DNA of 64,000 nt, from NCBI GenBank assembly GCA_942492905.1, contig OW818657.1:3456022-3520021 (forward strand), read 5' to 3'. This stretch comes from an uncultured Verrucomicrobiota bacterium (GTDB lineage Bacteria; Verrucomicrobiota; Verrucomicrobiia; Verrucomicrobiales; V1-33). The notes under the pieces were generated by a model. That model saw only the letters and a list, made by a program, of their open reading frames with translations, did not search any database and was not told the origin of the DNA. Below, piece by piece: positions 1 through 64,000 of this stretch. The position numbers were made by a program, and so were the translations under genes. Positions within the stretch are counted from its first letter, which is position 1; the number at the start of each line of letters is the position of its first letter.

Positions 1-790
1 CCGCTCTGGCGCTGGCCGGGACTTAAACCCAGATAGGAGACGAGTTGCTGCGGACGCTGGAAGCGGTGGATGTCCCCGATCATGGCCAGGAGGGCGAAGG
101 CGTTGATGAGGCCGATGCCGAGGATTTTCATGAGCCGGAGCATGAGGGGTTCACCGCTGACCTGGGCGGCGATGAGGCGGCGCAGGGTGTCGCGCCGCTC
201 TTTTTGGACTTTGACCTGCTGGAGGTGGTCCGCGAGGAGGGCCTGCTGGAGCGGAGTCCAGTCGTGCTGGCGCATGACCCACGTGGCAAAGGCGGGGGTT
301 TCCATGCCGCGGCTGCCGGGCCGGACGGCGAATTGGTTGAGGAAGCCTTTGAAAGCGTTGGTGGCGGCGGTGTGATCGGAGACGGCGCTTTGATGGGCGT
401 GCAGGAAGCTGGCGGCGTCCGGCAGTGACAGGGTCGGGCTGCCAGACGCAGGGGGCGTTTCCGATGAGATAGACTTTGGCGATGCGCACGGCGGCGATTT
501 TGTCGTTGTCGCAATGGAGGGCGGCGTGGCGCCCGACGTGGGCGCTTTCCAAAACACAGGAGCGGCGGCCGAGGGCGTGGAGGCGGTGGCAGATCTCGAA
601 GCTGTTGGACCCGGCTTCCATGAGGAAGAGGTCGTCCGGGGTGCCCTGCGTGGCAGCCCAGTCGAGGAAGGCCGTGAGAGGGCGGTCGGCGTGGGATTCG
701 AGCTGCCGGGCATCGTGCAGGCTGGTGCCGCACAACACGGCCCAGGTGAAGGTATCCGGGTGGCAGTCCAGACCGATGATCCTTCCTTTG
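1..790 (-). mobile_element. IS110-family transposase gene, degraded (no canonical start, internal frameshift) and cut by the window edge
   Basis: Reverse-strand translation in the frame of ORF 151..738 gives a DEDD-type N-terminal domain (GRIIGLDCHPDTFTWAVLCG..LFLMEAGSNSFEICHRLHALGRRSCVLESAHV..NDKIAAVRIAKVYL). Sense is kept only by shifting one base near 415-425 into a second frame (DAASFLHAHQSAVSDH..LMLRLMKILGIGLINAFALLAMIGDIHRFQRPQQLVSYLGLSPGQRQSG). That is the hallmark IS116/IS110/IS902 C-terminal motif, and it runs off position 1. No ATG/GTG/TTG lies between the in-frame TGA at 901-903 and the GLDCH motif. Confidence 0.65.
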
Positions 791-1246
791 GCGGAAGGGG
801 CTGGCGCGGGGTAGGTTTCAAGGCCTCCGGCGGCGTTCCCCTGCCGCCCGTCCGCGGGAGGCTGGGGGGGATTTTGGTTTGGGTGGTTTTGAGGTGGTTT
901 TCATTGGATTTCCCTGGTGTCCCGGTGAAGGGATGGGGCAACCGGGCATGGGCGGCTGGATGTCCTGGGCTATGGACGGAAGGTTGCATTCAGGCATCCG
1001 GGGTCTTGCGCCCCATGAGAGTGCCTTCCGCCATGATTCAATCACAGAGAGGAGTAGTGAACTCAGCGAAATCATCGAATCGTTGGACCTTCAGCCACCC
1101 GTGCGTGTTGCAGGCACTCACGTGTTCCTGGAGAGGACATAGCATGGAACTTCACAGTCCGCACCGCGCCGGTTGCTGAATGACTTCATACCCTCACGGA
1201 AAGCACGGATAGTCAGCGCTTTTTGTCAGCGGCCCGCCCGCCCCCT

Positions 1247-2812
1247 TCAAGTCAGCAGGGTGCGGTCCAGGGTGCGGTATTGAATGGCTTCGAGGACATG
1301 GTCCGCCGTGATGTGATCCACCGCCGCCAGATCGGCGAGGGTGCGCGCGACCTTGAGGATGCGGTCGTGGGCCCGGGCACTGAAGTTGAGGTTGGTCATG
1401 GCGTGCTCCAGCAAGCCGGAAGCCTCGGAATCGATCACACAATGCTGGCGCAGCAGTCGCGGGCTGAGGGCGCTGTTGCTGGTGAGGCCGGCGCTCCGGT
1501 AACGGTCCTGCTGGAGCGTGCGGGCCGCCATGACGCGGGCGCGGATCTCCGCGGAGCTTTCCTCCGGAGCGGTGGAGGAGATTTGCCGGTAGTCCACATT
1601 CGGCACCTCGACATGAATATCGATCCGGTCGAGCAAAGGACCGCTGATCCGTTGCCGGTAGCGCGTGATCTGCATGGGATTGCAGCGGCATTCGCGTTTG
1701 GGGTCGCCGTAGTAGCCACACGGACAGGGATTCATGGCGGCCACCAGCATGAATTGGGCGGGGAACGTCATGCTGCCGGCGGCCCGGGAAATGGTGACCC
1801 GGCCATCCTCCAACGGTTGGCGCATGACCTCGAGGGTGGCGCGGTTGAACTCGGGCAGCTCATCCAGAAACAGGACGCCGTGATGGGCGATGGAGACTTC
1901 GCCCGGAGTGGGATTGGTGCCCCCGCCCAGCAGGCCGGCATCCGAGATGGTGTGGTGGGGCGAGCGGAACGGACGGTGGGCCAGCACGGAATGCCGGGCA
2001 TCCAGCAGACCGCAGATGCTATGGATGCGGGTGGTCTCGATCGCCTCCTCGCTGGTGAGGGGCGGCATGACGGTGGCGACGCGTTTGGCCAGCATGCTTT
2101 TCCCGGTGCCGGGCGGACCGACCATCAAAATGTTATGCCCGCCGGCGGCCGCAACTTCCACCGCCCGCTTCACGCTGTGCTGGCCTTTGACGTCGGAGAA
2201 GTCGATGTCGTAAGTCTGATCACAGCGGAACTCTTCAATGGTGCGGTGCCGGACCGGGAGCATACGCTGCAAGCCGGTGAGGTGGTGCCAGGCCTGCTGC
2301 AGGCTGGAAACCCCCACCACCCGGATGCCGGCGACAATGCTGGCTTCCTCCGCATTCTCGGCTGGGATGATGACCTCTTCCCGGCCCTGCGACCGGGCGG
2401 CTAGCGCAATGGAAAGAATGCCCTTTACTGATCGGACCCCGCCATCGAGGGCCAATTCCCCGACAATGGTGCAGCGGTCGAAAACTGATTTATCAAAGCC
2501 GGCCACGCGGTTGGAAATCATGCCGAGGGCCATCGGCAAATCGAAGCTGGGCCCTTCCTTTTTCAGATCCGCGGGAGCGAGGTTGACGGTGGTGCGTCCG
2601 CCGAGGGATCCGGGAAAGGCGCTGTTGGCGATGGCGGTCCAGACGCGGTCCCGGCTTTCCCGGACGGCGGTGTCAGGGAGGCCGACAATTACGGTGACGG
2701 CCTGCATTTCACCGGAACCCGAGGGCCCGGTTTCATTGACCTCCAATTCGACCTCCACGGCATCGACCCCACGCAGGGCGGCGGAATAGACACGGGTAAA
2801 TTCGCCAGGCAT
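1247..2812 (-). CDS. comM: YifB/ComM family Mg-chelatase-like AAA+ ATPase
   Basis: ORF 1247..2854. N-terminal Lon-protease-like region ([19 protein letters not shown]), Walker A ([13 protein letters not shown]), Walker B ([10 protein letters not shown]) and a ChlI-like C-terminus. Start set at MPGEF (2812) rather than the upstream ATG. Confidence 0.9.
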
Positions 2813-2869
2813 GGGATTGGTTATGGATGATGGATACGACGGGTGGCAGGCCACCCCTGGGAAGCCGGC

Positions 2870-3640
2870 CTAACGAGGGAGGGCGTCCCGGATTTGAGCA
2901 GCATAGATGGCGGCGGCCTGGGCGGGGCTCTGGCCGGCAGGGGGATAAAGAATGCCGCGCGAGACATTGATGAGGAGAGGCGCCTGGCGCTGGCTGGCCG
3001 CGAGGGCCTGGACATCGCCGCCCTGGGCTCCGAGGCCGGGCACCAGCAGCGGGAGGTCATCGATTTTTGAGAGGACCTCTGCCGCGGCATTGGTCAGGCC
3101 GAGGACAAATCCCACTTCGGCGGGACGGCCGGCGGCGCGGCGGGCGAGGTCCTGCACCAGTTCAAAAACCTGCCGGCCATCGGCGAGGCGCTGCATTTCG
3201 ATATCCGCTGCTCCCGCGTTGGAGGTGACAGCGAGCAGATAGAGCCCGCGTCCCGCGTAGTCGAGGAAAGGCTCGATGGAGTCGAAGCCGAGGAAGGGAT
3301 TCAGGGTGACCGCGTCCACGTCCCAGGTGTCAAAAAAGGCCTTGGCGTAGTATTTCTGGGTCTCACCAATGTCGCTGCGTTTGGCATCCAGCAGCACGGG
3401 GATCTCCGTGGGAATGGCCGCGCGGACTTCCTCAAAGAGGGCAATCCCGGCCGAACCGGTGGCCTCGAAATAGGCGATGTTGGGCTTGAAGCAGGCTGCG
3501 TAAGGAGCGGTTTCGTCGACCGTGCGGAGGAGGAAGTCGCGGACATTCCCCTGGATCAGATCCGGCCGGGGATCGAGGCCAATGCAGAGATTGCTGCCGG
3601 TGGCGGCAATGCGGCGGGCGAGTTTTTCAGTGTAACGCAT
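2870..3640 (-). CDS. pyrF: orotidine 5'-phosphate decarboxylase (type 2)
   Basis: 256 aa. Motifs NLCIGLDPRPDL and LLDAKRSDIGETQKYYAKAFF are typical of type-2 OMP decarboxylases. It lies next to pyrC. Confidence 0.85.
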   Translation of the reverse strand: MRYTEKLARRIAATGSNLCIGLDPRPDLIQGNVRDFLLRTVDETAPYAACFKPNIAYFEATGSAGIALFEEVRAAIPTEIPVLLDAKRSDIGETQKYYAKAFFDTWDVDAVTLNPFLGFDSIEPFLDYAGRGLYLLAVTSNAGAADIEMQRLADGRQVFELVQDLARRAAGRPAEVGFVLGLTNAAAEVLSKIDDLPLLVPGLGAQGGDVQALAASQRQAPLLINVSRGILYPPAGQSPAQAAAIYAAQIRDALPR

Positions 3641-3800
3641 GGAGTTCAGTCAGAAGGTCAGGGAGCAAGGTTAGCGGAACCGGCCATGAATAGCACAGGC
3701 AGGACAGATGACACGGAATAGGTGAAAAAATGTGGGCGGCTTCCAGGAAGGCGGACTTCCAGCGGGCCGGCCCCTGGCGGCCACGCTGGGAGAGGGCTGC

Positions 3801-5075
3801 CTAGCACCGGTCCACCATGATCTTCCCTCCCAGCAGCACCAGCACGGCGGAGCCCCGCAGCGTCTGGTTGAGGAAAGGGGAATTATGGGACCGGGACTTC
3901 AGGGCTTCCGCCGTGAAGGTGGTCGCAGCCGCCGGGTCAAAGAGAACGGCGTTCACAGCTGAGTCTTCGGCGATGACCGGGACGTCCAGACCCAGCAGCC
4001 GGCGGGGCGCGGCGCAGAAGCGCTCGACGAGTATTTCCCAGGTGAGGAGACCTGGAGCAATCAGATGGTGGTGGAGCGCCGGCAGCGCGGTCGCCAGCCC
4101 CGTGATCCCGAAAGGAGCGGAGCCGAAATCGCGGGTTTTTTCAAACCAGGTGTGGGGCGTGTGGTCGGTGGCGAGAATATCGATCACCCCATCGCGCACG
4201 GCCTGGAGCAGGGCCAACCGGTCGGATTCCGGGCGCAGGGGAGGTTTCACTTTATACAACGTGTCATAATCGCCCACGGCCTCGTCGGTGAACAGCAAGT
4301 GATGAGGGAAGGCTTCGGCGGTGACGGCCACCCCTTCGCTCTTATAACGGCGGATGGTCTCCACACTGCGGGCCGTGCTGATGCCGCGGATGTGGATGCG
4401 GCTGCCGCAACTTTGAGCGAGCCGGATATCGCGGGCGATGCCAATTTCCTCCGCACAGGGGTGCAGGCCCGGCAGACCCAGCCGGTAGGACACCGGACCA
4501 TCGTGCATGGCCCCGGCTCCCGAGATTTCCCTGACATCGCAGGTGGTGGCCACCAGCACATCCAGTCCACGGGCATATTGGAGGGCGCGGCGCAGCACCT
4601 GGGGATTCGCCACTGGGTCCGGGTCATCGGTAATCATCACGGCCCCCCGGGACTGCATTTCGCCGATCTCTGCCAACTCCTGGCCGAGACGCCCCCGGGT
4701 GATACAACCGGCGACTTCAATCGGAATGCGGCCGGTGCGGGCGGCGATCTCCCGCAAACTATGCACCATGCCCCCATTGTCCACGGCCGGCACGGTATCG
4801 GGCATGGCGGTCAACCCCGTGAATCCACCCGCCAGAGCCGCCTCGCAGGCGGTGGCGATGGTTTCGCTGTCCTCCCGTCCAGGCTCGCGCAGGTGCGCAT
4901 GCATATCATAAAGGCCGGGCAGGAGGATTTTCCCCGTTCCATCCACCACCCTCACTTCGTCGGGGGCTTGCGAGGGAAAACTCCAACGGCCCTCGGCCAT
5001 CAGCACGTCCCGCACGGTGGTTTCCGTGCCGGGCGACACCACTTTCACATTCCGGATCAGCACACGTTCGTCCAT
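3801..5075 (-). CDS. pyrC: dihydroorotase
   Basis: 424 aa. Amidohydrolase metal-binding signature LPGLYDMHAHLREPGREDSETI, later ATDHTPH. Length and order match multifunctional-complex-type dihydroorotase. Confidence 0.9.
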   Translation of the reverse strand: MDERVLIRNVKVVSPGTETTVRDVLMAEGRWSFPSQAPDEVRVVDGTGKILLPGLYDMHAHLREPGREDSETIATACEAALAGGFTGLTAMPDTVPAVDNGGMVHSLREIAARTGRIPIEVAGCITRGRLGQELAEIGEMQSRGAVMITDDPDPVANPQVLRRALQYARGLDVLVATTCDVREISGAGAMHDGPVSYRLGLPGLHPCAEEIGIARDIRLAQSCGSRIHIRGISTARSVETIRRYKSEGVAVTAEAFPHHLLFTDEAVGDYDTLYKVKPPLRPESDRLALLQAVRDGVIDILATDHTPHTWFEKTRDFGSAPFGITGLATALPALHHHLIAPGLLTWEILVERFCAAPRRLLGLDVPVIAEDSAVNAVLFDPAAATTFTAEALKSRSHNSPFLNQTLRGSAVLVLLGGKIMVDRC

Positions 5076-5398
5076 TTGTTAATAATCCCGAGTAAACCGG
5101 AAGCCGTCCCGCTCCGCAACCATGGATTGCAGCCTGTCCGTATTCCCATCCTTCGCCTTGCCGGTCCGGGCAAGGTTCTCCCCGTAATCGTATCATGATA
5201 ATTCTGGAATTATTGCCGGGTGAGAGGACTCATCCTTGACTCATTGGGCGATTTCACTTCAGGGAACATGGATTTTCTCGTATGTGCGAAATATTTCTCG
5301 CCAAATGCTGGAATGGTGTTTAGTTTCTCTGAAATATCAGTCTCACCCGCAGATTTGAAACCCGATTTTCTTCCGACGACCCTATAAACACCACGATC

Positions 5399-6766
5399 AT
5401 GGCAAAAATTGTAATCATCGATGACGAAGCTCCCATTTTGGAACTGATCGGACAGGTCGGTCGCCGGATGGGCCATGAGGTCGCCCTTTTCCAGACCGGC
5501 CGCGAAGGCATGACGGGCTTGGAACGGCTCAAACCCGAGCTGCTCATCGTGGATCTCCGCATCCCGGACATGAATGGCCTGCAAATCATCCAGGAGTGCC
5601 GCCAGAAATATCCCCACACGCAGGTAGTGATGGTCACGGGCTATGGCAGCGTGGAAACGGCCGTCGAAGCCATGAAACTGGGGGCCTTTGATTATCTGAC
5701 CAAACCCTTCGAGTTGGATGACCTCCAGCGGATCATCAACCGGGCGATCCAGAAGGATGGCAGCCCCGCCCTGGTGCCGGTGCCGGTGGAAGCTTCTGTC
5801 CGCGCCACCGCCTCGTCCCATTTCATCGGCGAAAGCCCGCAGATGAAGGATATCCTGAGGTTGGTGCAAAAAATCGCCGACAAGGACAGCCCGGTCCTGC
5901 TGGAGGGGGAATTCGGGTCCGGCAAACAGATGGTGGCCCGCACCCTCCATAACAACAGCCGCCGCCACGACGCTCCCTTCAAGGTATTGCACTGTTCCTC
6001 CCTGCCCGAGGATCTGCTGGAGCAGGAACTTTTTGGCAATGCCACCAGCGCCCAGACCATTTTCAAGCGGGCCGAAGGCGGCACGGTGGTGCTTGAGGAA
6101 ATCAACATGCTCACGCTGCGTCTGCAAAGCGTGCTCGATTCGTTCCTGGAGGACATCAACACCCGCCGCATGAATGGCACCCTGCCCCGGCAGCTCGACT
6201 TCCGCTTCATCGCCACCTCCAGCGTGCCCATGGAACAATTGGTGCGTGAAGGCAAATTCCGCGAGGACCTTTATTACCGTATTTCGGTCATCCCGATGGT
6301 GATCCCGCCCCTGCGCAGCCGCCGCGAGGATATCCCGCCCCTGGTGGACCACTTCCTCTCCAATTACAGCCGGCTCACCGCTTCACCGCTCAAGGAAGTC
6401 GACAAATATGCCGCCCGGCTGCTACAGGACTACAACTGGCCCGGCAACGTCGGCGAACTCCAGAACGCCATCGAGCGCGCCTGCTCCTTTGCGGACGATA
6501 AACGAATCCGCCCGGTCGATCTTCCTCCCAAAATCACCCAGAAGGTCGAGATCACGGATGATGAGAATCAGAAGATGAAACACACCCTGCCCATCGGCAG
6601 CAAGCTGAACGACTTCATCAAAAAGCAGGAACGCCTCTTCATCCGCGAAACCCTCAAATACAACGAGGGCTCCCGCGAAAAGACTGCCTCGATGCTGGGA
6701 GTCTCCATTGCTACCCTTTACCGCAAGATGGGGCTCAAGCTGGAACGTGACAAGCTGATGGGCTGA
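5399..6766 (+). CDS. NtrC-family response regulator (receiver + AAA+ sigma-54-interaction-type domain + Fis-type HTH), GAFTGA loop absent
   Basis: Receiver domain (KIVIIDDE..LLIVDLRIPDMNG), Walker A variant GEFGSGK, Walker B VVLEEINML, arginine-finger region FREDLYYRISVIPMVIPPLRSRREDI, C-terminal HTH (KTASMLGVSIATLYRKM). Confidence 0.9.
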   Translation: MAKIVIIDDEAPILELIGQVGRRMGHEVALFQTGREGMTGLERLKPELLIVDLRIPDMNGLQIIQECRQKYPHTQVVMVTGYGSVETAVEAMKLGAFDYLTKPFELDDLQRIINRAIQKDGSPALVPVPVEASVRATASSHFIGESPQMKDILRLVQKIADKDSPVLLEGEFGSGKQMVARTLHNNSRRHDAPFKVLHCSSLPEDLLEQELFGNATSAQTIFKRAEGGTVVLEEINMLTLRLQSVLDSFLEDINTRRMNGTLPRQLDFRFIATSSVPMEQLVREGKFREDLYYRISVIPMVIPPLRSRREDIPPLVDHFLSNYSRLTASPLKEVDKYAARLLQDYNWPGNVGELQNAIERACSFADDKRIRPVDLPPKITQKVEITDDENQKMKHTLPIGSKLNDFIKKQERLFIRETLKYNEGSREKTASMLGVSIATLYRKMGLKLERDKLMG

Positions 6767-6815
6767 TGGCTCCCGGCCGCGTATCAGGATGATTTTTCCG
6801 GGATGCAGGCTGATC

Positions 6816-7484
6816 TCAGACCGCCCGCATGGCCGCGATGGCCGCTTCCATATCCGGAGCGCCAAACAGGGAACTGCCGGCCACCAGCACATTCGCGCCG
6901 GCGGCGGTGGCATCCACCGCCGTTTCCTGCGTGATTCCACCGTCCACCTCAATGTGGTATTTCAGACTGTGTTTTTCACGGTAGGCGCTGGCAGCGCGGA
7001 CGGTGTCGAGGGTGGCCGGGATCAGGGGTTGCCCCCCAAAACCCGGCACGACCGTCATGACCAGCAACAGATCGATCTGGTCCAGAAAGGGGATCACGGC
7101 AGAAAAATCCGTCTCCGGCCGCAGGGACAGTCCCGCCTGACAGCGGGCAGCGCGGATGCGACGCAGCGTTTCCGCGACGTCGTGTTGCGCCTCCACGTGG
7201 ATCGTGATGCCATCGGCCCCGGCTTTGATGAAACGGGGTAGAAAATGGTCCGGGCGCTCTATCATGAGATGGACATCCAGGAAGACATCATTCGTCTTGG
7301 AGAGGCATTCCACAAATTGCGGGCCAAAGGTAATATTGTCCACAAAGTGCCCGTCCATCACGTCACAATGCAGCCAGTCGGCCCCGGCGCGGATGGCACG
7401 GGAACATTCGTCAGGAAGCCGGCTCCAGTCAGCTGCGAGGAGGGAGGGAGCGATGATACGGGAAGTGCAGGGATGATGGATCAT
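6816..7484 (-). CDS. rpe: ribulose-phosphate 3-epimerase
   Basis: IIAPSLLAADWSRL..ADWLHCDVMDGHFVDNITFGP..VMTVVPGFGGQ..IEVDGGI. Start moved to MIHHP (7484) inside ORF 6816..7538. Confidence 0.9.
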   Translation of the reverse strand: MIHHPCTSRIIAPSLLAADWSRLPDECSRAIRAGADWLHCDVMDGHFVDNITFGPQFVECLSKTNDVFLDVHLMIERPDHFLPRFIKAGADGITIHVEAQHDVAETLRRIRAARCQAGLSLRPETDFSAVIPFLDQIDLLLVMTVVPGFGGQPLIPATLDTVRAASAYREKHSLKYHIEVDGGITQETAVDATAAGANVLVAGSSLFGAPDMEAAIAAMRAV

Positions 7485-7618
7485 GTGAAGAGCAGCCGGG
7501 AAACGTCCATCCATGGCACGGCATGGCCGGCCTGGCAACTCCGGGACGGCAGCATCGTGGCCAGTCCTTCAGACAGGCAGGATTTTTCCATTCTCCATCC
7601 CTTGAGGTCCCCGCGGGT

Positions 7619-8530
7619 TCAGGCTTTGCGGAAGGTGAGCTCGCGGGAGGTTTCGCGGCCCTGGCCAGTGAGGATGAGCCGGTCTGCGTGAAGGGCCAGG
7701 GTGGAAAAGGCGGTGGTATCGGCGGTTTCCACCATGCCTTTGAGATTCACAAAAGGCACCCCGTCGTGGAGACCGAAGTTGCCAACGTGGTTGTGGCCAT
7801 TGAACCAGGCCACCAGGTGCCGGTGGCGGCCGACGAGGACCAGCACGGCTTCGCTGTTCCAGAGATTCAGGGCGTGCGCCGGGAAGACCGGATGGTGGCT
7901 GAAAACGATGACCTTGAGTTGTTGGGCCGCCGCTTCGGTGCAGGTGCGGTCGAACCACTGCAACTGTTCAGGCCCGAGTCCACCATTCCAAGGCTGGGCT
8001 TGGGGAAGTTTGGCTTCTTTGGCCTGCTGCAGGGCCGCGCTGGCGGCGGCGTGCTCCGGCGTGCCGGGGAGGCGGGCGTAGGTGCTGAGGTCGTTGGTAT
8101 CCAGCATCACGAGGCGGAAGCCGGGCAGATCGAGGTGGGAATACCGCCGGGTGAGACCGAGGCGTTCCAGGACGCGGTTTTTGTATTCCGCCGCGACATC
8201 AAAATCGTGATTGCCCAACAAATGGTGAAAGCGGTGCCGGGAAGCGGCGAGGGGCTTCAGGATGGCGTCGTAGCTGCGCCAGTCGCGGTCGATGAGGTCT
8301 CCGAGGTGGAAGCAGGCGGCGAGCTCCTGACGATTGAACTGTTCGACGGCGTTGCCGAGCTTTCCGATGGACGCACGGTAGAAGCGGGTGTTCTCGGCCT
8401 CAACATCGGCATACTGGGCATCGGCGATGAGCCCGAGAGTGGTGAGAGGGGCCGCAGCGGCTTTCAAGATGGCAGGAGCTCCCAGGGTAAGGGCGCCGGT
8501 GGAGGTGAGGAAATTACGGCGGGTGAGCAT
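7619..8530 (-). CDS. TAT-signal metallophosphoesterase (calcineurin-like; ADP-ribose/CDP-alcohol diphosphatase-like)
   Basis: N-terminal twin-arginine-type signal MLTRRNFLTSTGALTLGAP. Phosphoesterase motifs HLGDLIDRD, LLGNHDF, FSHHP, GHNHVGN. Confidence 0.75.
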   Translation of the reverse strand: MLTRRNFLTSTGALTLGAPAILKAAAAPLTTLGLIADAQYADVEAENTRFYRASIGKLGNAVEQFNRQELAACFHLGDLIDRDWRSYDAILKPLAASRHRFHHLLGNHDFDVAAEYKNRVLERLGLTRRYSHLDLPGFRLVMLDTNDLSTYARLPGTPEHAAASAALQQAKEAKLPQAQPWNGGLGPEQLQWFDRTCTEAAAQQLKVIVFSHHPVFPAHALNLWNSEAVLVLVGRHRHLVAWFNGHNHVGNFGLHDGVPFVNLKGMVETADTTAFSTLALHADRLILTGQGRETSRELTFRKA

Positions 8531-8574
8531 GCAGGATTCATACCGGAATCAGGGTCGAAGGCAAGGGAGAGGTC

Positions 8575-9921
8575 TCAGACGGGACGGGCGCTGCTGGTGG
8601 TGCGGTGGCGGAGGGTGAGGGCGCTGAAGACCATGGTGAGCACGCAGCAGACGATCATGGCCAGGAAAACGCCGTTCCAGCCCCAATGGTCGGCGATCCA
8701 GCCCACTCCGGTGCCGGCAATGGCCGAGCCGAAGACGTATCCAAAAAAGCCCGTGAAGCCGGCGGCCGTGCCGGCCGCCTTTTTCGGCACCAGATCGAGG
8801 GCGTGCAGGCCAATGATCATGATGGGGCCATAGATGAAAAAGCCGATGGCGATCAATGCCGAGATATCAATCCAGAGCGGCCCCTGGCGGTTGAGTCCGT
8901 AGACCATGAGACCGGCGAGGGTCAGGGCCATGAACAGGATGGTGGCTGGCGCCCGGCTCCCTTTGAACACCCGGTCGGAAATCCAGCCGCACAGCAGGGT
9001 GCCGGGAATGCCGGCAAACTCGAAGGCAGCCCAGGCCACGCTGGATTGCTGGAAGGAAAAGCCCTTGGCGGTCTGCAGATAGGTGGGGATCCAATCCACC
9101 ACCCCATAACGCACGAAGTAGACGAAGGCATTGGCCACCGCGATGGCCCACAGGTATTTGTTATTCAGGACGTGACGGAAGAAGATCTCCTTGAAGGGGA
9201 GGGTGCGCTCGTGCTCCGGGGAATAGCCGGGCGGGTAGTCGTTCCGCCAGGACTCGATGGGCGGCAGTCCGCAGCTCTGCGGGGTATCCCGCAGCAGCAC
9301 GAGGATCAGCAGGGCGAGGACAGCGGCGATGATGGCATTGAAATAAAACTTGGCCCCCCAGTCGTGAAACAGCAGCACGCCCCAGAAGGCGATTTTGGCG
9401 ACCAGCCCACCGCCGACATTGTGCGCGACATTCCAAGCCGCGACGGTGACGCCACGCTCCCGGGTGCTCCACCAATGCACCATGGTTTTGCCGCAGGGGG
9501 GCCAGCCCATCCCATTGAACCAGCCATTCAGCGTCTGCAGGGCGATGATGGTATAGAGCGAACCGTAAATCCCCGGCACGGTGCCAAAGGCAAAAGTCAC
9601 GGCGGCCGACAGCAGCAGGCCGATGGTCATGAACCAGCGCGGATTGCTGCGGTCCGACACCGACCCCATGATGAATTTCGACACCCCATAGGCGATGGAC
9701 AGTCCGGTCATCGCGGTGCCGAGGGCCGCCTTGGAATACTGCGGGTAGTCCTTGAGGATGTCAGGAATGGCGAGGGCGAAGTTTTTCCGGACGAGGTAAA
9801 AGGCGGCGTAGCCGATGAAGATGCCCAGGAAAACCTGGCGGCGGAGGCGTTTGTATTCGGGATCGATCCGGCCTGGAGAAAGTGGGGCGGCCGCCGGGGC
9901 GGGTTGAAGGAAGCGGAACAT
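8575..9921 (-). CDS. MFS transporter, organophosphate:Pi antiporter (GlpT/UhpC-like) family
   Basis: 448 aa, about 12 hydrophobic segments. N-terminal YKRLRRQVFLGIFIGYAAFYLVRKNFALA is typical of the GlpT/UhpC/UhpT family. Confidence 0.85.
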   Translation of the reverse strand: MFRFLQPAPAAAPLSPGRIDPEYKRLRRQVFLGIFIGYAAFYLVRKNFALAIPDILKDYPQYSKAALGTAMTGLSIAYGVSKFIMGSVSDRSNPRWFMTIGLLLSAAVTFAFGTVPGIYGSLYTIIALQTLNGWFNGMGWPPCGKTMVHWWSTRERGVTVAAWNVAHNVGGGLVAKIAFWGVLLFHDWGAKFYFNAIIAAVLALLILVLLRDTPQSCGLPPIESWRNDYPPGYSPEHERTLPFKEIFFRHVLNNKYLWAIAVANAFVYFVRYGVVDWIPTYLQTAKGFSFQQSSVAWAAFEFAGIPGTLLCGWISDRVFKGSRAPATILFMALTLAGLMVYGLNRQGPLWIDISALIAIGFFIYGPIMIIGLHALDLVPKKAAGTAAGFTGFFGYVFGSAIAGTGVGWIADHWGWNGVFLAMIVCCVLTMVFSALTLRHRTTSSARPV

Positions 9922-10179
9922 GCTAAAGACTCTGACCGGCGGAAAACCGGTCGTCGATTGGACAGGAGTGGTAAATCAGAGAAACGTGCTCCCACGCAAG
10001 CAGGATTGATTTAGCGGATTTTAATCTCCAGAGGTTCCGGAGGGGGGCGCGGGATGGGTGAATTCCCTATCCAGGCCACGCCAAGCGGGGCAATGGCAGT
10101 TGCAGGCGGTTTTTTAAAGACTTTTCTGATTCCTTTTGGTTACAATTCCGTTTCATAGAGTTCCCCCACCTGTTCCGAC

Positions 10180-13100
10180 ATGCGTTCCCTTTCCCCTGCC
10201 CTCCGCCCCGTAGGCGCTTTTTTGCTTCTGATGACCCTGACGGCCTCCGCCGTCCCGACGGCGGTGCCGGACAGCTACACCACCCCGGAGGACACTCCGG
10301 CCGGGAATACGGCGGTGGACGTGATCAATACCGGCTTTGAAGGCAGCGGGGGAGGCATCACCTTTACACTGCCCAATGCCTGGCAAATCATCGATCTGGC
10401 CACCACTGCCGCCGGGGGAACCAATACCTATCCGCAGGATGCCGCGGCCCGGCCGTGGAATGTCGCGGCCTTCGACTCCAGCACCTCCACCATCGCAGGA
10501 TGGCGCAGCGGCACCCTGCCGGTGCAGGGGGGCAGCATTGACAACGCGAATTTCAGCGCGGTCCCCGCGACTCTGACCGGACTGGTGCCCGGTGGACCCA
10601 ATACCGTGAACACCTATCTGGTGCGGAACCAGTTCACTCTGACGGCAGCTCAGGCGGCCCACCCGACCTGGGACTTCACCCTGTTGGCCGATGATGGTTG
10701 TGTGATCTACGTGAACGGAGTGGAAAAGGCCCGCCTGAATTTGCCCGTCACCCCGACCCTGAATCCCGACGATCTGAACGGGGGGACGGCGGGCGACGAG
10801 ACCAACTACACCACTCTGCAGGTGGACCTGGCCGGAGCCCTAACCGCAGGAGCGAATGTCGTGGCCATCGAACTGCACCAAAGCGCCACCAGCAGTTCGG
10901 ATGCGGGCATCGATTTCACGATGACTCCAGCGGGCGCTTCGCCCACGGCTGGTTTCACCGGGTTGGCCGATGCGTTTTTCGGAACGGCAAACGCCGTTTA
11001 TTCCGCGCAGACTTACGCCGCCACCGGTGGGTTCAATGCCACCGGTGGGCTGCGGGTGCAGATGGGCAATGTCTTCCCGACCGGGGGCAGCCAGGCGGTC
11101 TCCGGAGCATGGCGCACCACGTTCACCCTCGCCGCGCCCGCCACGATCTCGCTGGGTTTCCGGCATCGCCTGATTTCCGGTCAGGATTATGACAACAACG
11201 AATACCAGGAACTGATCTGCGATGTGGACGGGACCCAATATGGAACCGCGACTTCTCCGAGCACCCATCTGGCCGTTTCCTACCAGGTGGGCAATGGCAA
11301 TGGCGGGGGAGTCATTGATTCGGGATGGAAGCAGAGCAATTTCAACATCCCGCTCGCTGCCGGAACCCACACTCTTTCCCTCGGCGGATTTGGCATTGTG
11401 GGCTCCAGTGGTTTTGCCGGCACCGCGCAGGAATCGTTTGAAGGCTTCTTCGATGATGTCGTGCTCACCGTGCCCGGCAGTGTTTCCCTGCTGGCCAACG
11501 ATACCGGCGGGGTGGCCCCCGTCACGGCGGTGAAGGCCTCGGACCCCACTCACGGCGTGGCGACGGTAAATACCAATGGCAGTTTTGTCTATACGCCGGA
11601 AGCCAACTGGTTTGGCACAGACAGCTTCACCTACCGGGCGGTGGATGGCTCCGGGCAATCCACGCCGGGGCTGGTCACGATCAATGTGACCGCCGTGAAC
11701 GATCTCCCGCTGGCGGTCAACGATGGCCCTTTCATCACCCTGCAGGATGTTCCGCTGGTGGTGGCCACAGCCCAAGGCGTGCTGGCCAATGATTCCGATG
11801 TGGAATCCTCCCTATTGACGGCGGTTTTGGGTAATGGCCCGGCCAATGGCGTTCTCCAGCTCAATCCGGATGGTAGTTTCGCCTTTACTCCGAACAGCGG
11901 GTTTTCCGGAAACACCTCTTTCACCTATCGGGCCCATGATGGGACGGCCAACTCCTTGCCCGCCACCGTGACGATCCAAGTCACTGATGTGCCGGATGCG
12001 CCGGTGGCCAGCAATGACAGCTATACGGCGGTGAAGAACACCGCCCTCGTGGTGAATGCGACCACCGGAGGAACCACCACCGAGGAACTGCTGCCTTACC
12101 AATCCGCCGGATGGCGTTATTTCGACTCCCTGGAGCTGGCCAACCGCAATCTCGGCACGCTCTGGCGGACTGAGGCCTATACGGAGACTGCAGACTGGAA
12201 AACCGGCGCGGCGGAACTGGGTTATGGGGACGGGAATGAAGCCACCCAGATCGCCGATAATCCGGACCCGGCCTTTGATTCAGGGGCCTCCGACAAATTC
12301 GCCACTTCTTATTTCCGCCGCACGGTGGAAGTGACGGATCTTTTCAATATCACCGGGGTCCAGCTGAGTGTGATCTATGACGACGCCTGCGCTTTCTATC
12401 TGAACGGCAGCCCGGGCGGCCGCACCGGCAACCTGCCCGATCCCGTCACGCTGCCGGAACTCGCGTGGGATTATTTCCCCAACGTGGGCTCCGCGGAAGA
12501 TTCTTCGGAGACCTTCAACCTGCCCGCCTCCGTCCTCCAGTCCGGCACCAATCTGATCGCGGCCGAAGTGCACCAGAATGCCCCCTCCTCCAGCGATGTT
12601 TCGTTCGATCTCCGGCTCCGGGTGACCCGGACGATCCCCGCCGGCGTGCTGGCCAATGATTCCGATTCCGACCCCGGGCAGACCGCCACTTTGACTGCTG
12701 AGCTGGTGACCCCCCCGGCGCATGGTATTCTGACGCTCAACCCGGACGGCACCTTCACCTACAGCCCCGCCAATGGCTATACCGGTGCGGATTTCTTCAC
12801 CTACCGCGCCAAAGACACGACGAACCGCAGCTCTGCGGTCACCACTGCCAGTATCACCATTATCGACGGACCGAATGTCCCGCCGACCGCCTTGGCCGAC
12901 AGCTATCCGGCGGTGGAAGACACCCTGCTGACCATCAACGCGGCAGCCGGCGTGCTGGCCAATGATACCGATGCCGAGGGCGATGCCTTCACGGCCATCG
13001 TGGCGACTCCGCCGGCCAATGGCACCCTGACTCTCAATCCCAACGGCTCCTTTACCTATCAGCCCACCGCCCATTTCAATGGCACCGACAGCTTCACCTA

Positions 13101-16100
13101 CCAGGCCCGGGACAGCCGTGCCTCGTCTCCTGCCACCGTCACCCTCACGGTGGCTCCCGTGAATGATCTGCCGGTCGCCGTGGGGGATACTTATACCGGC
13201 GACCCCGGGGTGCCCTATGTGGTCTCCGCCGCCGAAGGAGTCCTCGTCAACGACTTCGATGTGGATAGCGGCACCATCCTGACCGCCCAGCTGGTCACCC
13301 CGCCAGCCAGTGGCACCCTGATCCTGAATGCGGACGGCTCCTTCTCCCTGACTGCCGCCACCGGGGGTAATTATACCTTCACCTACCGGGCCAAAGACGC
13401 CGGAAGCCAGTCGCCTCCCGCCACCGTCACCGTCTCGCTGAATGCGGTACCGGTCACCCAGGCCGATGCCTACAGCCTCGACGAAGACGTCCCGCTCAAC
13501 GTGACCGCCGCTCTGGGGGTGCTGAAGAACGACAGTGATCCGGAAGGGCAACCCCTCACGGCCCAACTGATCAGCAATGTGCAGCAAGGTACCCTCAGCC
13601 TGAATCCTGATGGATCGTTCCTCTATACGCCCGCTTCGAACTTCCAGGGGAGCGACAGTTTCACCTACCAGGCCTACGACGGCACCCGTCAGTCGGGACC
13701 GGTGACGGTCAACCTCACAGTGAACCCGGTCAATGATCCGCCGGGGACGGTGGCCGACACCTATGGAGTCCGGGTGGATAGCCCCCTCCAAGTCGCTGCC
13801 GCCAATGGCGTGCTGCGCAATGACACCGACGCAGAGAATTCGCCGCTTTCCGCCTTGCTGGTGAGCCCTCCGGCCAGCGGCGTGCTGGCACTCAACAGCG
13901 ACGGTTCCTTTTCCTACACCCCGGAAGCAGGCTTCAGCGGAACCCTGACCTTCAGCTACCGCGCCAGCGATGGAACGGCCCAGTCTGCCCTCACCACGGT
14001 AACCTTGAACGTCTCCACTTTCCTCAACACGATCGCCATCAGCGAGATCATGTACAATCCTCCTGGAGCGACGGGCGTGAGTGAGGAATTCCTCGAAATC
14101 CATAACTATGGCGACGCTTCCGTGGACCTGACCGGCTGGAGATTCACCAAAGGTGTCGACTACGCCTTTCCGGCCAGCCTGCTGGTGCCGGGCCGTGGCT
14201 ACCTTGCCATCCCGGCCGACCGGGCGGCCTTCACTGCCAAATATCCCACCGCCAGCAACGTCACAGCCACAGGTTGGGGCGCTGGAGGCAGCCTTGGGAA
14301 TGGCGGCGAACTGGTCCGTCTGGTCAATGCGCTGGGCGAGAAGGTGGATGAAGTCGAATATGCCGATGAAGGCGACTGGGCGGTGCGCAAAATCGTGGGC
14401 GTCTGGGATTCCACCAACACGCCAGGGGATGCTCCGCCCAACCTGGATACCGATCCCGGCCTGGAATGGATCACCGCAGCCGATCCCGATCCGGAACTCG
14501 GCAATGCCGGAGGCAGTTCGCTGCAACTCCGCAATCCTGCCCTCACCAATGACTCCGGTCAAAACTGGGAGGCAGGCCTGCCGACTCCCGGGTCTTCCAA
14601 CAGCGTCGTGGCCCAGGCGGATTCCGCGCCGCTCATCCGCGGAGTGACCCATAGCCCTGCGGTTCCCAACCGGACCCAGCAGGTTTTCGTGACGGCCCAA
14701 ATCGAGGACGAACTCCCCGCCGGCTCCAGCGCCACCGTGTTCTACCGGACGTGGCTGCCTTCCGGGGCCACTCCGGCGACGGCCTTCGCCCAGGTGGTGA
14801 TGCAGGACAATGGCCTGCGCCAGGATGGAGCCGCAGGGGATGGAGTGTATGGCGCGGTCATCCCCGCCCAGGCGCTCAACACCGTCGTGGAATTTTATGT
14901 CCAGTCCACCGATGCGGGTTCCAACAGCCGCACCTGGCCAGCGCCCACCCTTGATCTCGCCGGAGCCAATCCTTCGCAGAACGCCAACTGCCTCTATCAG
15001 GTGAATGAAGAAGTCTGGACAGATCACCGCCCGCTTTATCAAATGGTGATGACCGGGGCGGACAACGCCTCGTGGAATGCGGGGCTCGCCAACCGCACCA
15101 GCAATGTCGCGCCGAATACCACGGTCATCTTCCGCACCGGGAACCGGTTTGATGTGCGCTACCGCGGGGCAGTGCGCACCCGCGGCAACAGCAGCCGGGG
15201 TGACACGCCCCTCAATCTCCGGATGGATATTCCCAAGGACAATAACTGGAATGGCCGTACCGCCTTCACCCTGAACTACAAATTTTCCTACAGCCAATTC
15301 CTTGGCAGCCGCCTCTTTGAATCCGCCGGAGTTCCCACCGAAAAAGCCGGAGTAGTGGGAGCCCGCATCAATGGGGTGAACCGTCTGCTGGATCAAAACG
15401 GCAACCGGACCTTTGGTTATTACTGCGATCTGCTCCCCCGGGGCGGTGACACCATCAAAGAGTGGTTCCCCGGCAACGATGACGGGAACGGGTATGGCAA
15501 AATCCGGGGCAATGTGCGTTGGGGCGTCTCCACCCTGCCCACCATCGGGGCCGCCGGTTACGCGGTGGGCGGCTACGTCAACGAAGGGTATAACAAGCAG
15601 ACCAACGCCGCCCAGAACGACTGGACGGATCTCGACGCCTGGATCCAGTCGCTCAATGCCGGCACCATCGCCAACTTCGATTCCACCATCGCCAGTACGG
15701 TGGATGTGGACCAGTGGTGCCGCTTCCTCGCCCTCTCCACCATCGTCAACCACGCGGAAACCAATATGGCCAACGGCGATGACGATGACTACTCGGTCTA
15801 CTTTGGCGCCACCGACCGGCTTTGCCGCATCATCGCCCACGATCTTGATACCTGCTTCAACCTGAATGCGATCGGACTTGGCGACGAACAGGCGCCACCC
15901 ACCATGACCATCTATCAGTGCACCGCCCCCAACTATCCCACGGACGGAGCCACCCTTCCGCAGATGGACAAATTCTACCGCAATCCGGTGCTGGGCCGGA
16001 AGTTCAAGGCGTCCTTGCGTTACTATCTGGACACGATCTTTGCCAAGCCAACGTTTGATGCCACGGTGGACCAACTGCTGGACCCTCAATGGATGGGCAC

Positions 16101-19100
16101 CCAGTTCACCCCTGATGGCAACACCATCCGCAGCCATATCAAGGCGTTCCTCGATACCCGTCGCGCCACTATCGAAACCTTCCTGCCCACCGCCTTCACC
16201 GCGACCACCAACCTGACCGTGCAAAACGAGTTGCCGCGCAGCACGTCCGCCACCGACCTCGGCGGCCTGGGTGGGAAGATTGATCCAGCCCGCACCGCAT
16301 CCGTCACCGTCAACGGCGTGCCCGTGACCACTAATCCCTACGGTTCCACCGCGTCGACAGACAACACTTGGAGTGCCGGCACCGCTATCACGCTCCGTCC
16401 GGGGCTTAATACCCTGGTTTGTGAAGCCCGGGACGAAAGCGGGCTGGTTTTTGAAACCCTTACCGTGACGATTTGGTATGACGCCATTGGCGTGAACCGG
16501 AGCGGTACCCTCGCTTCAAACGAATCCTGGACCGCGGCCTCCGGTCCCTACAACATAACGTCCAGCCTGACGGTGCCCAACGGAGTCACCCTCACCATTC
16601 AACCGGGCACCACGGTCTTCCTCGCGGCCGGAGCCAATCTCACCGTGGCAGCGGGCGGCAATCTGGTGGCCCCAGGCACGGCGGCTTCTGGAATTACCCT
16701 GGCCCGGCTGCCCTCCGGCACCGTCAATTGGGGCGGTCTGATCGTGAATGGCGGGACGGCGCAGCTAAGTTATGTGTCCTTCGCCAACAATGCCTCCACC
16801 GCCCTCCACTCCCAAAACGGAGCCAATCTCACCCTGGACCATCTGACCTTCAACAACACCGGAGTGCAATATCTCTCCCTCGACGGCAGTTCCTTCACTG
16901 TCAGCAACTGTATCTTTCCCACTTCCACAGCAGGATTTGAACCCGTCCACGGTACGGATGGCATTGCTCCCGGGGGACGCGGCATCATCCGCAACTGCTG
17001 GTTCGGCAAGACGCAGGGTTACAATGACAGCATCGACTTCAGCGGCGGCAACCGCCCCGGCCCCATCCTGCAGGTCCTCAACTGCGTCTTCAACGGTTCC
17101 GATGATGACATTCTCGATCTCGACAGCACCGATGCCTGGATTGAAGGCAACATTTTTATGCACTGCCACCGGAGCGCGGCATCCCCCGACAGTGCCAGTG
17201 CGGTCTCCGGCGGCGCCGACAATTCGGCTTACAGCCAGGTCACTGTGATCAACAATCTGATCTACGACTGCGACAATGCCGTCACCATGAAACAGGGCAA
17301 CAGCCAACCGAACGGCAATTCCGCCGTCCTGCTGAATAACACCATCGTCCGCACCACGAGGATCGGCGGCATCGACACCGGCTCCGGAGTAGTGAACTTC
17401 GACGACGACAACGTGACCGGCGAAGGGAAAGGCATGTATCTCGAAGGCAACCTGATCTGGGAGGCGGAAAGCCTGGCGCGGAATTACACCCCTGCCCTCA
17501 GCCAACTCACCTTCAACACCAACCTGCTGCCGTTGGCCCCACCGGCCGGAGCCTCGTCGAGCGGCAACCTGGTGGCTGATCCGATGCTGAATCTCGCGCT
17601 CATCACCACGCCGGCCACTGCCACCGCGGAACAAGTCATCGCCGCCCTGACACCGCAGCTTTGTTCCCCCGCGATCGGTGGTGGGTTACTGGGCCGCACC
17701 CTGGGAGCCGATCTCTCCCGGACCGGCATCACCGTGCAGGCCCTGCCCGCTTCCACCTGGCCTTCCAGTGTCACCCTCGGGGTAGGCCCGGGAGGCAGTT
17801 TCACGCCCACCAGTCAGGTTGCCTGGACATATGGATTCACTCACTATCGATACCGTCTCGATGGCGGTGCGCTCAGTGCCGAGACGCCCGTGGCCAATCC
17901 TCTGGCATTGACTGGCCTGACACCTGGGGCGCACATCCTGCGGGTCGAAGGCAAAAACGACGCCGCCTTCTGGCAGGAAACGCCCACGGAGATCGCCTTC
18001 ACGGTGGCGGCCAATGCCCCGACCGTGGTGTTCAGCGAAGTGCTCGCCGACTCCACCAGCGGACCGGACCTGATCGAACTCTACAATTGGGGCGCCACCG
18101 CCACCAATGTGTCCGGCTGCCAGATCTCCGACGATCCCACCATTCCCGGCAAATTTACCTTCCCCGCCCTGACCCCTCCGATCCCGGCCGGGGGCTATCT
18201 GGTGCTCGACTCCACCCAGCTAGGCTTCAATCTCAGCCAGGGCGGTGAAACCCTGCACTTGGCCAGTTCCTCCGGCGATGCGCTGGATACCGTCGTCTTT
18301 GGTCCCCAGCTCACCGATTTCTCCATCGCCCGCAGCGGCACGGCCTGGCGATTGGCGACACCCACTCCCGGCAGCGCCACGGCGGCGGTTTGTGCGCTCG
18401 GATCCGGGCGTACCCTGCGTCTGAACGAGTGGCTGGGATCCAACGATATCATCGTTCCCGGTGATTTTGTGGAACTTTACAATCCCGATGCGCTCCCAGT
18501 GGATCTCGGGGGCTACCGGTTGAGTCAGGACTTCCGCAACGAGCCGACCCAGAGTCAATTTCCTCCTCTGAGTTTCATCGCGGGAAGCGGATTTCTCGAA
18601 TTGACCGCCGATGGCGATGCCGCCGCGGGCGCGGATCACCTGAGCTTCAAGATCTCACGCATCCGCGACGCAATCGCCCTGCTCGATCCTTCCGCCAACC
18701 TCGTGGACAACGTGATCGTGCTGCCGGGCAATCCGGACGTTTCCCAGGGACGCACTCCGGACGGGGCCGTCACCACCACCTACCTGGCCCTGCCCACTCC
18801 CGGTTTTTCCAATGGCAGCGATCTCACGGCGGACACCGCGGTGATGAATGGATTACGCATTACCGAAATCATGTTCGACCCGGCCGCCGGCCCCGAGTAC
18901 CTTGAATTCAAAAACATCAGCGGCACGCCTCTGACCATCACGGGCGTCAATTTCGGCAGTGGTCTGACCTTTACCTTCCCGGCCACCACGATCACCGCCG
19001 GGGGGTATGCGGTGATCACTCAAAACCTCGCATCCTTCAATTCCCAGTATCCTGGGGTCACCGGCGTGCAGTGGTCCGCGGGCCGTCTTGACAACAATGG

Positions 19101-19950
19101 GGAAAGCCTCCGGATCACCACCAGCACCTACGGTCTGGGGATTCTCGACTTCCGTTATGAGGGCAACTGGTATCCCGAAACCCGCAGCGGAGCGTCCCTC
19201 GAAATTGTCGATCCCACTGCCGACCGCACCTCCTGGAGCGATCAGGCAAGCTGGCAGCCCAGCGTGCCAAGCCCCGGCGGCCCTTCCCCATTCGGAGTCC
19301 TTGCCCCCGCCGATGTTACCGTGACCCTGCCCCGTCCGGCCATCCTAGGGGCCTGGGTCTCTCCCGGCACCCATGCGGCCGGCGACATCAGCCTGGCATG
19401 GCGGAAAGTGAGCGGTCCGGGCTCCGTCACTTTCACCGCTCCAGCTAACAAGGTCACCGATGCAATCTTCTCCCTGCCCGGCATTTATGAACTGAGCATC
19501 ACCGCCACCCCTCCCGGAGGCGGACCGGAAGCCATTGATAGCGTCATCGTCACTGCCGCGGAAGACTATGCCAGTTGGGTCGCCCGGCGGCTTAGTTCCG
19601 CCAGTGCCGCCAATCAGCTGCCGGAAGCGGATGCCGACGGGGATGGTCAGGTCAATCTTATCGAATACGCGATGGGGACCAATCCCGCGGCATGGAGTGC
19701 GGGACCTGAACTGATCATCAGCGGCGGACATCTGGCCCTGCGCTATCCGGTTTCCAGACTGATCGATCCTGCGGTGCAAATCATCCCGCAGCTTTCCCCC
19801 GGTCTGACCACCTGGTTCGAAGGTGCCGCCTTCCTGGTGGACACTATCACTCAACAGACAGATTCCATCGAAACCCATGTCGTCCAGGACGTGAATCCCC
19901 TTGGCATGGAGGGCCGGAGTTACCTCCGGCTGAAGGTGGTGGCCCCTTGA
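10180..19950 (+). CDS. giant secreted multidomain surface protein (3256 aa): HQ..SSD modules, about 7 cadherin-like 'tandem-95' repeats, lamin-tail domains, CotH kinase-like domain, right-handed beta-helix, conserved C-terminal tail
   Basis: Signal peptide MRSLSPALRPVGAFLLLMTLTASA. Repeats have the form NDxPxAxxDxY..GVLANDSD..L.A.L...P.NG.L.LNPDGSF.YTP...F.G.DSFTYRA.D. LTD motifs (ISEIMYNPPG..EFLEIHNYG..DLTGWRF). CotH motifs (RGNSSRG, NYKFSYSQFLGSRLFESAGVP). PbH1-like beta-helix repeats. Confidence 0.9.
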   Translation: MRSLSPALRPVGAFLLLMTLTASAVPTAVPDSYTTPEDTPAGNTAVDVINTGFEGSGGGITFTLPNAWQIIDLATTAAGGTNTYPQDAAARPWNVAAFDSSTSTIAGWRSGTLPVQGGSIDNANFSAVPATLTGLVPGGPNTVNTYLVRNQFTLTAAQAAHPTWDFTLLADDGCVIYVNGVEKARLNLPVTPTLNPDDLNGGTAGDETNYTTLQVDLAGALTAGANVVAIELHQSATSSSDAGIDFTMTPAGASPTAGFTGLADAFFGTANAVYSAQTYAATGGFNATGGLRVQMGNVFPTGGSQAVSGAWRTTFTLAAPATISLGFRHRLISGQDYDNNEYQELICDVDGTQYGTATSPSTHLAVSYQVGNGNGGGVIDSGWKQSNFNIPLAAGTHTLSLGGFGIVGSSGFAGTAQESFEGFFDDVVLTVPGSVSLLANDTGGVAPVTAVKASDPTHGVATVNTNGSFVYTPEANWFGTDSFTYRAVDGSGQSTPGLVTINVTAVNDLPLAVNDGPFITLQDVPLVVATAQGVLANDSDVESSLLTAVLGNGPANGVLQLNPDGSFAFTPNSGFSGNTSFTYRAHDGTANSLPATVTIQVTDVPDAPVASNDSYTAVKNTALVVNATTGGTTTEELLPYQSAGWRYFDSLELANRNLGTLWRTEAYTETADWKTGAAELGYGDGNEATQIADNPDPAFDSGASDKFATSYFRRTVEVTDLFNITGVQLSVIYDDACAFYLNGSPGGRTGNLPDPVTLPELAWDYFPNVGSAEDSSETFNLPASVLQSGTNLIAAEVHQNAPSSSDVSFDLRLRVTRTIPAGVLANDSDSDPGQTATLTAELVTPPAHGILTLNPDGTFTYSPANGYTGADFFTYRAKDTTNRSSAVTTASITIIDGPNVPPTALADSYPAVEDTLLTINAAAGVLANDTDAEGDAFTAIVATPPANGTLTLNPNGSFTYQPTAHFNGTDSFTYQARDSRASSPATVTLTVAPVNDLPVAVGDTYTGDPGVPYVVSAAEGVLVNDFDVDSGTILTAQLVTPPASGTLILNADGSFSLTAATGGNYTFTYRAKDAGSQSPPATVTVSLNAVPVTQADAYSLDEDVPLNVTAALGVLKNDSDPEGQPLTAQLISNVQQGTLSLNPDGSFLYTPASNFQGSDSFTYQAYDGTRQSGPVTVNLTVNPVNDPPGTVADTYGVRVDSPLQVAAANGVLRNDTDAENSPLSALLVSPPASGVLALNSDGSFSYTPEAGFSGTLTFSYRASDGTAQSALTTVTLNVSTFLNTIAISEIMYNPPGATGVSEEFLEIHNYGDASVDLTGWRFTKGVDYAFPASLLVPGRGYLAIPADRAAFTAKYPTASNVTATGWGAGGSLGNGGELVRLVNALGEKVDEVEYADEGDWAVRKIVGVWDSTNTPGDAPPNLDTDPGLEWITAADPDPELGNAGGSSLQLRNPALTNDSGQNWEAGLPTPGSSNSVVAQADSAPLIRGVTHSPAVPNRTQQVFVTAQIEDELPAGSSATVFYRTWLPSGATPATAFAQVVMQDNGLRQDGAAGDGVYGAVIPAQALNTVVEFYVQSTDAGSNSRTWPAPTLDLAGANPSQNANCLYQVNEEVWTDHRPLYQMVMTGADNASWNAGLANRTSNVAPNTTVIFRTGNRFDVRYRGAVRTRGNSSRGDTPLNLRMDIPKDNNWNGRTAFTLNYKFSYSQFLGSRLFESAGVPTEKAGVVGARINGVNRLLDQNGNRTFGYYCDLLPRGGDTIKEWFPGNDDGNGYGKIRGNVRWGVSTLPTIGAAGYAVGGYVNEGYNKQTNAAQNDWTDLDAWIQSLNAGTIANFDSTIASTVDVDQWCRFLALSTIVNHAETNMANGDDDDYSVYFGATDRLCRIIAHDLDTCFNLNAIGLGDEQAPPTMTIYQCTAPNYPTDGATLPQMDKFYRNPVLGRKFKASLRYYLDTIFAKPTFDATVDQLLDPQWMGTQFTPDGNTIRSHIKAFLDTRRATIETFLPTAFTATTNLTVQNELPRSTSATDLGGLGGKIDPARTASVTVNGVPVTTNPYGSTASTDNTWSAGTAITLRPGLNTLVCEARDESGLVFETLTVTIWYDAIGVNRSGTLASNESWTAASGPYNITSSLTVPNGVTLTIQPGTTVFLAAGANLTVAAGGNLVAPGTAASGITLARLPSGTVNWGGLIVNGGTAQLSYVSFANNASTALHSQNGANLTLDHLTFNNTGVQYLSLDGSSFTVSNCIFPTSTAGFEPVHGTDGIAPGGRGIIRNCWFGKTQGYNDSIDFSGGNRPGPILQVLNCVFNGSDDDILDLDSTDAWIEGNIFMHCHRSAASPDSASAVSGGADNSAYSQVTVINNLIYDCDNAVTMKQGNSQPNGNSAVLLNNTIVRTTRIGGIDTGSGVVNFDDDNVTGEGKGMYLEGNLIWEAESLARNYTPALSQLTFNTNLLPLAPPAGASSSGNLVADPMLNLALITTPATATAEQVIAALTPQLCSPAIGGGLLGRTLGADLSRTGITVQALPASTWPSSVTLGVGPGGSFTPTSQVAWTYGFTHYRYRLDGGALSAETPVANPLALTGLTPGAHILRVEGKNDAAFWQETPTEIAFTVAANAPTVVFSEVLADSTSGPDLIELYNWGATATNVSGCQISDDPTIPGKFTFPALTPPIPAGGYLVLDSTQLGFNLSQGGETLHLASSSGDALDTVVFGPQLTDFSIARSGTAWRLATPTPGSATAAVCALGSGRTLRLNEWLGSNDIIVPGDFVELYNPDALPVDLGGYRLSQDFRNEPTQSQFPPLSFIAGSGFLELTADGDAAAGADHLSFKISRIRDAIALLDPSANLVDNVIVLPGNPDVSQGRTPDGAVTTTYLALPTPGFSNGSDLTADTAVMNGLRITEIMFDPAAGPEYLEFKNISGTPLTITGVNFGSGLTFTFPATTITAGGYAVITQNLASFNSQYPGVTGVQWSAGRLDNNGESLRITTSTYGLGILDFRYEGNWYPETRSGASLEIVDPTADRTSWSDQASWQPSVPSPGGPSPFGVLAPADVTVTLPRPAILGAWVSPGTHAAGDISLAWRKVSGPGSVTFTAPANKVTDAIFSLPGIYELSITATPPGGGPEAIDSVIVTAAEDYASWVARRLSSASAANQLPEADADGDGQVNLIEYAMGTNPAAWSAGPELIISGGHLALRYPVSRLIDPAVQIIPQLSPGLTTWFEGAAFLVDTITQQTDSIETHVVQDVNPLGMEGRSYLRLKVVAP
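10372..10925 (+). other. HQ..SSD module copy 1 (in the 3256-aa protein)
   Basis: TYLVRNQFTL .. LADDGCVIYVNGVE .. VVAIELHQSATSSSDAGIDF. Confidence 0.6.
11470..14020 (+). repeat. array of about 7 cadherin-like / tandem-95-type repeats of ~95 aa (protein level)
   Basis: Seven successive units each contain GVL[AVKR]ND[ST]D .. NG.L.LN.[DN]GSF.Y[TQS]P .. [DT][ST]F[TS]YRA.D and end in V[NT].VND.P. The third unit is split by an inserted module at 12070..12632. Confidence 0.8.
12088..12627 (+). other. HQ..SSD module copy 2, nested inside a tandem-95 repeat
   Basis: AGWRYFDS..DWKTGAAELGYGDG..TSYFRRTVEV..IYDDACAFYLNGSP..LIAAEVHQNAPSSSDVSFDL. Confidence 0.65.
14035..14600 (+). other. lamin-tail domain (LTD) 1
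   Basis: IAISEIMYNPPGATGVSEEFLEIHNYGDASVDLTGWRFTKG..GNGGELVRLVNALGEKVDEVEY.. Confidence 0.75.
14990..16190 (+). other. CotH (spore-coat protein H-like atypical kinase) domain
   Basis: LYQVNEEVW..YQMVMTG.. VRYRGAVRTRGNSSRGDTPLNLRMD..FTLNYKFSYSQFLGSRLFESAGVPTEKAGVVGARINGV..DDYSVYF..HDLDTCF. Confidence 0.7.
16498..17470 (+). other. right-handed parallel beta-helix region
   Basis: Short repeats rich in N/G/T/V (NLTVAAGGNLV, GLIVNGGTAQLSYVSFANN, LTLDHLTFNNTG, FTVSNCIF, IIRNCWF, LQVLNCVFNGSDDD, WIEGNIF, VTVINNLIYDC, AVLLNNTIV). Confidence 0.65.
18019..19280 (+). other. three further lamin-tail domains (LTD 2-4)
   Basis: VVFSEVLADSTSGPDLIELYNWGATATNVSGCQISDD; LRLNEWLGSNDIIVPGDFVELYNPDALPVDLGGYRLSQD; LRITEIMFDPAAGPEYLEFKNISGTPLTITGVNFGSG. 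Each ends in a ..PTPG.. motif. Confidence 0.75.
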
Positions 19951-20318
19951 CTTGGAGTGGCACCACGGGGCCGGCGGGGAATCCGGAAAATTTCAGGGCA
20001 CAGCACAATCAGGCAGAAACCCATACCCTTCCGCGAAAAACCGGGCTTGCTGCTGGATTACAGAACTGCGAGGGCTTCCTATCCTGATTTTTTACGGCAC
20101 CACCTTTGACAAATTTATTGCCTTTGCCCCGTCTATCTGTCCAAATGGTCACACTTACAGGCTTGCGCTTGATTTGACTTGGGCACCTCACGATCCCAAA
20201 AATCCCCCCTCCATTACCCCCCATGTCCTTGCTCGCGGCTCCCCCGTAATCAGCAATCACGGAGTGAACTTCTGTCCAGCACCCCCCTTTTTTTCCGACT
20301 CTCTTCTCAGCAGGAATA

Positions 20319-20328
20319 CCCCCCCCCC
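20319..20328 (+). promoter_or_regulatory. C10 homopolymer tract 17 nt upstream of the ATG of the 1332-aa secreted protein (a C6T7 tract also lies at 20282..20294)
   Basis: Read directly: ..caggaataCCCCCCCCCCgatcctttggcaaccctATG. It is the longest homopolymer I saw in the window. Confidence 0.5.
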
Positions 20329-20345
20329 GATCCTTTGGCAACCCT

Positions 20346-23300
20346 ATGAAACCACCCTCGACCGTTCCAATCTTCGCCGCCTGCGCCGCAGCGGTGTTCT
20401 CCTTTAATCTTCCCAGCCAGGCGCAGCAGTTGCTGATTCCTGAAAACCATTCCTGGACCTTCCTGCACCCTATGGGCACGCTGCCCCCGCGGGCAGACAC
20501 GACTCCAGACCCGGATTTCGACACCTCATGGTATCTGCCGGAGGCGCAGTTTCTGACCACCTATGACGGCCCCAGCTTCTCCGCGGCCACCTTCGGGGAC
20601 CCTCTGACTCCCACCAGTGCGGACTCCGGACCCGGCATCGGACCGTTCGCCTACGGCGGGGTGGATGGAATTGCCGCCCCGGGCACCACCCTGACTTTGC
20701 CTGAGACGGGCAACCGCTATGCTTCCTATTACCGCACCGAATTTACGGTGCCCGCAGGAGGACTGATCGAACCCTCCCTCCGCATGATCTGTGACGATGG
20801 CAGTTTCATCTACCTCGATGGCGTGCTCATCGCCACGGTGAATGTTTCGGATGGCGTGACTGACACCTACACTTCGTTTGCCACCGATGCCACGAACACC
20901 GAACTTGGCTTCACCTTCCCATTGCGGGTCGCCGGCACCCTGCCGGGTGGTTCCCCCGGCGATGTGAAGGTCATCGTGCCCATGCCGGCACTCACCGCCG
21001 GCTCGCACACCTTGGCGGTCTCCGTCCACAACAATGCCGCCACCTCCAGCGACATGGGACTGCTCATGGAGCTGTCTGCCCTCGACCCTGACACCTCCAC
21101 CATCCACGCAGTGGTCACCGATGTGGTGCGCGATCTCAAGGGTACCCCGGTCGATATTACGGACGACGAATTTTCCTTCAAAGTCACCCTGAGCGGGAAT
21201 AATACGGGAGCCACCTGGACCAGCGATAATCCCATTGTCACCGGGGCCTACGGGGTGGCCACCACCATGGGGCCTTACAGTGCCGTCGGTCCGGCCTTTG
21301 TCACCTTCACGACAGCAGCAAATGCAACCAGCCAGACCACGGTCACCGTGGATCCGCCCACGGCCTTCACCACTTTGGTGAACTACAACCAAAGCTGGCA
21401 GGTGATGAACCCGCTGGCTGGGGTCCTGCCGCCGCGCCCTGTCGGCGGGGACGCGGACACGAATTTCGAGGAAACATGGTATCTCAAGGAAGATAGCTTC
21501 ATCAATCAATATGATGGACCGAATTTCGGCACCAATGGCGTAGGGGGAAGTTATGAAGCCATCACTGGTCCCGGGCCTTTCGCGGTCGGCACTGTCGATG
21601 GCATTGCGGCCGGTCAGCCAGTGGGAGCGGCGGGCACGACGGTGACGCTGCCAGCCAGTCCCAACCGGCTTACCAGCTATTATCGCACGACTTTCACGAC
21701 GACCCAGCCCATGAGCCTCGTCACCTTTGATCTGCTCTGCGATGATGGGGTTTTCATCTACCTCGACGGCAATCTGGTCGCGCAGGAAAACATGCCGGGG
21801 GCTCCAGGCTTCACCGCCTTGGCCGCAGCCGCCCGCGGCGAAACGCTGATCACCACGATTGATCTCTCGCAGGCCCCTGGGGGCAATGTGATTGCCACGG
21901 TCCCCGGATTGGCTCCAGGCGTGCATACTCTCGCGGTCTCGGTCCACCAGAGTGCAAATAACTCCAGCGATTTCGGCCTGGCCCTCAAAATGTCAGGAAT
22001 CGAAGTGGTGGGGCAACCAGTGATCGAGGCCTCAGTATCCGATGTGGTCCGGAGCGAGGCCGGCACCCCGGGATTACCTGATGACGACACTTTCACCTTC
22101 AAAGTGACCGTTAACGGCGCCAATGCCGGAACGACTTGGACAAGCAACTCCATCCCTGCCACGGGCAGTTATGGCGTGGCCACCACCTTTGGGCCTTTCC
22201 CTGTCATTGAGGGGACCAGGACCGTGCAATTTGCAGCATCGATTGATCCTGGCACTGTCACCAGCGTCACCGTCACCCCGCCCGCCAGCACCATCGCGGC
22301 CGTGTTCAGTGGCGTCACCCGGAATAACAATGGCACGCCAGTGGATCCGCGTGACGACACTATGACCTTCGACGTGACCGTCACCGGGACTTTCCTGAGC
22401 ACCCAGTGGACCAGCAATGTCACCGCGCCGAATGCCGGAAACTATAATACGGTCACCCCGTTCGGCCCCTTCCCAGCTACTGGACCTCTGGCTGTGGTCC
22501 TGACGGATTCGATTGATTTTGCCCGGACCGTAAGTTTCACGGTACAACCCCCGCGTTATATTCCGCCTGTCGAAATGGTTCCCTATTCCCAATCCTGGCA
22601 AGTTATGAATCCGCTCGGCGGTGTGCTGCCGGATGGTCCTGGCGGGCCCGATGACGACTTCGACACCACCTGGTTCCTGCCTGAAGCCAGCTTCGCCGTC
22701 CAGTACAACGGACCCACCTTCGGCACCGGCGGAGTAGCCGGAAGTTACGAGACCCTCGCAGGCCCCGGTCCCTTTGCGGTCGGCGGCATTGATGGTCTGG
22801 CCACAGGCACCACGATCGGCCCAGTGGGAACGGCCATTACGCTTCCGGCCACCGCCAGCCGCTTCACCAGCTATTACCGCACGACCTTCACCACCACTCA
22901 GGCGATCGATAATGTGAAGTTCGATCTGCTCTGCGACGATGGCGTCTTCATCTACCTCGACGGCGTCCTGGTAGCTCAGGACAATATGCCGGGGACCGAC
23001 ACCTTTGCCGCCCTCGCTTCCGCAGCCCGGGGCGAAACCCTCATCAATACCATTGATCTCTCCGCACTGCCGGGAGGCAATGTGGTGGCCACGGTGCCCA
23101 GCATCCCTGCCGGCACCCATACCCTCGCCGTGTCAGTGCATCAGAGTGCTGCGGACTCGAGCGACAAAGGACTGGCCCTCACGTTGTATGGACGTTCGGC
23201 TACCGGCGTCGTGGTGACTCCGGTCCTCGGCACTGTCACCCGCAACTTGAATAACACGGTGACCACCGACGACGATACCTTCCGGTTCTCCATCACCGTC

Positions 23301-24344
23301 AATGCCACCAATGGAGGAGCTTCCGGCTGGATCGGCAACGATGTGCCCGCCAGCGGCACCTATGGCGTGTCCACCGAGTTCGGTCCGTTCCCGGTCAGTG
23401 CGTCTCCGAAGTCCTTGACGTTCACTGACACCACGGATGATCTCGCCCGGGCCACCCTGATTGTCACTCCACCGCCCATCTTCGGCCTGACCACGTTCGG
23501 TGGCATCATCAACCCGGTTGTCCCCACCCTTCCCCTGCCGGCCAACTGGACGGCCAATGGAGCCACCATCACCCACAGCACCAATGTGGGCGTCGCCGCT
23601 CCCGGCACCCAGATCTCCTCAGCGGTGGTGAACCTCTCCGGAGTCACCGGCCCGGTTCAGTTCCGCATGGATCTGGTGGCAGCTGATACCAGCGCAGGCT
23701 CGAACTTCGAAGCCGCAGACACCGTGCTGGCCGAGTTGGTCCTCAATAATGGCGTCAGCGAACAGCGGATCAACCTGATCTCCAACTTCGACAGCAGTGG
23801 CGACGGGGTCCTCAACGGGTTCACCGGAGTCGATGCCGCGGACTACAATGCCAACAAAGACCAGGATGAACTGAATGGAGCATTCCTGAATGCTGAAGAC
23901 CCTGCGAACTACACCTTCGCCCTCTCCAGCGTCATTCCCGACGACATCATCTCCGCCCAGGTCGTGGTCACCGTCGTCTCGGTCGGTGGCACCGAGTCCA
24001 TCACGCTCTCGAATGTCAGCTTCTCGTCATTCGTGGCGGAAGTGGATACCGATGGGGATGGTCAGACGGACTCCTCGGAAGCGCTGGCCGGCACCAGCCC
24101 GACAGACCCTGGGGACGTCCTGCGGGTCACCGGCCTCACTCCCAACGGAGCAGGGCTTTCCGTGACCTTCCCTTCCAAAATCGGGCGCAATTACCGCATC
24201 GAGACCAGCACCAGGCTGGTGAGCGGCTGGGCTCCGCTGGGCGATGTCATCGCCGGCACCGGAGCGGACATTTCGGCGGATCTCGCGGAAGTCCCGGTGC
24301 CGGGTGAAGACAGATATTTCCTCCGGGTCCGGGTCGTTCCCTAG
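20346..24344 (+). CDS. secreted repeat protein (1332 aa) with three HQ..SSD modules alternating with Ig-like domains and a conserved C-terminal tail
   Basis: Signal peptide MKPPSTVPIFAACAAAVFSFNLPSQAQQ. Three ~205-aa modules; copies 2 and 3 look highly similar by eye (I estimate roughly 70% identity, not computed). Tail DTDGDGQTD..GRNYRIETSTRLVSGWAPL..DRYFLRVRVVP. Confidence 0.85.
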   Translation: MKPPSTVPIFAACAAAVFSFNLPSQAQQLLIPENHSWTFLHPMGTLPPRADTTPDPDFDTSWYLPEAQFLTTYDGPSFSAATFGDPLTPTSADSGPGIGPFAYGGVDGIAAPGTTLTLPETGNRYASYYRTEFTVPAGGLIEPSLRMICDDGSFIYLDGVLIATVNVSDGVTDTYTSFATDATNTELGFTFPLRVAGTLPGGSPGDVKVIVPMPALTAGSHTLAVSVHNNAATSSDMGLLMELSALDPDTSTIHAVVTDVVRDLKGTPVDITDDEFSFKVTLSGNNTGATWTSDNPIVTGAYGVATTMGPYSAVGPAFVTFTTAANATSQTTVTVDPPTAFTTLVNYNQSWQVMNPLAGVLPPRPVGGDADTNFEETWYLKEDSFINQYDGPNFGTNGVGGSYEAITGPGPFAVGTVDGIAAGQPVGAAGTTVTLPASPNRLTSYYRTTFTTTQPMSLVTFDLLCDDGVFIYLDGNLVAQENMPGAPGFTALAAAARGETLITTIDLSQAPGGNVIATVPGLAPGVHTLAVSVHQSANNSSDFGLALKMSGIEVVGQPVIEASVSDVVRSEAGTPGLPDDDTFTFKVTVNGANAGTTWTSNSIPATGSYGVATTFGPFPVIEGTRTVQFAASIDPGTVTSVTVTPPASTIAAVFSGVTRNNNGTPVDPRDDTMTFDVTVTGTFLSTQWTSNVTAPNAGNYNTVTPFGPFPATGPLAVVLTDSIDFARTVSFTVQPPRYIPPVEMVPYSQSWQVMNPLGGVLPDGPGGPDDDFDTTWFLPEASFAVQYNGPTFGTGGVAGSYETLAGPGPFAVGGIDGLATGTTIGPVGTAITLPATASRFTSYYRTTFTTTQAIDNVKFDLLCDDGVFIYLDGVLVAQDNMPGTDTFAALASAARGETLINTIDLSALPGGNVVATVPSIPAGTHTLAVSVHQSAADSSDKGLALTLYGRSATGVVVTPVLGTVTRNLNNTVTTDDDTFRFSITVNATNGGASGWIGNDVPASGTYGVSTEFGPFPVSASPKSLTFTDTTDDLARATLIVTPPPIFGLTTFGGIINPVVPTLPLPANWTANGATITHSTNVGVAAPGTQISSAVVNLSGVTGPVQFRMDLVAADTSAGSNFEAADTVLAELVLNNGVSEQRINLISNFDSSGDGVLNGFTGVDAADYNANKDQDELNGAFLNAEDPANYTFALSSVIPDDIISAQVVVTVVSVGGTESITLSNVSFSSFVAEVDTDGDGQTDSSEALAGTSPTDPGDVLRVTGLTPNGAGLSVTFPSKIGRNYRIETSTRLVSGWAPLGDVIAGTGADISADLAEVPVPGEDRYFLRVRVVP
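20440..23192 (+). repeat. three HQ..SSD modules (about 20440..21080, 21381..21999, 22581..23192), protein-level internal triplication
   Basis: Each copy has SW.[FV][LM][HN]P.G.LP .. W[YF]L.E..F...Y[DN]GP.F .. GPGPFA.G..DG[IL]A .. SYYRT.FT .. [IL]CDDG.FIYLDG.L[IV]A .. HTLAVSVH[QN]....SSD.GL. Confidence 0.8.
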
Positions 24345-24366
24345 CGTTGTCTCACAAAGCAATGAA

Positions 24367-24404
24367 GGGCCGGGGAGCACACTCCCCGGCCCTTTCTTTT
24401 TCTT
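24367..24404. terminator. strong intrinsic terminator hairpin between convergent genes
   Basis: GGGCCGGGGAG-caca-CTCCCCGGCCC (11-bp perfect GC-rich stem, 24367..24392) followed by TTTCTTTTTCTT on the + strand, 23 nt after the stop of 20346..24344. Confidence 0.8.
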
Positions 24405-24420
24405 GCTGGAAGAACCAGAA

Positions 24421-24440
24421 TTTCCGGAGTTTGCCGGAAA
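24421..24440 (-). terminator. second, weaker hairpin just downstream of the minus-strand gene 24452..26656
   Basis: TTTCCGG-agtttg-CCGGAAA (7-bp stem), followed on the minus strand by ttctggttctt. Confidence 0.4.
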
Positions 24441-24451
24441 CCGCCACCACT

Positions 24452-26656
24452 TTACGGCGACTCGAAAGAAACCACGATGGCTTCGTTCTGTTTCCAGCTG
24501 AAGGAAAACTCCCGGCCCGTGTCATGATTCTTGCCAGTCCGTTCGTCCCGCAATCCCTTCACATCGGAATCAAACTGGAGGGTGACCGGAATCATGGCCG
24601 TCTTGAGTCCAACGGAATTGCCCCCACCAAGGTCGGTGCCGCTGATCTCAGGATTCAGACCAACAAAAAGAAGGGTGCGGGAGGGTTGCCCCGGAGCACC
24701 CGGCTGGGTCCAATAAGTGATTTCATAACCGTGTTCAAGATCACCGGTGTCTTTGAGGCGCACCCAAGGGCTGGCTCCGGCGGTCCGCAAATGGCTCATA
24801 AAAACCTCCCGTTGCCCCGAGGGACTAGCCCCGACCGTCCGGTAGGCGTTATAATACTGGGGGGAGAGATTCATCAGCACCGCAGTGCCGCGGCCATGAC
24901 GGTTTGAGGTATTCACCGGCAGGGTGCGCACCGCCCGATGGAACCCACTGGCATCCTTGAGGGCGGTATTCTGATTAGTGAGGAATTCCTCATGGGTCTT
25001 CCACCCATAATTCGCATCCTGATCCACTTCGACCCAGAGCCGGGTCCCGAAGACATCGCCCGCTTTGAGTCCGGGGTCATGATGGACTCCGAACAGATCA
25101 TCCAGAACGCCCCCGGTGCTGCGCCCTTTGCCATGCTGGTCCCATAGGCCCGGCAGGTAATCGGCGATAACCGTTCCGCCCCGCTGGCAGAAGTCCCGGA
25201 TCTGTCGCGCTTCCGCATCGGACAGGCATAGGCAGGCCGGCAAAATGAGGACTTTATATCCGGGAGCAATGCCGCGCTGGATCACATCGGCATAACTCAG
25301 ATAGTTGTATTGCAGGCCGGAGTCGCGCAACATGTTCTCCCACGCCTGCCGCACGTGGGCGCTGCTGCTGAGCCGGGCATCGTCATTGCGGTTGGTCCAT
25401 GTTTTGCCATGGGCTTCCGCATCGAGAATCCAGCCAAGCTGGATGGAGGCATGGCTGTAATACAGGGCCACTCCATCATGCTTCCACTCCGCCCCGCTCA
25501 TCAGGGGGCCTATCTTTTTTCCGGCCTCCAGCAGGGTTGGCGCCACCTGATCATGCCATGCCTTGGGTGTCTGACCATCGAACCAGCCTTCGACCCAGCC
25601 GATGTGGCCGCGGTTGCCATGGGCGAGGTAGTACCATGTTTGCCAGAGGGTATCGTCCACGGAACGATGGAACAGACTGGTCACCGCCGGCAGGGCGTTG
25701 CGTGGATTGAAGGAGCGGATGATCGCCTGGGAGGAACCGAGATTGTAGGATTCAATAAACTGCACCTTGTGCATCAGCTTGGCGTAATCATATCCCCCAA
25801 AGGCACTGGGGGCCTGCCCTCCCACAAAACCACAGGGCGTCGCAGGATCGAGGGTGTTGGCATACTCCACCAGCCCACCAAGGGTATTGGCCCATAAGGA
25901 ATCATTGAAACTCCACTGGTCCATCAGCGGACTGGCATCAAACTCCCTGACACTCCACTCTGCCAGACGGGCCCTCAGGTCCTCATAACTGATCCACTTC
26001 TCCCGGACCGGAGCCTTGTCCCCATAGACCTCCCGGAGCCATCGGGGATAGGCTGCGGCGTCATCGGTCACCTGCCACATGGTGGGATGGATAAAGTGCC
26101 CCCAGGACGGTTCATCATCGAGCGCATAGGCCGCACGCCAGGGCGATCCCTTCACTGCAGCGATGTTCTTCCGCAGATGTTCCTGCAGTCTGCTGCGGGT
26201 AGCCTCATTGAGCGGAACCGGACGGATACCGGTGCCGTGCAACTGGTCAAGATGGGGCTTCACCGCATTGCCATCCCACAAATGCAGCAGCCCCTTGTCG
26301 GCCGCATGATCGACATAAAACCGCAGCTTGAACTGATTGATCCAGTCCAGCCTTCCCGTCTTCACCCCGCCCGCCCCGATCCCGTCGCGATCCACAAAAG
26401 CTCCATTGTAGCCGTGTTCCACACTCCAACGGCCGGAGTCCTCCGTGAATCCGATGGTCCATTGATAGGTCCAGGGCATGAACGTCCACCCGGGAAAGGC
26501 CTGCCAAGCCCATGCCTTGTCCTGCTTGACGGAGCGGAAATCCTCCGAATTCTTCACATACGATTCATAGGCATCGGCGGCCCGCGCCGCCGGCAGGGTC
26601 GCCGCCAGGCAGACGAGACCAGTCAACAGCATGGATGGGAATGGTGGGGAAATCAT
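24452..26656 (-). CDS. secreted glycoside-hydrolase-like protein (GH42-like layout: barrel + GATase1-like 'trimerisation' domain + beta-sandwich); function uncertain
   Basis: Signal peptide MISPPFPSMLLTGLVCLAATLPAARA. YALDDEPSWG in the barrel-like part. YKVLILPACLCLSDAEARQIRDFCQRGGTVIADYLPG resembles the GH42 beta-galactosidase trimerisation domain. Confidence 0.5.
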   Translation of the reverse strand: MISPPFPSMLLTGLVCLAATLPAARAADAYESYVKNSEDFRSVKQDKAWAWQAFPGWTFMPWTYQWTIGFTEDSGRWSVEHGYNGAFVDRDGIGAGGVKTGRLDWINQFKLRFYVDHAADKGLLHLWDGNAVKPHLDQLHGTGIRPVPLNEATRSRLQEHLRKNIAAVKGSPWRAAYALDDEPSWGHFIHPTMWQVTDDAAAYPRWLREVYGDKAPVREKWISYEDLRARLAEWSVREFDASPLMDQWSFNDSLWANTLGGLVEYANTLDPATPCGFVGGQAPSAFGGYDYAKLMHKVQFIESYNLGSSQAIIRSFNPRNALPAVTSLFHRSVDDTLWQTWYYLAHGNRGHIGWVEGWFDGQTPKAWHDQVAPTLLEAGKKIGPLMSGAEWKHDGVALYYSHASIQLGWILDAEAHGKTWTNRNDDARLSSSAHVRQAWENMLRDSGLQYNYLSYADVIQRGIAPGYKVLILPACLCLSDAEARQIRDFCQRGGTVIADYLPGLWDQHGKGRSTGGVLDDLFGVHHDPGLKAGDVFGTRLWVEVDQDANYGWKTHEEFLTNQNTALKDASGFHRAVRTLPVNTSNRHGRGTAVLMNLSPQYYNAYRTVGASPSGQREVFMSHLRTAGASPWVRLKDTGDLEHGYEITYWTQPGAPGQPSRTLLFVGLNPEISGTDLGGGNSVGLKTAMIPVTLQFDSDVKGLRDERTGKNHDTGREFSFSWKQNEAIVVSFESP

Positions 26657-26705
26657 AAGGGATAGATAAACAAATGAATTCTCCGGTGTGGGTTTTGTGA
26701 TTCCG

Positions 26706-27671
26706 CTATTTCGCCGAGGCTTTGGCCAGCACCTCCTTCAGCAGGACGGGCTTGCCCCCCTGACGTTTGCTTTCATCGGCGGCTTCCATGAAGGCAAAAA
26801 GCTCCTTGGTTTCTGCGATGTCGATCGGAGATTTTTTGGTCTGGAAGAATTTCACGATTTCCACGACCAACGGGGCATAGCCATCAAAGGCTCCGATGGG
26901 CGCTTCCCCTTTTTCTCCCTGGGCGGTTCCGCCGTAGGTGTTGCTTTCGCGGAAAATGCCCTGCCTCCCGCCTTTCCATTGGCCGACGACTTCAATCTTG
27001 CCATCCGCGGTGGTCCGGCGTTCGACGGATTCACAACCGGTGCCCATCACCGTGAACAACGACTCGCAGCCGTGGACGCCATACCAATACAGATCCGGAT
27101 GCGTAGCCTCAAGGTGAGCCGGGCTGGTGGTCACGGCGCTCAGCACCTTGCCGATGCTGCCGCCGCGGACGGCCTGGGTTGTTTTAGCAAAGCGCAGGGA
27201 GGAGGAAGTGAACAAAGGCACGCCGGCTTTTTCCGCGAGATCGATGATCTCCAACGCATCCTTCAAGGTGCCGCCGAGTGGCTTGTCAATGTAGAGCGGC
27301 TTGCCGGCGGCGATGACAATCCTCGCCTGTGCAAGGTGCGGGCGGCCATCCACGCTCTCGATCATCACGGCGTCCACCTCACGGCAGACTTCCTCGATGG
27401 AATCACAGATCTTCACGCCGAATTTATCGCGCAGCACGGCCGTATATTCCTCCACACGGCCGATACTGGAGGGAATGTCAGGGCTACCCCCCTTGAAGGC
27501 GGCGATCACTTTGGCGCCGGGCACGTGATCCTTGTGTGCCGCGTCATTGATGAGCTCCGTGAAAGCGGTGCAGTGGGAGGTGTCGAGCCCGATGATGCCC
27601 AGTTTCAGGTCCCCGGCCTGGGCATGGAGGCGGAGCATGGTCGCGAACAACAGAGTGAGGATGGGTTTCAT
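26706..27671 (-). CDS. Gfo/Idh/MocA-family oxidoreductase with N-terminal Sec-type signal peptide
   Basis: MKPILTLLFATMLRLHAQA then Rossmann start LKLGIIGLDTSHCTAF. 321 aa. The start lies 9 nt below the stop of the upstream heme protein. Confidence 0.8.
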   Translation of the reverse strand: MKPILTLLFATMLRLHAQAGDLKLGIIGLDTSHCTAFTELINDAAHKDHVPGAKVIAAFKGGSPDIPSSIGRVEEYTAVLRDKFGVKICDSIEEVCREVDAVMIESVDGRPHLAQARIVIAAGKPLYIDKPLGGTLKDALEIIDLAEKAGVPLFTSSSLRFAKTTQAVRGGSIGKVLSAVTTSPAHLEATHPDLYWYGVHGCESLFTVMGTGCESVERRTTADGKIEVVGQWKGGRQGIFRESNTYGGTAQGEKGEAPIGAFDGYAPLVVEIVKFFQTKKSPIDIAETKELFAFMEAADESKRQGGKPVLLKEVLAKASAK

Positions 27672-27680
27672 ATTCAGGGG

Positions 27681-30600
27681 TTATTTGGTGATCGGCTGGG
27701 ATTGTCGGAGATAGGCGAACAGGTGCTGGATGTCCTCGTCACTCATGCCCTCCAGCAGGCCGGGAGGCATGAGGCTGAAACCGGCGGGCGTCAGCGTGGC
27801 CACATCGTCGCGGCGGAGATTGATGTCGGCCCCGTCGAATCCGCGCAGCACCAGGTTTCCGGCATCCTGATCCGCTAGGAATCCACTGAGAGTGCGCCCA
27901 TCCTTGGTGGTAACGAGATGATTGGCGAAGCCTTCGCGGATCTCCGCGTTGGGATCAATGATACTGACCAGCATGGTGCCGAGATCATCGCGCTGATAGC
28001 TGGTCAGGTCCGGGCCGATTTTCCCGCCTTTGAAAAACAGGGTATGACAGGCAGCACATTTTGCCATGTAGAGCGGCTCGCCCTTGTAGGGATCGCCAGG
28101 TTTCGCCGCGATGATGGCAGTCACCTGCTGAATACGGGGGCGCAGTGCCGCGCTGGCCGGAGGGAGCGTCGCTGGGAAATGCTGGTCCAGCAGCGTCTTC
28201 AACGCATCGTCCCGGTGCAACCGCAGGCGGCTGAGCACATCCGCAGAAAAGCCAGTCTTCGCCACCCGGCCCGTGGCCACGGCCTCCAGCAGGAACCGGC
28301 TCCAGGCGAGTCGGCTTGTCAGCAGATTGAGCGAGGCGGATTGGACCGGTGCCGGAAGCTCTGTCCAGGATTGCAGCACCCGCTCAGCTATTTCGGAATC
28401 ATCATAGATTTGCAGCGCGGTGCAGGCCGCCATCCGCAGTTCCACCGGACCGTCGGCCTTGGCAATGACCAGCAATTCCGGTACTGCGGGCGGATGCTTC
28501 ACTTCACCGAAAACCCTGACCACGGCGAGACGGTCGGCAGGCACGGCTTTGGCATCCTTGAGCAAGGCCAGGGCCTCTGTCAGGGCCGCCGGTTCCGTGT
28601 GACGCACCCGCATCGTCAGAGTCATCTGGCCACCCGCTGCCAGCGCCTTCAGGAGTTCCTCCGGCAGCACCGGCAGGGACCGGCCCTCGAAGGCCTCACC
28701 AAATCCCTGCATCAGCGCCTTCCGCTCTGCTGCTCCCGGCGCCCGGTCCAGCAAGGTGGCACAGGCGATCCATTCCTGGCGGGTCCCGGGCTCCGCAAAA
28801 CGCCGCATGATGCGCCACAACAGGTGCTTCGCCACCAGCGGCGAACGTTGGAAGGCGGCATCCTCAAACAAAGCCAGCACCGACTCCCGGTCGCGGGCAC
28901 AGTGTGATTCAATGACAAACCACGCCATCAACGGGATAAAGGCGTCTGCTTCATCCCCGCTGCGGCCGGCGACAGCTTTCGTTAGACGCAAGGCATCCGT
29001 CACCCCCAGCCGCCGGGCCGTGGAAAGCATCTGGCAACGCACCTCCGCCTCCGGCTCGGTGGCCGCCAACCAGGTGACGGCTTCCATCACCGGCGGGGAA
29101 AGGGATCGTGCATCCCCGAGCAGGCGGATCGTCCAGGCGCGCACCATCGGAGCGGGGTGCTGTAGAGCGCGCAGGGCCAGCGGTTCGGTCAGGCGTCCCA
29201 TTTGGCCGAGGGCCCAGAGCGCCTCCAGAGCGGGATGCGTGGACTGCCCCGCCAGTTCCGCTTCCAGGAGTGGCGCGGCCTCACGTTTCTCGGCCAGCAG
29301 GCGCACCGCCGTCTGGCGCTGCCACACATTCGGATGCGCCAACAGTTTCACCAACTGCTCCGCGGTCTTTTTGGACAAGTCCACTTCCCGCTCCAACGGC
29401 AGATCCTTGCCGCGCAGCCGGTAAATCCGGCCGGTCGCGGGGTCGATCTGACTTTGATAGTTCTGGCCATGCGCGATGTATTCCTCGCGGAAATCAGCCA
29501 CCAACAGCGAACCGTCCGGCGCATTGGCCAGATACACGGGCCGGAAGGTCAGATCGTCCGAGTGCATAAAATTCCCGGCATCAGTGGTGTGGAAAGTGGA
29601 GCCCTCGCGGTACCGCCCCGCGGCTATGATGTTATGGTGCAACGGATCCGCGGCCGCGAATTGGCCGCGCCAACGCGCCGGCAGCGCAGTGCCTTCGGCC
29701 ATCAGGGTCATGTGGGAGAAGCGGGCCACCGGATGGGTGCTCCGCATCATCGGCAGCTCGCCAAAGGCATAGGGATTCGGGGCCGGGCCGAATTTGCCGG
29801 CATCCTTCCCCTGTTTCAGATAGAGCCCGTCCTGGATATGATGCCAGCCCCGCGTGTCGCCACCATTGTGTCCCGTGAAAAGCCTGCCTTCGGCATCAAA
29901 GGATATCCCGAAGGTGTTGCCGCTGCCGTCCGCGAAAATCTCATAGAAGCGCTTTTCCGGATGATACCGCCAGACCATGCAACCTTCCACAAAAACGCCC
30001 GGTGACCCGGCAGCATCAAGGCCGGGGCGCGTCACGCGGCTGGTGGTGGTGCTGCCCTGGGCGCCATAAATCCAGCCATCCGGCCCCCACGACAGGCCAT
30101 TGGCCACACTGTGGGTATCCTCCAGACCGAAACCCTGGAGCCGCACTTCCGGCGGGCCATCCGGCACATCATCCGCATCTGCATCGGGATAAAAAACAAG
30201 ATAGGGTGGATTCATCACCCAGATTCCACCGTGCCCCGTGAGCACCGCATTGGCCATGTTCAGACCTGTCAGGACCTGTTTGTGGGCATCATATCGTCCA
30301 TCGCCATCGGTGTCTTCGTGCACAGAGATGACATCCGCGCCCGGAGTCTGGTCCGGCGGCGGGGGCGGCACCCGGTCATACTTGGAACGATAATATTTGT
30401 CCCGACTGATCATTTTCACCCCGGCTGGATAAGGATACTGCCGGTATTGCGCCACCCAGAGCCGGCCACGGGCATCCCAACTGACCTGAGTGGGCTGCGC
30501 CACCTCCGGCTCATGGAGCAACTCCTCTACTATCAGATCCGGCTCCGTCTTCAGCAGCCGCAACGCCTCCTCCGGCGGCACAAACTTCCCGCGCTCCGGG

Positions 30601-31196
30601 TTGGGGTTCGCCTGCAGCACCGTGGTGCCCGGGTGGAAGTCGCTCTCCGCATACACTGCCGCACCGGGCGCGACCGTTGTCGCCATCAACTCTGCCGGCG
30701 TTGGCTCTGTTGTCGAAAGCTGCCATGGGCGCTCCAGCCGGAGTTCATCAAAATACCCTGCAAAGACCGGAGCCACCGTGAGCCCCTGCGGCGCGGCGGC
30801 ACCCTGAAATCGGATCACCAGCGCATTCCACGCCGCCTTTTGCAGAATGCCTTTGGGTACCTTGAACCGGCGCGGTTCATCCCGCAGGTCCGTGGTTTTG
30901 ATGATCTCCACCCCATTCAACAAAACGGAAACTTCCCCTGGCAGATGCTGCAGAGTCAGGGTCATGGAGTCCCGCCAGAGATCACTCCCCGCCGGGTCCA
31001 CCATATTGTCCGGTACCTTGAGCCAGCTCCGCAACCAAACGGGGCCCGCTGGCAACCCCGCCGGCTCCACGGCTACCGCACGCTCGCGCCACACCACCTG
31101 CCCTATCCCGGGGAGCGGGCCAGCCAACAGGACAACCACAGGAAAAAGGACCGGAAGAAAACGGAAAGGCCACCTCATTGGTTGATCATCCCTCAT
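27681..31196 (-). CDS. PVC-type heme-binding CxxCH protein (membrane-bound-dehydrogenase-like beta-propeller + HEAT repeats + cytochrome c domain)
   Basis: Propeller-type motifs (DGRYD..GIWV..SWGPDGWIYGAQGS), HEAT-like helical repeats, C-terminal heme motif KCAACHTLFFKGGKIGPDLT .. LMPPGLLEGMSDEDIQHLFAYL. Confidence 0.85.
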   Translation of the reverse strand: MRDDQPMRWPFRFLPVLFPVVVLLAGPLPGIGQVVWRERAVAVEPAGLPAGPVWLRSWLKVPDNMVDPAGSDLWRDSMTLTLQHLPGEVSVLLNGVEIIKTTDLRDEPRRFKVPKGILQKAAWNALVIRFQGAAAPQGLTVAPVFAGYFDELRLERPWQLSTTEPTPAELMATTVAPGAAVYAESDFHPGTTVLQANPNPERGKFVPPEEALRLLKTEPDLIVEELLHEPEVAQPTQVSWDARGRLWVAQYRQYPYPAGVKMISRDKYYRSKYDRVPPPPPDQTPGADVISVHEDTDGDGRYDAHKQVLTGLNMANAVLTGHGGIWVMNPPYLVFYPDADADDVPDGPPEVRLQGFGLEDTHSVANGLSWGPDGWIYGAQGSTTTSRVTRPGLDAAGSPGVFVEGCMVWRYHPEKRFYEIFADGSGNTFGISFDAEGRLFTGHNGGDTRGWHHIQDGLYLKQGKDAGKFGPAPNPYAFGELPMMRSTHPVARFSHMTLMAEGTALPARWRGQFAAADPLHHNIIAAGRYREGSTFHTTDAGNFMHSDDLTFRPVYLANAPDGSLLVADFREEYIAHGQNYQSQIDPATGRIYRLRGKDLPLEREVDLSKKTAEQLVKLLAHPNVWQRQTAVRLLAEKREAAPLLEAELAGQSTHPALEALWALGQMGRLTEPLALRALQHPAPMVRAWTIRLLGDARSLSPPVMEAVTWLAATEPEAEVRCQMLSTARRLGVTDALRLTKAVAGRSGDEADAFIPLMAWFVIESHCARDRESVLALFEDAAFQRSPLVAKHLLWRIMRRFAEPGTRQEWIACATLLDRAPGAAERKALMQGFGEAFEGRSLPVLPEELLKALAAGGQMTLTMRVRHTEPAALTEALALLKDAKAVPADRLAVVRVFGEVKHPPAVPELLVIAKADGPVELRMAACTALQIYDDSEIAERVLQSWTELPAPVQSASLNLLTSRLAWSRFLLEAVATGRVAKTGFSADVLSRLRLHRDDALKTLLDQHFPATLPPASAALRPRIQQVTAIIAAKPGDPYKGEPLYMAKCAACHTLFFKGGKIGPDLTSYQRDDLGTMLVSIIDPNAEIREGFANHLVTTKDGRTLSGFLADQDAGNLVLRGFDGADINLRRDDVATLTPAGFSLMPPGLLEGMSDEDIQHLFAYLRQSQPITK

Positions 31197-31290
31197 GTCC
31201 GGCCCTTGTGGCTACGGAAAAATTTTCAGATGGGGGCGAACTATCTTCCGCCACGTTGAAAGAATCACCGGAGTTCACCGGTGGAACTGA

Positions 31291-32499
31291 TCACTTCCGG
31301 GCGGCATGCTTGCGCAGCCAGGCCGGATAGTCGCGGTTCAGCAGATCTGCCGGCGCATCCGTGAACCAGGAATAACTGTTCCGCTTCACCTTGACTTCGC
31401 TGAAGGAAAACCGCTTGGCCCCATCCATATCACTGAAGAGCGGTCGGTTGGTTTCGATTTCGTAAAACCGGGCCCACTGCGGACCCCTCGTGCCTTTTTT
31501 TCCGAGCGTGGCAGCCTCGACGGTTGACCGGCGCAACCAGGCCACTGCGGCCTCCACGGCCCGCCTGACCTCGGGTGCAGGATTGCCGAGGGACATCAGA
31601 AACCTCACAATCCCCACCGTCTCTCCGCCGCTGAGCGAAGCCAGCTCGTAGGAACGGGCGCCAACCGGGACAAGACTGACCGGATGATGCTGGGCACACC
31701 ATGCCGTCAGGGTGCCGTTCACCCGGATCTGGCAACACAGGATGCATTCAATGCCCCGTTGCACCGCAGCCTCGATTTCAGTCCGCAGCTCCGCCCTGAC
31801 AAATTGCCACGGGGCTTTGCGGTTTTTGATGTTTTTCAACTGAATGAGGACGCGGACCATGGCATCATCATTGAAAGTGATCTGGTCATGATAGGTGCCC
31901 TGGAGCGGAAAGACCTGGGGCCAGCCTCCACTCGGCATCTGGGCGGCCAGCAGATAACGCAGCCCGCGTTCCGCCCCGGCCGCATAAGCCTCCTTGCCGG
32001 TGGCGGCGGCCATGCGGGCGAGAAACTCGATCTGGGAAGTGGTGGCCTTGTTGTCTATCGTGGCCACATAACCCCAATCCTCCCAGGGCGACCAGCGCTG
32101 GCCCGCAACACGGGGGCGGCGGGTCATTGCGGTGTTCTTGGTCCAACCGCCAGAGGGACTCTGCCAGGTCAGGAGGTTGTCCGCAATTTTACGCGCCTCG
32201 GTGCCCACGAACCAGGCGGCCGGTTTTTCCGGCACCTCAAAACCGGCCGCCCCCTTGGCCCGGGCGGCCTGCCGGCGGCCGGATCTGGCCAGTTCAAATT
32301 CGAAGACTTCGATTTCGTGCTGCCGCAACCGGTCTCCCTCCGCCAGCCAGCGGTCCCAAGGGGCCTTGGCTGCGGGAGGAAGTCCCAAGTAAACTGGGTC
32401 CCACATCAACTTCCCACGGACCCGGGCAGCCTCTGCGGCCTGGCTGTGCAGCCAGACCGGCAGACCGAGGGCGATAAGAAAAAAGGAGCGGCGTTTCAA
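31291..32499 (-). CDS. pectate lyase, PelA/Pel-15E (PL10) family
   Basis: Signal peptide; LLTWQSPSGGWTKN; ATIDNKATTSQIEFLA; AAQMPSGGWPQVFPLQGTYHDQITFNDDAM; WCAQHHPVSLVPVGARSYELASLSGGETVGIVRFLM. Confidence 0.8.
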   Translation of the reverse strand: MKRRSFFLIALGLPVWLHSQAAEAARVRGKLMWDPVYLGLPPAAKAPWDRWLAEGDRLRQHEIEVFEFELARSGRRQAARAKGAAGFEVPEKPAAWFVGTEARKIADNLLTWQSPSGGWTKNTAMTRRPRVAGQRWSPWEDWGYVATIDNKATTSQIEFLARMAAATGKEAYAAGAERGLRYLLAAQMPSGGWPQVFPLQGTYHDQITFNDDAMVRVLIQLKNIKNRKAPWQFVRAELRTEIEAAVQRGIECILCCQIRVNGTLTAWCAQHHPVSLVPVGARSYELASLSGGETVGIVRFLMSLGNPAPEVRRAVEAAVAWLRRSTVEAATLGKKGTRGPQWARFYEIETNRPLFSDMDGAKRFSFSEVKVKRNSYSWFTDAPADLLNRDYPAWLRKHAARK

Positions 32500-32561
32500 G
32501 CGGGGACCTGTGCCATGTGCCGGGGCAATTGCGAGACCAATCTTGCCGCGCCCCGCGATAA

Positions 32562-35500
32562 CTACTTCCCGGCAGCCCAGGCCACCGCGTTCTTCAGCAG
32601 CGTCTGGAAGGCGGGCAGGTCATGCGCCCGGGCGTCGTGACCGAGGGCGATGCCCGCAATGCGGGCTTTCTCATGGCGCACTGTGAAGATGTTCGGGAAC
32701 ACCTTGCCACTCTGCGCGCTGATGGCCTCTCCCAGCACTTCGATCGGGGACCCAGAGGCATCCGGAATCATGTAATAGAGTTCATCTATCAGGGTGAAGG
32801 ATGCCGGCACTCCCTTCATGATGGGATGTTCCGGTTTCGTGACTTTGACCTCGAAGGGTTTCGAGAGATTGTCATGTCCCCGGGAGCCGCCACCGGCATA
32901 GATTTTGTTGAATTCAGGCCAGTCCTTGAAGTTATACCACAGACCGGCGTGCAGCAGGACAATGCCTTTTCCCTTGGCGGCGAACTGTTCCAAAGCCGCC
33001 CGGAAGGCGATGTTGCCGAAGGTCCCCTGGTTGGTGCTGAACACCAACACGTCGGCTTCCGCCAATTTGGCAGCCGCCTCCTGGAAGTTTTCAGTGTATT
33101 GCACCGCGTAACCGGCTCCTTTCAGGATGGCGGTATCCGCCTCCTTGAAATACTTCTGGAAGTCGTGGGAGGATCCCCCGCCCGCCAGCAGCACCCGCGT
33201 TCCTTCGCCCCAGGCTTGGGGAGCTTCGGCGGCGGCGGTTTTCGGTGCTGGAGCCGGAGCGGCCGCAGGCTGGGTCAGAACTCCCGGAGCGGGGGCACCC
33301 GGTTCCGCGAGTTCAGCCGTGATGGCCAGAGTGGTCGGAGCGACACTGTTGGCGAAGCTCTCCAGCACCACACTATTGATGGCGCCGGTCCGGCTGAGCA
33401 GTTTGGTATACCAGCGGAGTTGAGCTCCGTTTTTCAGCAGGTCCGGCACGTAGCGCGAACCCGGGACTTCAAAGCGGCCAATGTAATCCGCGAACTCCAC
33501 GCCATCGTAAGTCAACAATTCCTCTTTCTGGCCGTCGGCAAAGTTCACGATGACTTTCAGGGCCGGCTCGCCCTTGCCCGGGTCCTTGGCACCCCACCCG
33601 GCAATACCACCGAGGAAATGCAGGCGGTTGGCCTTGAAGCCACCGACCGCCACTTCCACGCGCTGGGGCATGGTGCGGGCATAACCACCGCCACCTTTCA
33701 GCACCACCACGTTGCCGGTCGCACTCTTTTCAGGGGCGAGGATATTGAAGGGGATTCCTTCCACATTCACGGTGCCGGTCTTCTTCAGGATGATGGAGTC
33801 TTCCTTGTTTTCCGGGCTGAGATACAAGCCCTGGGCGGTGTTGGCGGTGTAGGCCTTGCGCAGATCAAGGGTGCGGAATTTTCCGCCGTCCACCGAAACC
33901 ATGTAAGTCAGGATATCACGCAGCATTTCCTCACCCAGGCCGTCAAAGCCTTCCGGCATCAGGCTGCGGCCGGTGTTCACGCGGCTCTTGATGTCGGCCA
34001 CTTTGACTTCCTGTTGGCCGGCGAGGCTCTTCAGGGTGATGCTGGAGGGATTCTCCCGCACAATGATCCCGGCGTAGAACTGCCCGTCCTTGGTTTCGAT
34101 ATTCCAAGTGAGGAAGGAGGGTTCCACCTCACGGTTCGGATCAACGATGGCGGTGAGCAATTCCGCAGGCCCATGGCTGCCCATGCCGGTCAGGCCAGGC
34201 CCGATTTCGGCGCCAGAGTCCCCGAATTTGTGACAGGTTGCACAAGTAGCCTGGAACATCAGTTTACCACGGACCGCATCCCCGGGCTTCTCGACCAACG
34301 GGGCCAGTTTTGCGATGATTTCCTCCTTGGCCTTGGCCATCGGATTCAACTGATCCAGCATGTCGTTGGCACGTTTGGCGACCACCTTGTCAGGATAGGT
34401 CCGGAGACGGAAGGCGTTGGCCGGGCCGAAGCTGGCGGGGTCGACTTGCTTGGCGGTGATCGCATCCAGCAGGGCGAGGGTCCAATCCGCCCGCTTCAGC
34501 AGCGTCTCAAAGGCGACCGGTTGAATGTCGGCGGGCAGTTTGTTGTAGGCTGCGCATACCACTGCACCGAGGGACGGTTCATTGAGTTCACCCAGCGCGC
34601 TGACGATACCGCGCTGGAGACCAGCCGGGGTATCGGTGCCGAGGAGTTTGGTCACCGTTGCCAGCGATTCCGGATTGGCGGAACGCAGGCCGAGCAGACT
34701 GCGGGCTGCAGCCACGCGGGCGTCCTCCGAAGCGCTGGTGTTGGTCAGGGTGGCAGTGATGCCGGTGGTGATTTTGCTGATCTCCGCTTTCAGGGAACCA
34801 TCACGGTCCCACTTGGCAGCCACCGGCAGGACGCTGCCGGACACGCCGCTGGCGAGGAGCTGGCCAAGCGCTGCGGACAATTCCGGCGTCATGGCGGGGG
34901 CTTCCTTCAAGGATTTGCCAAGCGTGTCCAGGATGGAGCGCTTCAGGGGATCGGTGGATTCGGGTTTGGAGGCGATCAGCGTCACCAGTTTGGCGGCCGC
35001 TGCGGTGTTATTATCGCGGGCGATGGTGTCCACCAATTGGGCCACGAGGGGAATCAAAGCAGTGGAATCGGCACTGTCCAAAGCGGCGGCAATGCTGCCG
35101 GCAGGATTACGGGAGGCGGCTCCCACGGCGGCGCTGCGCTGGAAGTCGTCGTCCAGCTTCGGCCAGGCGGCGATGATCTGCCGGGCCGCGGCGTCACTGA
35201 TCTCCATGGAACCCAGCGCGCGCAGGGCAGTCACCCGCACCGTGGCGTCGGGATCACCAATCAGACCGGCGGTTTGTTTCTCCGACTGAACGGAGGCGGT
35301 GGACACTTCAGCGACCCCGGCGGCATTCCGGCGGACCGTCAGGTCGGGATCAGCCAAGGCGGCGGTGAGCAATTCAGGGCTGACGGACTTCAGACCACTC
35401 AAGGTCCAGAGTGCGGCGATTTTTGCCTCAGCGCTGCCTTTCTGCAGCAGATTGGCGATCGGGGCCGCCGGGGCTCCTTTTTCAATCAGGAGCCGGCTGG

Positions 35501-37682
35501 CCGTCAGGCGGATGGCCCGGTTGGGATGCGCTAGGGCAGCGGTGAGCTGGGCGGGATCGGCTTTGGTGAGATCGGGGATTTCCAGCTTCTTCGCCTGCTT
35601 GTGCTGGATGCGCCAGATGCGGCCGAAATAGTGGTCGCGGTCCGGGCGGACAGCGGCGTTGACCTTGTTATGGTCAGGACCGCGGGTGTCGTTGTGGATG
35701 ACCGCCTGATTGTAGAAATCGCCGACATACATCGCCCCATCGGGACCGGTGCGCACTTCGATCGGACGCCACCATTTGTCGGTGCTGCGGATGAATTCCG
35801 TTTCCTCCCGGCCGGGAAGCTTGTGCGCTTCGTAGCTGGTGGTCTTCGGAGTCAGGCGCTGATGGTGGATCAGGTTGATGGTGGGTTCGGTGGTGAAGTA
35901 GTCGCCGTTGTATTCGGCAGGCCAGGCCCCGCCATCATAAATCACGGCACCGGCTCCGGCAGTGAAGTCCCCCACGCGGTCGATCTGCACGTAGGCGAGA
36001 TCCTCATACTTGATGGATGAGTAGCTCTTCTGACTGGCGATGATGGTGTTGAAGCTCGGGGTGTTGCCGACCTTGCCGCGGGCGAGGGCATACTCGGGCA
36101 GGATGACCTGATTGAGCAGGGTCCCGTTGGTGGGCTGCGTCCACATCACACGGTTGTCGCCGGTGATGGTGAGGCCCCAGGTGTTGCCGCCTTTGGAGGA
36201 GTATTGCTCGATTTTGGAACCGTCCGGTTTGAAGCGCACCACGCCGCTGCCAATGTTCCCGAAGTGCTGGCTGCCGTCGCCGCTGGTGACGTCCGGGGAG
36301 GCACTGTAACCGTGGGTGGCGTAGATCCAGCCGTCCCAGCCCATGCGAGGATTGTTGATCACCGCGTGGGTGTCGCCGGTGCCGAGATTGGTGTAGAGTT
36401 TTTCGACCTTGTCGGCCTTGCCGTCGGCATCGGTGTCGCGCAGCCAGAGAATGTCAGGCGCTTGGGTGACGATCACGCCGTCCTTGTAGAACACGAGCCC
36501 GGTCACGAGATCCAGACCTTGGTGGAACACGTCCTTTTTGTCCATCACGCCATCGGCGTTGGTATCAGTCAGGATGCTGATTTTGTCCATGCCGGGACGG
36601 TCCTGGATGCCGGGTTGGGGTTCCAGTCCGCCGTGGTCCTTCCATTCCTTGCCACGATAGTCCGGGCGCATGCCGCGACGGCCATTGGGATATTCCGGAG
36701 TTTCCGCCACCCAGAGACGGCCGCTGGCGTCCCAGTCAAAATTCATTGGCTTTGTAATCAGCGGCTCGGCCGTGACCAGGGTCATGTCGAAGTCAGGATG
36801 GACTTCCAGATTCTTCAGGGTGGCTTCCGGCTTTTGCGGTCCACCTTCCGGATAGGTCAGGGAGGACAACTCCTCCGGCGAACAGAATTCATCAACGCTG
36901 GTCCGCTTGCCGGCCCACGCCAGGCCCCGCAGCAGAATGGCGCGGTAGTGGGGTTTCTGGAAGGTGGTGTAGAGATGGCCCGGAATGCTGACAAATGCGC
37001 GGTAGGGCTGGGTGCCGCCTTCCATGGTCCGCTCATAAGTCCACATCTGCGGCTGGATGTCGTAGATATGCGCTTTGCCGCCTTCCGCCGGTTTCTTGCC
37101 GTCACGGACGTTGGGGGTGTAGGCGGTGGCGAGGACGCGCACGTCGGGAGAGACGTCCATGTCGTAATAAATCTCGTCGTCGATGTGGAAGTTGGAGGCG
37201 TTTCGCGTGATGGGGTGACCCCCGTCGATCCGTTGGTTTTCCACGTAGTAGAGGTCCATCGGACCTTCCTTCCACTTGGTGGTTTTGCTGCGCCAGCATC
37301 CGCCTGTGACTGCCTTCCAGTGATTCTCCTCACGGCTGACCGCAGCAGTATGCACCACCACGAGGCCTCCGCCGCGCTTCAGGTATTCGTCAAAAGCGGC
37401 CCACCGCGAAGGAGGCACCGTGCCTCCGTCCTGGGCATACATCAGGAGCACATCGGTCTGCTTCAACTTGTCGTCGCTGGGCAGATCCATCCCACCATCC
37501 ACCTGCAGACCGCGGGAAGCGAGGAGCGGTTGCCAGTCCTTGAGGAACTGGGCGTGTTCGTGAGCACCCGGGGCGTGGGTTTTGACGCCGCCGCGGATAA
37601 AGACCCGCAGAGGGGCATCAGCAGCAAAGGCGGACAGTCCGGTCAGGACCAGCAGGCCGAGGGAGAGGAACTTGGATTTCAT
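32562..37682 (-). CDS. 1706-aa PVC-type heme-binding protein flanked by two ThuA-like domains (ThuA + dehydrogenase-like propeller + HEAT + cytochrome c + beta-sandwich + ThuA)
   Basis: Signal peptide MKSKFLSLGLLVLTGLSAFA. N-terminal ThuA (LRVFIRGG..GGLVVVHTA..GGHPI..DDEIYY). Propeller (DADGKADK..GWDGWIYATHG). Heme motif CATCHKFGDSGAEIGPGLTG. C-terminal ThuA (RVLLAGGGSSHDF..IVLLHAG..HPIMKGVP..IDELYY). Confidence 0.85.
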   Translation of the reverse strand: MKSKFLSLGLLVLTGLSAFAADAPLRVFIRGGVKTHAPGAHEHAQFLKDWQPLLASRGLQVDGGMDLPSDDKLKQTDVLLMYAQDGGTVPPSRWAAFDEYLKRGGGLVVVHTAAVSREENHWKAVTGGCWRSKTTKWKEGPMDLYYVENQRIDGGHPITRNASNFHIDDEIYYDMDVSPDVRVLATAYTPNVRDGKKPAEGGKAHIYDIQPQMWTYERTMEGGTQPYRAFVSIPGHLYTTFQKPHYRAILLRGLAWAGKRTSVDEFCSPEELSSLTYPEGGPQKPEATLKNLEVHPDFDMTLVTAEPLITKPMNFDWDASGRLWVAETPEYPNGRRGMRPDYRGKEWKDHGGLEPQPGIQDRPGMDKISILTDTNADGVMDKKDVFHQGLDLVTGLVFYKDGVIVTQAPDILWLRDTDADGKADKVEKLYTNLGTGDTHAVINNPRMGWDGWIYATHGYSASPDVTSGDGSQHFGNIGSGVVRFKPDGSKIEQYSSKGGNTWGLTITGDNRVMWTQPTNGTLLNQVILPEYALARGKVGNTPSFNTIIASQKSYSSIKYEDLAYVQIDRVGDFTAGAGAVIYDGGAWPAEYNGDYFTTEPTINLIHHQRLTPKTTSYEAHKLPGREETEFIRSTDKWWRPIEVRTGPDGAMYVGDFYNQAVIHNDTRGPDHNKVNAAVRPDRDHYFGRIWRIQHKQAKKLEIPDLTKADPAQLTAALAHPNRAIRLTASRLLIEKGAPAAPIANLLQKGSAEAKIAALWTLSGLKSVSPELLTAALADPDLTVRRNAAGVAEVSTASVQSEKQTAGLIGDPDATVRVTALRALGSMEISDAAARQIIAAWPKLDDDFQRSAAVGAASRNPAGSIAAALDSADSTALIPLVAQLVDTIARDNNTAAAAKLVTLIASKPESTDPLKRSILDTLGKSLKEAPAMTPELSAALGQLLASGVSGSVLPVAAKWDRDGSLKAEISKITTGITATLTNTSASEDARVAAARSLLGLRSANPESLATVTKLLGTDTPAGLQRGIVSALGELNEPSLGAVVCAAYNKLPADIQPVAFETLLKRADWTLALLDAITAKQVDPASFGPANAFRLRTYPDKVVAKRANDMLDQLNPMAKAKEEIIAKLAPLVEKPGDAVRGKLMFQATCATCHKFGDSGAEIGPGLTGMGSHGPAELLTAIVDPNREVEPSFLTWNIETKDGQFYAGIIVRENPSSITLKSLAGQQEVKVADIKSRVNTGRSLMPEGFDGLGEEMLRDILTYMVSVDGGKFRTLDLRKAYTANTAQGLYLSPENKEDSIILKKTGTVNVEGIPFNILAPEKSATGNVVVLKGGGGYARTMPQRVEVAVGGFKANRLHFLGGIAGWGAKDPGKGEPALKVIVNFADGQKEELLTYDGVEFADYIGRFEVPGSRYVPDLLKNGAQLRWYTKLLSRTGAINSVVLESFANSVAPTTLAITAELAEPGAPAPGVLTQPAAAPAPAPKTAAAEAPQAWGEGTRVLLAGGGSSHDFQKYFKEADTAILKGAGYAVQYTENFQEAAAKLAEADVLVFSTNQGTFGNIAFRAALEQFAAKGKGIVLLHAGLWYNFKDWPEFNKIYAGGGSRGHDNLSKPFEVKVTKPEHPIMKGVPASFTLIDELYYMIPDASGSPIEVLGEAISAQSGKVFPNIFTVRHEKARIAGIALGHDARAHDLPAFQTLLKNAVAWAAGK

Positions 37683-37875
37683 AGGAATAAACGGAAGAAA
37701 AATCGCCGGGAGGGAATGCCGGAATCATATCGATACGCACGCCGGGCATGGAAATACCCGCTGTGGGGGGTGCTTTTATCCCTCAAACTTGGTGACTTGG
37801 CAACGCTACGGGCAGCTTAACCGAAAATTATATCGGCCACTGCGCGGGATCGTAGCTTTTCCGGGGCATACTGGG

Positions 37876-38784
37876 TCAAACCGGATGCGTATTCAGCGCC
37901 AGCAGTGCGGCGGCAGCGGCTTGCACCCGGGAGCGGTCCACGGGGTTCAAACCACTCAGGAGCGGCAGGATCGTGCCCATGTCGGCGATGCCGCTCAGCG
38001 TCACGGCCTCGTGCAGCACTCGCACTGGATTGATCTCATTCCGCAGGTCCTCCAGCGGTTCGAATTGCTTGCGCACGGCATTCGCCCCCGCCCCATCCCC
38101 GTTTTTGGCGAAATGCAGGACTTTCTGCGAGAGCACGGGAGCCACACAGCCGCACCCGGTGGTGAATCCGCCCAGTTTGAACTGGTCCAAATGCACCAGG
38201 GCCGGCTGCTCGCCGATCCCGCTGACAATCAAATTGGGGTCCACCCGGTCCACCAATTCGCTCAACACCGCATCCTTGGAGGGATCATCGCGGACGATGG
38301 CGTATTTGATCCAGGACACGAGGCCATCCTTCACCAGTTCTGCCACCAGCGCCGGCGTGATATAACCTTCGTTCTTCATGTAAACTACGATCGGCCGGCC
38401 GAATTTTTCCGCAAAATGCCGCAGCCCGGTCGCCACCCCATCGGGGGTATTCAATCCCACATGGGGCAGCACCATCGCGGTGCGGAATGGCTGGGTGCGC
38501 AGGATGGCGGCCTGATCCATCATCATGCCATACGCCGGACCCGCCGAGGGCACGATCTCGGTCTCCGGTCCCGCGGCATCGGCCAGCATCGTCAGGGTTG
38601 AGGCAAACTCCGATGGCCGGATATGATAGAAATTGGCATTGCCTCCATACAGCAGGATGCGCACGCCCCCGCTCTCCATGTGGCGGATCAGACGGGTGTT
38701 CTGCACCGCGCAGACCGTGCCATCGGCTGAGCGGGCGAGCGGAGGAACCGCGATGACGGAAGTTTGATAGGTAGCAGTGGTCAT
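37876..38784 (-). CDS. dihydrodipicolinate synthase / N-acetylneuraminate lyase family protein (probable 2-keto-3-deoxy-sugar-acid dehydratase or aldolase)
   Basis: 302 aa with a DHDPS-family TIM-barrel pattern (VIAVPPLARSADG..ILLYGGNANFYHI..PIVVYMKNEG). It sits immediately downstream of an IlvD/Edd dehydratase. Confidence 0.65.
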   Translation of the reverse strand: MTTATYQTSVIAVPPLARSADGTVCAVQNTRLIRHMESGGVRILLYGGNANFYHIRPSEFASTLTMLADAAGPETEIVPSAGPAYGMMMDQAAILRTQPFRTAMVLPHVGLNTPDGVATGLRHFAEKFGRPIVVYMKNEGYITPALVAELVKDGLVSWIKYAIVRDDPSKDAVLSELVDRVDPNLIVSGIGEQPALVHLDQFKLGGFTTGCGCVAPVLSQKVLHFAKNGDGAGANAVRKQFEPLEDLRNEINPVRVLHEAVTLSGIADMGTILPLLSGLNPVDRSRVQAAAAALLALNTHPV

Positions 38785-38819
38785 GGAGGAAGGGGGGCAA
38801 GGGTTGACGCCAGGAGGGC

Positions 38820-40562
38820 TTAAAAGATATCAGGTTCGGGCGTTTCCCCGGCGCTGGCAAGGAATTTGAAATCGCACCCTTCATCCGCCTGGGTGATCTC
38901 ATCCAACAGCAGGCGGCCATAGCCGCGATGATACCGCGGGGGCGGCGCGGTCCACGCGGCCCGGCGGGTGGCGAGTTCCGCCTCCTCCACCAACAGCTCG
39001 AGGCGGCGCCCGGCCACATCCAGCGAAATCAGGTCCCCGGTTTTCACCAGCGCCAGCGGCCCGCCCACCGCCGACTCCGGGGCGACGTGCAGCACGCAGG
39101 TGCCATAACTGGTGCCGCTCATGCGGGCATCGGAAATCCTGACCATATCCCGGATGCCCTGCTTGAGCAGCTTTTTGGGAATCGGCAGCATCCCCCACTC
39201 CGGCATCCCAGGTCCACCCAGTGGCCCGGCATTGCGCAACACCAGCACGGTGTCCGGAGTGACGTCGAGGTCCTCGCGGTCGATGTTCTGTTTCAGTTCC
39301 GCATAGGTGTCAAAGACCAGGGCTGGACCGGTGTGGCGTTGCAGGCGGGGATCGGCGGCGGCGGGTTTGATCACGGCACCGTTCGGACAAAGATTGCCCC
39401 GCAACACAAAAGTCCCGCCCTGCCCCGCCAACGGCTGGTCCAGCGGCCGGATCACCTTTTCCTCAAAGACTTCAGCCCCCGCAATGTTTTCGCCAAGGGA
39501 CTTCCCGGTGACGGTGAGGCATTCCGTAAACAGCAAACCCCGGATGCGCTCCAGGAGGGCACTCAGCCCGCCGGCGTCGTGGAAATCCTCCATCAGATAT
39601 TCCCCACTGGGCCGCAGATTGGCCACCAGAGGAGTTGTCAGGGAAAGCCGGTCAAAGTCCTCCAGGGTGATCTCCGCCCCGGCCCGCCGCGCCATCGCCA
39701 GCACATGCACGATGGCATTGGTCGATCCGCCCAGAGCCATGTCCGCGATGATGGCATTCTCAAAACTTTGCTTCGTCAGGATATCCTTCGGGCGCAGATC
39801 CTCCCAGACCATCTCCACGATGCGCCGTCCGCAGCGCGTGGCCATCCGGGCATGTTCCGCATGGGCGGCAGGGATGGAGGAGGCGTTGGGCAAACTCATG
39901 CCCAGCGCTTCCGCGATGCTCATCATGGTGGCCGCAGTGCCCATGGTCATGCAGGTGCCCGGACCCCGCGCGATCCCATCTTCCAGCTCTGCCCAGGCAT
40001 CGCAGCTCAGATTGCCGGCGCGGCGCTCGTCCCAGTATTTCCAGACATCCGAACCGCTTCCCAGGGTGGTGCCGCGCCAGTTGCCTTTGGTCATGGCTCC
40101 GGCCGGCAGGTAGATGGAAGGCAGATTCATCGTGATCGCCCCCATCAGCAGCGCCGGGGTGGTCTTGTCACAGCCGCCCATCAGCACCGCACCGTCCAGC
40201 GGATAACATCTCAGGGTTTCCTCCACCTCCATCGCCACCAGATTGCGGTAAAACATCGAGGTCGGTTTCATGAACATCTCGCTCAGGCTCATGATCGGCA
40301 GCTCCACCGGAAACCCGCCTGCCTGCCAGACCCCGCGCTTTACCTCCTGGGCCCGGTCGCGGAAGTGGGTATGGCAGGTGTTCAGATCCGACCAGGTATT
40401 CAGAATCCCGATCACCGGTTTCCCGGCAAAATCCTCCGTGGCATAGCCCATCTGCTTGGCCCGCGACCGGTGCCCGAAGGACCGCAGATCATCCGGCCCG
40501 AACCAACGGTGCGAACGCAGCTGCTCCGGAGTGCGGCGGGGACGGGGTAATGAGTTAGGCAT
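38820..40562 (-). CDS. IlvD/Edd-family dehydratase (sugar-acid dehydratase type, e.g. arabinonate/xylonate-like)
   Basis: LRSHRWFGPDDLRSFGHRSR N-terminus, CDKTTPALLMGA Fe-S cluster motif, GPGMPEWG, ARMSGTSYG. Start placed at MPNSL (40562) inside ORF 38820..40682. Confidence 0.9.
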   Translation of the reverse strand: MPNSLPRPRRTPEQLRSHRWFGPDDLRSFGHRSRAKQMGYATEDFAGKPVIGILNTWSDLNTCHTHFRDRAQEVKRGVWQAGGFPVELPIMSLSEMFMKPTSMFYRNLVAMEVEETLRCYPLDGAVLMGGCDKTTPALLMGAITMNLPSIYLPAGAMTKGNWRGTTLGSGSDVWKYWDERRAGNLSCDAWAELEDGIARGPGTCMTMGTAATMMSIAEALGMSLPNASSIPAAHAEHARMATRCGRRIVEMVWEDLRPKDILTKQSFENAIIADMALGGSTNAIVHVLAMARRAGAEITLEDFDRLSLTTPLVANLRPSGEYLMEDFHDAGGLSALLERIRGLLFTECLTVTGKSLGENIAGAEVFEEKVIRPLDQPLAGQGGTFVLRGNLCPNGAVIKPAAADPRLQRHTGPALVFDTYAELKQNIDREDLDVTPDTVLVLRNAGPLGGPGMPEWGMLPIPKKLLKQGIRDMVRISDARMSGTSYGTCVLHVAPESAVGGPLALVKTGDLISLDVAGRRLELLVEEAELATRRAAWTAPPPRYHRGYGRLLLDEITQADEGCDFKFLASAGETPEPDIF

Positions 40563-40697
40563 GAAATCATTAAAACAGGCTCCTCCGTCCAGGGCAAGGC
40601 CTTTGCCGGCGGCGGCTGGCTCTTCCCTTCCGCCAGGAAAAGCGTGACTTTGCTGCCGGATCCTGTTTGATTCAGGCTTCACTCCCCTCCCCCACTT

Positions 40698-41720
40698 ATG
40701 ATCCGGCTCCGCTACCTCTTGTTAATGCTATGCCTGGAGAGCGCCTCCGGGGCCGCGGATACGACGCTGGAGGGCAGTCCCTTTCCAGCCCGGGATACCC
40801 TGGTGGCGGATCTGGAACCGAAACCGGACGCCGCAGCTTGTCTGGCCGGACTGCGGTGGACGGCAGCGGACTTCAGCGTCACTGCCACCACAGCCCCCAA
40901 GGACTCGGACTGGCTATTGCGCTTTCCGTCCCCCTTTCCCTCGGGCGACGCCGCCAACGATGCGGTGGCCTTGGAATGGTATGTCCATCGCGATGCCCAG
41001 GGCGTGCCTATGAAGGCTCCGGCGGTGGTGGTGATTCATGAATCAGGACGCGGCATGGTGGCCGGGCGGGCATTTGCCCGCGGTCTGCGCTTCACGGGCT
41101 GCCACACATTTCTGATGCACTTGCCCGGCTACGGAGCCCGCACTTCTCCACTAACCGGCGATTTGAAAAAGGTCTTTCCCTCACTGAGGCAAGGCATCGC
41201 CGATGCCCGCCGGGCGCGGGATGCGGTGGCAGCCCTGCCCCTGGTGGATCGCTCCAACATTGGAATCTGCGGGATCAGTCTGGGGGGCTTTGTGACCTCC
41301 ACGGTGGTTGGACTGGATCGCGGCTACGACCGGGGATTCATCCTGTTGGCAGGCGGGCATCTCGCCGATGTGGTTTTCAAAGGGGAAAAAGACGCCGCTG
41401 CCCTGCGCCATCAATTACAGGCGGCCGGTATCACCGATGAAGCGGTGAGAGCCGCGATCTGGACCATCGAACCCCTCCGGTTGGCCCACCGTGCGGACCC
41501 GGACAAGGTCTGGCTTTTCAGTGCCAGCCAAGATGAAGTCGTTCCTCCGGCCTGCTCCGCAGCTTTTGTGAAAACCGCCCGGCTGCCGGAAGGCCACCAT
41601 GCGGAATACGCCGCCGGCCATTACACGGCGGCATTGTTTGTGCCTCACATGATCCGCCGGATCTCGGAGGTGATGCTGCCGGTTCCAGCCGGACTCGTCC
41701 CGTCACCACCGGACCGCTGA
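40698..41720 (+). CDS. secreted alpha/beta hydrolase (S9/dienelactone-hydrolase-like)
   Basis: Signal peptide MIRLRYLLLMLCLESASGAA. Nucleophile elbow GICGISLGGF. PAVVVIHESG oxyanion-type strand. Confidence 0.7.
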   Translation: MIRLRYLLLMLCLESASGAADTTLEGSPFPARDTLVADLEPKPDAAACLAGLRWTAADFSVTATTAPKDSDWLLRFPSPFPSGDAANDAVALEWYVHRDAQGVPMKAPAVVVIHESGRGMVAGRAFARGLRFTGCHTFLMHLPGYGARTSPLTGDLKKVFPSLRQGIADARRARDAVAALPLVDRSNIGICGISLGGFVTSTVVGLDRGYDRGFILLAGGHLADVVFKGEKDAAALRHQLQAAGITDEAVRAAIWTIEPLRLAHRADPDKVWLFSASQDEVVPPACSAAFVKTARLPEGHHAEYAAGHYTAALFVPHMIRRISEVMLPVPAGLVPSPPDR

Positions 41721-41770
41721 GAATAATCCGGATCCAGCAACGTTATCGTCACCACTCCCTCACTTTTCCC

Positions 41771-42727
41771 ATGAACCCTCCTGCTTCCTCCCCCGTCCTC
41801 TCCCGTCGCTCGTTTTTGCATCAATCAGCCGTGTTTGGTGCGATCAGCCTCACCGGGAACCTGACAGCCGGAGCCCAGCCTTCCCCCGCTGCCGGGAAAC
41901 CGGCCCTGCCGGACTTTTGTCTCTTCACCAAACATCTCATCGGCATGGAGCCCCCCGCCTTGGCGGAACACGTGGCCGCTCTGGGGTTTGCCGGAGTGGA
42001 AGCCCCCATCCGGCCCGGTGGCCACGTTTTGCCGGAGCGGGCAGCGGAGGACCTGCCCGGCTTTGTCGAGGCACTCCAGAAAGCAAACCTGAAACTCACC
42101 ATCCTGACTTCCGGGATCAACGCCGTCTCCGCAGACCAGCATACCGAAACCGTGCTGCGGACTGCGGCGAAGCTGGGCGTGAAATACTTCCGGATGAATT
42201 GGTACCAGTATGACCTCAAAAAGCCCCTGCCGCCGCAGTTGGACGAAATCCGCGCCAAGGTCAAAGATCTCCTCGCCCTGAGCCGCGAACTCGGGATCCG
42301 GCCGCTTTCCCAAAACCACAACGGGCCGCACTACGTCGGAGCCGCCATCTGGGACTTGGAGTCCGTGATGCGGGACTATCTCACGGAAGACTGGGGATTT
42401 GCCTACGATATCATGCATGCCACCGTGGTCGGCGGCACTTCTTGGCCCATCCAATATCACCTCGCCCGTCCCCGGATTGGAGCCGCTTATTTCAAGGATT
42501 TCAAATGGGCCAGCCGGCTCAAACCCGGCACCTGCCCCCTCGGTGAGGGCATGGCCGCCGGTCCTGAATTCGCCAAACTGCTCCGGGACAGCGGCTTCGC
42601 CGGCCCGGTGAGCCTGCATATTGAATACCTCAAAGCGCAAAAAATCACCAACGCGGCCGAAGTCCGGCTCGCCCATGAGGCCGGCGCCCACGATTTGGCC
42701 AAACTGAAGGAATGGTGGGCCGCGTGA
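41771..42727 (+). CDS. TAT-signal sugar phosphate isomerase/epimerase (xylose-isomerase-like TIM barrel)
   Basis: Twin-arginine signal SRRSFLHQSAVFGAISL. AP-endonuclease-2/xylose-isomerase-like barrel pattern (GFAGVEAPIR..KYFRMNWY..SLHIEY). Confidence 0.75.
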   Translation: MNPPASSPVLSRRSFLHQSAVFGAISLTGNLTAGAQPSPAAGKPALPDFCLFTKHLIGMEPPALAEHVAALGFAGVEAPIRPGGHVLPERAAEDLPGFVEALQKANLKLTILTSGINAVSADQHTETVLRTAAKLGVKYFRMNWYQYDLKKPLPPQLDEIRAKVKDLLALSRELGIRPLSQNHNGPHYVGAAIWDLESVMRDYLTEDWGFAYDIMHATVVGGTSWPIQYHLARPRIGAAYFKDFKWASRLKPGTCPLGEGMAAGPEFAKLLRDSGFAGPVSLHIEYLKAQKITNAAEVRLAHEAGAHDLAKLKEWWAA

Positions 42728-42850
42728 TCGCTTCCGGGAGGATGACCTTTCCCACCCGACTCTGGAAACTATCATTCACCCCTTTGAGATGGCAGTTTTA
42801 TGCAGCAAATCCCGCCGCGTCTCGAAAATGACCTAAATTATTAAGTTTTG

Positions 42851-42879
42851 TTGATATTTCAGAAATTGCAGCTCATACT
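42851..42879 (+). promoter_or_regulatory. possible sigma-70-type promoter TTGATA-N17-CATACT ending 6 nt before the GTG start at 42886
   Basis: Read directly in the AT-rich stretch 42830..42885. The spacing would imply a leaderless or near-leaderless transcript. Confidence 0.3.
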
Positions 42880-42885
42880 GGCCGC

Positions 42886-45000
42886 GTGAAAATCCAGCCC
42901 AGCCTGCTCCTCACCCATTTTTGCATCCTTTTGGCCACTGCGGGGGTGGTGGACGCCCAGTCTCCCCAGCCCCGCTTCGGGTATGGCAGTGTGCCGGGCG
43001 GAGCTTACGTGATCCCTGCTCCCAAAAAAATCACCTCACCGACGGCAGTTGCGAAACCAAAACCGAAGCCCACTCCGGTCTCTTCTCCCACGAAACCCAA
43101 GGTAGCCGCGGTCACCAAAACCAGCGCCAAACCGGCACCGTCCAAACCGGCACCGTCCAAACCGGCACCGTCCAAACCGACTGCGGCTAAAACTGCCACT
43201 GCCAAAACGGTTACCAAACCACCGGTCACCAAACCCGGCAGTCCCAAGTCGACAACCAAGGCCGTGGTTTCCACCAAAACGAAGACCGCCCCGGCTCCCG
43301 CCAAGCCAGCGCCCAAAACGCAGCTGGCCAAAACCATTCCTTCCACCTCCCGGAGCAAGTCCCCCGCGCTTTCCGAAAAAACGGCCCCGAAACCCGTTAT
43401 CGTCGCCCGTAAGGCCACCTCCGTGCCTTCCGTGGCCAGCAAACCCGCACCCATCGCTTCGAGGAAAGTCCCCACCACCACCGTCGTGGTGGCAGCGGCG
43501 ACCGCGGCGACCCATTCCGGCCTGCCGGACCTCACCCAACCGGTTGCCAACGATGGTTTCCATTTCTTCGGTGCTCCGGTGCAGGTTCCAGAAATCGCTC
43601 CGGCCCCGACCGGACTCAAAGCTGCTGATTCCCGCCATTTTGTGGACGTGATGGCCGCGCGGCATTCCTTGGAAAAGGCGGCTCCCCTTCCTCCAGTGCC
43701 CCCGGCTGCCCGGCCAGTGCAAACCGCTTTCGTTCCCGCCATCGCCCCCCGCGCCGCAGAAGGCCACAAGTTCCAACCCGCCGAAAGTGCCCGGGAAACC
43801 ACCCCCACTGCCGCAAAACCCGCCGGTTATTCCTTGACCACCCGCAGCACGGGTTCCAGCGACCCGTCGGATACGTTTGCTGAAGTCCAGCCCGCCACCC
43901 GGGGCGCCAACGGCATCGTCGCCTCCCACGCGGTGCCTGCCCCCGAGATTGCTCCCCAGCCGCTCGCCATCCAGGATTTCCAGCCTTCCGACCCACTTCC
44001 TAACACCACATCTGTCGACATCTCGGAAGAACCTACCTTCTCACGCACCATTCCCGCCAGTCTGAGTTTGGCGGTCAACTCCCCGGCCTTGGAATCGGCA
44101 CCGGAAGCAACTCAGTTGGACGAACCGGCGCTTCCCGCCCCGGAACTCACCGACAGCACGCCACCGGAAGCGATCCAACCCGAAACCGAACCTGCTGCTG
44201 AGATCGAACCGCCCCTTCCAGCCAAAGCTGCCCCTCCCGTCGACTCCCCGATAGAAGAGGAAATCGCCAAAACAGCTGACGAAAACGACCTCTCTGACCG
44301 CGAACGCGCCTTCGTCCGCTCCCTCGCGGAAGCGGCTGGCAACGTCACCACCGCCAGCGGCCAGCTGAATACCGAGCTGCCCTCCACCATCGCCACCGCT
44401 GCGGCCGCGGTGATTGACCAAATCCCCGCGGAAACGGTCTCCACCTTCCGCAGTGTCGCGGCCACCGCCAAAAAGGCGGCTAAAAAAACCGTGACCGATC
44501 TCGCTCCTGAACTGCCCTTGGAGATCAGCAACGACCTCATGCCTGCCACGCCGGAAAAAATGCCGGACCGTCTGCCTGACTTCAATGCCCCTGCCAGTGG
44601 CAAAATCGACGTCCAGTCCGACCGGCAGGCGGATTATGACCAGGCCAATAACAAAGTCATCTTCACCGGCAAAGTCGAACTCAACAGCGCCGCCATGAGG
44701 CTCCGGGCCGAACGGGTCGAGGTTTTCATGAAAAAAGGCGGCGGCGGCATGGAACGGGTCGAAGCCACCGGCAACGTCCTGATGCGCACTCAGGACACCG
44801 CCAACGGCCCCGGCCAGATGGCCAGTGCCGGCCGTGCCAGCTACAATCTTAAAACCGGCGAAATCACCCTCTCCGATTGGCCGAAGATCCAGGAAACCGG
44901 CAAGGCCCACATCTCCACGGATCCGTCCACCAAAATGTATATGTTTACGGATGGCCGCCTCCGCACCGATGGCCCGAACCGCACCATTATTGGCGGGTAG
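42886..45000 (+). CDS. LptA/OstA-domain protein with a ~550-aa Pro/Ala/Lys/Thr-rich low-complexity N-terminal region
   Basis: Signal peptide, long P/A/K/T/S-rich tract, then an OstA-like beta-jellyroll (IDVQSDRQADYDQANNKVIFTGKVELNSAAMRLRAERVEVFM..VEATGNVLMRTQD..ASAGRASYNLKTGEITLSDWPKI). It is followed by kdsD, as in LPS-transport clusters. Confidence 0.65.
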   Translation: MKIQPSLLLTHFCILLATAGVVDAQSPQPRFGYGSVPGGAYVIPAPKKITSPTAVAKPKPKPTPVSSPTKPKVAAVTKTSAKPAPSKPAPSKPAPSKPTAAKTATAKTVTKPPVTKPGSPKSTTKAVVSTKTKTAPAPAKPAPKTQLAKTIPSTSRSKSPALSEKTAPKPVIVARKATSVPSVASKPAPIASRKVPTTTVVVAAATAATHSGLPDLTQPVANDGFHFFGAPVQVPEIAPAPTGLKAADSRHFVDVMAARHSLEKAAPLPPVPPAARPVQTAFVPAIAPRAAEGHKFQPAESARETTPTAAKPAGYSLTTRSTGSSDPSDTFAEVQPATRGANGIVASHAVPAPEIAPQPLAIQDFQPSDPLPNTTSVDISEEPTFSRTIPASLSLAVNSPALESAPEATQLDEPALPAPELTDSTPPEAIQPETEPAAEIEPPLPAKAAPPVDSPIEEEIAKTADENDLSDRERAFVRSLAEAAGNVTTASGQLNTELPSTIATAAAAVIDQIPAETVSTFRSVAATAKKAAKKTVTDLAPELPLEISNDLMPATPEKMPDRLPDFNAPASGKIDVQSDRQADYDQANNKVIFTGKVELNSAAMRLRAERVEVFMKKGGGGMERVEATGNVLMRTQDTANGPGQMASAGRASYNLKTGEITLSDWPKIQETGKAHISTDPSTKMYMFTDGRLRTDGPNRTIIGG
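43129..43173 (+). repeat. perfect 15-bp x3 tandem repeat (aaaccggcaccgtcc) encoding (KPAPS)3
   Basis: Read directly. A fourth, degenerate unit follows. Confidence 0.9.
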
Positions 45001-45254
45001 CCAGCCCGCGCCGCCTGCTGAGCGGCCAGTGCCCCCGGCAAGATCTAATCCCTATAGTCTGCCATAGCCTGTGGGTTCAAGCTCCCAAGGCGACTCCCGT
45101 CCACCGGCCCTGAACCCGGTTCATCGAATGCACCCTGTTGGATTTGGCCGTCCAAGCTTCCCGCTTGGCCATGTTTGAATCCCATGAATCTTAGTGCAGC
45201 GGAGACGCTACCCGCCTTCTCCCCCTGCATCATTTACCCTGCTTCATACCGCCC

Positions 45255-46226
45255 GTGGATTACCTCACCAAAGCCCGCACCGTGATCGACCTCGAAATCG
45301 CCGAGGTTCAACGTCTGTCCGGGCGGATTGGCCAGTCGTTCATTGATGCCGTGGAACTCCTCCGTTCCACCGTCAGCGCCGGCCGGAAAATCGTCATCTG
45401 CGGCGTGGGCAAATCCGGCAACATCGCCAACAAAATCGCCGCCACCCTCAACAGCACCGGCTCCCCCACCGTGGTCCTCAATGCCCAGGACGCCCTCCAT
45501 GGCGATCTCGGACTGGTGGCCCCCGGCGATGTCATCCTCACGCTCAGCTACAGCGGCGAGACCGATGAAATCCTCAATCTCCTGCCTCACCTCAAGCGCC
45601 AGCAGTGCCGCCTGATCGCCCTCACCGGCGGCCTCCAGAGCACCCTCGCCCAGGCCGCCGATCTGGTCCTCGACGTCAGCGTCCAGCGCGAAGCCTGCCC
45701 GCTCAATCTCGCCCCCACCAGCAGCAGCACGGTCATGCTGGTCCTAGGCGATGCCCTCGCCATGGTCCTGCTCGAAGCCCGCGGGTTCCAGTCCGGCGAC
45801 TTCGCCCTGCTCCACCCCGGCGGCAGTCTCGGCCGTGCCCTCCTCACGCTCGTTTCCGACATCATGCGCACCGGCGACCGGCTTCCCCTCGTGGCCCCGG
45901 ATGCCACCGTCCGCGAAGCCATCCGCACCATGGGTAGTTGCCGCGCCGGCTGCGTCATCCTGACAAATCCTGACAACACCCTTGCCGGCATCTTCACCCA
46001 GGGCGACTTCGCCCGGGCCTTCGAGACCAATCCCAATCTGGCCGGCGAACCGGTCCGTCAATTCATGACCCCCGGCCCGATCACCATCCAGGCCAGCAAA
46101 CTCGCCGCCGAGCTTCTCAATCTCCTTGAACGCCATCCCGTGGACGAACTGGTGGTCCTCAATCAGGAAAACCATCCGGTCGGTCTGGTGGACACCCAGG
46201 ATCTCAGCCGGCACCGCATCCTTTAA
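45255..46226 (+). CDS. kdsD: KpsF/GutQ-family arabinose-5-phosphate isomerase (SIS + tandem CBS)
   Basis: GRKIVICGVGKSGNIANKIAATLNSTG, SYSGETDE, then two CBS-like repeats. GTG start. Confidence 0.9.
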   Translation: MDYLTKARTVIDLEIAEVQRLSGRIGQSFIDAVELLRSTVSAGRKIVICGVGKSGNIANKIAATLNSTGSPTVVLNAQDALHGDLGLVAPGDVILTLSYSGETDEILNLLPHLKRQQCRLIALTGGLQSTLAQAADLVLDVSVQREACPLNLAPTSSSTVMLVLGDALAMVLLEARGFQSGDFALLHPGGSLGRALLTLVSDIMRTGDRLPLVAPDATVREAIRTMGSCRAGCVILTNPDNTLAGIFTQGDFARAFETNPNLAGEPVRQFMTPGPITIQASKLAAELLNLLERHPVDELVVLNQENHPVGLVDTQDLSRHRIL

Positions 46227-46290
46227 CACTTGGCCACAGTGAAACCCGGCGCCCAGACAGTCCGGTCACTTCCAGCCAACTCCCTTGGAT

Positions 46291-49200
46291 TTATGGCTTC
46301 GATGCTTTCACGCGGAGGAATTGCAAAGATTTGACGGGATCAATCATGACCCTGCAACGGTAGGCTATGGAGCCGGCGATCACCGCAGCCGCCGGATCCA
46401 CCTCATCAATGATGCCGTCCCCCGTCCAAGCATCGGGAGGGAAGAGCTGCGGGAGATAGATGACCCCGGCGGCCCCGCGATCCGCCCAGCGGCGGTAGCT
46501 CAGGGTCAGCCAGAACTGGCCACCAATGGAGACAAGACCACCACTTTGGGGGGCTGGGCTGACCGCGATGGGGTCGCCGTGGAATGCGAATTCAAAAAAA
46601 TTGGTCTGGCCATCCCCGTCAGGATCCGCGGCCGGCAGGGCAGCGGCTCCCGTCAGGCCTGACATCGCGGCCCAGTCCGCAAAAGCCTGCGCCTCCGCGG
46701 CGGCCGTAGTAAACATCCTATCCTCCCCCGGGGTCGTGCCATTCCCATTTGCCGCCACCAGACGATAATGATAAGTGGTCTCCGGGAGCAATCCGGCAAT
46801 ACTGGCGGTCACCCCGCTGTAGACCTGGCCTGCGGGGAAGGTTTGCACAGCAGAGAGTTGTCCGTAGCTGGTGGTCCCGCCATATTCAAAGCGTGCCGTG
46901 GTGCTGAAGCCGACGGGATTCACCACGCCATTCAGCAGCGCGGTCGTCTGTCCTACCGGGGCGGCCGGTTTGGTGAGGGCGAACGGGGCGGAGGGCACGC
47001 TGGCGGGAAAGGAGGCACGGAAGATGCCGTTGGTTTGGAAGTTACCGACCTGCGCCCCAAAAACGACTTCCCCGCGGCTGCTCAACACTCTGGGCAGACC
47101 ATCCTCTCCTCCACTGCCACTGCCAGCCTCGACCAGCACAAAGTCCAGGAGCGTTTTCATCGCCCCACCGCCGACGTCGAGCGAATCACCGAGGCGTGCG
47201 ATGAGTTTGGGCTCTCCGGCAGCGTTGGTCATCCAAAGGCCCCGGTTATTGCGGTTGGCATCCTCCACCCCCGGGCCGGAAAGATAGGATTGGAACACGA
47301 TCTGTCCGGCCCCATTCATGGCAAAACCGAAGAAGGGCGTGCCAAAATCACTGCTGTCGAAAACAACGCCCGCAGGCAGCCCCGGGGCCTGTTGGCCCTC
47401 GCGGGCGATGAGGAGCTTGGTCCCGCCGCCCGCCCCTGGAGTCCAGCGCCAGATGCTCTGGGAAAATGTGATTCCGCCGTAAGCAGCGAAGGCGACCTGC
47501 CCCGTTCCGTTAATGATAGGCGGAGGCCCGGCATCCACCAGCGACGAAAACTGGAACCCGCCCGCCGTCTGCCCTTCCCTGGCAACCAACGTCAGCGCCC
47601 CGGGCAGGCCGGCAAAGATGGCGTCGTCATTGGAGCTGTCCACGCCCGTTCCCTTCAGCCGGTTGGCGAAGGCAATCTGCCCCGCTCCATTGATCCGCAT
47701 GGCGTAGCCTCGCCCATTTTCCCAACTCCCGAATTGCGCGCCCGCGCCGGCACCCGGAGCGGCATCGCTTTCAGCGATGACACGTTGTGCACCAGCCGAG
47801 GTGCCCAGCCAGACTCCTTCGTCATTGGCGCTGGTGATTCCCGCGCCCGTCAGATTGGCGAGGAATCCCACGGTGCCCGCGTTGTTCAGGACGACCTGAG
47901 CGCTGAGTACCTGGATATTCACTCCTGTCGCCAGCCCCGGAGCCTGCTGCCCCGCGAAGAGCACAGGCGTGAGGACGCCCGGCGCGCCAAGATAAACTCC
48001 TGACGGTTTTTGAGGATCATTGGTGCCATGTTTGAAAGCAGCAAGACCGGAGTCGTTGATGGACACCGCAAAGTTCTGGGCAAATGTGCCGCTGGTGCCC
48101 GGGGCCGGCAAGCCCTCCTGCGCCAAGACCTGCACAGCGCCCAGTGGCCCGGTGAGGCAGCCGTTGTTTAGATTGTTATCAAAGGAAAGATTATTGGAGA
48201 TCATTGCCGCGAAGCCGGAGTCATTCAGGTTTTTTGCCCCTGCATTGAGGTGGAAGATATCCAATCTGTCCCGCGTCCCGCCAAAAGCCCCGCCGAAATC
48301 CAGCAAACCCCCGGTACTATTCTGCACTCCGCCATCGAAGGCGACCTCGCCGGAATCGTTCAGCACCGGGAGACCGCCCGTACTGAAAAATACCTCACCC
48401 GGAAAACCAGTCGCCCGGTCTCCTTTCAGCATGATCTTTTCCAAGATGACGCTCCCGGCGGGGGCGACCGTGAGCACGGTTTCGGCGCTGGTGACCGCGC
48501 CGTCGGCGTTGGTCAGCTGCACACGATAACGTCCGGCCTGAGTCACTGCAACATTGGTTAAAGTCAGGGTGGGCGTGACCACACCGAGCGGCGAAAACCC
48601 GGTTGCACCCGCCGGTTGAAACTCCCAGGCATAACTGAGCGGGCCGAGTCCATCCGCCCCCACGCTGAACTGGGGCGAAGTGCCGGCACCTGCACTCTGG
48701 GAAACCGGCGGCGTGACGATCACCGGTGGCAATGTCAGGGTGGCCGGGGCGCTTTCGAGCGATCCGTGCACATTCGTCACCACCACGGTGTAGCTGCCGC
48801 GATCCCCCGCGGCCAGTGCGTCCAGCGACAAAACCGGTCCGGTTTCACCAGTCAGGATCGTGGTGCCGCGCTTCCATTGATAGGTGGCCGGCCGCGTGCC
48901 AAGGGCTGTCACTTGAAACTCCACCCTCCCTCCCGGCACCCCACCGGCACTCGCAGGCTGCCCTGTGGTGGGAATCACGGGGGCGCTGGTGCCGGGAGTC
49001 GCCACAAAGATTGCGTCCGGCCCAGGGAAGGCCGGGCTGCTGGCCGCCCCGCCCCACAGCCCACGGAAGGCGATCCGGCCCTGAGCATCGAAGGACACCT
49101 GCCGGCCATCGCCATTTCCGGCGGGCCCCCCGGATCCTGGCAACACCCCGAACGAGGGAAGCGGGTTCGATCCCAGCACCGGGAAACCGGTGCGCACGAT

Positions 49201-50496
49201 CAGCCGCAGCACCCCGGTTTCATCCGTGGCGTAGAGCACGCTGGATTGACCGTTGGGGGCATTCTCCAGATCGGCCCGGAATGCCACCTGCCCCGAGTCG
49301 CTAATGGTCAGCGGAGTCAGGTATTGGAAAAACTGCGCGGTCCCCGGCGCGGTCACGCCTACTCGGGCGATCAGCCGCAGCTGCCCCGGACGGCCGGCCC
49401 AGATGCCTTCTGTGGTCACCTGCGCCGCCGTTTGGGCCTGTCCCAAAAACATGACCTCCCCGGAGGCATTGAGGGCAGGATCAGACAAAGCCACGAACTT
49501 CGTCCCCAGCTCGGTATCCGGCGCGGGGAACCCCGTGCGCGCCACCAGCCTCAACTGGCCCCGCGGACCAGCATAGATCGCGTCACCGGTCCCCAGCGGA
49601 TTTGGCCCAGCGGTATAGATCCGGCTGCGGAATGCCACCGCCCCACCCGCATTAAAACCGAACGAACCGGCACCCGGCTGAAGGTAAATGTCACCTTCCG
49701 TCTCCGGTGCCCGGTCGCCGGTGCGCGCGATGACTTTGAGCGCACCCGGCTTGCCGGCATAGAGCACCACCATGCTGGACCCCTCGGATCGTTCCGGAGC
49801 AACGGGCTCCGAGGTCGTTGTATAAAAGGCAATCTCCCCGGCGCTGTTGAGGAGAGGCTTCACGTGAATGCTGCGATACTCCGCACCAGCGGGAGAGTCC
49901 GCCGCGGGCGACCCGGTGCGCGCCACCAACTCCAAGGCATCCGGCAGTCCCATCCAGAGTCCAGCCTGGGACCCCGGCGGCGCCCCTTGGATCAAGGCCC
50001 CGAAGGCCACTTTGCCTTGATCGCTGAAACCCGAAATCGGCGCGTTTTGGCTAAGATTGAAATTCCCGTTCGTCCCGGGAGCGGGAGAATCGTCTGCCGC
50101 GATCAGGGCAGGCGACCCCGTCGCATTGGTCCACATTCCTTCCTGGTCCGCGCGGCCGGAAAAGGCCACTTTTCCGTTCCCATTGACAAACACCCCTCCC
50201 ACACTGCTGAAGGGACTCACACTGCCCGGAGCCGGGTCGCCAGCCCCTACGGTATGCATGCCATTGACGAAGAGGACCAACGGCAGGCTGAAGCCAACCT
50301 TTATCGTGCCCCGATAGGCCGCGATGCCCCCGCTCAGGGCCGGCTCGGAGAGCGCCACCACCGAATCGTCCGCGATCCCGGTGATATTCCGCAGCGTCGC
50401 AGCGCGGAGAGTGGTCGTGAAATCCGCCTGCGCCGGCCAAGGCACCGCAAGCAGCAACGGGAGAAGGACGGACCGGGAGATGGGTGATAAAGGCAT
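46291..50496 (-). CDS. giant secreted NxxGxxAF tandem-repeat ('choice-of-anchor' type) protein (1401 aa) with two Ig-like domains, an Fn3-like domain and a conserved C-terminal tail
   Basis: Signal peptide MPLSPISRSVLLPLLLAVPWPAQA. About 14 repeats with N..G..AF (VNGNGKVAF, LNSAGEIAF, ISDSGQVAF, INGAGQIAF, INGTGQVAF..). An Ig pair around 48470..48990 (YQWKRG..GSYTVVVTN; YAWEF..GRYRVQLTN). Fn3-like ARFEYGGTTSYG..YHYRLVAANGNG. Tail DPDGDGQTNFFEFA..LQFLRVKASKP. Confidence 0.85.
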   Translation of the reverse strand: MPLSPISRSVLLPLLLAVPWPAQADFTTTLRAATLRNITGIADDSVVALSEPALSGGIAAYRGTIKVGFSLPLVLFVNGMHTVGAGDPAPGSVSPFSSVGGVFVNGNGKVAFSGRADQEGMWTNATGSPALIAADDSPAPGTNGNFNLSQNAPISGFSDQGKVAFGALIQGAPPGSQAGLWMGLPDALELVARTGSPAADSPAGAEYRSIHVKPLLNSAGEIAFYTTTSEPVAPERSEGSSMVVLYAGKPGALKVIARTGDRAPETEGDIYLQPGAGSFGFNAGGAVAFRSRIYTAGPNPLGTGDAIYAGPRGQLRLVARTGFPAPDTELGTKFVALSDPALNASGEVMFLGQAQTAAQVTTEGIWAGRPGQLRLIARVGVTAPGTAQFFQYLTPLTISDSGQVAFRADLENAPNGQSSVLYATDETGVLRLIVRTGFPVLGSNPLPSFGVLPGSGGPAGNGDGRQVSFDAQGRIAFRGLWGGAASSPAFPGPDAIFVATPGTSAPVIPTTGQPASAGGVPGGRVEFQVTALGTRPATYQWKRGTTILTGETGPVLSLDALAAGDRGSYTVVVTNVHGSLESAPATLTLPPVIVTPPVSQSAGAGTSPQFSVGADGLGPLSYAWEFQPAGATGFSPLGVVTPTLTLTNVAVTQAGRYRVQLTNADGAVTSAETVLTVAPAGSVILEKIMLKGDRATGFPGEVFFSTGGLPVLNDSGEVAFDGGVQNSTGGLLDFGGAFGGTRDRLDIFHLNAGAKNLNDSGFAAMISNNLSFDNNLNNGCLTGPLGAVQVLAQEGLPAPGTSGTFAQNFAVSINDSGLAAFKHGTNDPQKPSGVYLGAPGVLTPVLFAGQQAPGLATGVNIQVLSAQVVLNNAGTVGFLANLTGAGITSANDEGVWLGTSAGAQRVIAESDAAPGAGAGAQFGSWENGRGYAMRINGAGQIAFANRLKGTGVDSSNDDAIFAGLPGALTLVAREGQTAGGFQFSSLVDAGPPPIINGTGQVAFAAYGGITFSQSIWRWTPGAGGGTKLLIAREGQQAPGLPAGVVFDSSDFGTPFFGFAMNGAGQIVFQSYLSGPGVEDANRNNRGLWMTNAAGEPKLIARLGDSLDVGGGAMKTLLDFVLVEAGSGSGGEDGLPRVLSSRGEVVFGAQVGNFQTNGIFRASFPASVPSAPFALTKPAAPVGQTTALLNGVVNPVGFSTTARFEYGGTTSYGQLSAVQTFPAGQVYSGVTASIAGLLPETTYHYRLVAANGNGTTPGEDRMFTTAAAEAQAFADWAAMSGLTGAAALPAADPDGDGQTNFFEFAFHGDPIAVSPAPQSGGLVSIGGQFWLTLSYRRWADRGAAGVIYLPQLFPPDAWTGDGIIDEVDPAAAVIAGSIAYRCRVMIDPVKSLQFLRVKASKP

Positions 50497-50669
50497 GGAT
50501 GGCGGGATTCTGGATGGCTGGTTGCCAGTATCTGCGACACCTGCCCGCCCGCGTTATGGAAAATGTGGATTTGCCCATATTCCGTGCGGGATCAATCCGG
50601 ATCGCCGTCTGTGATCCCCAGCCATTGGAAACCGCCTCACCCTTCGCCGCGAAGGGCGTCCTGATCTTC

Positions 50670-52781
50670 CTAACGCACCGACTCCTTTTCCGGGAGGGAG
50701 TTCTTCGTAAGAGGCAATTCGGCCAATCCCGCGTTGGCAGCGGCTTCACGGCGGCGGAACTCCACCGCTTTCACTGTATCACCATTACCTTCCAAGGCCT
50801 GCGCCATCGTCCTGAGACACCAACTCAAGTGATTCAGCGCCCCCTTGTGGCCAGGCGATGCGGCGGTTTGCTGCTCTGCCAAGCGGATGGCATCGGACAG
50901 CAGGGGAACCGCCTCAGCAGGCCGCCCGCACTTTACCAAAGCGACCCCCATGCGGAAGGCACTGTAGGAATACATGGGATCGTCCTTCCCATAGCGCTGC
51001 TTCACAAATCCATGCCACGCGGTGAAGTGGTCCAGCATTCTGGGATAGTCCTGCCGCGTCTCTGCGAGCGAACCCAGGGAAATTTCGAGATCCGCCAGTT
51101 CTGCTGTCAGGGTGGCATCCCCTGGATGCGCCCTCGACAATTCCGTCAGGATCCGCTGGGCTTCCTGGTATTCCCTTCCGCATTCCTCCAGTTGATCAAG
51201 ATAACCCAGAGCATTGCCCACGGCCCGGTGGGCCCGGGCCCTGGCCCGCCCGGTGGCCGCATCCGGTGTCAGGCCCTCTACCTCCCGGGCCTCCTTGAGC
51301 ATTAGCCGGGCATCTTCGAGTGCTCCCGGATACTGATTGATGGCCATCCGGTGCTCGGAGCGGTCCTGAAACGCAGCAATGACGCGCAGCCCTCGCGACG
51401 TATCGCGGGGCGCGGCGTCCCGGGCCGCTTCTGTCAGGGCGATGGCTTCGGTGTAAAGGGCATCGGCCTCCTTCCCGAGGCCGCGCACTCCGATCACATC
51501 GCCTTTGACCACCAGCACGTCTGCCAATTGCAGAGCCGCGTCGGCGGAGTGCCCTGCGGCGGCAAGTTTTTCCCGGTAATGCAACACGGCGCGTTCCAGC
51601 ACTGAATCCATCGCCTCCAAATTCCCCGTTGGCTCCAGCCGCTGGCGTAGATCGGTCAGGAGAAACCGGATCAGGCTATCCGTTTTTGCTTCGGCAGCGA
51701 CGGCTTCCATCCGGCGCTGATTGGCTTCGCGCTTCGCCCACAAGGCATACACCGTACTGCCTCCTGTGATCACAGCAATACTGGCAAGGATGGCCAGCGC
51801 ACGCGCCCGGCGGCCGGCCTTGCGGCGCAGATCACGCTCGCGATTGGCCTGCTGCAGGCGGCGGTCGGCAGCTTGCCGCAGGGCTTCCTGGAATTCCCCG
51901 GCCGAACGATAACGCCGGGCTGGATCACTTTGCAGAGCCCGCAAAACCACCCCATCGAAGGCCGGATCAATCTCCGGATTCCTCACCGAGGGCGGATCGA
52001 AGACCCCACGGGGCAATTCGCCGGTCAGCAACTCATACGCCAGCACCCCCAGGCTGTAAAGATCACTGGCAGGACTGATGGGTCCGCCCGCCAACTGCTC
52101 CGGCGCCGAATATTCCATGGTGCCCATGGTGGTGCCTCCCAGCGTCAGGCGGGACATTGCCAGATGTTTTTCGGAAAGCAGCGCCAACCCAAAATCCGCC
52201 AGACGCGGGCGGCCAGCCTGAGTCAGCAGAATATTCGATGGTTTGATATCGCGGTGAATGATTCCCCGGGCGTGGGCAGCTTCCACGGCTCCGCAAACGG
52301 TGATCAAAAGTGGCAGACTTTCCTCCACAGGCAGAGGCCCGCGTGCGATGCGATGCGCAAGATCCTCCCCATCCACCCATTCCATCACATAGTAGAGATG
52401 TCCCGCCACCGTCTCTCCTGTGTCAAACACCGCGACAATATCCGGATGCGCCAGGCCCGCTGTGGTCATTGCCTCGCGGCGGAAGCGCTCCGCAAAACCC
52501 GGTTCGTCCCCCAGTTGCACGGGTAACACCTTGATCGCTACCGGACGCTCCAGCTTTTTATGCACCGCCCGGTAGACTGCCCCCATGCCACCGCGGCCGA
52601 TCATCCCCAATAATTCATATTCCGGCAGCAATGGGGCCAGTTCATCCGTCGACGGAACCGGACACAGCCCGGCCTGGGACTTAGCCAAGGTTGCCGGTCC
52701 CATCGCCAACTCCATGACCCGGCCAGGATCCAATCCCTGCAGACGACCGGACCCGGAAGATACAGCAACGACATCGGACAT
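50670..52781 (-). CDS. membrane Ser/Thr protein kinase with C-terminal TPR-like domain
   Basis: Hanks kinase motifs GRGGMGAVYRA, AIKVL, HRDIKPSNILL, DFGLA, SAPE. One TM segment ALAILASIAVITGGSTVYALWA. Helical TPR-like repeats follow. Start uncertain (52781 MSDVV, or 52715/52817). Confidence 0.9.
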   Translation of the reverse strand: MSDVVAVSSGSGRLQGLDPGRVMELAMGPATLAKSQAGLCPVPSTDELAPLLPEYELLGMIGRGGMGAVYRAVHKKLERPVAIKVLPVQLGDEPGFAERFRREAMTTAGLAHPDIVAVFDTGETVAGHLYYVMEWVDGEDLAHRIARGPLPVEESLPLLITVCGAVEAAHARGIIHRDIKPSNILLTQAGRPRLADFGLALLSEKHLAMSRLTLGGTTMGTMEYSAPEQLAGGPISPASDLYSLGVLAYELLTGELPRGVFDPPSVRNPEIDPAFDGVVLRALQSDPARRYRSAGEFQEALRQAADRRLQQANRERDLRRKAGRRARALAILASIAVITGGSTVYALWAKREANQRRMEAVAAEAKTDSLIRFLLTDLRQRLEPTGNLEAMDSVLERAVLHYREKLAAAGHSADAALQLADVLVVKGDVIGVRGLGKEADALYTEAIALTEAARDAAPRDTSRGLRVIAAFQDRSEHRMAINQYPGALEDARLMLKEAREVEGLTPDAATGRARARAHRAVGNALGYLDQLEECGREYQEAQRILTELSRAHPGDATLTAELADLEISLGSLAETRQDYPRMLDHFTAWHGFVKQRYGKDDPMYSYSAFRMGVALVKCGRPAEAVPLLSDAIRLAEQQTAASPGHKGALNHLSWCLRTMAQALEGNGDTVKAVEFRRREAAANAGLAELPLTKNSLPEKESVR

Positions 52782-52918
52782 AAACGTAATAGGACAGAGA
52801 CCTTGCCGGAGTAGCAACCTGATTTGTGCAGAGAGTTATTCTGGCATCCCCTGGCCTGCTGAAACAATGAATGATCTTGAAATGGACAGGATTTCTCCTG
52901 CCTATATGTTGGGCCCCC

Positions 52919-55900
52919 TCACGGGACGATTTCGAAAATCCGGTAGAATCGTTCCGGTTCCGCCGAGGGAGCGCGTTCAGTGGCAGGCGGACCGGGATCG
53001 ATCCAGCTTTCCAGCGGCAGGGTCGCTGAAAGAGCCGATGGCACGTTGACCCAGCGCAGGAGATCGGCGCTTGACTGCATCAAATATTTCCGGCCCGGCG
53101 TGGCGGTCCATTCGAGACGGTAGGACTGCTGCTCCAGCGCGGGAAAAATCGCCAGAGCCAGCGGAATCGCACAAGGAGTGCCTGCCGGAGGAATCGCGAT
53201 GTCGCGCCGGATAAAGGCGGTGGCGGTGGTGACTACTTCGTCAGGAGACACCATGCCCGGGAGCACCTCGGAGCCTGAGAGACGGTTGGCCTCGACTTCC
53301 GCAGCGCTCAGAACGCGGCTGTGGAGGCGGAACTCCTCGAAGGTGGCTGCCACATGTGGATAGTTGGTGAAGTTGCCGCGGCCCAGCCAATTATTGACAT
53401 CCCGCAGATCGGACAGGTTGAACGGAATGCTGTTCAACTCCCCCATCAGGACGCCATCGCGGTAGTAGCGCAAGGCCATCTGACCAGAGGTGGAATTGTC
53501 CACCGTCACCACGAAATGAATGGGCTGCCCGATCACAGTGACTGAGGCAGAATCGTGATAGTATTCCCCGGCCGGACCGTCCTCATAATTTCTGACCGCG
53601 AAACGTTGCAGGTTGTGGTCGGTTTCCCGGCTGCTGGTCAGCGCAATATAATCCAGCCCCTCTTCGCTGCCGCCATTGGTGTTGCCGGGGCCGCTGATTT
53701 CGCCAGCCGCTCCACCGGGACTGCTGGAACCGAAGCTGAAGAAATGCCCCCAGCGGGCTGTGGCCGCATTGACGGTGACCCAGCCTTCGAAGGAAACCTG
53801 CCGGAGCGGGGAAATGAGCCCATTGGGCAGATCAACGTAAGCGGCGGCTTCCGGTGATCCACCGGGCAGCAGGATGCCGAGGCCGGTGCTCTGGGCTCCG
53901 GCTCCGCGGATGAATCCATGGGCTCCACCAATGCTATCGGTGAGTATTGTGCCGGAAGGGGCGGCTCCCACCGCTTCCCCAAAACTCCAGCGGTGACTCA
54001 GCGTCGGGGGAGTCACGCCGCCAGTCACGCTGGCTCCAACAATCGTCGTCTCCGCAGCGGTGGCCAACGCCGTCAGGGTAACAGTAGCCGGCTTCCCCTG
54101 GGCGATACTCCCCATTACGGCGGTCAGGATATTGCCCGATACCGACGCCGTGCCCTGGCTGGCTCCTGTGGAAATCAGCACCAGCCCGGATGGGATGGGT
54201 GAAGCCAATTGAACCCCGAAGGCCAGAGTTGGCGAGTTATTGGAGACCGTGAAGGTGTAGGTCACCCGACAACCGGCCAACGGCTGCGCGGGATCGGTCG
54301 TGATTGCCAGATGCAAATCCGGCAGCGGTGGCGCCTCCAGAACATTTACGGAACCGCTTGCGGTGGCCCCGCGGAGCATCGAGCCCACCGGTCCTGACGC
54401 TTCGACCGTGAGCGTCGCCCTCCCCGGCACGTCCGCCCGCAGGCGTATGCTGTAACCTGCGGTCCCGCCAGCCACGAGGGCGCGTGGTGGAAAGTGGACA
54501 ACGCCATCCAGCGGCACCGCGCCGCCCGTGGCGGACACAAACGTGGTGCCTGCAGGCAGCGTGGCACTCAGCATGGCATCGGCGGCGGGCTGCGTTCCGC
54601 GATTGGCCAGGACCAATTCGAAGCTGAATTCATCCCCCGCATTCACCACCTCCACCGTGGTGCGCACGGAGGCCGCCAGAGGGATGACCCCTCCGACGGT
54701 TAAGCTGGCCGTGGAAAGGTTGTTTGCCGGTGCTGGATCGAAGGCGCCGCCGGAGACCTGCGCCACATTGCTGTAAGCACCCGCCGCATGACCTGACAAA
54801 AGCAGGGAAACTTCCCGGGTTTCCCCAAAGGCCAAATCGCCCAGCGCGATGGTCAGGACTTCTCCTGACTGCTGGACCTCACCGCCCCCGGCGGCACTTC
54901 CCATCAGGGTGATGCCCGTCGGAATGATGTCCGTCAGGATCACGCCAGAAGCGGGGCGCAGGCCGGCATTCGTTACCTTGAGGGTGCAGGTCGTCAATTC
55001 CCCCGGAGCGACTATTGCGGGCGAAAAGGTCTGCGTCACTGCGAGGTCGGTGCCGCTGCAACAATCATCGGTCAGGGTAAGCGCCGTGACCACGGCATCC
55101 AGTCCGGTGCTGTCGTAGAGATTGCTGTTGCCGCCTATTCCCAGGGAAAAGTCCACGGTTTCGCCCATCGCCAGACTCACCGTCAGGTCGAACGGCTTCC
55201 GCTGTTCAAAGCCATTCACATAGTCCGAGAACAAAGTCAGCGCCAGGTCACCATTCTTCAGCAGTGCGACATCCGTACCGTTGGGCGAAACATCTATGCC
55301 CTGGAAGCGGCCCTGAACCCGGTAGACCCCACCCGCCGGAGCGGTCCAGCGCAGCACGGCGTTCCGCCCATCGTAGCTGGGATCCATCCCCAGAAGATCC
55401 GGCGGCTGACGGATGGTCTGGCTGGCAATTGTTTGATCCTGGCGGCTGCGGTAGACCCACGGACCATTGGAGGTGGCACCCCAAAAAAACCAACGCGTAT
55501 CCACCGCCATCACCTGTACGCTGGGAAGAAATGGCGTGCCGCGCGTGGTGCTGAAGCCGCAGGTCCAGACCCCGATCGGATTCAGCACTGCTGTGAGATC
55601 CGCATTCGCATTCATCGTCCTGTCCGGGCCAAACGGAAACGCGGCCTGGGCCGCCACGCGATTTGGCGGCAACACCCCTTCATAAACCCGGAGCAGCGCG
55701 ATCTCACCATCAGCGAAGTCACTGCTGCCTGCCCCGCTGGTGTTGGCGGCGAAAAAATGCAGCAGGCCGGAAGCCGTCAGGTTCAGATCATTCACACCGG
55801 TCAGCACACTCTGCCTGATTCCGTCCAGGTAGGTCGTCACATTGCCGCCCGGGGCCACGGTGAGGACGACATGGTGGAACAGCAGGGGCGCAGCCGGGTT

Positions 55901-58900
55901 GGTGCCCGCGGTGGCAGTGCCCACCTGGAGCTGATTCTGCGAATCCAAAGAGAGCCCGGAAGGATTGGCCCGGTCTGACGCATCCATGAGCCGCCGCACC
56001 CCGCCGGCTTCCTCCGTGAACCGGAAGAGCATTTCGACAGAATAATTCTCTGCGGGCAGCAAGCCTCCGGCAGGTAAAGTCAGGCCTGCCGTCTCCCCTG
56101 CCGCCTGGTTTCCATTCCATAGATAGACCCGGCGGGTCCGGCCATTTACGTCAGTCGTCGTGAAACCATCCGCATTCTGAGGATCAATCGCCCTGAGTGG
56201 CGGAGCATCAGGTTCGCAGGCCGCGAGGGTGTCTTCAAATTGATAGACCGCTTTCAGCGTGACAGCACCGGCGGGCACGATGGAGAGGGGAATCACCGCG
56301 GCATTGTCGGCCGGAGCCGATTCATCCTCGACTGCCGACACGTTTACCTCGTGTATCAGGGCGCCCAGCGATTCGGCGTTGAGCACGAACTCCAAAGTCA
56401 CCGACTCACCCGGAGCCAGACTGCCCAGCATGGCGGTGATGACCCCACCCGCGTGGGTCACGGTGCCGCGTCCGGTCGTGGCGGTCTCATAGGACAGTCC
56501 GGCTGGCAAGGTGTCCTGCACCGTAACGGCATTGGCCATGCCCGGGCCTTTGTTGGTGACCACCAGACGGACAATGACAGGGCTGCCGATGACGACTGAA
56601 GCCGGAGCACTCTGGGTTACCATGAGATCCACCGGCTGATCATCGGACAGCAGCCACACGACGGCATTTTTGAAAAGCTTTCTCCGCTCCTCCCGGCCCG
56701 CCATGGTGGGAACCTGGGTGAAAAGAAGTTCGTTCTGGGTCACGCTTTTCCGGCGCGTCACCGGATCGCGGAACGCCACCAGCGAATCAGCCCCGCTGGA
56801 ACGGGCGAGGATCACTTCACCCGGCAGTCCGGTGGCCGTGGTATTATCAGGATCCCAGTTGTAGATGGAATCACCGACGGGGCCGGAAATCCCATTGGTC
56901 ACGGGATGCGTCAAACTAGCAATCGTCTGTCCACCATTGCCAATGTTAAACGAAGTTGGCTGGAGGTGAATCAGATTCGTCCAGTTCGTCGCCTGGGGCT
57001 CGGGGATACTGGCGTAATTGGTGACATAAGCCAGATCGTCGCCAATGAAAAAGAGGGGACGGCCGGAGTCGGCCACCGCCTGAAAAATGTCGATCAATGG
57101 CGCACGGACTCCGAAGGCCGCGTAGCTAAGATCATTCCAGATGATGAGCCGGTAGGGAGCCAGCGCCGTTATCGTCAGGCCTTCATCATCAAAAATTTGC
57201 GCACTCATGCCCAGCTCGGAAAGATATTCCTGAAGTTTGGGAATCTCCAGGTCGTCAAGATTGCGGATAATGGCCACCGAGGCGGCCGGGTCGGTGCCCA
57301 GCACCCGGATCGAAGGGTGGTTATTGGCCTCTTCCGGATCGTGATCGGCCGAGGCCACGCTGCTTACAGCCACCAGCGGATGCGCGGCCTGCACAGTGCC
57401 CGTGATTTCAAAAACGGCACTGCCGCCACTGGCCAGCGATGCCGCAGACACAGTGACCACGCCATCGGCGTGGCTCGCGCCTCCGGTGCCGGAGACAAAT
57501 ACCATTCCTGCCGGCAGCGTGGTGTTGGCGGTGACCTCGCTGGCAGCGTCCGGACCCGCATTGCTGAGGGTAAGTGTGAAAGTGACATTGGTATTCAGCG
57601 GAACGGAGGATGCGGACGCGCTGAGCACTGCCGACAGGTTCGCGGTGGTGGTGGGGGCCGCGAGCACGGCGATGGACGAAGTGGCGGTCGCACCATTGGC
57701 GTCGCGGCTGTCGCTGGTGGCCGTGGCCAGATTCACCGCTTCGCCGGCAAATTGCGGTTCGACCGTGAGTGACACCACGCGACTGGCCCCACTGGCGAGG
57801 GTGCCCAGCAGGAAGGAAGCCTGACCACTCCCGAGGGATGCCGGGGCGGACTTGGCGCCGACAAACCGCGCGCCGGCGGGCAAACGATCCAGCAAAGTCA
57901 CATTCACCGCGTCATCAGGACCGTTATTGGTCACCGTGACCATCCATGTCGCGGGCAGGCCAATCCGTGCCGAAGCCGGTGGGGTTTGCGTGACCGTCAG
58001 ATCCGAAACCGCCGGAGGCAAGGCGATAGCCGAGAGCAGGATGGAAGTTTCGTTATTGGCGAAGCTGGCCTCGTTCTGCGCCCCGAAGACCTGAGCATAG
58101 GCCAGGCCGCTGCCCGCCTGGGTGGGACGCACCGTGACGGTCGCCACCGTGTTGGCACCATTGGCGAGATCCGGCAGCGTAATCCGCACCAGCCCATCAT
58201 CGCTGCTCAGCGCGGTTGGCGATGAAGTGAGGAACGTGACGTTTTCCGGCAGTTGCGTTTCCAGCACGAGGCCTGCCGCCTGATCAGGACCGGCATTGGC
58301 GGTGGTGAACGTGATCATTTGAGTTCCCCCCAGGGCCACTGTCGAAGGCAGCACCGCAGCGCTCAGATTCAGGTCCGCCGAAAGTGGCGATGGAGCATTC
58401 ACCCGCACGCTGGCGGTGCTGGTGTTGTTTGCCGCTTCAAAGTCCGTTGTCCCGGAACTCACTCCAGCGATGGTTTGATAGCTCCCGGCGGCAGCAGCCG
58501 TGGTCTGCACCCACACCGTCGCGATCCCGCCCGCCGCCACGGTGCCGAGATTCACCGTTACCTTGCCATCGCTTTGCGAGGCCGTGCCAAAGCTGGCGGA
58601 AGCGCGCACAAAGGCCAGCCCCGCCGGCAGTGCCTGAGTGACAACAACATTTGCCGCGGCACCTGGCCCGTGATTCTCCACCGTCATCACCCAGGTGAAT
58701 TCCGCACCGGATTGCACCGGGGCCGCCGGAGCTTCCAACGACAAGGCCAAGTCCGCCAGCGGCGACGGTTTCGTGACCGTGACCAGCCATACCCGTGTCC
58801 GGCGAAGCCCGGTCGGGTCAGTAGCCGTTACCGACAATTCCCGCACGCCCTGATGTGTGGCATTGGGCGTGAATGAATAATCCGCAGCGGTGCCCACCTC

Positions 58901-60727
58901 CACCCCGTCGAGAGTCCAGCCCAGTGAAGTCGCTCCGCCTTCTGGATCTGCCGCCGTGATCGAGAATAGCTTGTTGGCACCGACTTCCAATTCCACCGCA
59001 GCTTCTGGCGGGGTGGCAGCGGTGAGCGCCGGCGGCAGATTTGATGTGGTAACGGTCAGCGGCGCGTAGGCGAAACTGGATCGACCGCCGTCATTCGTCA
59101 CCCTTACCCCCGCGAAACCTGTCCCTGCGGAAGGCATCGTTACCGATGGGGTGGCTCCCGTCGCGTCGTCGAAATCGCCGTCCCCATCAAGATCCCACTC
59201 GAATGCCATTTCCCGTCCGTGGGCATCGGCGGCGACCACAGAAAAAGCCAGCGCGGAGCCGGCTGGACCGCTGAATGGCCCACCGATGCTCACTGTAGGA
59301 TCGTCCCGGTCGATGGATGCCTCTGCCAGCAGCGCTGCGATGACCGCATTCATCTCCACAGCCAGTTGGTTATAGCCAGTCGATCCCGCCACGCCCGCCG
59401 CCATTTTTGCATCCAGCGCCGTCAACCATTCTGCTTTCGATCCCGTCTGCGGCTGGGCCAGGAAACGATTCAGCGCCACCACAATCTCCGGGCCGCTGAT
59501 GCCGAGATCGGCCAGATATTGTTTTTCCACGGCGGTAAAGCCACTGCTGCGCAGCCTCGCCTGCAGCAGGCGGTTCTGATTCAGCAGAGCATCAAAATCC
59601 AACATACTCCCTATCGTTGCGGCCTTCATTGCCCCCCAGACCGGCTGATTGCGGCTGATTTCCCCCGCCAACAGTCCGGCAAAGTGGGCCACCCCGCGGG
59701 CATGGGCCAAGGCCCAGCGGCCATTTTGCGCTGCCGCCGCTCCTTGGTATTTTTCAAGACTCGCGAGGAGCGCCGCCTCGAGAAGCGCTTCACGGTCGAT
59801 CGCATTGGCAAACGCCCCCGCCGCCGCAAACAGCGGCTCCGCATCCGTCTCCCAGGCCCCTGCGGCCTGGCCCAACACCACCACCTGGGAAAAGTCCGGA
59901 TCAGGCGGATCCGCGACCAGACCCAGCCCCTGCTTCATTTTATTCGCCAGCGCATTGCGGGCCGCCGTGAATCCCAGCTTGAACGGAGCATCGTCGTCCG
60001 GTTCATTTTTGAACTCTTTGACAATCGCCTTGAATACGTCCTTCACCTTTGAGTCCATCCCGTCTCCGGCAATTTTGTCGTAGGCGATCTCGATGACCCG
60101 GAACGCCGCATTCAGTTGCGAGGCCGCTTTGAACTCTGCATTTCCGGCAGCCTTCATCGCGGTGATCCCCGGATTGGGCAGGGCTGGCACTCCCACCGGC
60201 ACTGCTACCGTAATGGCAGGAGCCTGCCCCCGGCCACCAAGATAAAGGTCGAAATCCGGCTCGAAATACCCGTTCTGATGCTCGTCCACGACCACATCAT
60301 AATCGCCTGACATCAGCAACCCCTGCGGAGCCGTGGAGGCGATTTGCTGCTCGAAAAACCCACCCCCGCCTGTTCCCAGCACCGTATTGGGAGCGCCTGC
60401 CACATCCGACAGGAACAGATGAAGGTTCGGCCCCCCCATTCCGTGGTAATAGCCATGCCGCACGATATACACATCGGAAGCCGGTTGCACAAAATCCTGC
60501 ACCGGACTGCCGGCATTCGCCCCCTCAGGCCTCGGATCACGCCGGCCGTAGTAGGTGATATTGCCGGAGATGGTGATGATTTCATTGGCCCCGAACCCCG
60601 CCTGGTCCGTGCCGGAGGAGTCAAAAAAGAGCTGGCTGTGGTTGCTTGATTGGGCCGGCGCTTCGGGAGCACTCCAGCCAAGGCCCAGACAGGTGACTAA
60701 AAGGAAGGGGAGGACGGAAATTCTCAT
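52919..60727 (-). CDS. giant secreted protein (2602 aa): helical N-region, PKD-like domain, three DUF11-type repeat arrays, GATase1/ThuA-like insert (tentative), two LamG-like domains, conserved C-terminal tail
   Basis: Signal peptide MRISVLPFLLVTCLGLGWSAPEAPA, with SD gggagga 5 nt upstream. PKD-like FEWDLDGDGDFDD. DUF11-type units (DL.[LV]....P......G....[WY]...V.N.GP..A..V.....LP.G..FV). LamG-like YQFEDTL.. and LSHRWSFGE... Tail YRLEWTATPGRKYLMQSSADLLRW..ERFYRIFEIVP. Confidence 0.85.
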   Translation of the reverse strand: MRISVLPFLLVTCLGLGWSAPEAPAQSSNHSQLFFDSSGTDQAGFGANEIITISGNITYYGRRDPRPEGANAGSPVQDFVQPASDVYIVRHGYYHGMGGPNLHLFLSDVAGAPNTVLGTGGGGFFEQQIASTAPQGLLMSGDYDVVVDEHQNGYFEPDFDLYLGGRGQAPAITVAVPVGVPALPNPGITAMKAAGNAEFKAASQLNAAFRVIEIAYDKIAGDGMDSKVKDVFKAIVKEFKNEPDDDAPFKLGFTAARNALANKMKQGLGLVADPPDPDFSQVVVLGQAAGAWETDAEPLFAAAGAFANAIDREALLEAALLASLEKYQGAAAAQNGRWALAHARGVAHFAGLLAGEISRNQPVWGAMKAATIGSMLDFDALLNQNRLLQARLRSSGFTAVEKQYLADLGISGPEIVVALNRFLAQPQTGSKAEWLTALDAKMAAGVAGSTGYNQLAVEMNAVIAALLAEASIDRDDPTVSIGGPFSGPAGSALAFSVVAADAHGREMAFEWDLDGDGDFDDATGATPSVTMPSAGTGFAGVRVTNDGGRSSFAYAPLTVTTSNLPPALTAATPPEAAVELEVGANKLFSITAADPEGGATSLGWTLDGVEVGTAADYSFTPNATHQGVRELSVTATDPTGLRRTRVWLVTVTKPSPLADLALSLEAPAAPVQSGAEFTWVMTVENHGPGAAANVVVTQALPAGLAFVRASASFGTASQSDGKVTVNLGTVAAGGIATVWVQTTAAAAGSYQTIAGVSSGTTDFEAANNTSTASVRVNAPSPLSADLNLSAAVLPSTVALGGTQMITFTTANAGPDQAAGLVLETQLPENVTFLTSSPTALSSDDGLVRITLPDLANGANTVATVTVRPTQAGSGLAYAQVFGAQNEASFANNETSILLSAIALPPAVSDLTVTQTPPASARIGLPATWMVTVTNNGPDDAVNVTLLDRLPAGARFVGAKSAPASLGSGQASFLLGTLASGASRVVSLTVEPQFAGEAVNLATATSDSRDANGATATSSIAVLAAPTTTANLSAVLSASASSVPLNTNVTFTLTLSNAGPDAASEVTANTTLPAGMVFVSGTGGASHADGVVTVSAASLASGGSAVFEITGTVQAAHPLVAVSSVASADHDPEEANNHPSIRVLGTDPAASVAIIRNLDDLEIPKLQEYLSELGMSAQIFDDEGLTITALAPYRLIIWNDLSYAAFGVRAPLIDIFQAVADSGRPLFFIGDDLAYVTNYASIPEPQATNWTNLIHLQPTSFNIGNGGQTIASLTHPVTNGISGPVGDSIYNWDPDNTTATGLPGEVILARSSGADSLVAFRDPVTRRKSVTQNELLFTQVPTMAGREERRKLFKNAVVWLLSDDQPVDLMVTQSAPASVVIGSPVIVRLVVTNKGPGMANAVTVQDTLPAGLSYETATTGRGTVTHAGGVITAMLGSLAPGESVTLEFVLNAESLGALIHEVNVSAVEDESAPADNAAVIPLSIVPAGAVTLKAVYQFEDTLAACEPDAPPLRAIDPQNADGFTTTDVNGRTRRVYLWNGNQAAGETAGLTLPAGGLLPAENYSVEMLFRFTEEAGGVRRLMDASDRANPSGLSLDSQNQLQVGTATAGTNPAAPLLFHHVVLTVAPGGNVTTYLDGIRQSVLTGVNDLNLTASGLLHFFAANTSGAGSSDFADGEIALLRVYEGVLPPNRVAAQAAFPFGPDRTMNANADLTAVLNPIGVWTCGFSTTRGTPFLPSVQVMAVDTRWFFWGATSNGPWVYRSRQDQTIASQTIRQPPDLLGMDPSYDGRNAVLRWTAPAGGVYRVQGRFQGIDVSPNGTDVALLKNGDLALTLFSDYVNGFEQRKPFDLTVSLAMGETVDFSLGIGGNSNLYDSTGLDAVVTALTLTDDCCSGTDLAVTQTFSPAIVAPGELTTCTLKVTNAGLRPASGVILTDIIPTGITLMGSAAGGGEVQQSGEVLTIALGDLAFGETREVSLLLSGHAAGAYSNVAQVSGGAFDPAPANNLSTASLTVGGVIPLAASVRTTVEVVNAGDEFSFELVLANRGTQPAADAMLSATLPAGTTFVSATGGAVPLDGVVHFPPRALVAGGTAGYSIRLRADVPGRATLTVEASGPVGSMLRGATASGSVNVLEAPPLPDLHLAITTDPAQPLAGCRVTYTFTVSNNSPTLAFGVQLASPIPSGLVLISTGASQGTASVSGNILTAVMGSIAQGKPATVTLTALATAAETTIVGASVTGGVTPPTLSHRWSFGEAVGAAPSGTILTDSIGGAHGFIRGAGAQSTGLGILLPGGSPEAAAYVDLPNGLISPLRQVSFEGWVTVNAATARWGHFFSFGSSSPGGAAGEISGPGNTNGGSEEGLDYIALTSSRETDHNLQRFAVRNYEDGPAGEYYHDSASVTVIGQPIHFVVTVDNSTSGQMALRYYRDGVLMGELNSIPFNLSDLRDVNNWLGRGNFTNYPHVAATFEEFRLHSRVLSAAEVEANRLSGSEVLPGMVSPDEVVTTATAFIRRDIAIPPAGTPCAIPLALAIFPALEQQSYRLEWTATPGRKYLMQSSADLLRWVNVPSALSATLPLESWIDPGPPATERAPSAEPERFYRIFEIVP
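57290..58765 (-). repeat. first DUF11-type repeat array (about 5 units) in the 2602-aa protein
   Basis: ADLALSLEAPAAPVQSGAEFTWVMTVENHGPGAAANVVVTQALPAGLAFV; SADLNLSA..ITFTTANAGPDQAAGLVLETQLPENVTFL; VSDLTVTQ..TWMVTVTNNGPDDAVNVTLLDRLPAGARFV; ANLSAVLSA..VTFTLTLSNAGPDAASEVTANTTLPAGMVFV. Confidence 0.75.
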
Positions 60728-60784
60728 CGGTTCCTCCCGTATTCGTCTCCTTCAGCACGCCGTTACGCACAAAGTAAAAAATTT

Positions 60785-60802
60785 CCGCATTTTTCAATGC
60801 GG
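60785..60802. promoter_or_regulatory. inverted repeat CCGCATT-tttc-AATGCGG in the 116-bp divergent region between the giant gene and the ECF sigma gene
   Basis: Read directly. 7-bp perfect arms with a 4-nt spacer, roughly centred between the two start codons (60727 and 60844). Confidence 0.35.
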
Positions 60803-60843
60803 TCATTGTTTGCCGGGGCGGGTTCGGGTAGCTTCATGGGCAG

Positions 60844-61572
60844 ATGCCGGAAAATGAACTCAGTACCCCGCAATTTCCAGCCACCCGCTGGAGCGTGGTC
60901 CTGACCGCCTCCGGCTATGGGACGGATGCCCGTGCCGCCCTGGAGGAACTCTGCCGGCTTTATTGGTTCCCCCTCTACGCCTTCGCCCGCCAGCGCGGAT
61001 GTGGCCCTGAGGATGCGGAGGATGAAGTCCAGGACTTTCTTTCCCAAGTGGCCGCCGGAGACTTCCTCGCCGGCGCGGCCCCGGACCGAGGCCGTCTGCG
61101 CACCTACCTGCTCGCCGCCTTTCAGCACGATCTCATCGATGCCCATCGCCGCGCCCATCGCCTGAAGCGGGGCGGACGCGCGCAATTCGTGACCATCGAA
61201 GCCATGGAGGCCGAGACCCGCTTCAACAGTACCCCCATGAGCAATTCCGCGGTGGCGGCCTACGACCGTGCCTGGGCCATGACCTGCCTTGATGCCGCCA
61301 TGACCGCTCTCGAGGCCGAATATTCCACCCGGGAACGCGCCGCGCTCTTTCAAACCCTGCGCTCGTTTCTCGATCCCGTGCATGATGGCGACTACACGGT
61401 GGCCGGCCAAGCCACCGGCCTGGGGCCCAACGCCCTCCGCCAGGCCGTCTTCCGGCTCCGTCAACGGTTCCGCGCTCATCTGCGGCAATGCATTGCCGGC
61501 ACCCTCGATCATCCATCCGAAATTCTCATCGATGAGGAATTGACCGCCCTGCGCAACGCCCTCTCGGCCTGA
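60844..61572 (+). CDS. ECF-like sigma-70-family RNA polymerase sigma factor (PVC/myxobacterial 'TRWS' type)
   Basis: N-terminal PATRWSVVLTA..ALEELCRLYWFPLYAFARQRGCGPEDAEDEVQDFL (region 2). KRGG linker. Region 4 GLGPNALRQAVFRLRQRFRAHLRQCIAGTL. Confidence 0.85.
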   Translation: MPENELSTPQFPATRWSVVLTASGYGTDARAALEELCRLYWFPLYAFARQRGCGPEDAEDEVQDFLSQVAAGDFLAGAAPDRGRLRTYLLAAFQHDLIDAHRRAHRLKRGGRAQFVTIEAMEAETRFNSTPMSNSAVAAYDRAWAMTCLDAAMTALEAEYSTRERAALFQTLRSFLDPVHDGDYTVAGQATGLGPNALRQAVFRLRQRFRAHLRQCIAGTLDHPSEILIDEELTALRNALSA

Positions 61573-61845
61573 CGCCCGCCGTGTTGGATTGAACAAAACC
61601 CCGCGCACGGTTTCTGTGAATAGGTCTTTCCTCCGGGCAGCTGGCTCCTCACACTTCACACCAGGTCCCGCCCTGCTGGACCGCATGGTGAGCGGCAAAA
61701 CCGCAGCCCCCCGAGGAACACCGCCTCCCGGCATCGCCACCGCCAGTCCACCGATTTTCCGGTTTGTGGCGCGGCCATCCTGCCGTCCCTCCGCTGTATG
61801 TTCCCGCCCCCGATCCTACGTTTCACTCCAAGCCCTTTCCCGCCT

Positions 61846-63071
61846 ATGAACTGCCCCACTCCCGTAATCGCTTTTGGTCTGCTGGTGCTGACCATGCTGC
61901 CGGCCCCCGCCCAGGAAACCGGAATCTTTTCAACCGGTCAGGATATCGGAAAAGTCAAGCTGCCCGGCAGTTCCAGCTACGATGCCTCCACCAACAGCTA
62001 CACCGTTTCCGGCGGCGGGACTAACATGTTGATGGCGGTGAATGCCTTTCATTTCAGGTGGAGTAAAATCTCCGGCGATGCCACGCTCTCCGCTGGGATT
62101 TCGTTTCCGGCGGCCACCCGCGATCCCCACGCCAAAGCGGTATTGATCATCCGGCAAAGTCTCGATGCCGATTCCGCCTATGCGGACGCCGCGCTGCATG
62201 CGGATGGGCTGACCTCTCTGCAATACAGTGAAACCAAAGGCTCGCGGACTTACGAAATTCAAGCCAACATCAGCAACCCTCAGCGCCTCCGGCTGGAAAA
62301 ACGCGGGAAATATGTGTTCCTCTCGCTCGCGGGGTAAGGCCGGGGAGCTGCTGCCGGCGGGCGGCTCCTTCCGCCTGGAGCTGACGGAACCATTCCACAT
62401 CGGTCTCGGCGTTTGCTCCCATAACAACGACGTGCTGGAATAAGCAGTTTTCCAAAACGTTATGCTCACCACCGGGGACACCCCCGCCACAGGAGCAAAA
62501 CCCAGGCTGATCAGCACCTTGGAAACCGTGCCCATCGCTTCGCGCGACCGGCGGGTGGTCTTCACCACGGTGGATGAATTGCTCGAAGCTCCTAACTGGA
62601 CACCGGACGGCCTCTCCCTCATCTACAACAGCAAAGGCCGGCTGTTCAGGCTGCCGGTGGCCGGCGGCACTCCTGTGGCCATCGACACCGGAACGGCCAC
62701 CCGGTGCAGTAACGATCACGGCATTTCTCCCGAAGGAAAAAGCATCGTGCTCAGCGATCAGTCGATGGGGGACCGGAAGTCACGCATTTACACCCTGCCA
62801 GCCACCGGCGGCGTGCCCGTACCGATCACCAAAGCCGCGCCTTCCTATTGGCATGGCTGGTCGCCCGCTCGCCTTTCTTTCCTACGGTAAGAAAGTGACC
62901 GGCCATCCGGAAAACAAGGACGTCACGCTCCGCCTGCTGGCCTTGCCCGCTACCGGCCAGCCGCCGGAAGTCCTCGCCAAGCTCTTTGGCGGTCAAGGCA
63001 CGATCAACGTTCCGTCATGGTCGCCCGACGGCAAAAAGCTGGCCTTCGTCAGCTACCAGTTGATCCCCTGA
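61846..63071 (+). pseudogene. decayed gene for a secreted LamG/DUF1349-like + TolB-like beta-propeller (PD40) protein: one frameshift, one in-frame TAA, one further frame-breaking lesion
   Basis: ORFs 61798..62337, 62228..62443, 62462..62890 and 62574..63071 read through as one protein: signal peptide [23 protein letters not shown] .. KYVFLSLAG|KAGELLPAGGSFRLEL .. HNNDVLE*AVFQNV .. [13 protein letters not shown] .. [12 protein letters not shown] .. SYWHGWSP|LAFLSYG .. [15 protein letters not shown]. Lesions lie at the G-run 62331..62334, the TAA at 62441..62443, and about 62865. Confidence 0.65.
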
Positions 63072-63160
63072 ACGGAAAAAGACGGTTCTAAAGTTCTTGT
63101 GGCTTCGACGGATTTTTGAGACGGTCCGGTCCACGCAGCGACCCAACCCGCCCCCACCCC

Positions 63161-64000
63161 ATGAAACACACTCCCAGCCTGCTGGCCCTTCTGTTTGGTT
63201 GCCTGACCGCGACCTCCCACGCGGCCATCACCGGCGTGGTGGAGACCGGGCTCGGCGCGGACCCCGTTGCCATCATTGGCAGTTCCTTCGAGGACGGGGC
63301 GCTGGTTTACTCCGACCGCGCGCACGTGCATAAAGCTTCGCAATTCGACGCGACCACTTCTCTGCTGCTGCAGAATAATGTCCCGGGAGCGGTGCCGGTG
63401 GCCCTGCCGGCGTATTTGGTGGGAAATCCCTATGTGCGGTTCGCCAACGCGGCCCGCGAGAATGTGGGATACTCAGCGGTGGTGACCTCTGATGTGCCGG
63501 CGGTTTTTTATATCCTGGTGGACAACCGGCTCAATGGCCCAGCCGGCACTGGTGCCAAGACACATACCACCGACCCGGTCCTCGGCGGCCCCGGGCTCCA
63601 ATGGGTTATCGACGGAGGCTGGGTCCGGATGAACACGGGTATTTCTCCCAATAACCAACCTGATTATACCGGTATCGATGAAAACGTCGTTGACGGCTTC
63701 CCTAATCAGTTCTTCTCGATTTACAAATTCCCGACCATCACCGGCTCTGTGTCGGTTAAAAATACGGGGTTCAACGGAGACAACAATATCGTCGTGATCG
63801 CCGGGCCGGCACCGGTGACCGGAGATCCTATCACCAGTTTCCTCGCCCAGCCTTCCCCGCTGGCTCCAGGGGATACGGCGTCCCTGGCCTGGGTGATTCA
63901 TACGGCCACGGCCACGGCCAGCGTAAATCAAGGGGTTGGCAACGTGCTGCCGGCGACGGTTGCGGGCATCGGTTCGGTGAACGTGACCCCGGCAGTGGAC
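63161..64000 (+). CDS. secreted protein of unknown function, 3'-partial (runs off the window)
   Basis: ATG at 63161 opens a frame with no stop to position 64000 (280 codons); it is absent from the ORF track for that reason. Signal peptide MKHTPSLLALLFGCLTATSHA. No family recognised. Confidence 0.6.
   Translation, partial: MKHTPSLLALLFGCLTATSHAAITGVVETGLGADPVAIIGSSFEDGALVYSDRAHVHKASQFDATTSLLLQNNVPGAVPVALPAYLVGNPYVRFANAARENVGYSAVVTSDVPAVFYILVDNRLNGPAGTGAKTHTTDPVLGGPGLQWVIDGGWVRMNTGISPNNQPDYTGIDENVVDGFPNQFFSIYKFPTITGSVSVKNTGFNGDNNIVVIAGPAPVTGDPITSFLAQPSPLAPGDTASLAWVIHTATATASVNQGVGNVLPATVAGIGSVNVTPAVD

Follow-up and report, generated by a model that had tools for sequence, protein, structure and literature searches.

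The window analyzed here, a 64,000-nucleotide stretch of DNA from an uncultured Verrucomicrobiota bacterium, encodes four giant secreted proteins and raises the question of why proteins with unrelated passenger regions should end in the same way. We know of no account of how Verrucomicrobiota, or other PVC bacteria, bring their many giant adhesin-like proteins to the surface of the cell. The first-pass annotation of this DNA had proposed that a proline-terminated tail common to all four proteins acts as a sorting or anchoring signal. That interpretation is partly supported by the results below.

Four giant secreted proteins and their endings

P1 (10180..19950, forward strand; 3256 aa) has Big_9, cadherin, LTD, CotH, and beta-helix regions, with a borderline choice-of-anchor match at threshold (choice_anch_X; NCBIfam NF041940, 25.2 bits versus a cut-off of 25). 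P2 (20346..24344, forward strand; 1332 aa) had no passenger matches in scans of Pfam and NCBIfam. P3 (46291..50496, reverse strand; 1401 aa) contains Ig domains and NxxGxxAF "choice-of-anchor" repeats (DUF7453), matching TIGR05002 of NCBIfam at 328 bits versus a cut-off of 50. P4 (52919..60727, reverse strand; 2602 aa) contains DUF11 repeats, LamG, and PKD. The N-termini of all four resemble Sec signal peptides on direct reading of the translations. Earlier descriptions of the passengers agreed with Pfam and NCBIfam for P1, P3, and P4 but not for P2, whose supposed HQ..SSD modules amounted to just two HQSA..SS sites with no internal repeat detectable by BLAST.

Translation reproduced the endings quoted in the first-pass annotation, each directly before the stop codon: GRSYLRLKVVAP for P1, DRYFLRVRVVP for P2, SLQFLRVKASKP for P3, and ERFYRIFEIVP for P4. 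Among 118 open reading frames of the window (stop-to-stop, at least 150 aa), the pattern [FYW][FLYIMV]R[LVI].{3,5}P$ was matched by these four only; the chance expectation, estimated from shuffles of the 30 C-terminal residues in each reading frame, was 0.0075 per window. The tail was absent from the secreted enzymes encoded in the same window.

A folded domain family of Verrucomicrobiota

The tails were found in two forms. The long form (P1 and P3; approximately 135 aa) consists of a Trp helix, an EF-hand/TSP3-like DxDGDGxxNxxEY loop, and then a six-strand sandwich, and the short form (P2 and P4; approximately 70-75 aa) is the FN3-like sandwich alone. The P1 tail domain (19546..19947, forward strand; 134 aa, ending YLRLKVVAP-COOH) has its first helix, with the invariant Trp, at approximately 19567-19590, its EF-hand/TSP3-like loop (D29-E40) at 19630-19665, and its six-strand sandwich at 19708-19947. 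The P3 tail domain (reverse strand; 137 aa, ending QFLRVKASKP-COOH) lies at 46294..46704; the start given for it earlier, 46705, was out of frame. The P2 tail domain (24105..24341, forward strand; 79 aa, six strands, ending YFLRVRVVP-COOH) is preceded by a TSP3-like Ca-loop motif, VDTDGDGQTDSSEALAGTSP (24045..24110, forward strand), present as a single copy, plain to see on direct reading, and matching Pfam TSP3_bac (PF18884) with an E value of 0.0045 at 17.2 bits, below the cut-off of 25. The P4 tail domain (52922..53143, reverse strand) has 74 aa and ends RFYRIFEIVP-COOH.

AlphaFold2 models of the P1 tail (pLDDT 96.3, pTM 0.87) and the P2 tail (pLDDT 85.6) each contained six strands. Foldseek found the P2 model to be FN3-like (TMq 0.45-0.62, E at least 0.04) and returned no close solved structure for the tail domain. 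We have high confidence in the predicted core, a six-strand FN3/Ig-like beta-sandwich. It spans approximately 70 aa, its signature is L.l.[FW]...G..Y.[lv][eq].S.dL..W ... rr[FY][LIM]R[LV][kr]V..P-COOH, and its chain ends a few residues past the counterpart of FN3 strand F. Equally high is our confidence that the long form carries in addition, N-terminal to this core, a Trp helix, one EF-hand/TSP3-like Ca2+-type loop, and a helix (aDpDGDG..NllEYAlG..P). This extra part is predicted to pack on the sandwich, and its loop may bind Ca2+. As modeled, then, the tails are folded domains of 70-135 aa and not short terminal signals; the first-pass annotation was correct that the tails are related, but conservation extends beyond the terminal strand to a whole globular FN3-like domain.

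Alignment bore out the pairing of the tails that had been noticed earlier. The P1 and P3 tails are 36% identical and share a W...ADxDGDGQxN..E[YF]A...P motif, and G[RK]xYx[IM][EQ][ST]S..L..W is common to P2, which has one extra residue, and P4. A profile of the long-form beta part built without window sequences matched P1 at 1e-22 and P3 at 1.2e-10. A short-form profile built from 15 tails of other genomes matched P2 at the terminus and in register (i-E 2.1e-10) and P4 over its last 73 aa (i-E 3.7e-7). When the short form was compared with the long-form beta part by hhalign, the probability was 95.9% (E 5e-9, 68 columns). Judged by these profile comparisons, all four tails are homologous.

Clustered at 50% identity, the family numbers 6,201 representatives at E ≤ 1e-3, including some that match by the TSP3 part only, and 236 at E ≤ 1e-10. 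Nearly all of 80 tail loci were labeled Verrucomicrobiota, the exceptions being Lentisphaeraceae (1), "PVC group" (1), Enterobacteriaceae (1), and "uncultured bacterium" (2). Outside Verrucomicrobiota the family is hardly found. No Pfam-A or NCBIfam model covered the tail domain in the four window tails or in 50 family members, in agreement with the earlier claim that no defined sorting or anchor model matches, and a literature search on the domain found no paper. We conclude with high confidence that P1-P4 each carry at their end a single copy of a domain whose family extends across Verrucomicrobiota and has no model in Pfam-A or NCBIfam. The tail is a large, sharply defined, lineage-specific C-terminal module outside these collections, and with its profile one could compile the candidate surface proteome of these bacteria, which are abundant in soil, water, and gut.

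Position of the domain and comparison with known systems

The relatives were overwhelmingly at the extreme C-terminus, as the first-pass annotation had expected of a tag on signal-peptide proteins with unrelated passengers. Complete domain matches ended 5 aa or less from the C-terminus in 93 of 112 cases, as did 68 of 74 in the fetched loci and 74 of 95 for the short-form profile. Overall, approximately 80-90% of copies end no more than 5 residues from the C-terminus. The remaining 10-20% or so were tandem, internal (P0066, L050), N-terminal after a signal peptide (L014, L009, P0044, P0080, P0100), or stand-alone without cargo. Signal-peptide-like N-termini were found by a crude test in 57/78 tail proteins compared to 119/506 background proteins. 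The Pfam domains upstream of the tail were diverse, and none covered it.

The F-x-R-[LV] strand was near-invariant, with Arg in 85/90 and an aromatic residue at -2 in 90/90 terminal motifs, and the distance from motif to end was exactly 5 residues in 58/90. Because the family profiles derive from C-terminal examples and the terminal motif served to choose the short-form seeds, this motif is partly selected by construction; the rest of the domain is not. The last residue was Pro in 59/93 tails and in 47/90 locus reading frames (12.6% in the background, p = 8e-16), or approximately 52-63% of members, and the P1 and P2 orthologues retain the ending. Conservation of the strand and, in just over half of members, of the proline, which the first-pass annotation had suggested checking, was supported. 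The annotation had also named what would speak against it, namely a known anchor match, mostly internal or non-secreted copies, or a motif lost in orthologues, and none of these was observed.

The tails otherwise end in Q, E, N, R, or D, and large hydrophobic residues are rare. Prc and DegS recognize non-polar or aromatic C-termini. A polar or Pro end after an amphipathic beta-strand could accordingly be a cap that hides the terminus from periplasmic proteases or PDZ sensors of the Prc/Tsp or DegS type while very long proteins fold. We regard this explanation as very improbable, since it accounts for the last few residues only and not for a conserved domain of 70-135 aa or its EF-hand-like loop; it is also compatible with the other readings and not exclusive of them.

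Similarity to FN3 suggests a second alternative, in which the tail passively caps the end of long beta-rich extracellular proteins as a structural or adhesive module and has no localization role. Variants of the same reading would make it a folding nucleus, a stalk end, or a generic ligand- or glycan-binding unit, spread by shuffling of 3'-end domains within Verrucomicrobiota. The Foldseek similarity is generic for FN3/Ig (cytokine-receptor, tissue-factor, and tenascin-type FN3), the short-form profile cross-matches bona fide Pfam fn3 domains at approximately 1e-6, and the tail strands L.l.W, Y.v., and FYRV align with fn3 strands B, C, and F. The internal, N-terminal, tandem, and solitary copies also fit a passive module. 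However, the tails had no match to Pfam fn3 (PF00041; gathering threshold 25 bits) even at E ≤ 10, and a control fn3 from P0039 scored 31.6 bits in the same search. As modeled with six strands, the tail chain lacks a G strand, and it nearly always stops 4-6 residues past its last strand with a biased last residue, which would not be expected of a spacer. The fn3 domains of the ordinary kind that occur in the same proteins are internal and have a seventh strand. The tail-specific signature (S.DL..W plus rrF[LIM]R[LV]kV..P-COOH) and the extreme C-terminal bias across thousands of unrelated architectures likewise set it apart. We consider a passive module possible but somewhat unlikely.

A third explanation is an obligate C-terminal export signal, analogous to the T9SS CTD of Bacteroidota, that would be read by an outer-membrane translocon and then perhaps cleaved or attached. 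Like that CTD, the tail is predicted to be a small beta-sandwich of the Ig type, and it mostly sits at the very end of unrelated, often giant, Sec-dependent surface proteins. Each is restricted to a lineage and has two size or sequence classes; the conserved distance to the free terminus and the choice-of-anchor passengers also favor such a signal. However, the T9SS CTD models (TIGR04183/PF18962, TIGR04131) matched none of the four tails at E ≤ 1 and none of 50 family members at E ≤ 0.01, as the first-pass annotation had surmised, and no other sorting model matched. The T9SS CTD was absent from the top Foldseek matches, and it has seven strands compared to the six predicted in the tail. The N-terminal, internal, tandem, and cargo-less copies are hard to square with an obligate tag. 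The host phylum also differs, T9SS is to our knowledge not known in Verrucomicrobiota, and nothing resembling the PorK/L/M/N-Sov-PorU/V machinery is encoded within the 64-kb window. We judge this explanation to be quite unlikely.

Other known systems resemble the tail in part. The DxDxDGxxNxxE loop followed by a helix, in the long form and upstream of many short forms, recalls TSP3 and EF-hand motifs, and weak matches were found to TSP3_bac (5/50 family members at E ≤ 0.01), calmodulin EF-hand loops, and the TSP3-like stretch of Amuc_1099, MtsD, and CglD. All of these fell under the family cut-offs. The tail differs in having one loop built into a larger domain rather than a tandem TSP3 array. 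Type I dockerin was rejected on the same grounds, as each tail domain has one loop and not two tandem (duplicated) 22-residue segments, and no Pfam dockerin model matched. The Amuc_1099 family of pilus-like system proteins (NF042425) was also rejected, with at most 25.5 bits versus a cut-off of 50; that model spans 321 positions, and the matches cover only positions 124-157 or so, the TSP3-like loop. An autotransporter (type V) beta-barrel was found in none of P1-P4 in full-length Pfam and NCBIfam scans, in line with the earlier claim, and the 70-135-aa sandwiches are not 12-strand barrels.

A possible surface-retention handle

We give about an even chance to the reading that the tail is a surface-retention or sorting handle, and have moderate confidence in how such a handle would work. 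The N-terminal signal peptide would direct Sec transport across the inner membrane. The C-terminal module would then be gripped as a common handle by a lineage-specific envelope component, for which a surface receptor, a glycan, or an export/attachment machine are candidates. The cell-proximal end of unrelated adhesin-like or enzyme cargoes would be held at the cell surface, and the passenger would point outward. Given the fixed distance to the free C-terminus and a last residue that is polar or Pro, the recognized surface may well include the last strand and the terminus, or these may need shielding from periplasmic C-terminus-reading proteases. Copies in tandem or standing alone are in keeping with a binding module, and with some 10-20% of copies away from the terminus, binding or anchoring is a better fit than an obligate C-terminal export signal. 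Partner binding and surface retention by the tail would be the consequence.

Those same non-terminal copies also weigh against the handle, as does a terminal Pro confined to little more than half of members, and extracellular proteins of bacteria often contain FN3-like modules as passive spacers. In addition, no gene family recurred next to tail genes in 80 loci, and no processing or secretion partner, of the kind that the first-pass annotation had proposed to look for, was found among the neighbors. This result counts against the handle and against the export signal; it is in keeping with a passive module.

A more specific version, which we put forward tentatively and hold to be rather unlikely, is that a Verrucomicrobiota-specific export/attachment pathway for giant surface proteins uses the tail as its cargo tag. 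Recognition would be through the exposed edge of the last strand and through the free C-terminus, whether Pro or polar, and the FN3 fold without strand G would be completed by a strand of an outer-membrane partner. If true, the tail would serve Verrucomicrobiota in the way that the T9SS CTD serves Bacteroidota. As a handle, it offers a concrete means of finding a partner or pathway and could serve engineering as a display tag; if it is only a structural end cap, it remains a useful new domain family definition.

The tail shares its C-terminal place on choice-of-anchor passenger families with PEP-CTERM, LPXTG, and GlyGly-CTERM, but these are tripartite signals and the tail is a soluble folded domain. 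Such signals were rejected for P1-P4, in agreement with the first-pass annotation: the last 60 aa contained no TM-like 17-residue stretch (maximum Kyte-Doolittle mean 1.4), and no signature motif or basic cluster was seen on direct reading or in the NCBIfam scan. The statement that NxxGxxAF proteins carry other anchors elsewhere was supported: P3 clearly, and P1 at threshold, carries choice-of-anchor domains, and such passengers speak for the handle. Where P3 has its tail, one metagenomic NxxGxxAF homologue terminates in a PEP-CTERM-like VPEP, TM, and RRRR sequence and another in a hydrophobic stretch followed by RRRK, so that 2 of 5 distinct metagenomic homologues have PEP-CTERM-like or TM-plus-basic ends.

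Four giant proteins and their shared ending

The window has a G+C content of 62% and contains four very large ORFs, namely P1 (10180..19950, + strand, 3256 aa), P2 (20346..24344, + strand, 1332 aa), P3 (46291..50496, - strand, 1401 aa), and P4 (52919..60727, - strand, 2602 aa). All four possess signal-peptide-like N-termini, and translation reproduced exactly the endings quoted in the first-pass annotation: SYLRLKVVAP for P1, RYFLRVRVVP for P2, QFLRVKASKP for P3, and RFYRIFEIVP for P4, each followed by a stop codon. The motif [FYW][FLYIMV]R[LVI]x3-5P-COOH matched these four proteins alone among the 118 window ORFs of at least 150 aa, with a chance expectation of 0.0075 per window as estimated from shuffled ORF tails. 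As had also been claimed, no TM-like stretch was present in the last 60 residues of any of the four, and the passengers were unrelated to one another in Pfam/NCBIfam domain content. P1 carries Big_9, cadherin-like, LTD, CotH, and beta-helix domains, P3 carries NxxGxxAF/DUF7453 and Ig, and P4 carries DUF11, LamG, and PKD; the P2 passenger (20346..24104, + strand, 1,250 aa) had zero Pfam or NCBIfam matches. The "HQ..SSD modules" described earlier in P2 could not be reproduced, as two HQSA..SS sites lie about 400 aa apart and BLAST detected no internal repeat. P1, the cadherin/Big_9 protein of 3,256 aa, unites a CotH kinase-like domain, four lamin-tail domains, and a threshold-level "choice-of-anchor X" match (aa 1541-1564 and 1666-1966). 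Antisense to the giant genes are ORFs as long as 1,314 aa, for example at 12280..16224 (- strand); these appear to be stop-codon-poor frames of GC-rich repeats, not genes.

The tail was missing from other secreted-looking proteins of the window: a GH42M-containing protein, a pectic acid lyase, two DUF7133/HEAT/cytochrome c giants, and an LptD_N-domain protein. The two giants are very large secreted proteins encoded at 27681..31196 and 32562..37682 (both - strand), the second also with two ThuA stretches; since neither has the tail, it is not found on every large signal-peptide protein in the window. The LptD_N-domain protein (42886..45000, + strand) is a 704-aa signal-peptide protein whose sole recognizable domain, LptD_N/OstA-like, lies at its C-terminal end (aa 576-670). 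The gene between P3 and P4 (50670..52817, - strand) codes for a TPR-repeat Ser/Thr protein kinase, and an ORF of 242 aa whose N-terminus resembles an ECF sigma factor, blank in Pfam at E<=1e-4, is divergent from P4 (60844..61572, + strand). The two could act as a pair in regulating the giant genes.

A C-terminal domain family in Verrucomicrobiota

The initial observation was confirmed and extends beyond the window: the four tails belong to a large, unannotated, Verrucomicrobiota-wide family of C-terminal, FN3-like domains. The tails of P1 and P3 are of a long form, with a Trp helix and an EF-hand/TSP3-like loop before the sandwich, and those of P2 and P4 are of a short form, the sandwich alone. 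A long-form beta-part HMM of 90 sequences, none of them derived from the window, matched P1 at 1e-22 and P3 at 1e-10; its matches to P2 (i-E 0.11) and P4 (i-E 1.4) were suggestive only, and on these values alone homology of all four would be rejected. It was upheld by hhalign and by an independent short-form HMM, built from 15 short tails of fetched loci with none from the window, which matched the tails of P2 (i-E 2.1e-10) and P4 (i-E 3.7e-7). Each match was terminal and covered nearly the whole model, and many long-form tails were also matched in register. With hhalign, the short seeds aligned to the long-form beta part over 68 columns that start with the first core strand and reach the FYRV/FLRL strand (95.9% probability, E 5e-9). 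Picking the seeds by terminal motif in itself selects for that strand; no such selection acted on the G..Y.le.S.dL..W part. A TSP3-like loop precedes many short forms too. The tails are judged from these profile comparisons to be one superfamily, a continuum of short (~70 aa) and long (~135 aa) forms, and the relatedness of all four endings proposed in the first-pass annotation is upheld.

The word index was too insensitive for short divergent domains: a single-tail search returned two orthologues and no more, and the short-form alignment returned five matches. A family profile was, therefore, built from the tails of P1, P3, and two P1 orthologues and used in an exhaustive HMMER search of 1.84 billion cluster representatives, which yielded 6,201 proteins at E<=1e-3, part of them TSP3-type repeats only, and 236 at E<=1e-10. 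The best 150 of the 6,201 and the two P1 orthologues (152 sequences) gave 112 near-full-length domain matches. Ninety-three of these ended 5 or fewer residues from the protein C-terminus, 2 ended 6-30 residues from it, and 17 were internal, mostly as copy one of a tandem pair. The family consensus was Y..W...f....aDPDGDG..NLLEYALG..P, a stretch of about 20 aa, L.l.Y.R......Y.vE.S.DL..W, a stretch of about 25 aa, and D..P....RRF[LIM]R[LV][KR]V..P-COOH. Among 90 terminal copies, the motif Arg was kept in 85, the residue two before it was aromatic in all 90, and the spacing from the x-x-R-x motif to the terminus was exactly five residues in 58. The last residue was Pro in 59/93 terminal copies and otherwise mostly Q, N, E, L, or D. 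P1 orthologues end in LRLKV[VI]AP and a P2 orthologue fragment in YFLRVRVVP.

An independent sample of 80 loci (1.2 Mb) was obtained by scanning one genome for each GTDB species with a pattern. Nearly all were labelled Verrucomicrobiota (Verrucomicrobiales, Opitutales, Chthoniobacterales, Limisphaerales, Akkermansiaceae, Haloferula, and Luteolibacter); the other labels were one Lentisphaeraceae, one "PVC group", one Enterobacteriaceae bin, and two "uncultured bacterium". Complete matches to the beta-part HMM were terminal in 68 cases, near-terminal in 1, and internal in 5. With both HMMs pooled, 90 ORFs had a terminal tail (median about 1,200 aa, longest 3,439 aa), and 15 of the 80 loci had two or three tail genes. 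Pro ended 47/90 tail ORFs compared to 12.6% of 533 other long ORFs (odds ratio 7.6, p = 8e-16); the antisense ORFs of GC-rich DNA inflate this background. When N-termini were judged crudely by hydrophobicity, 57/78 complete tail ORFs had a signal-peptide-like one compared to 119/506 in the background, and in several "negatives" such an N-terminus can be seen downstream of a non-ATG start. Of the C-terminal, Pro-ended tail described in the first-pass annotation, the position held for most copies in both samples, although internal copies exist; the terminal Pro held in just the 59/93 and 47/90 noted here.

The tails of P1-P4 matched no sorting or anchor model when the last 179 residues were scanned against Pfam-A and NCBIfam at E<=1, in agreement with the suggestion that the signal was unrecognized; the one noteworthy match, sub-threshold, was to TSP3_bac in the stretch preceding the P2 tail. 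Fifty family members scanned individually with Pfam gave TSP3_bac (5/50), two stray DUFs, and nothing else; DUF3999, in 2/50, was weak and below significance. The same members scanned with NCBIfam gave Amuc_1099_fam (12/50) and the TSP3 proteins MtsD and CglD. Identity with Amuc_1099 was rejected, as the 12 matches span just ~30 residues, the Asp-rich TSP3-like loop. A word-index search with the 50-member alignment returned 271 matches. Among the best 120, all source names were "hypothetical protein" except one "PKD repeat protein", and most had no precomputed Pfam domain, the rest having ordinary passenger families (PKD, F5/8 type C, fn3, Calx-beta, FGE-sulfatase, LamG, He_PIG, Ig, and others). 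Full-text searches of the literature on sorting signals, choice-of-anchor domains, and Verrucomicrobia turned up no account of the domain.

Predicted fold of the tail

AlphaFold2 modelled the P1 tail, with 50 family members, at a mean pLDDT of 96.3 and a pTM of 0.87, as two helices (one with the Trp, one after the Asp-rich loop) followed by six strands. The P2 tail with 26 members (pLDDT 85.6, pTM 0.74) gave six strands in the same order. Foldseek found no match in the PDB at E<=1e-3 for either form. The best matches were Ig C1-set and cytokine-receptor FN3 domains for the long form (TMq 0.3-0.44) and mostly FN3 domains for the short form (cytokine receptors, tissue factor, tenascin-type scaffolds, and monobodies; TMq 0.45-0.62). 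A T9SS CTD was absent among the Foldseek matches listed. In sequence, the long-form profile matched only calmodulin EF-hand loops in the PDB, aligned to the DxDGDGxxNxxEY stretch, and the short-form profile gave weak matches below significance to a cohesin-containing protein, a discoidin/CBM32-type chitosanase module (E 0.001-0.06 for discoidin/CBM32 and cohesin), and an Fn3-like protein.

The short-form HMM also matched, at about 1e-6, domains of two family members that differ in their Pfam fn3 scores: the domain of P0039 exceeds the cut-off of 25 bits (31.6 bits), and that of P0142 falls below it (21 bits). No fn3 score was reached by the tails themselves. Strand F there, YFYRIRA, aligns with RFYRV of the tail; the fn3 domain goes on to a G strand, but the chain of the tail proteins ends at this point. 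We infer that the tail would be an FN3-like sandwich ending just after the F-equivalent strand.

Possible role of the tail

We consider the chances about even that the tail serves as a surface-retention or sorting handle. A shared handle is favored by the very strong bias toward the C-terminus, the constant spacing from the free end together with the biased last residue, the restriction to one phylum, the unrelated and mostly adhesin-like cargo with signal peptides, and the absence of the tail from neighboring secreted enzymes in the window. It is also favored by the NCBIfam "choice-of-anchor" label, which P3 repeats carry and P1 reaches at threshold. The first-pass annotation placed NxxGxxAF-repeat proteins in a family whose members elsewhere carry known C-terminal anchors, and such anchors were borne out in two of five distinct homologues from a small metagenome sample. 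One ends in VPEP, a hydrophobic helix, and RRRR, with sub-threshold matches to PEP-CTERM models, and another ends in a hydrophobic stretch and RRRK; no recognizable anchor or tail was present in the remaining three. Known anchors, therefore, do sit where P3 has its tail. A 1,054-aa NxxGxxAF-related protein (locus L086, Ga0255783_10000004, ORF containing 10001-10138) has a different, Pro-ended, beta-rich C-terminal segment, ...LEPGLYTVIASGENGTTGVALVELYAIP, blank in NCBIfam and in the tail HMMs. A passive end module is a possible but less probable account of the tail, and a main role as a protease-evading cap seems very improbable.

A true export tag like the T9SS CTD is unlikely. Against an obligate export signal count tails in tandem, seen in about ten of some 95 tail-bearing sequences, proteins consisting of a signal peptide and a tail only (P0212), and N-terminal (L014, L009, P0044, P0080, and P0100) and internal (P0066 and L050) copies. 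Likewise, an all-against-all BLAST of 2,740 ORFs from the 80 loci revealed no gene family recurring beside tail genes. Given the tandem, stand-alone, and non-terminal copies and this lack of a recurrent neighbor, a binding or retention module, comparable to SLH, dockerin, or CBM-type anchors, suits the tail better than a translocation tag.

The tandem C-terminal pairs occur in P0010, P0018, P0029, P0030, P0059, P0087, P0099, P0119, P0130, and P0139 (400-1,850 aa, most under 920 aa), several of which seem to belong to a single small family. A 45.8-kb contig encodes P0212 (140 aa), a stand-alone secreted protein with one long-form tail domain, and P0232 (181 aa) is similarly a signal peptide, about 30 extra residues, and the tail domain. 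In L014 (9447-11741) and L009 (10415-12706), a tail-bearing gene is directly followed by one for a 760-aa protein with a signal peptide, an N-terminal short-form tail domain (i-E about 1e-19), and about 640 aa of unrelated sequence, and this arrangement is kept in the two MAGs.
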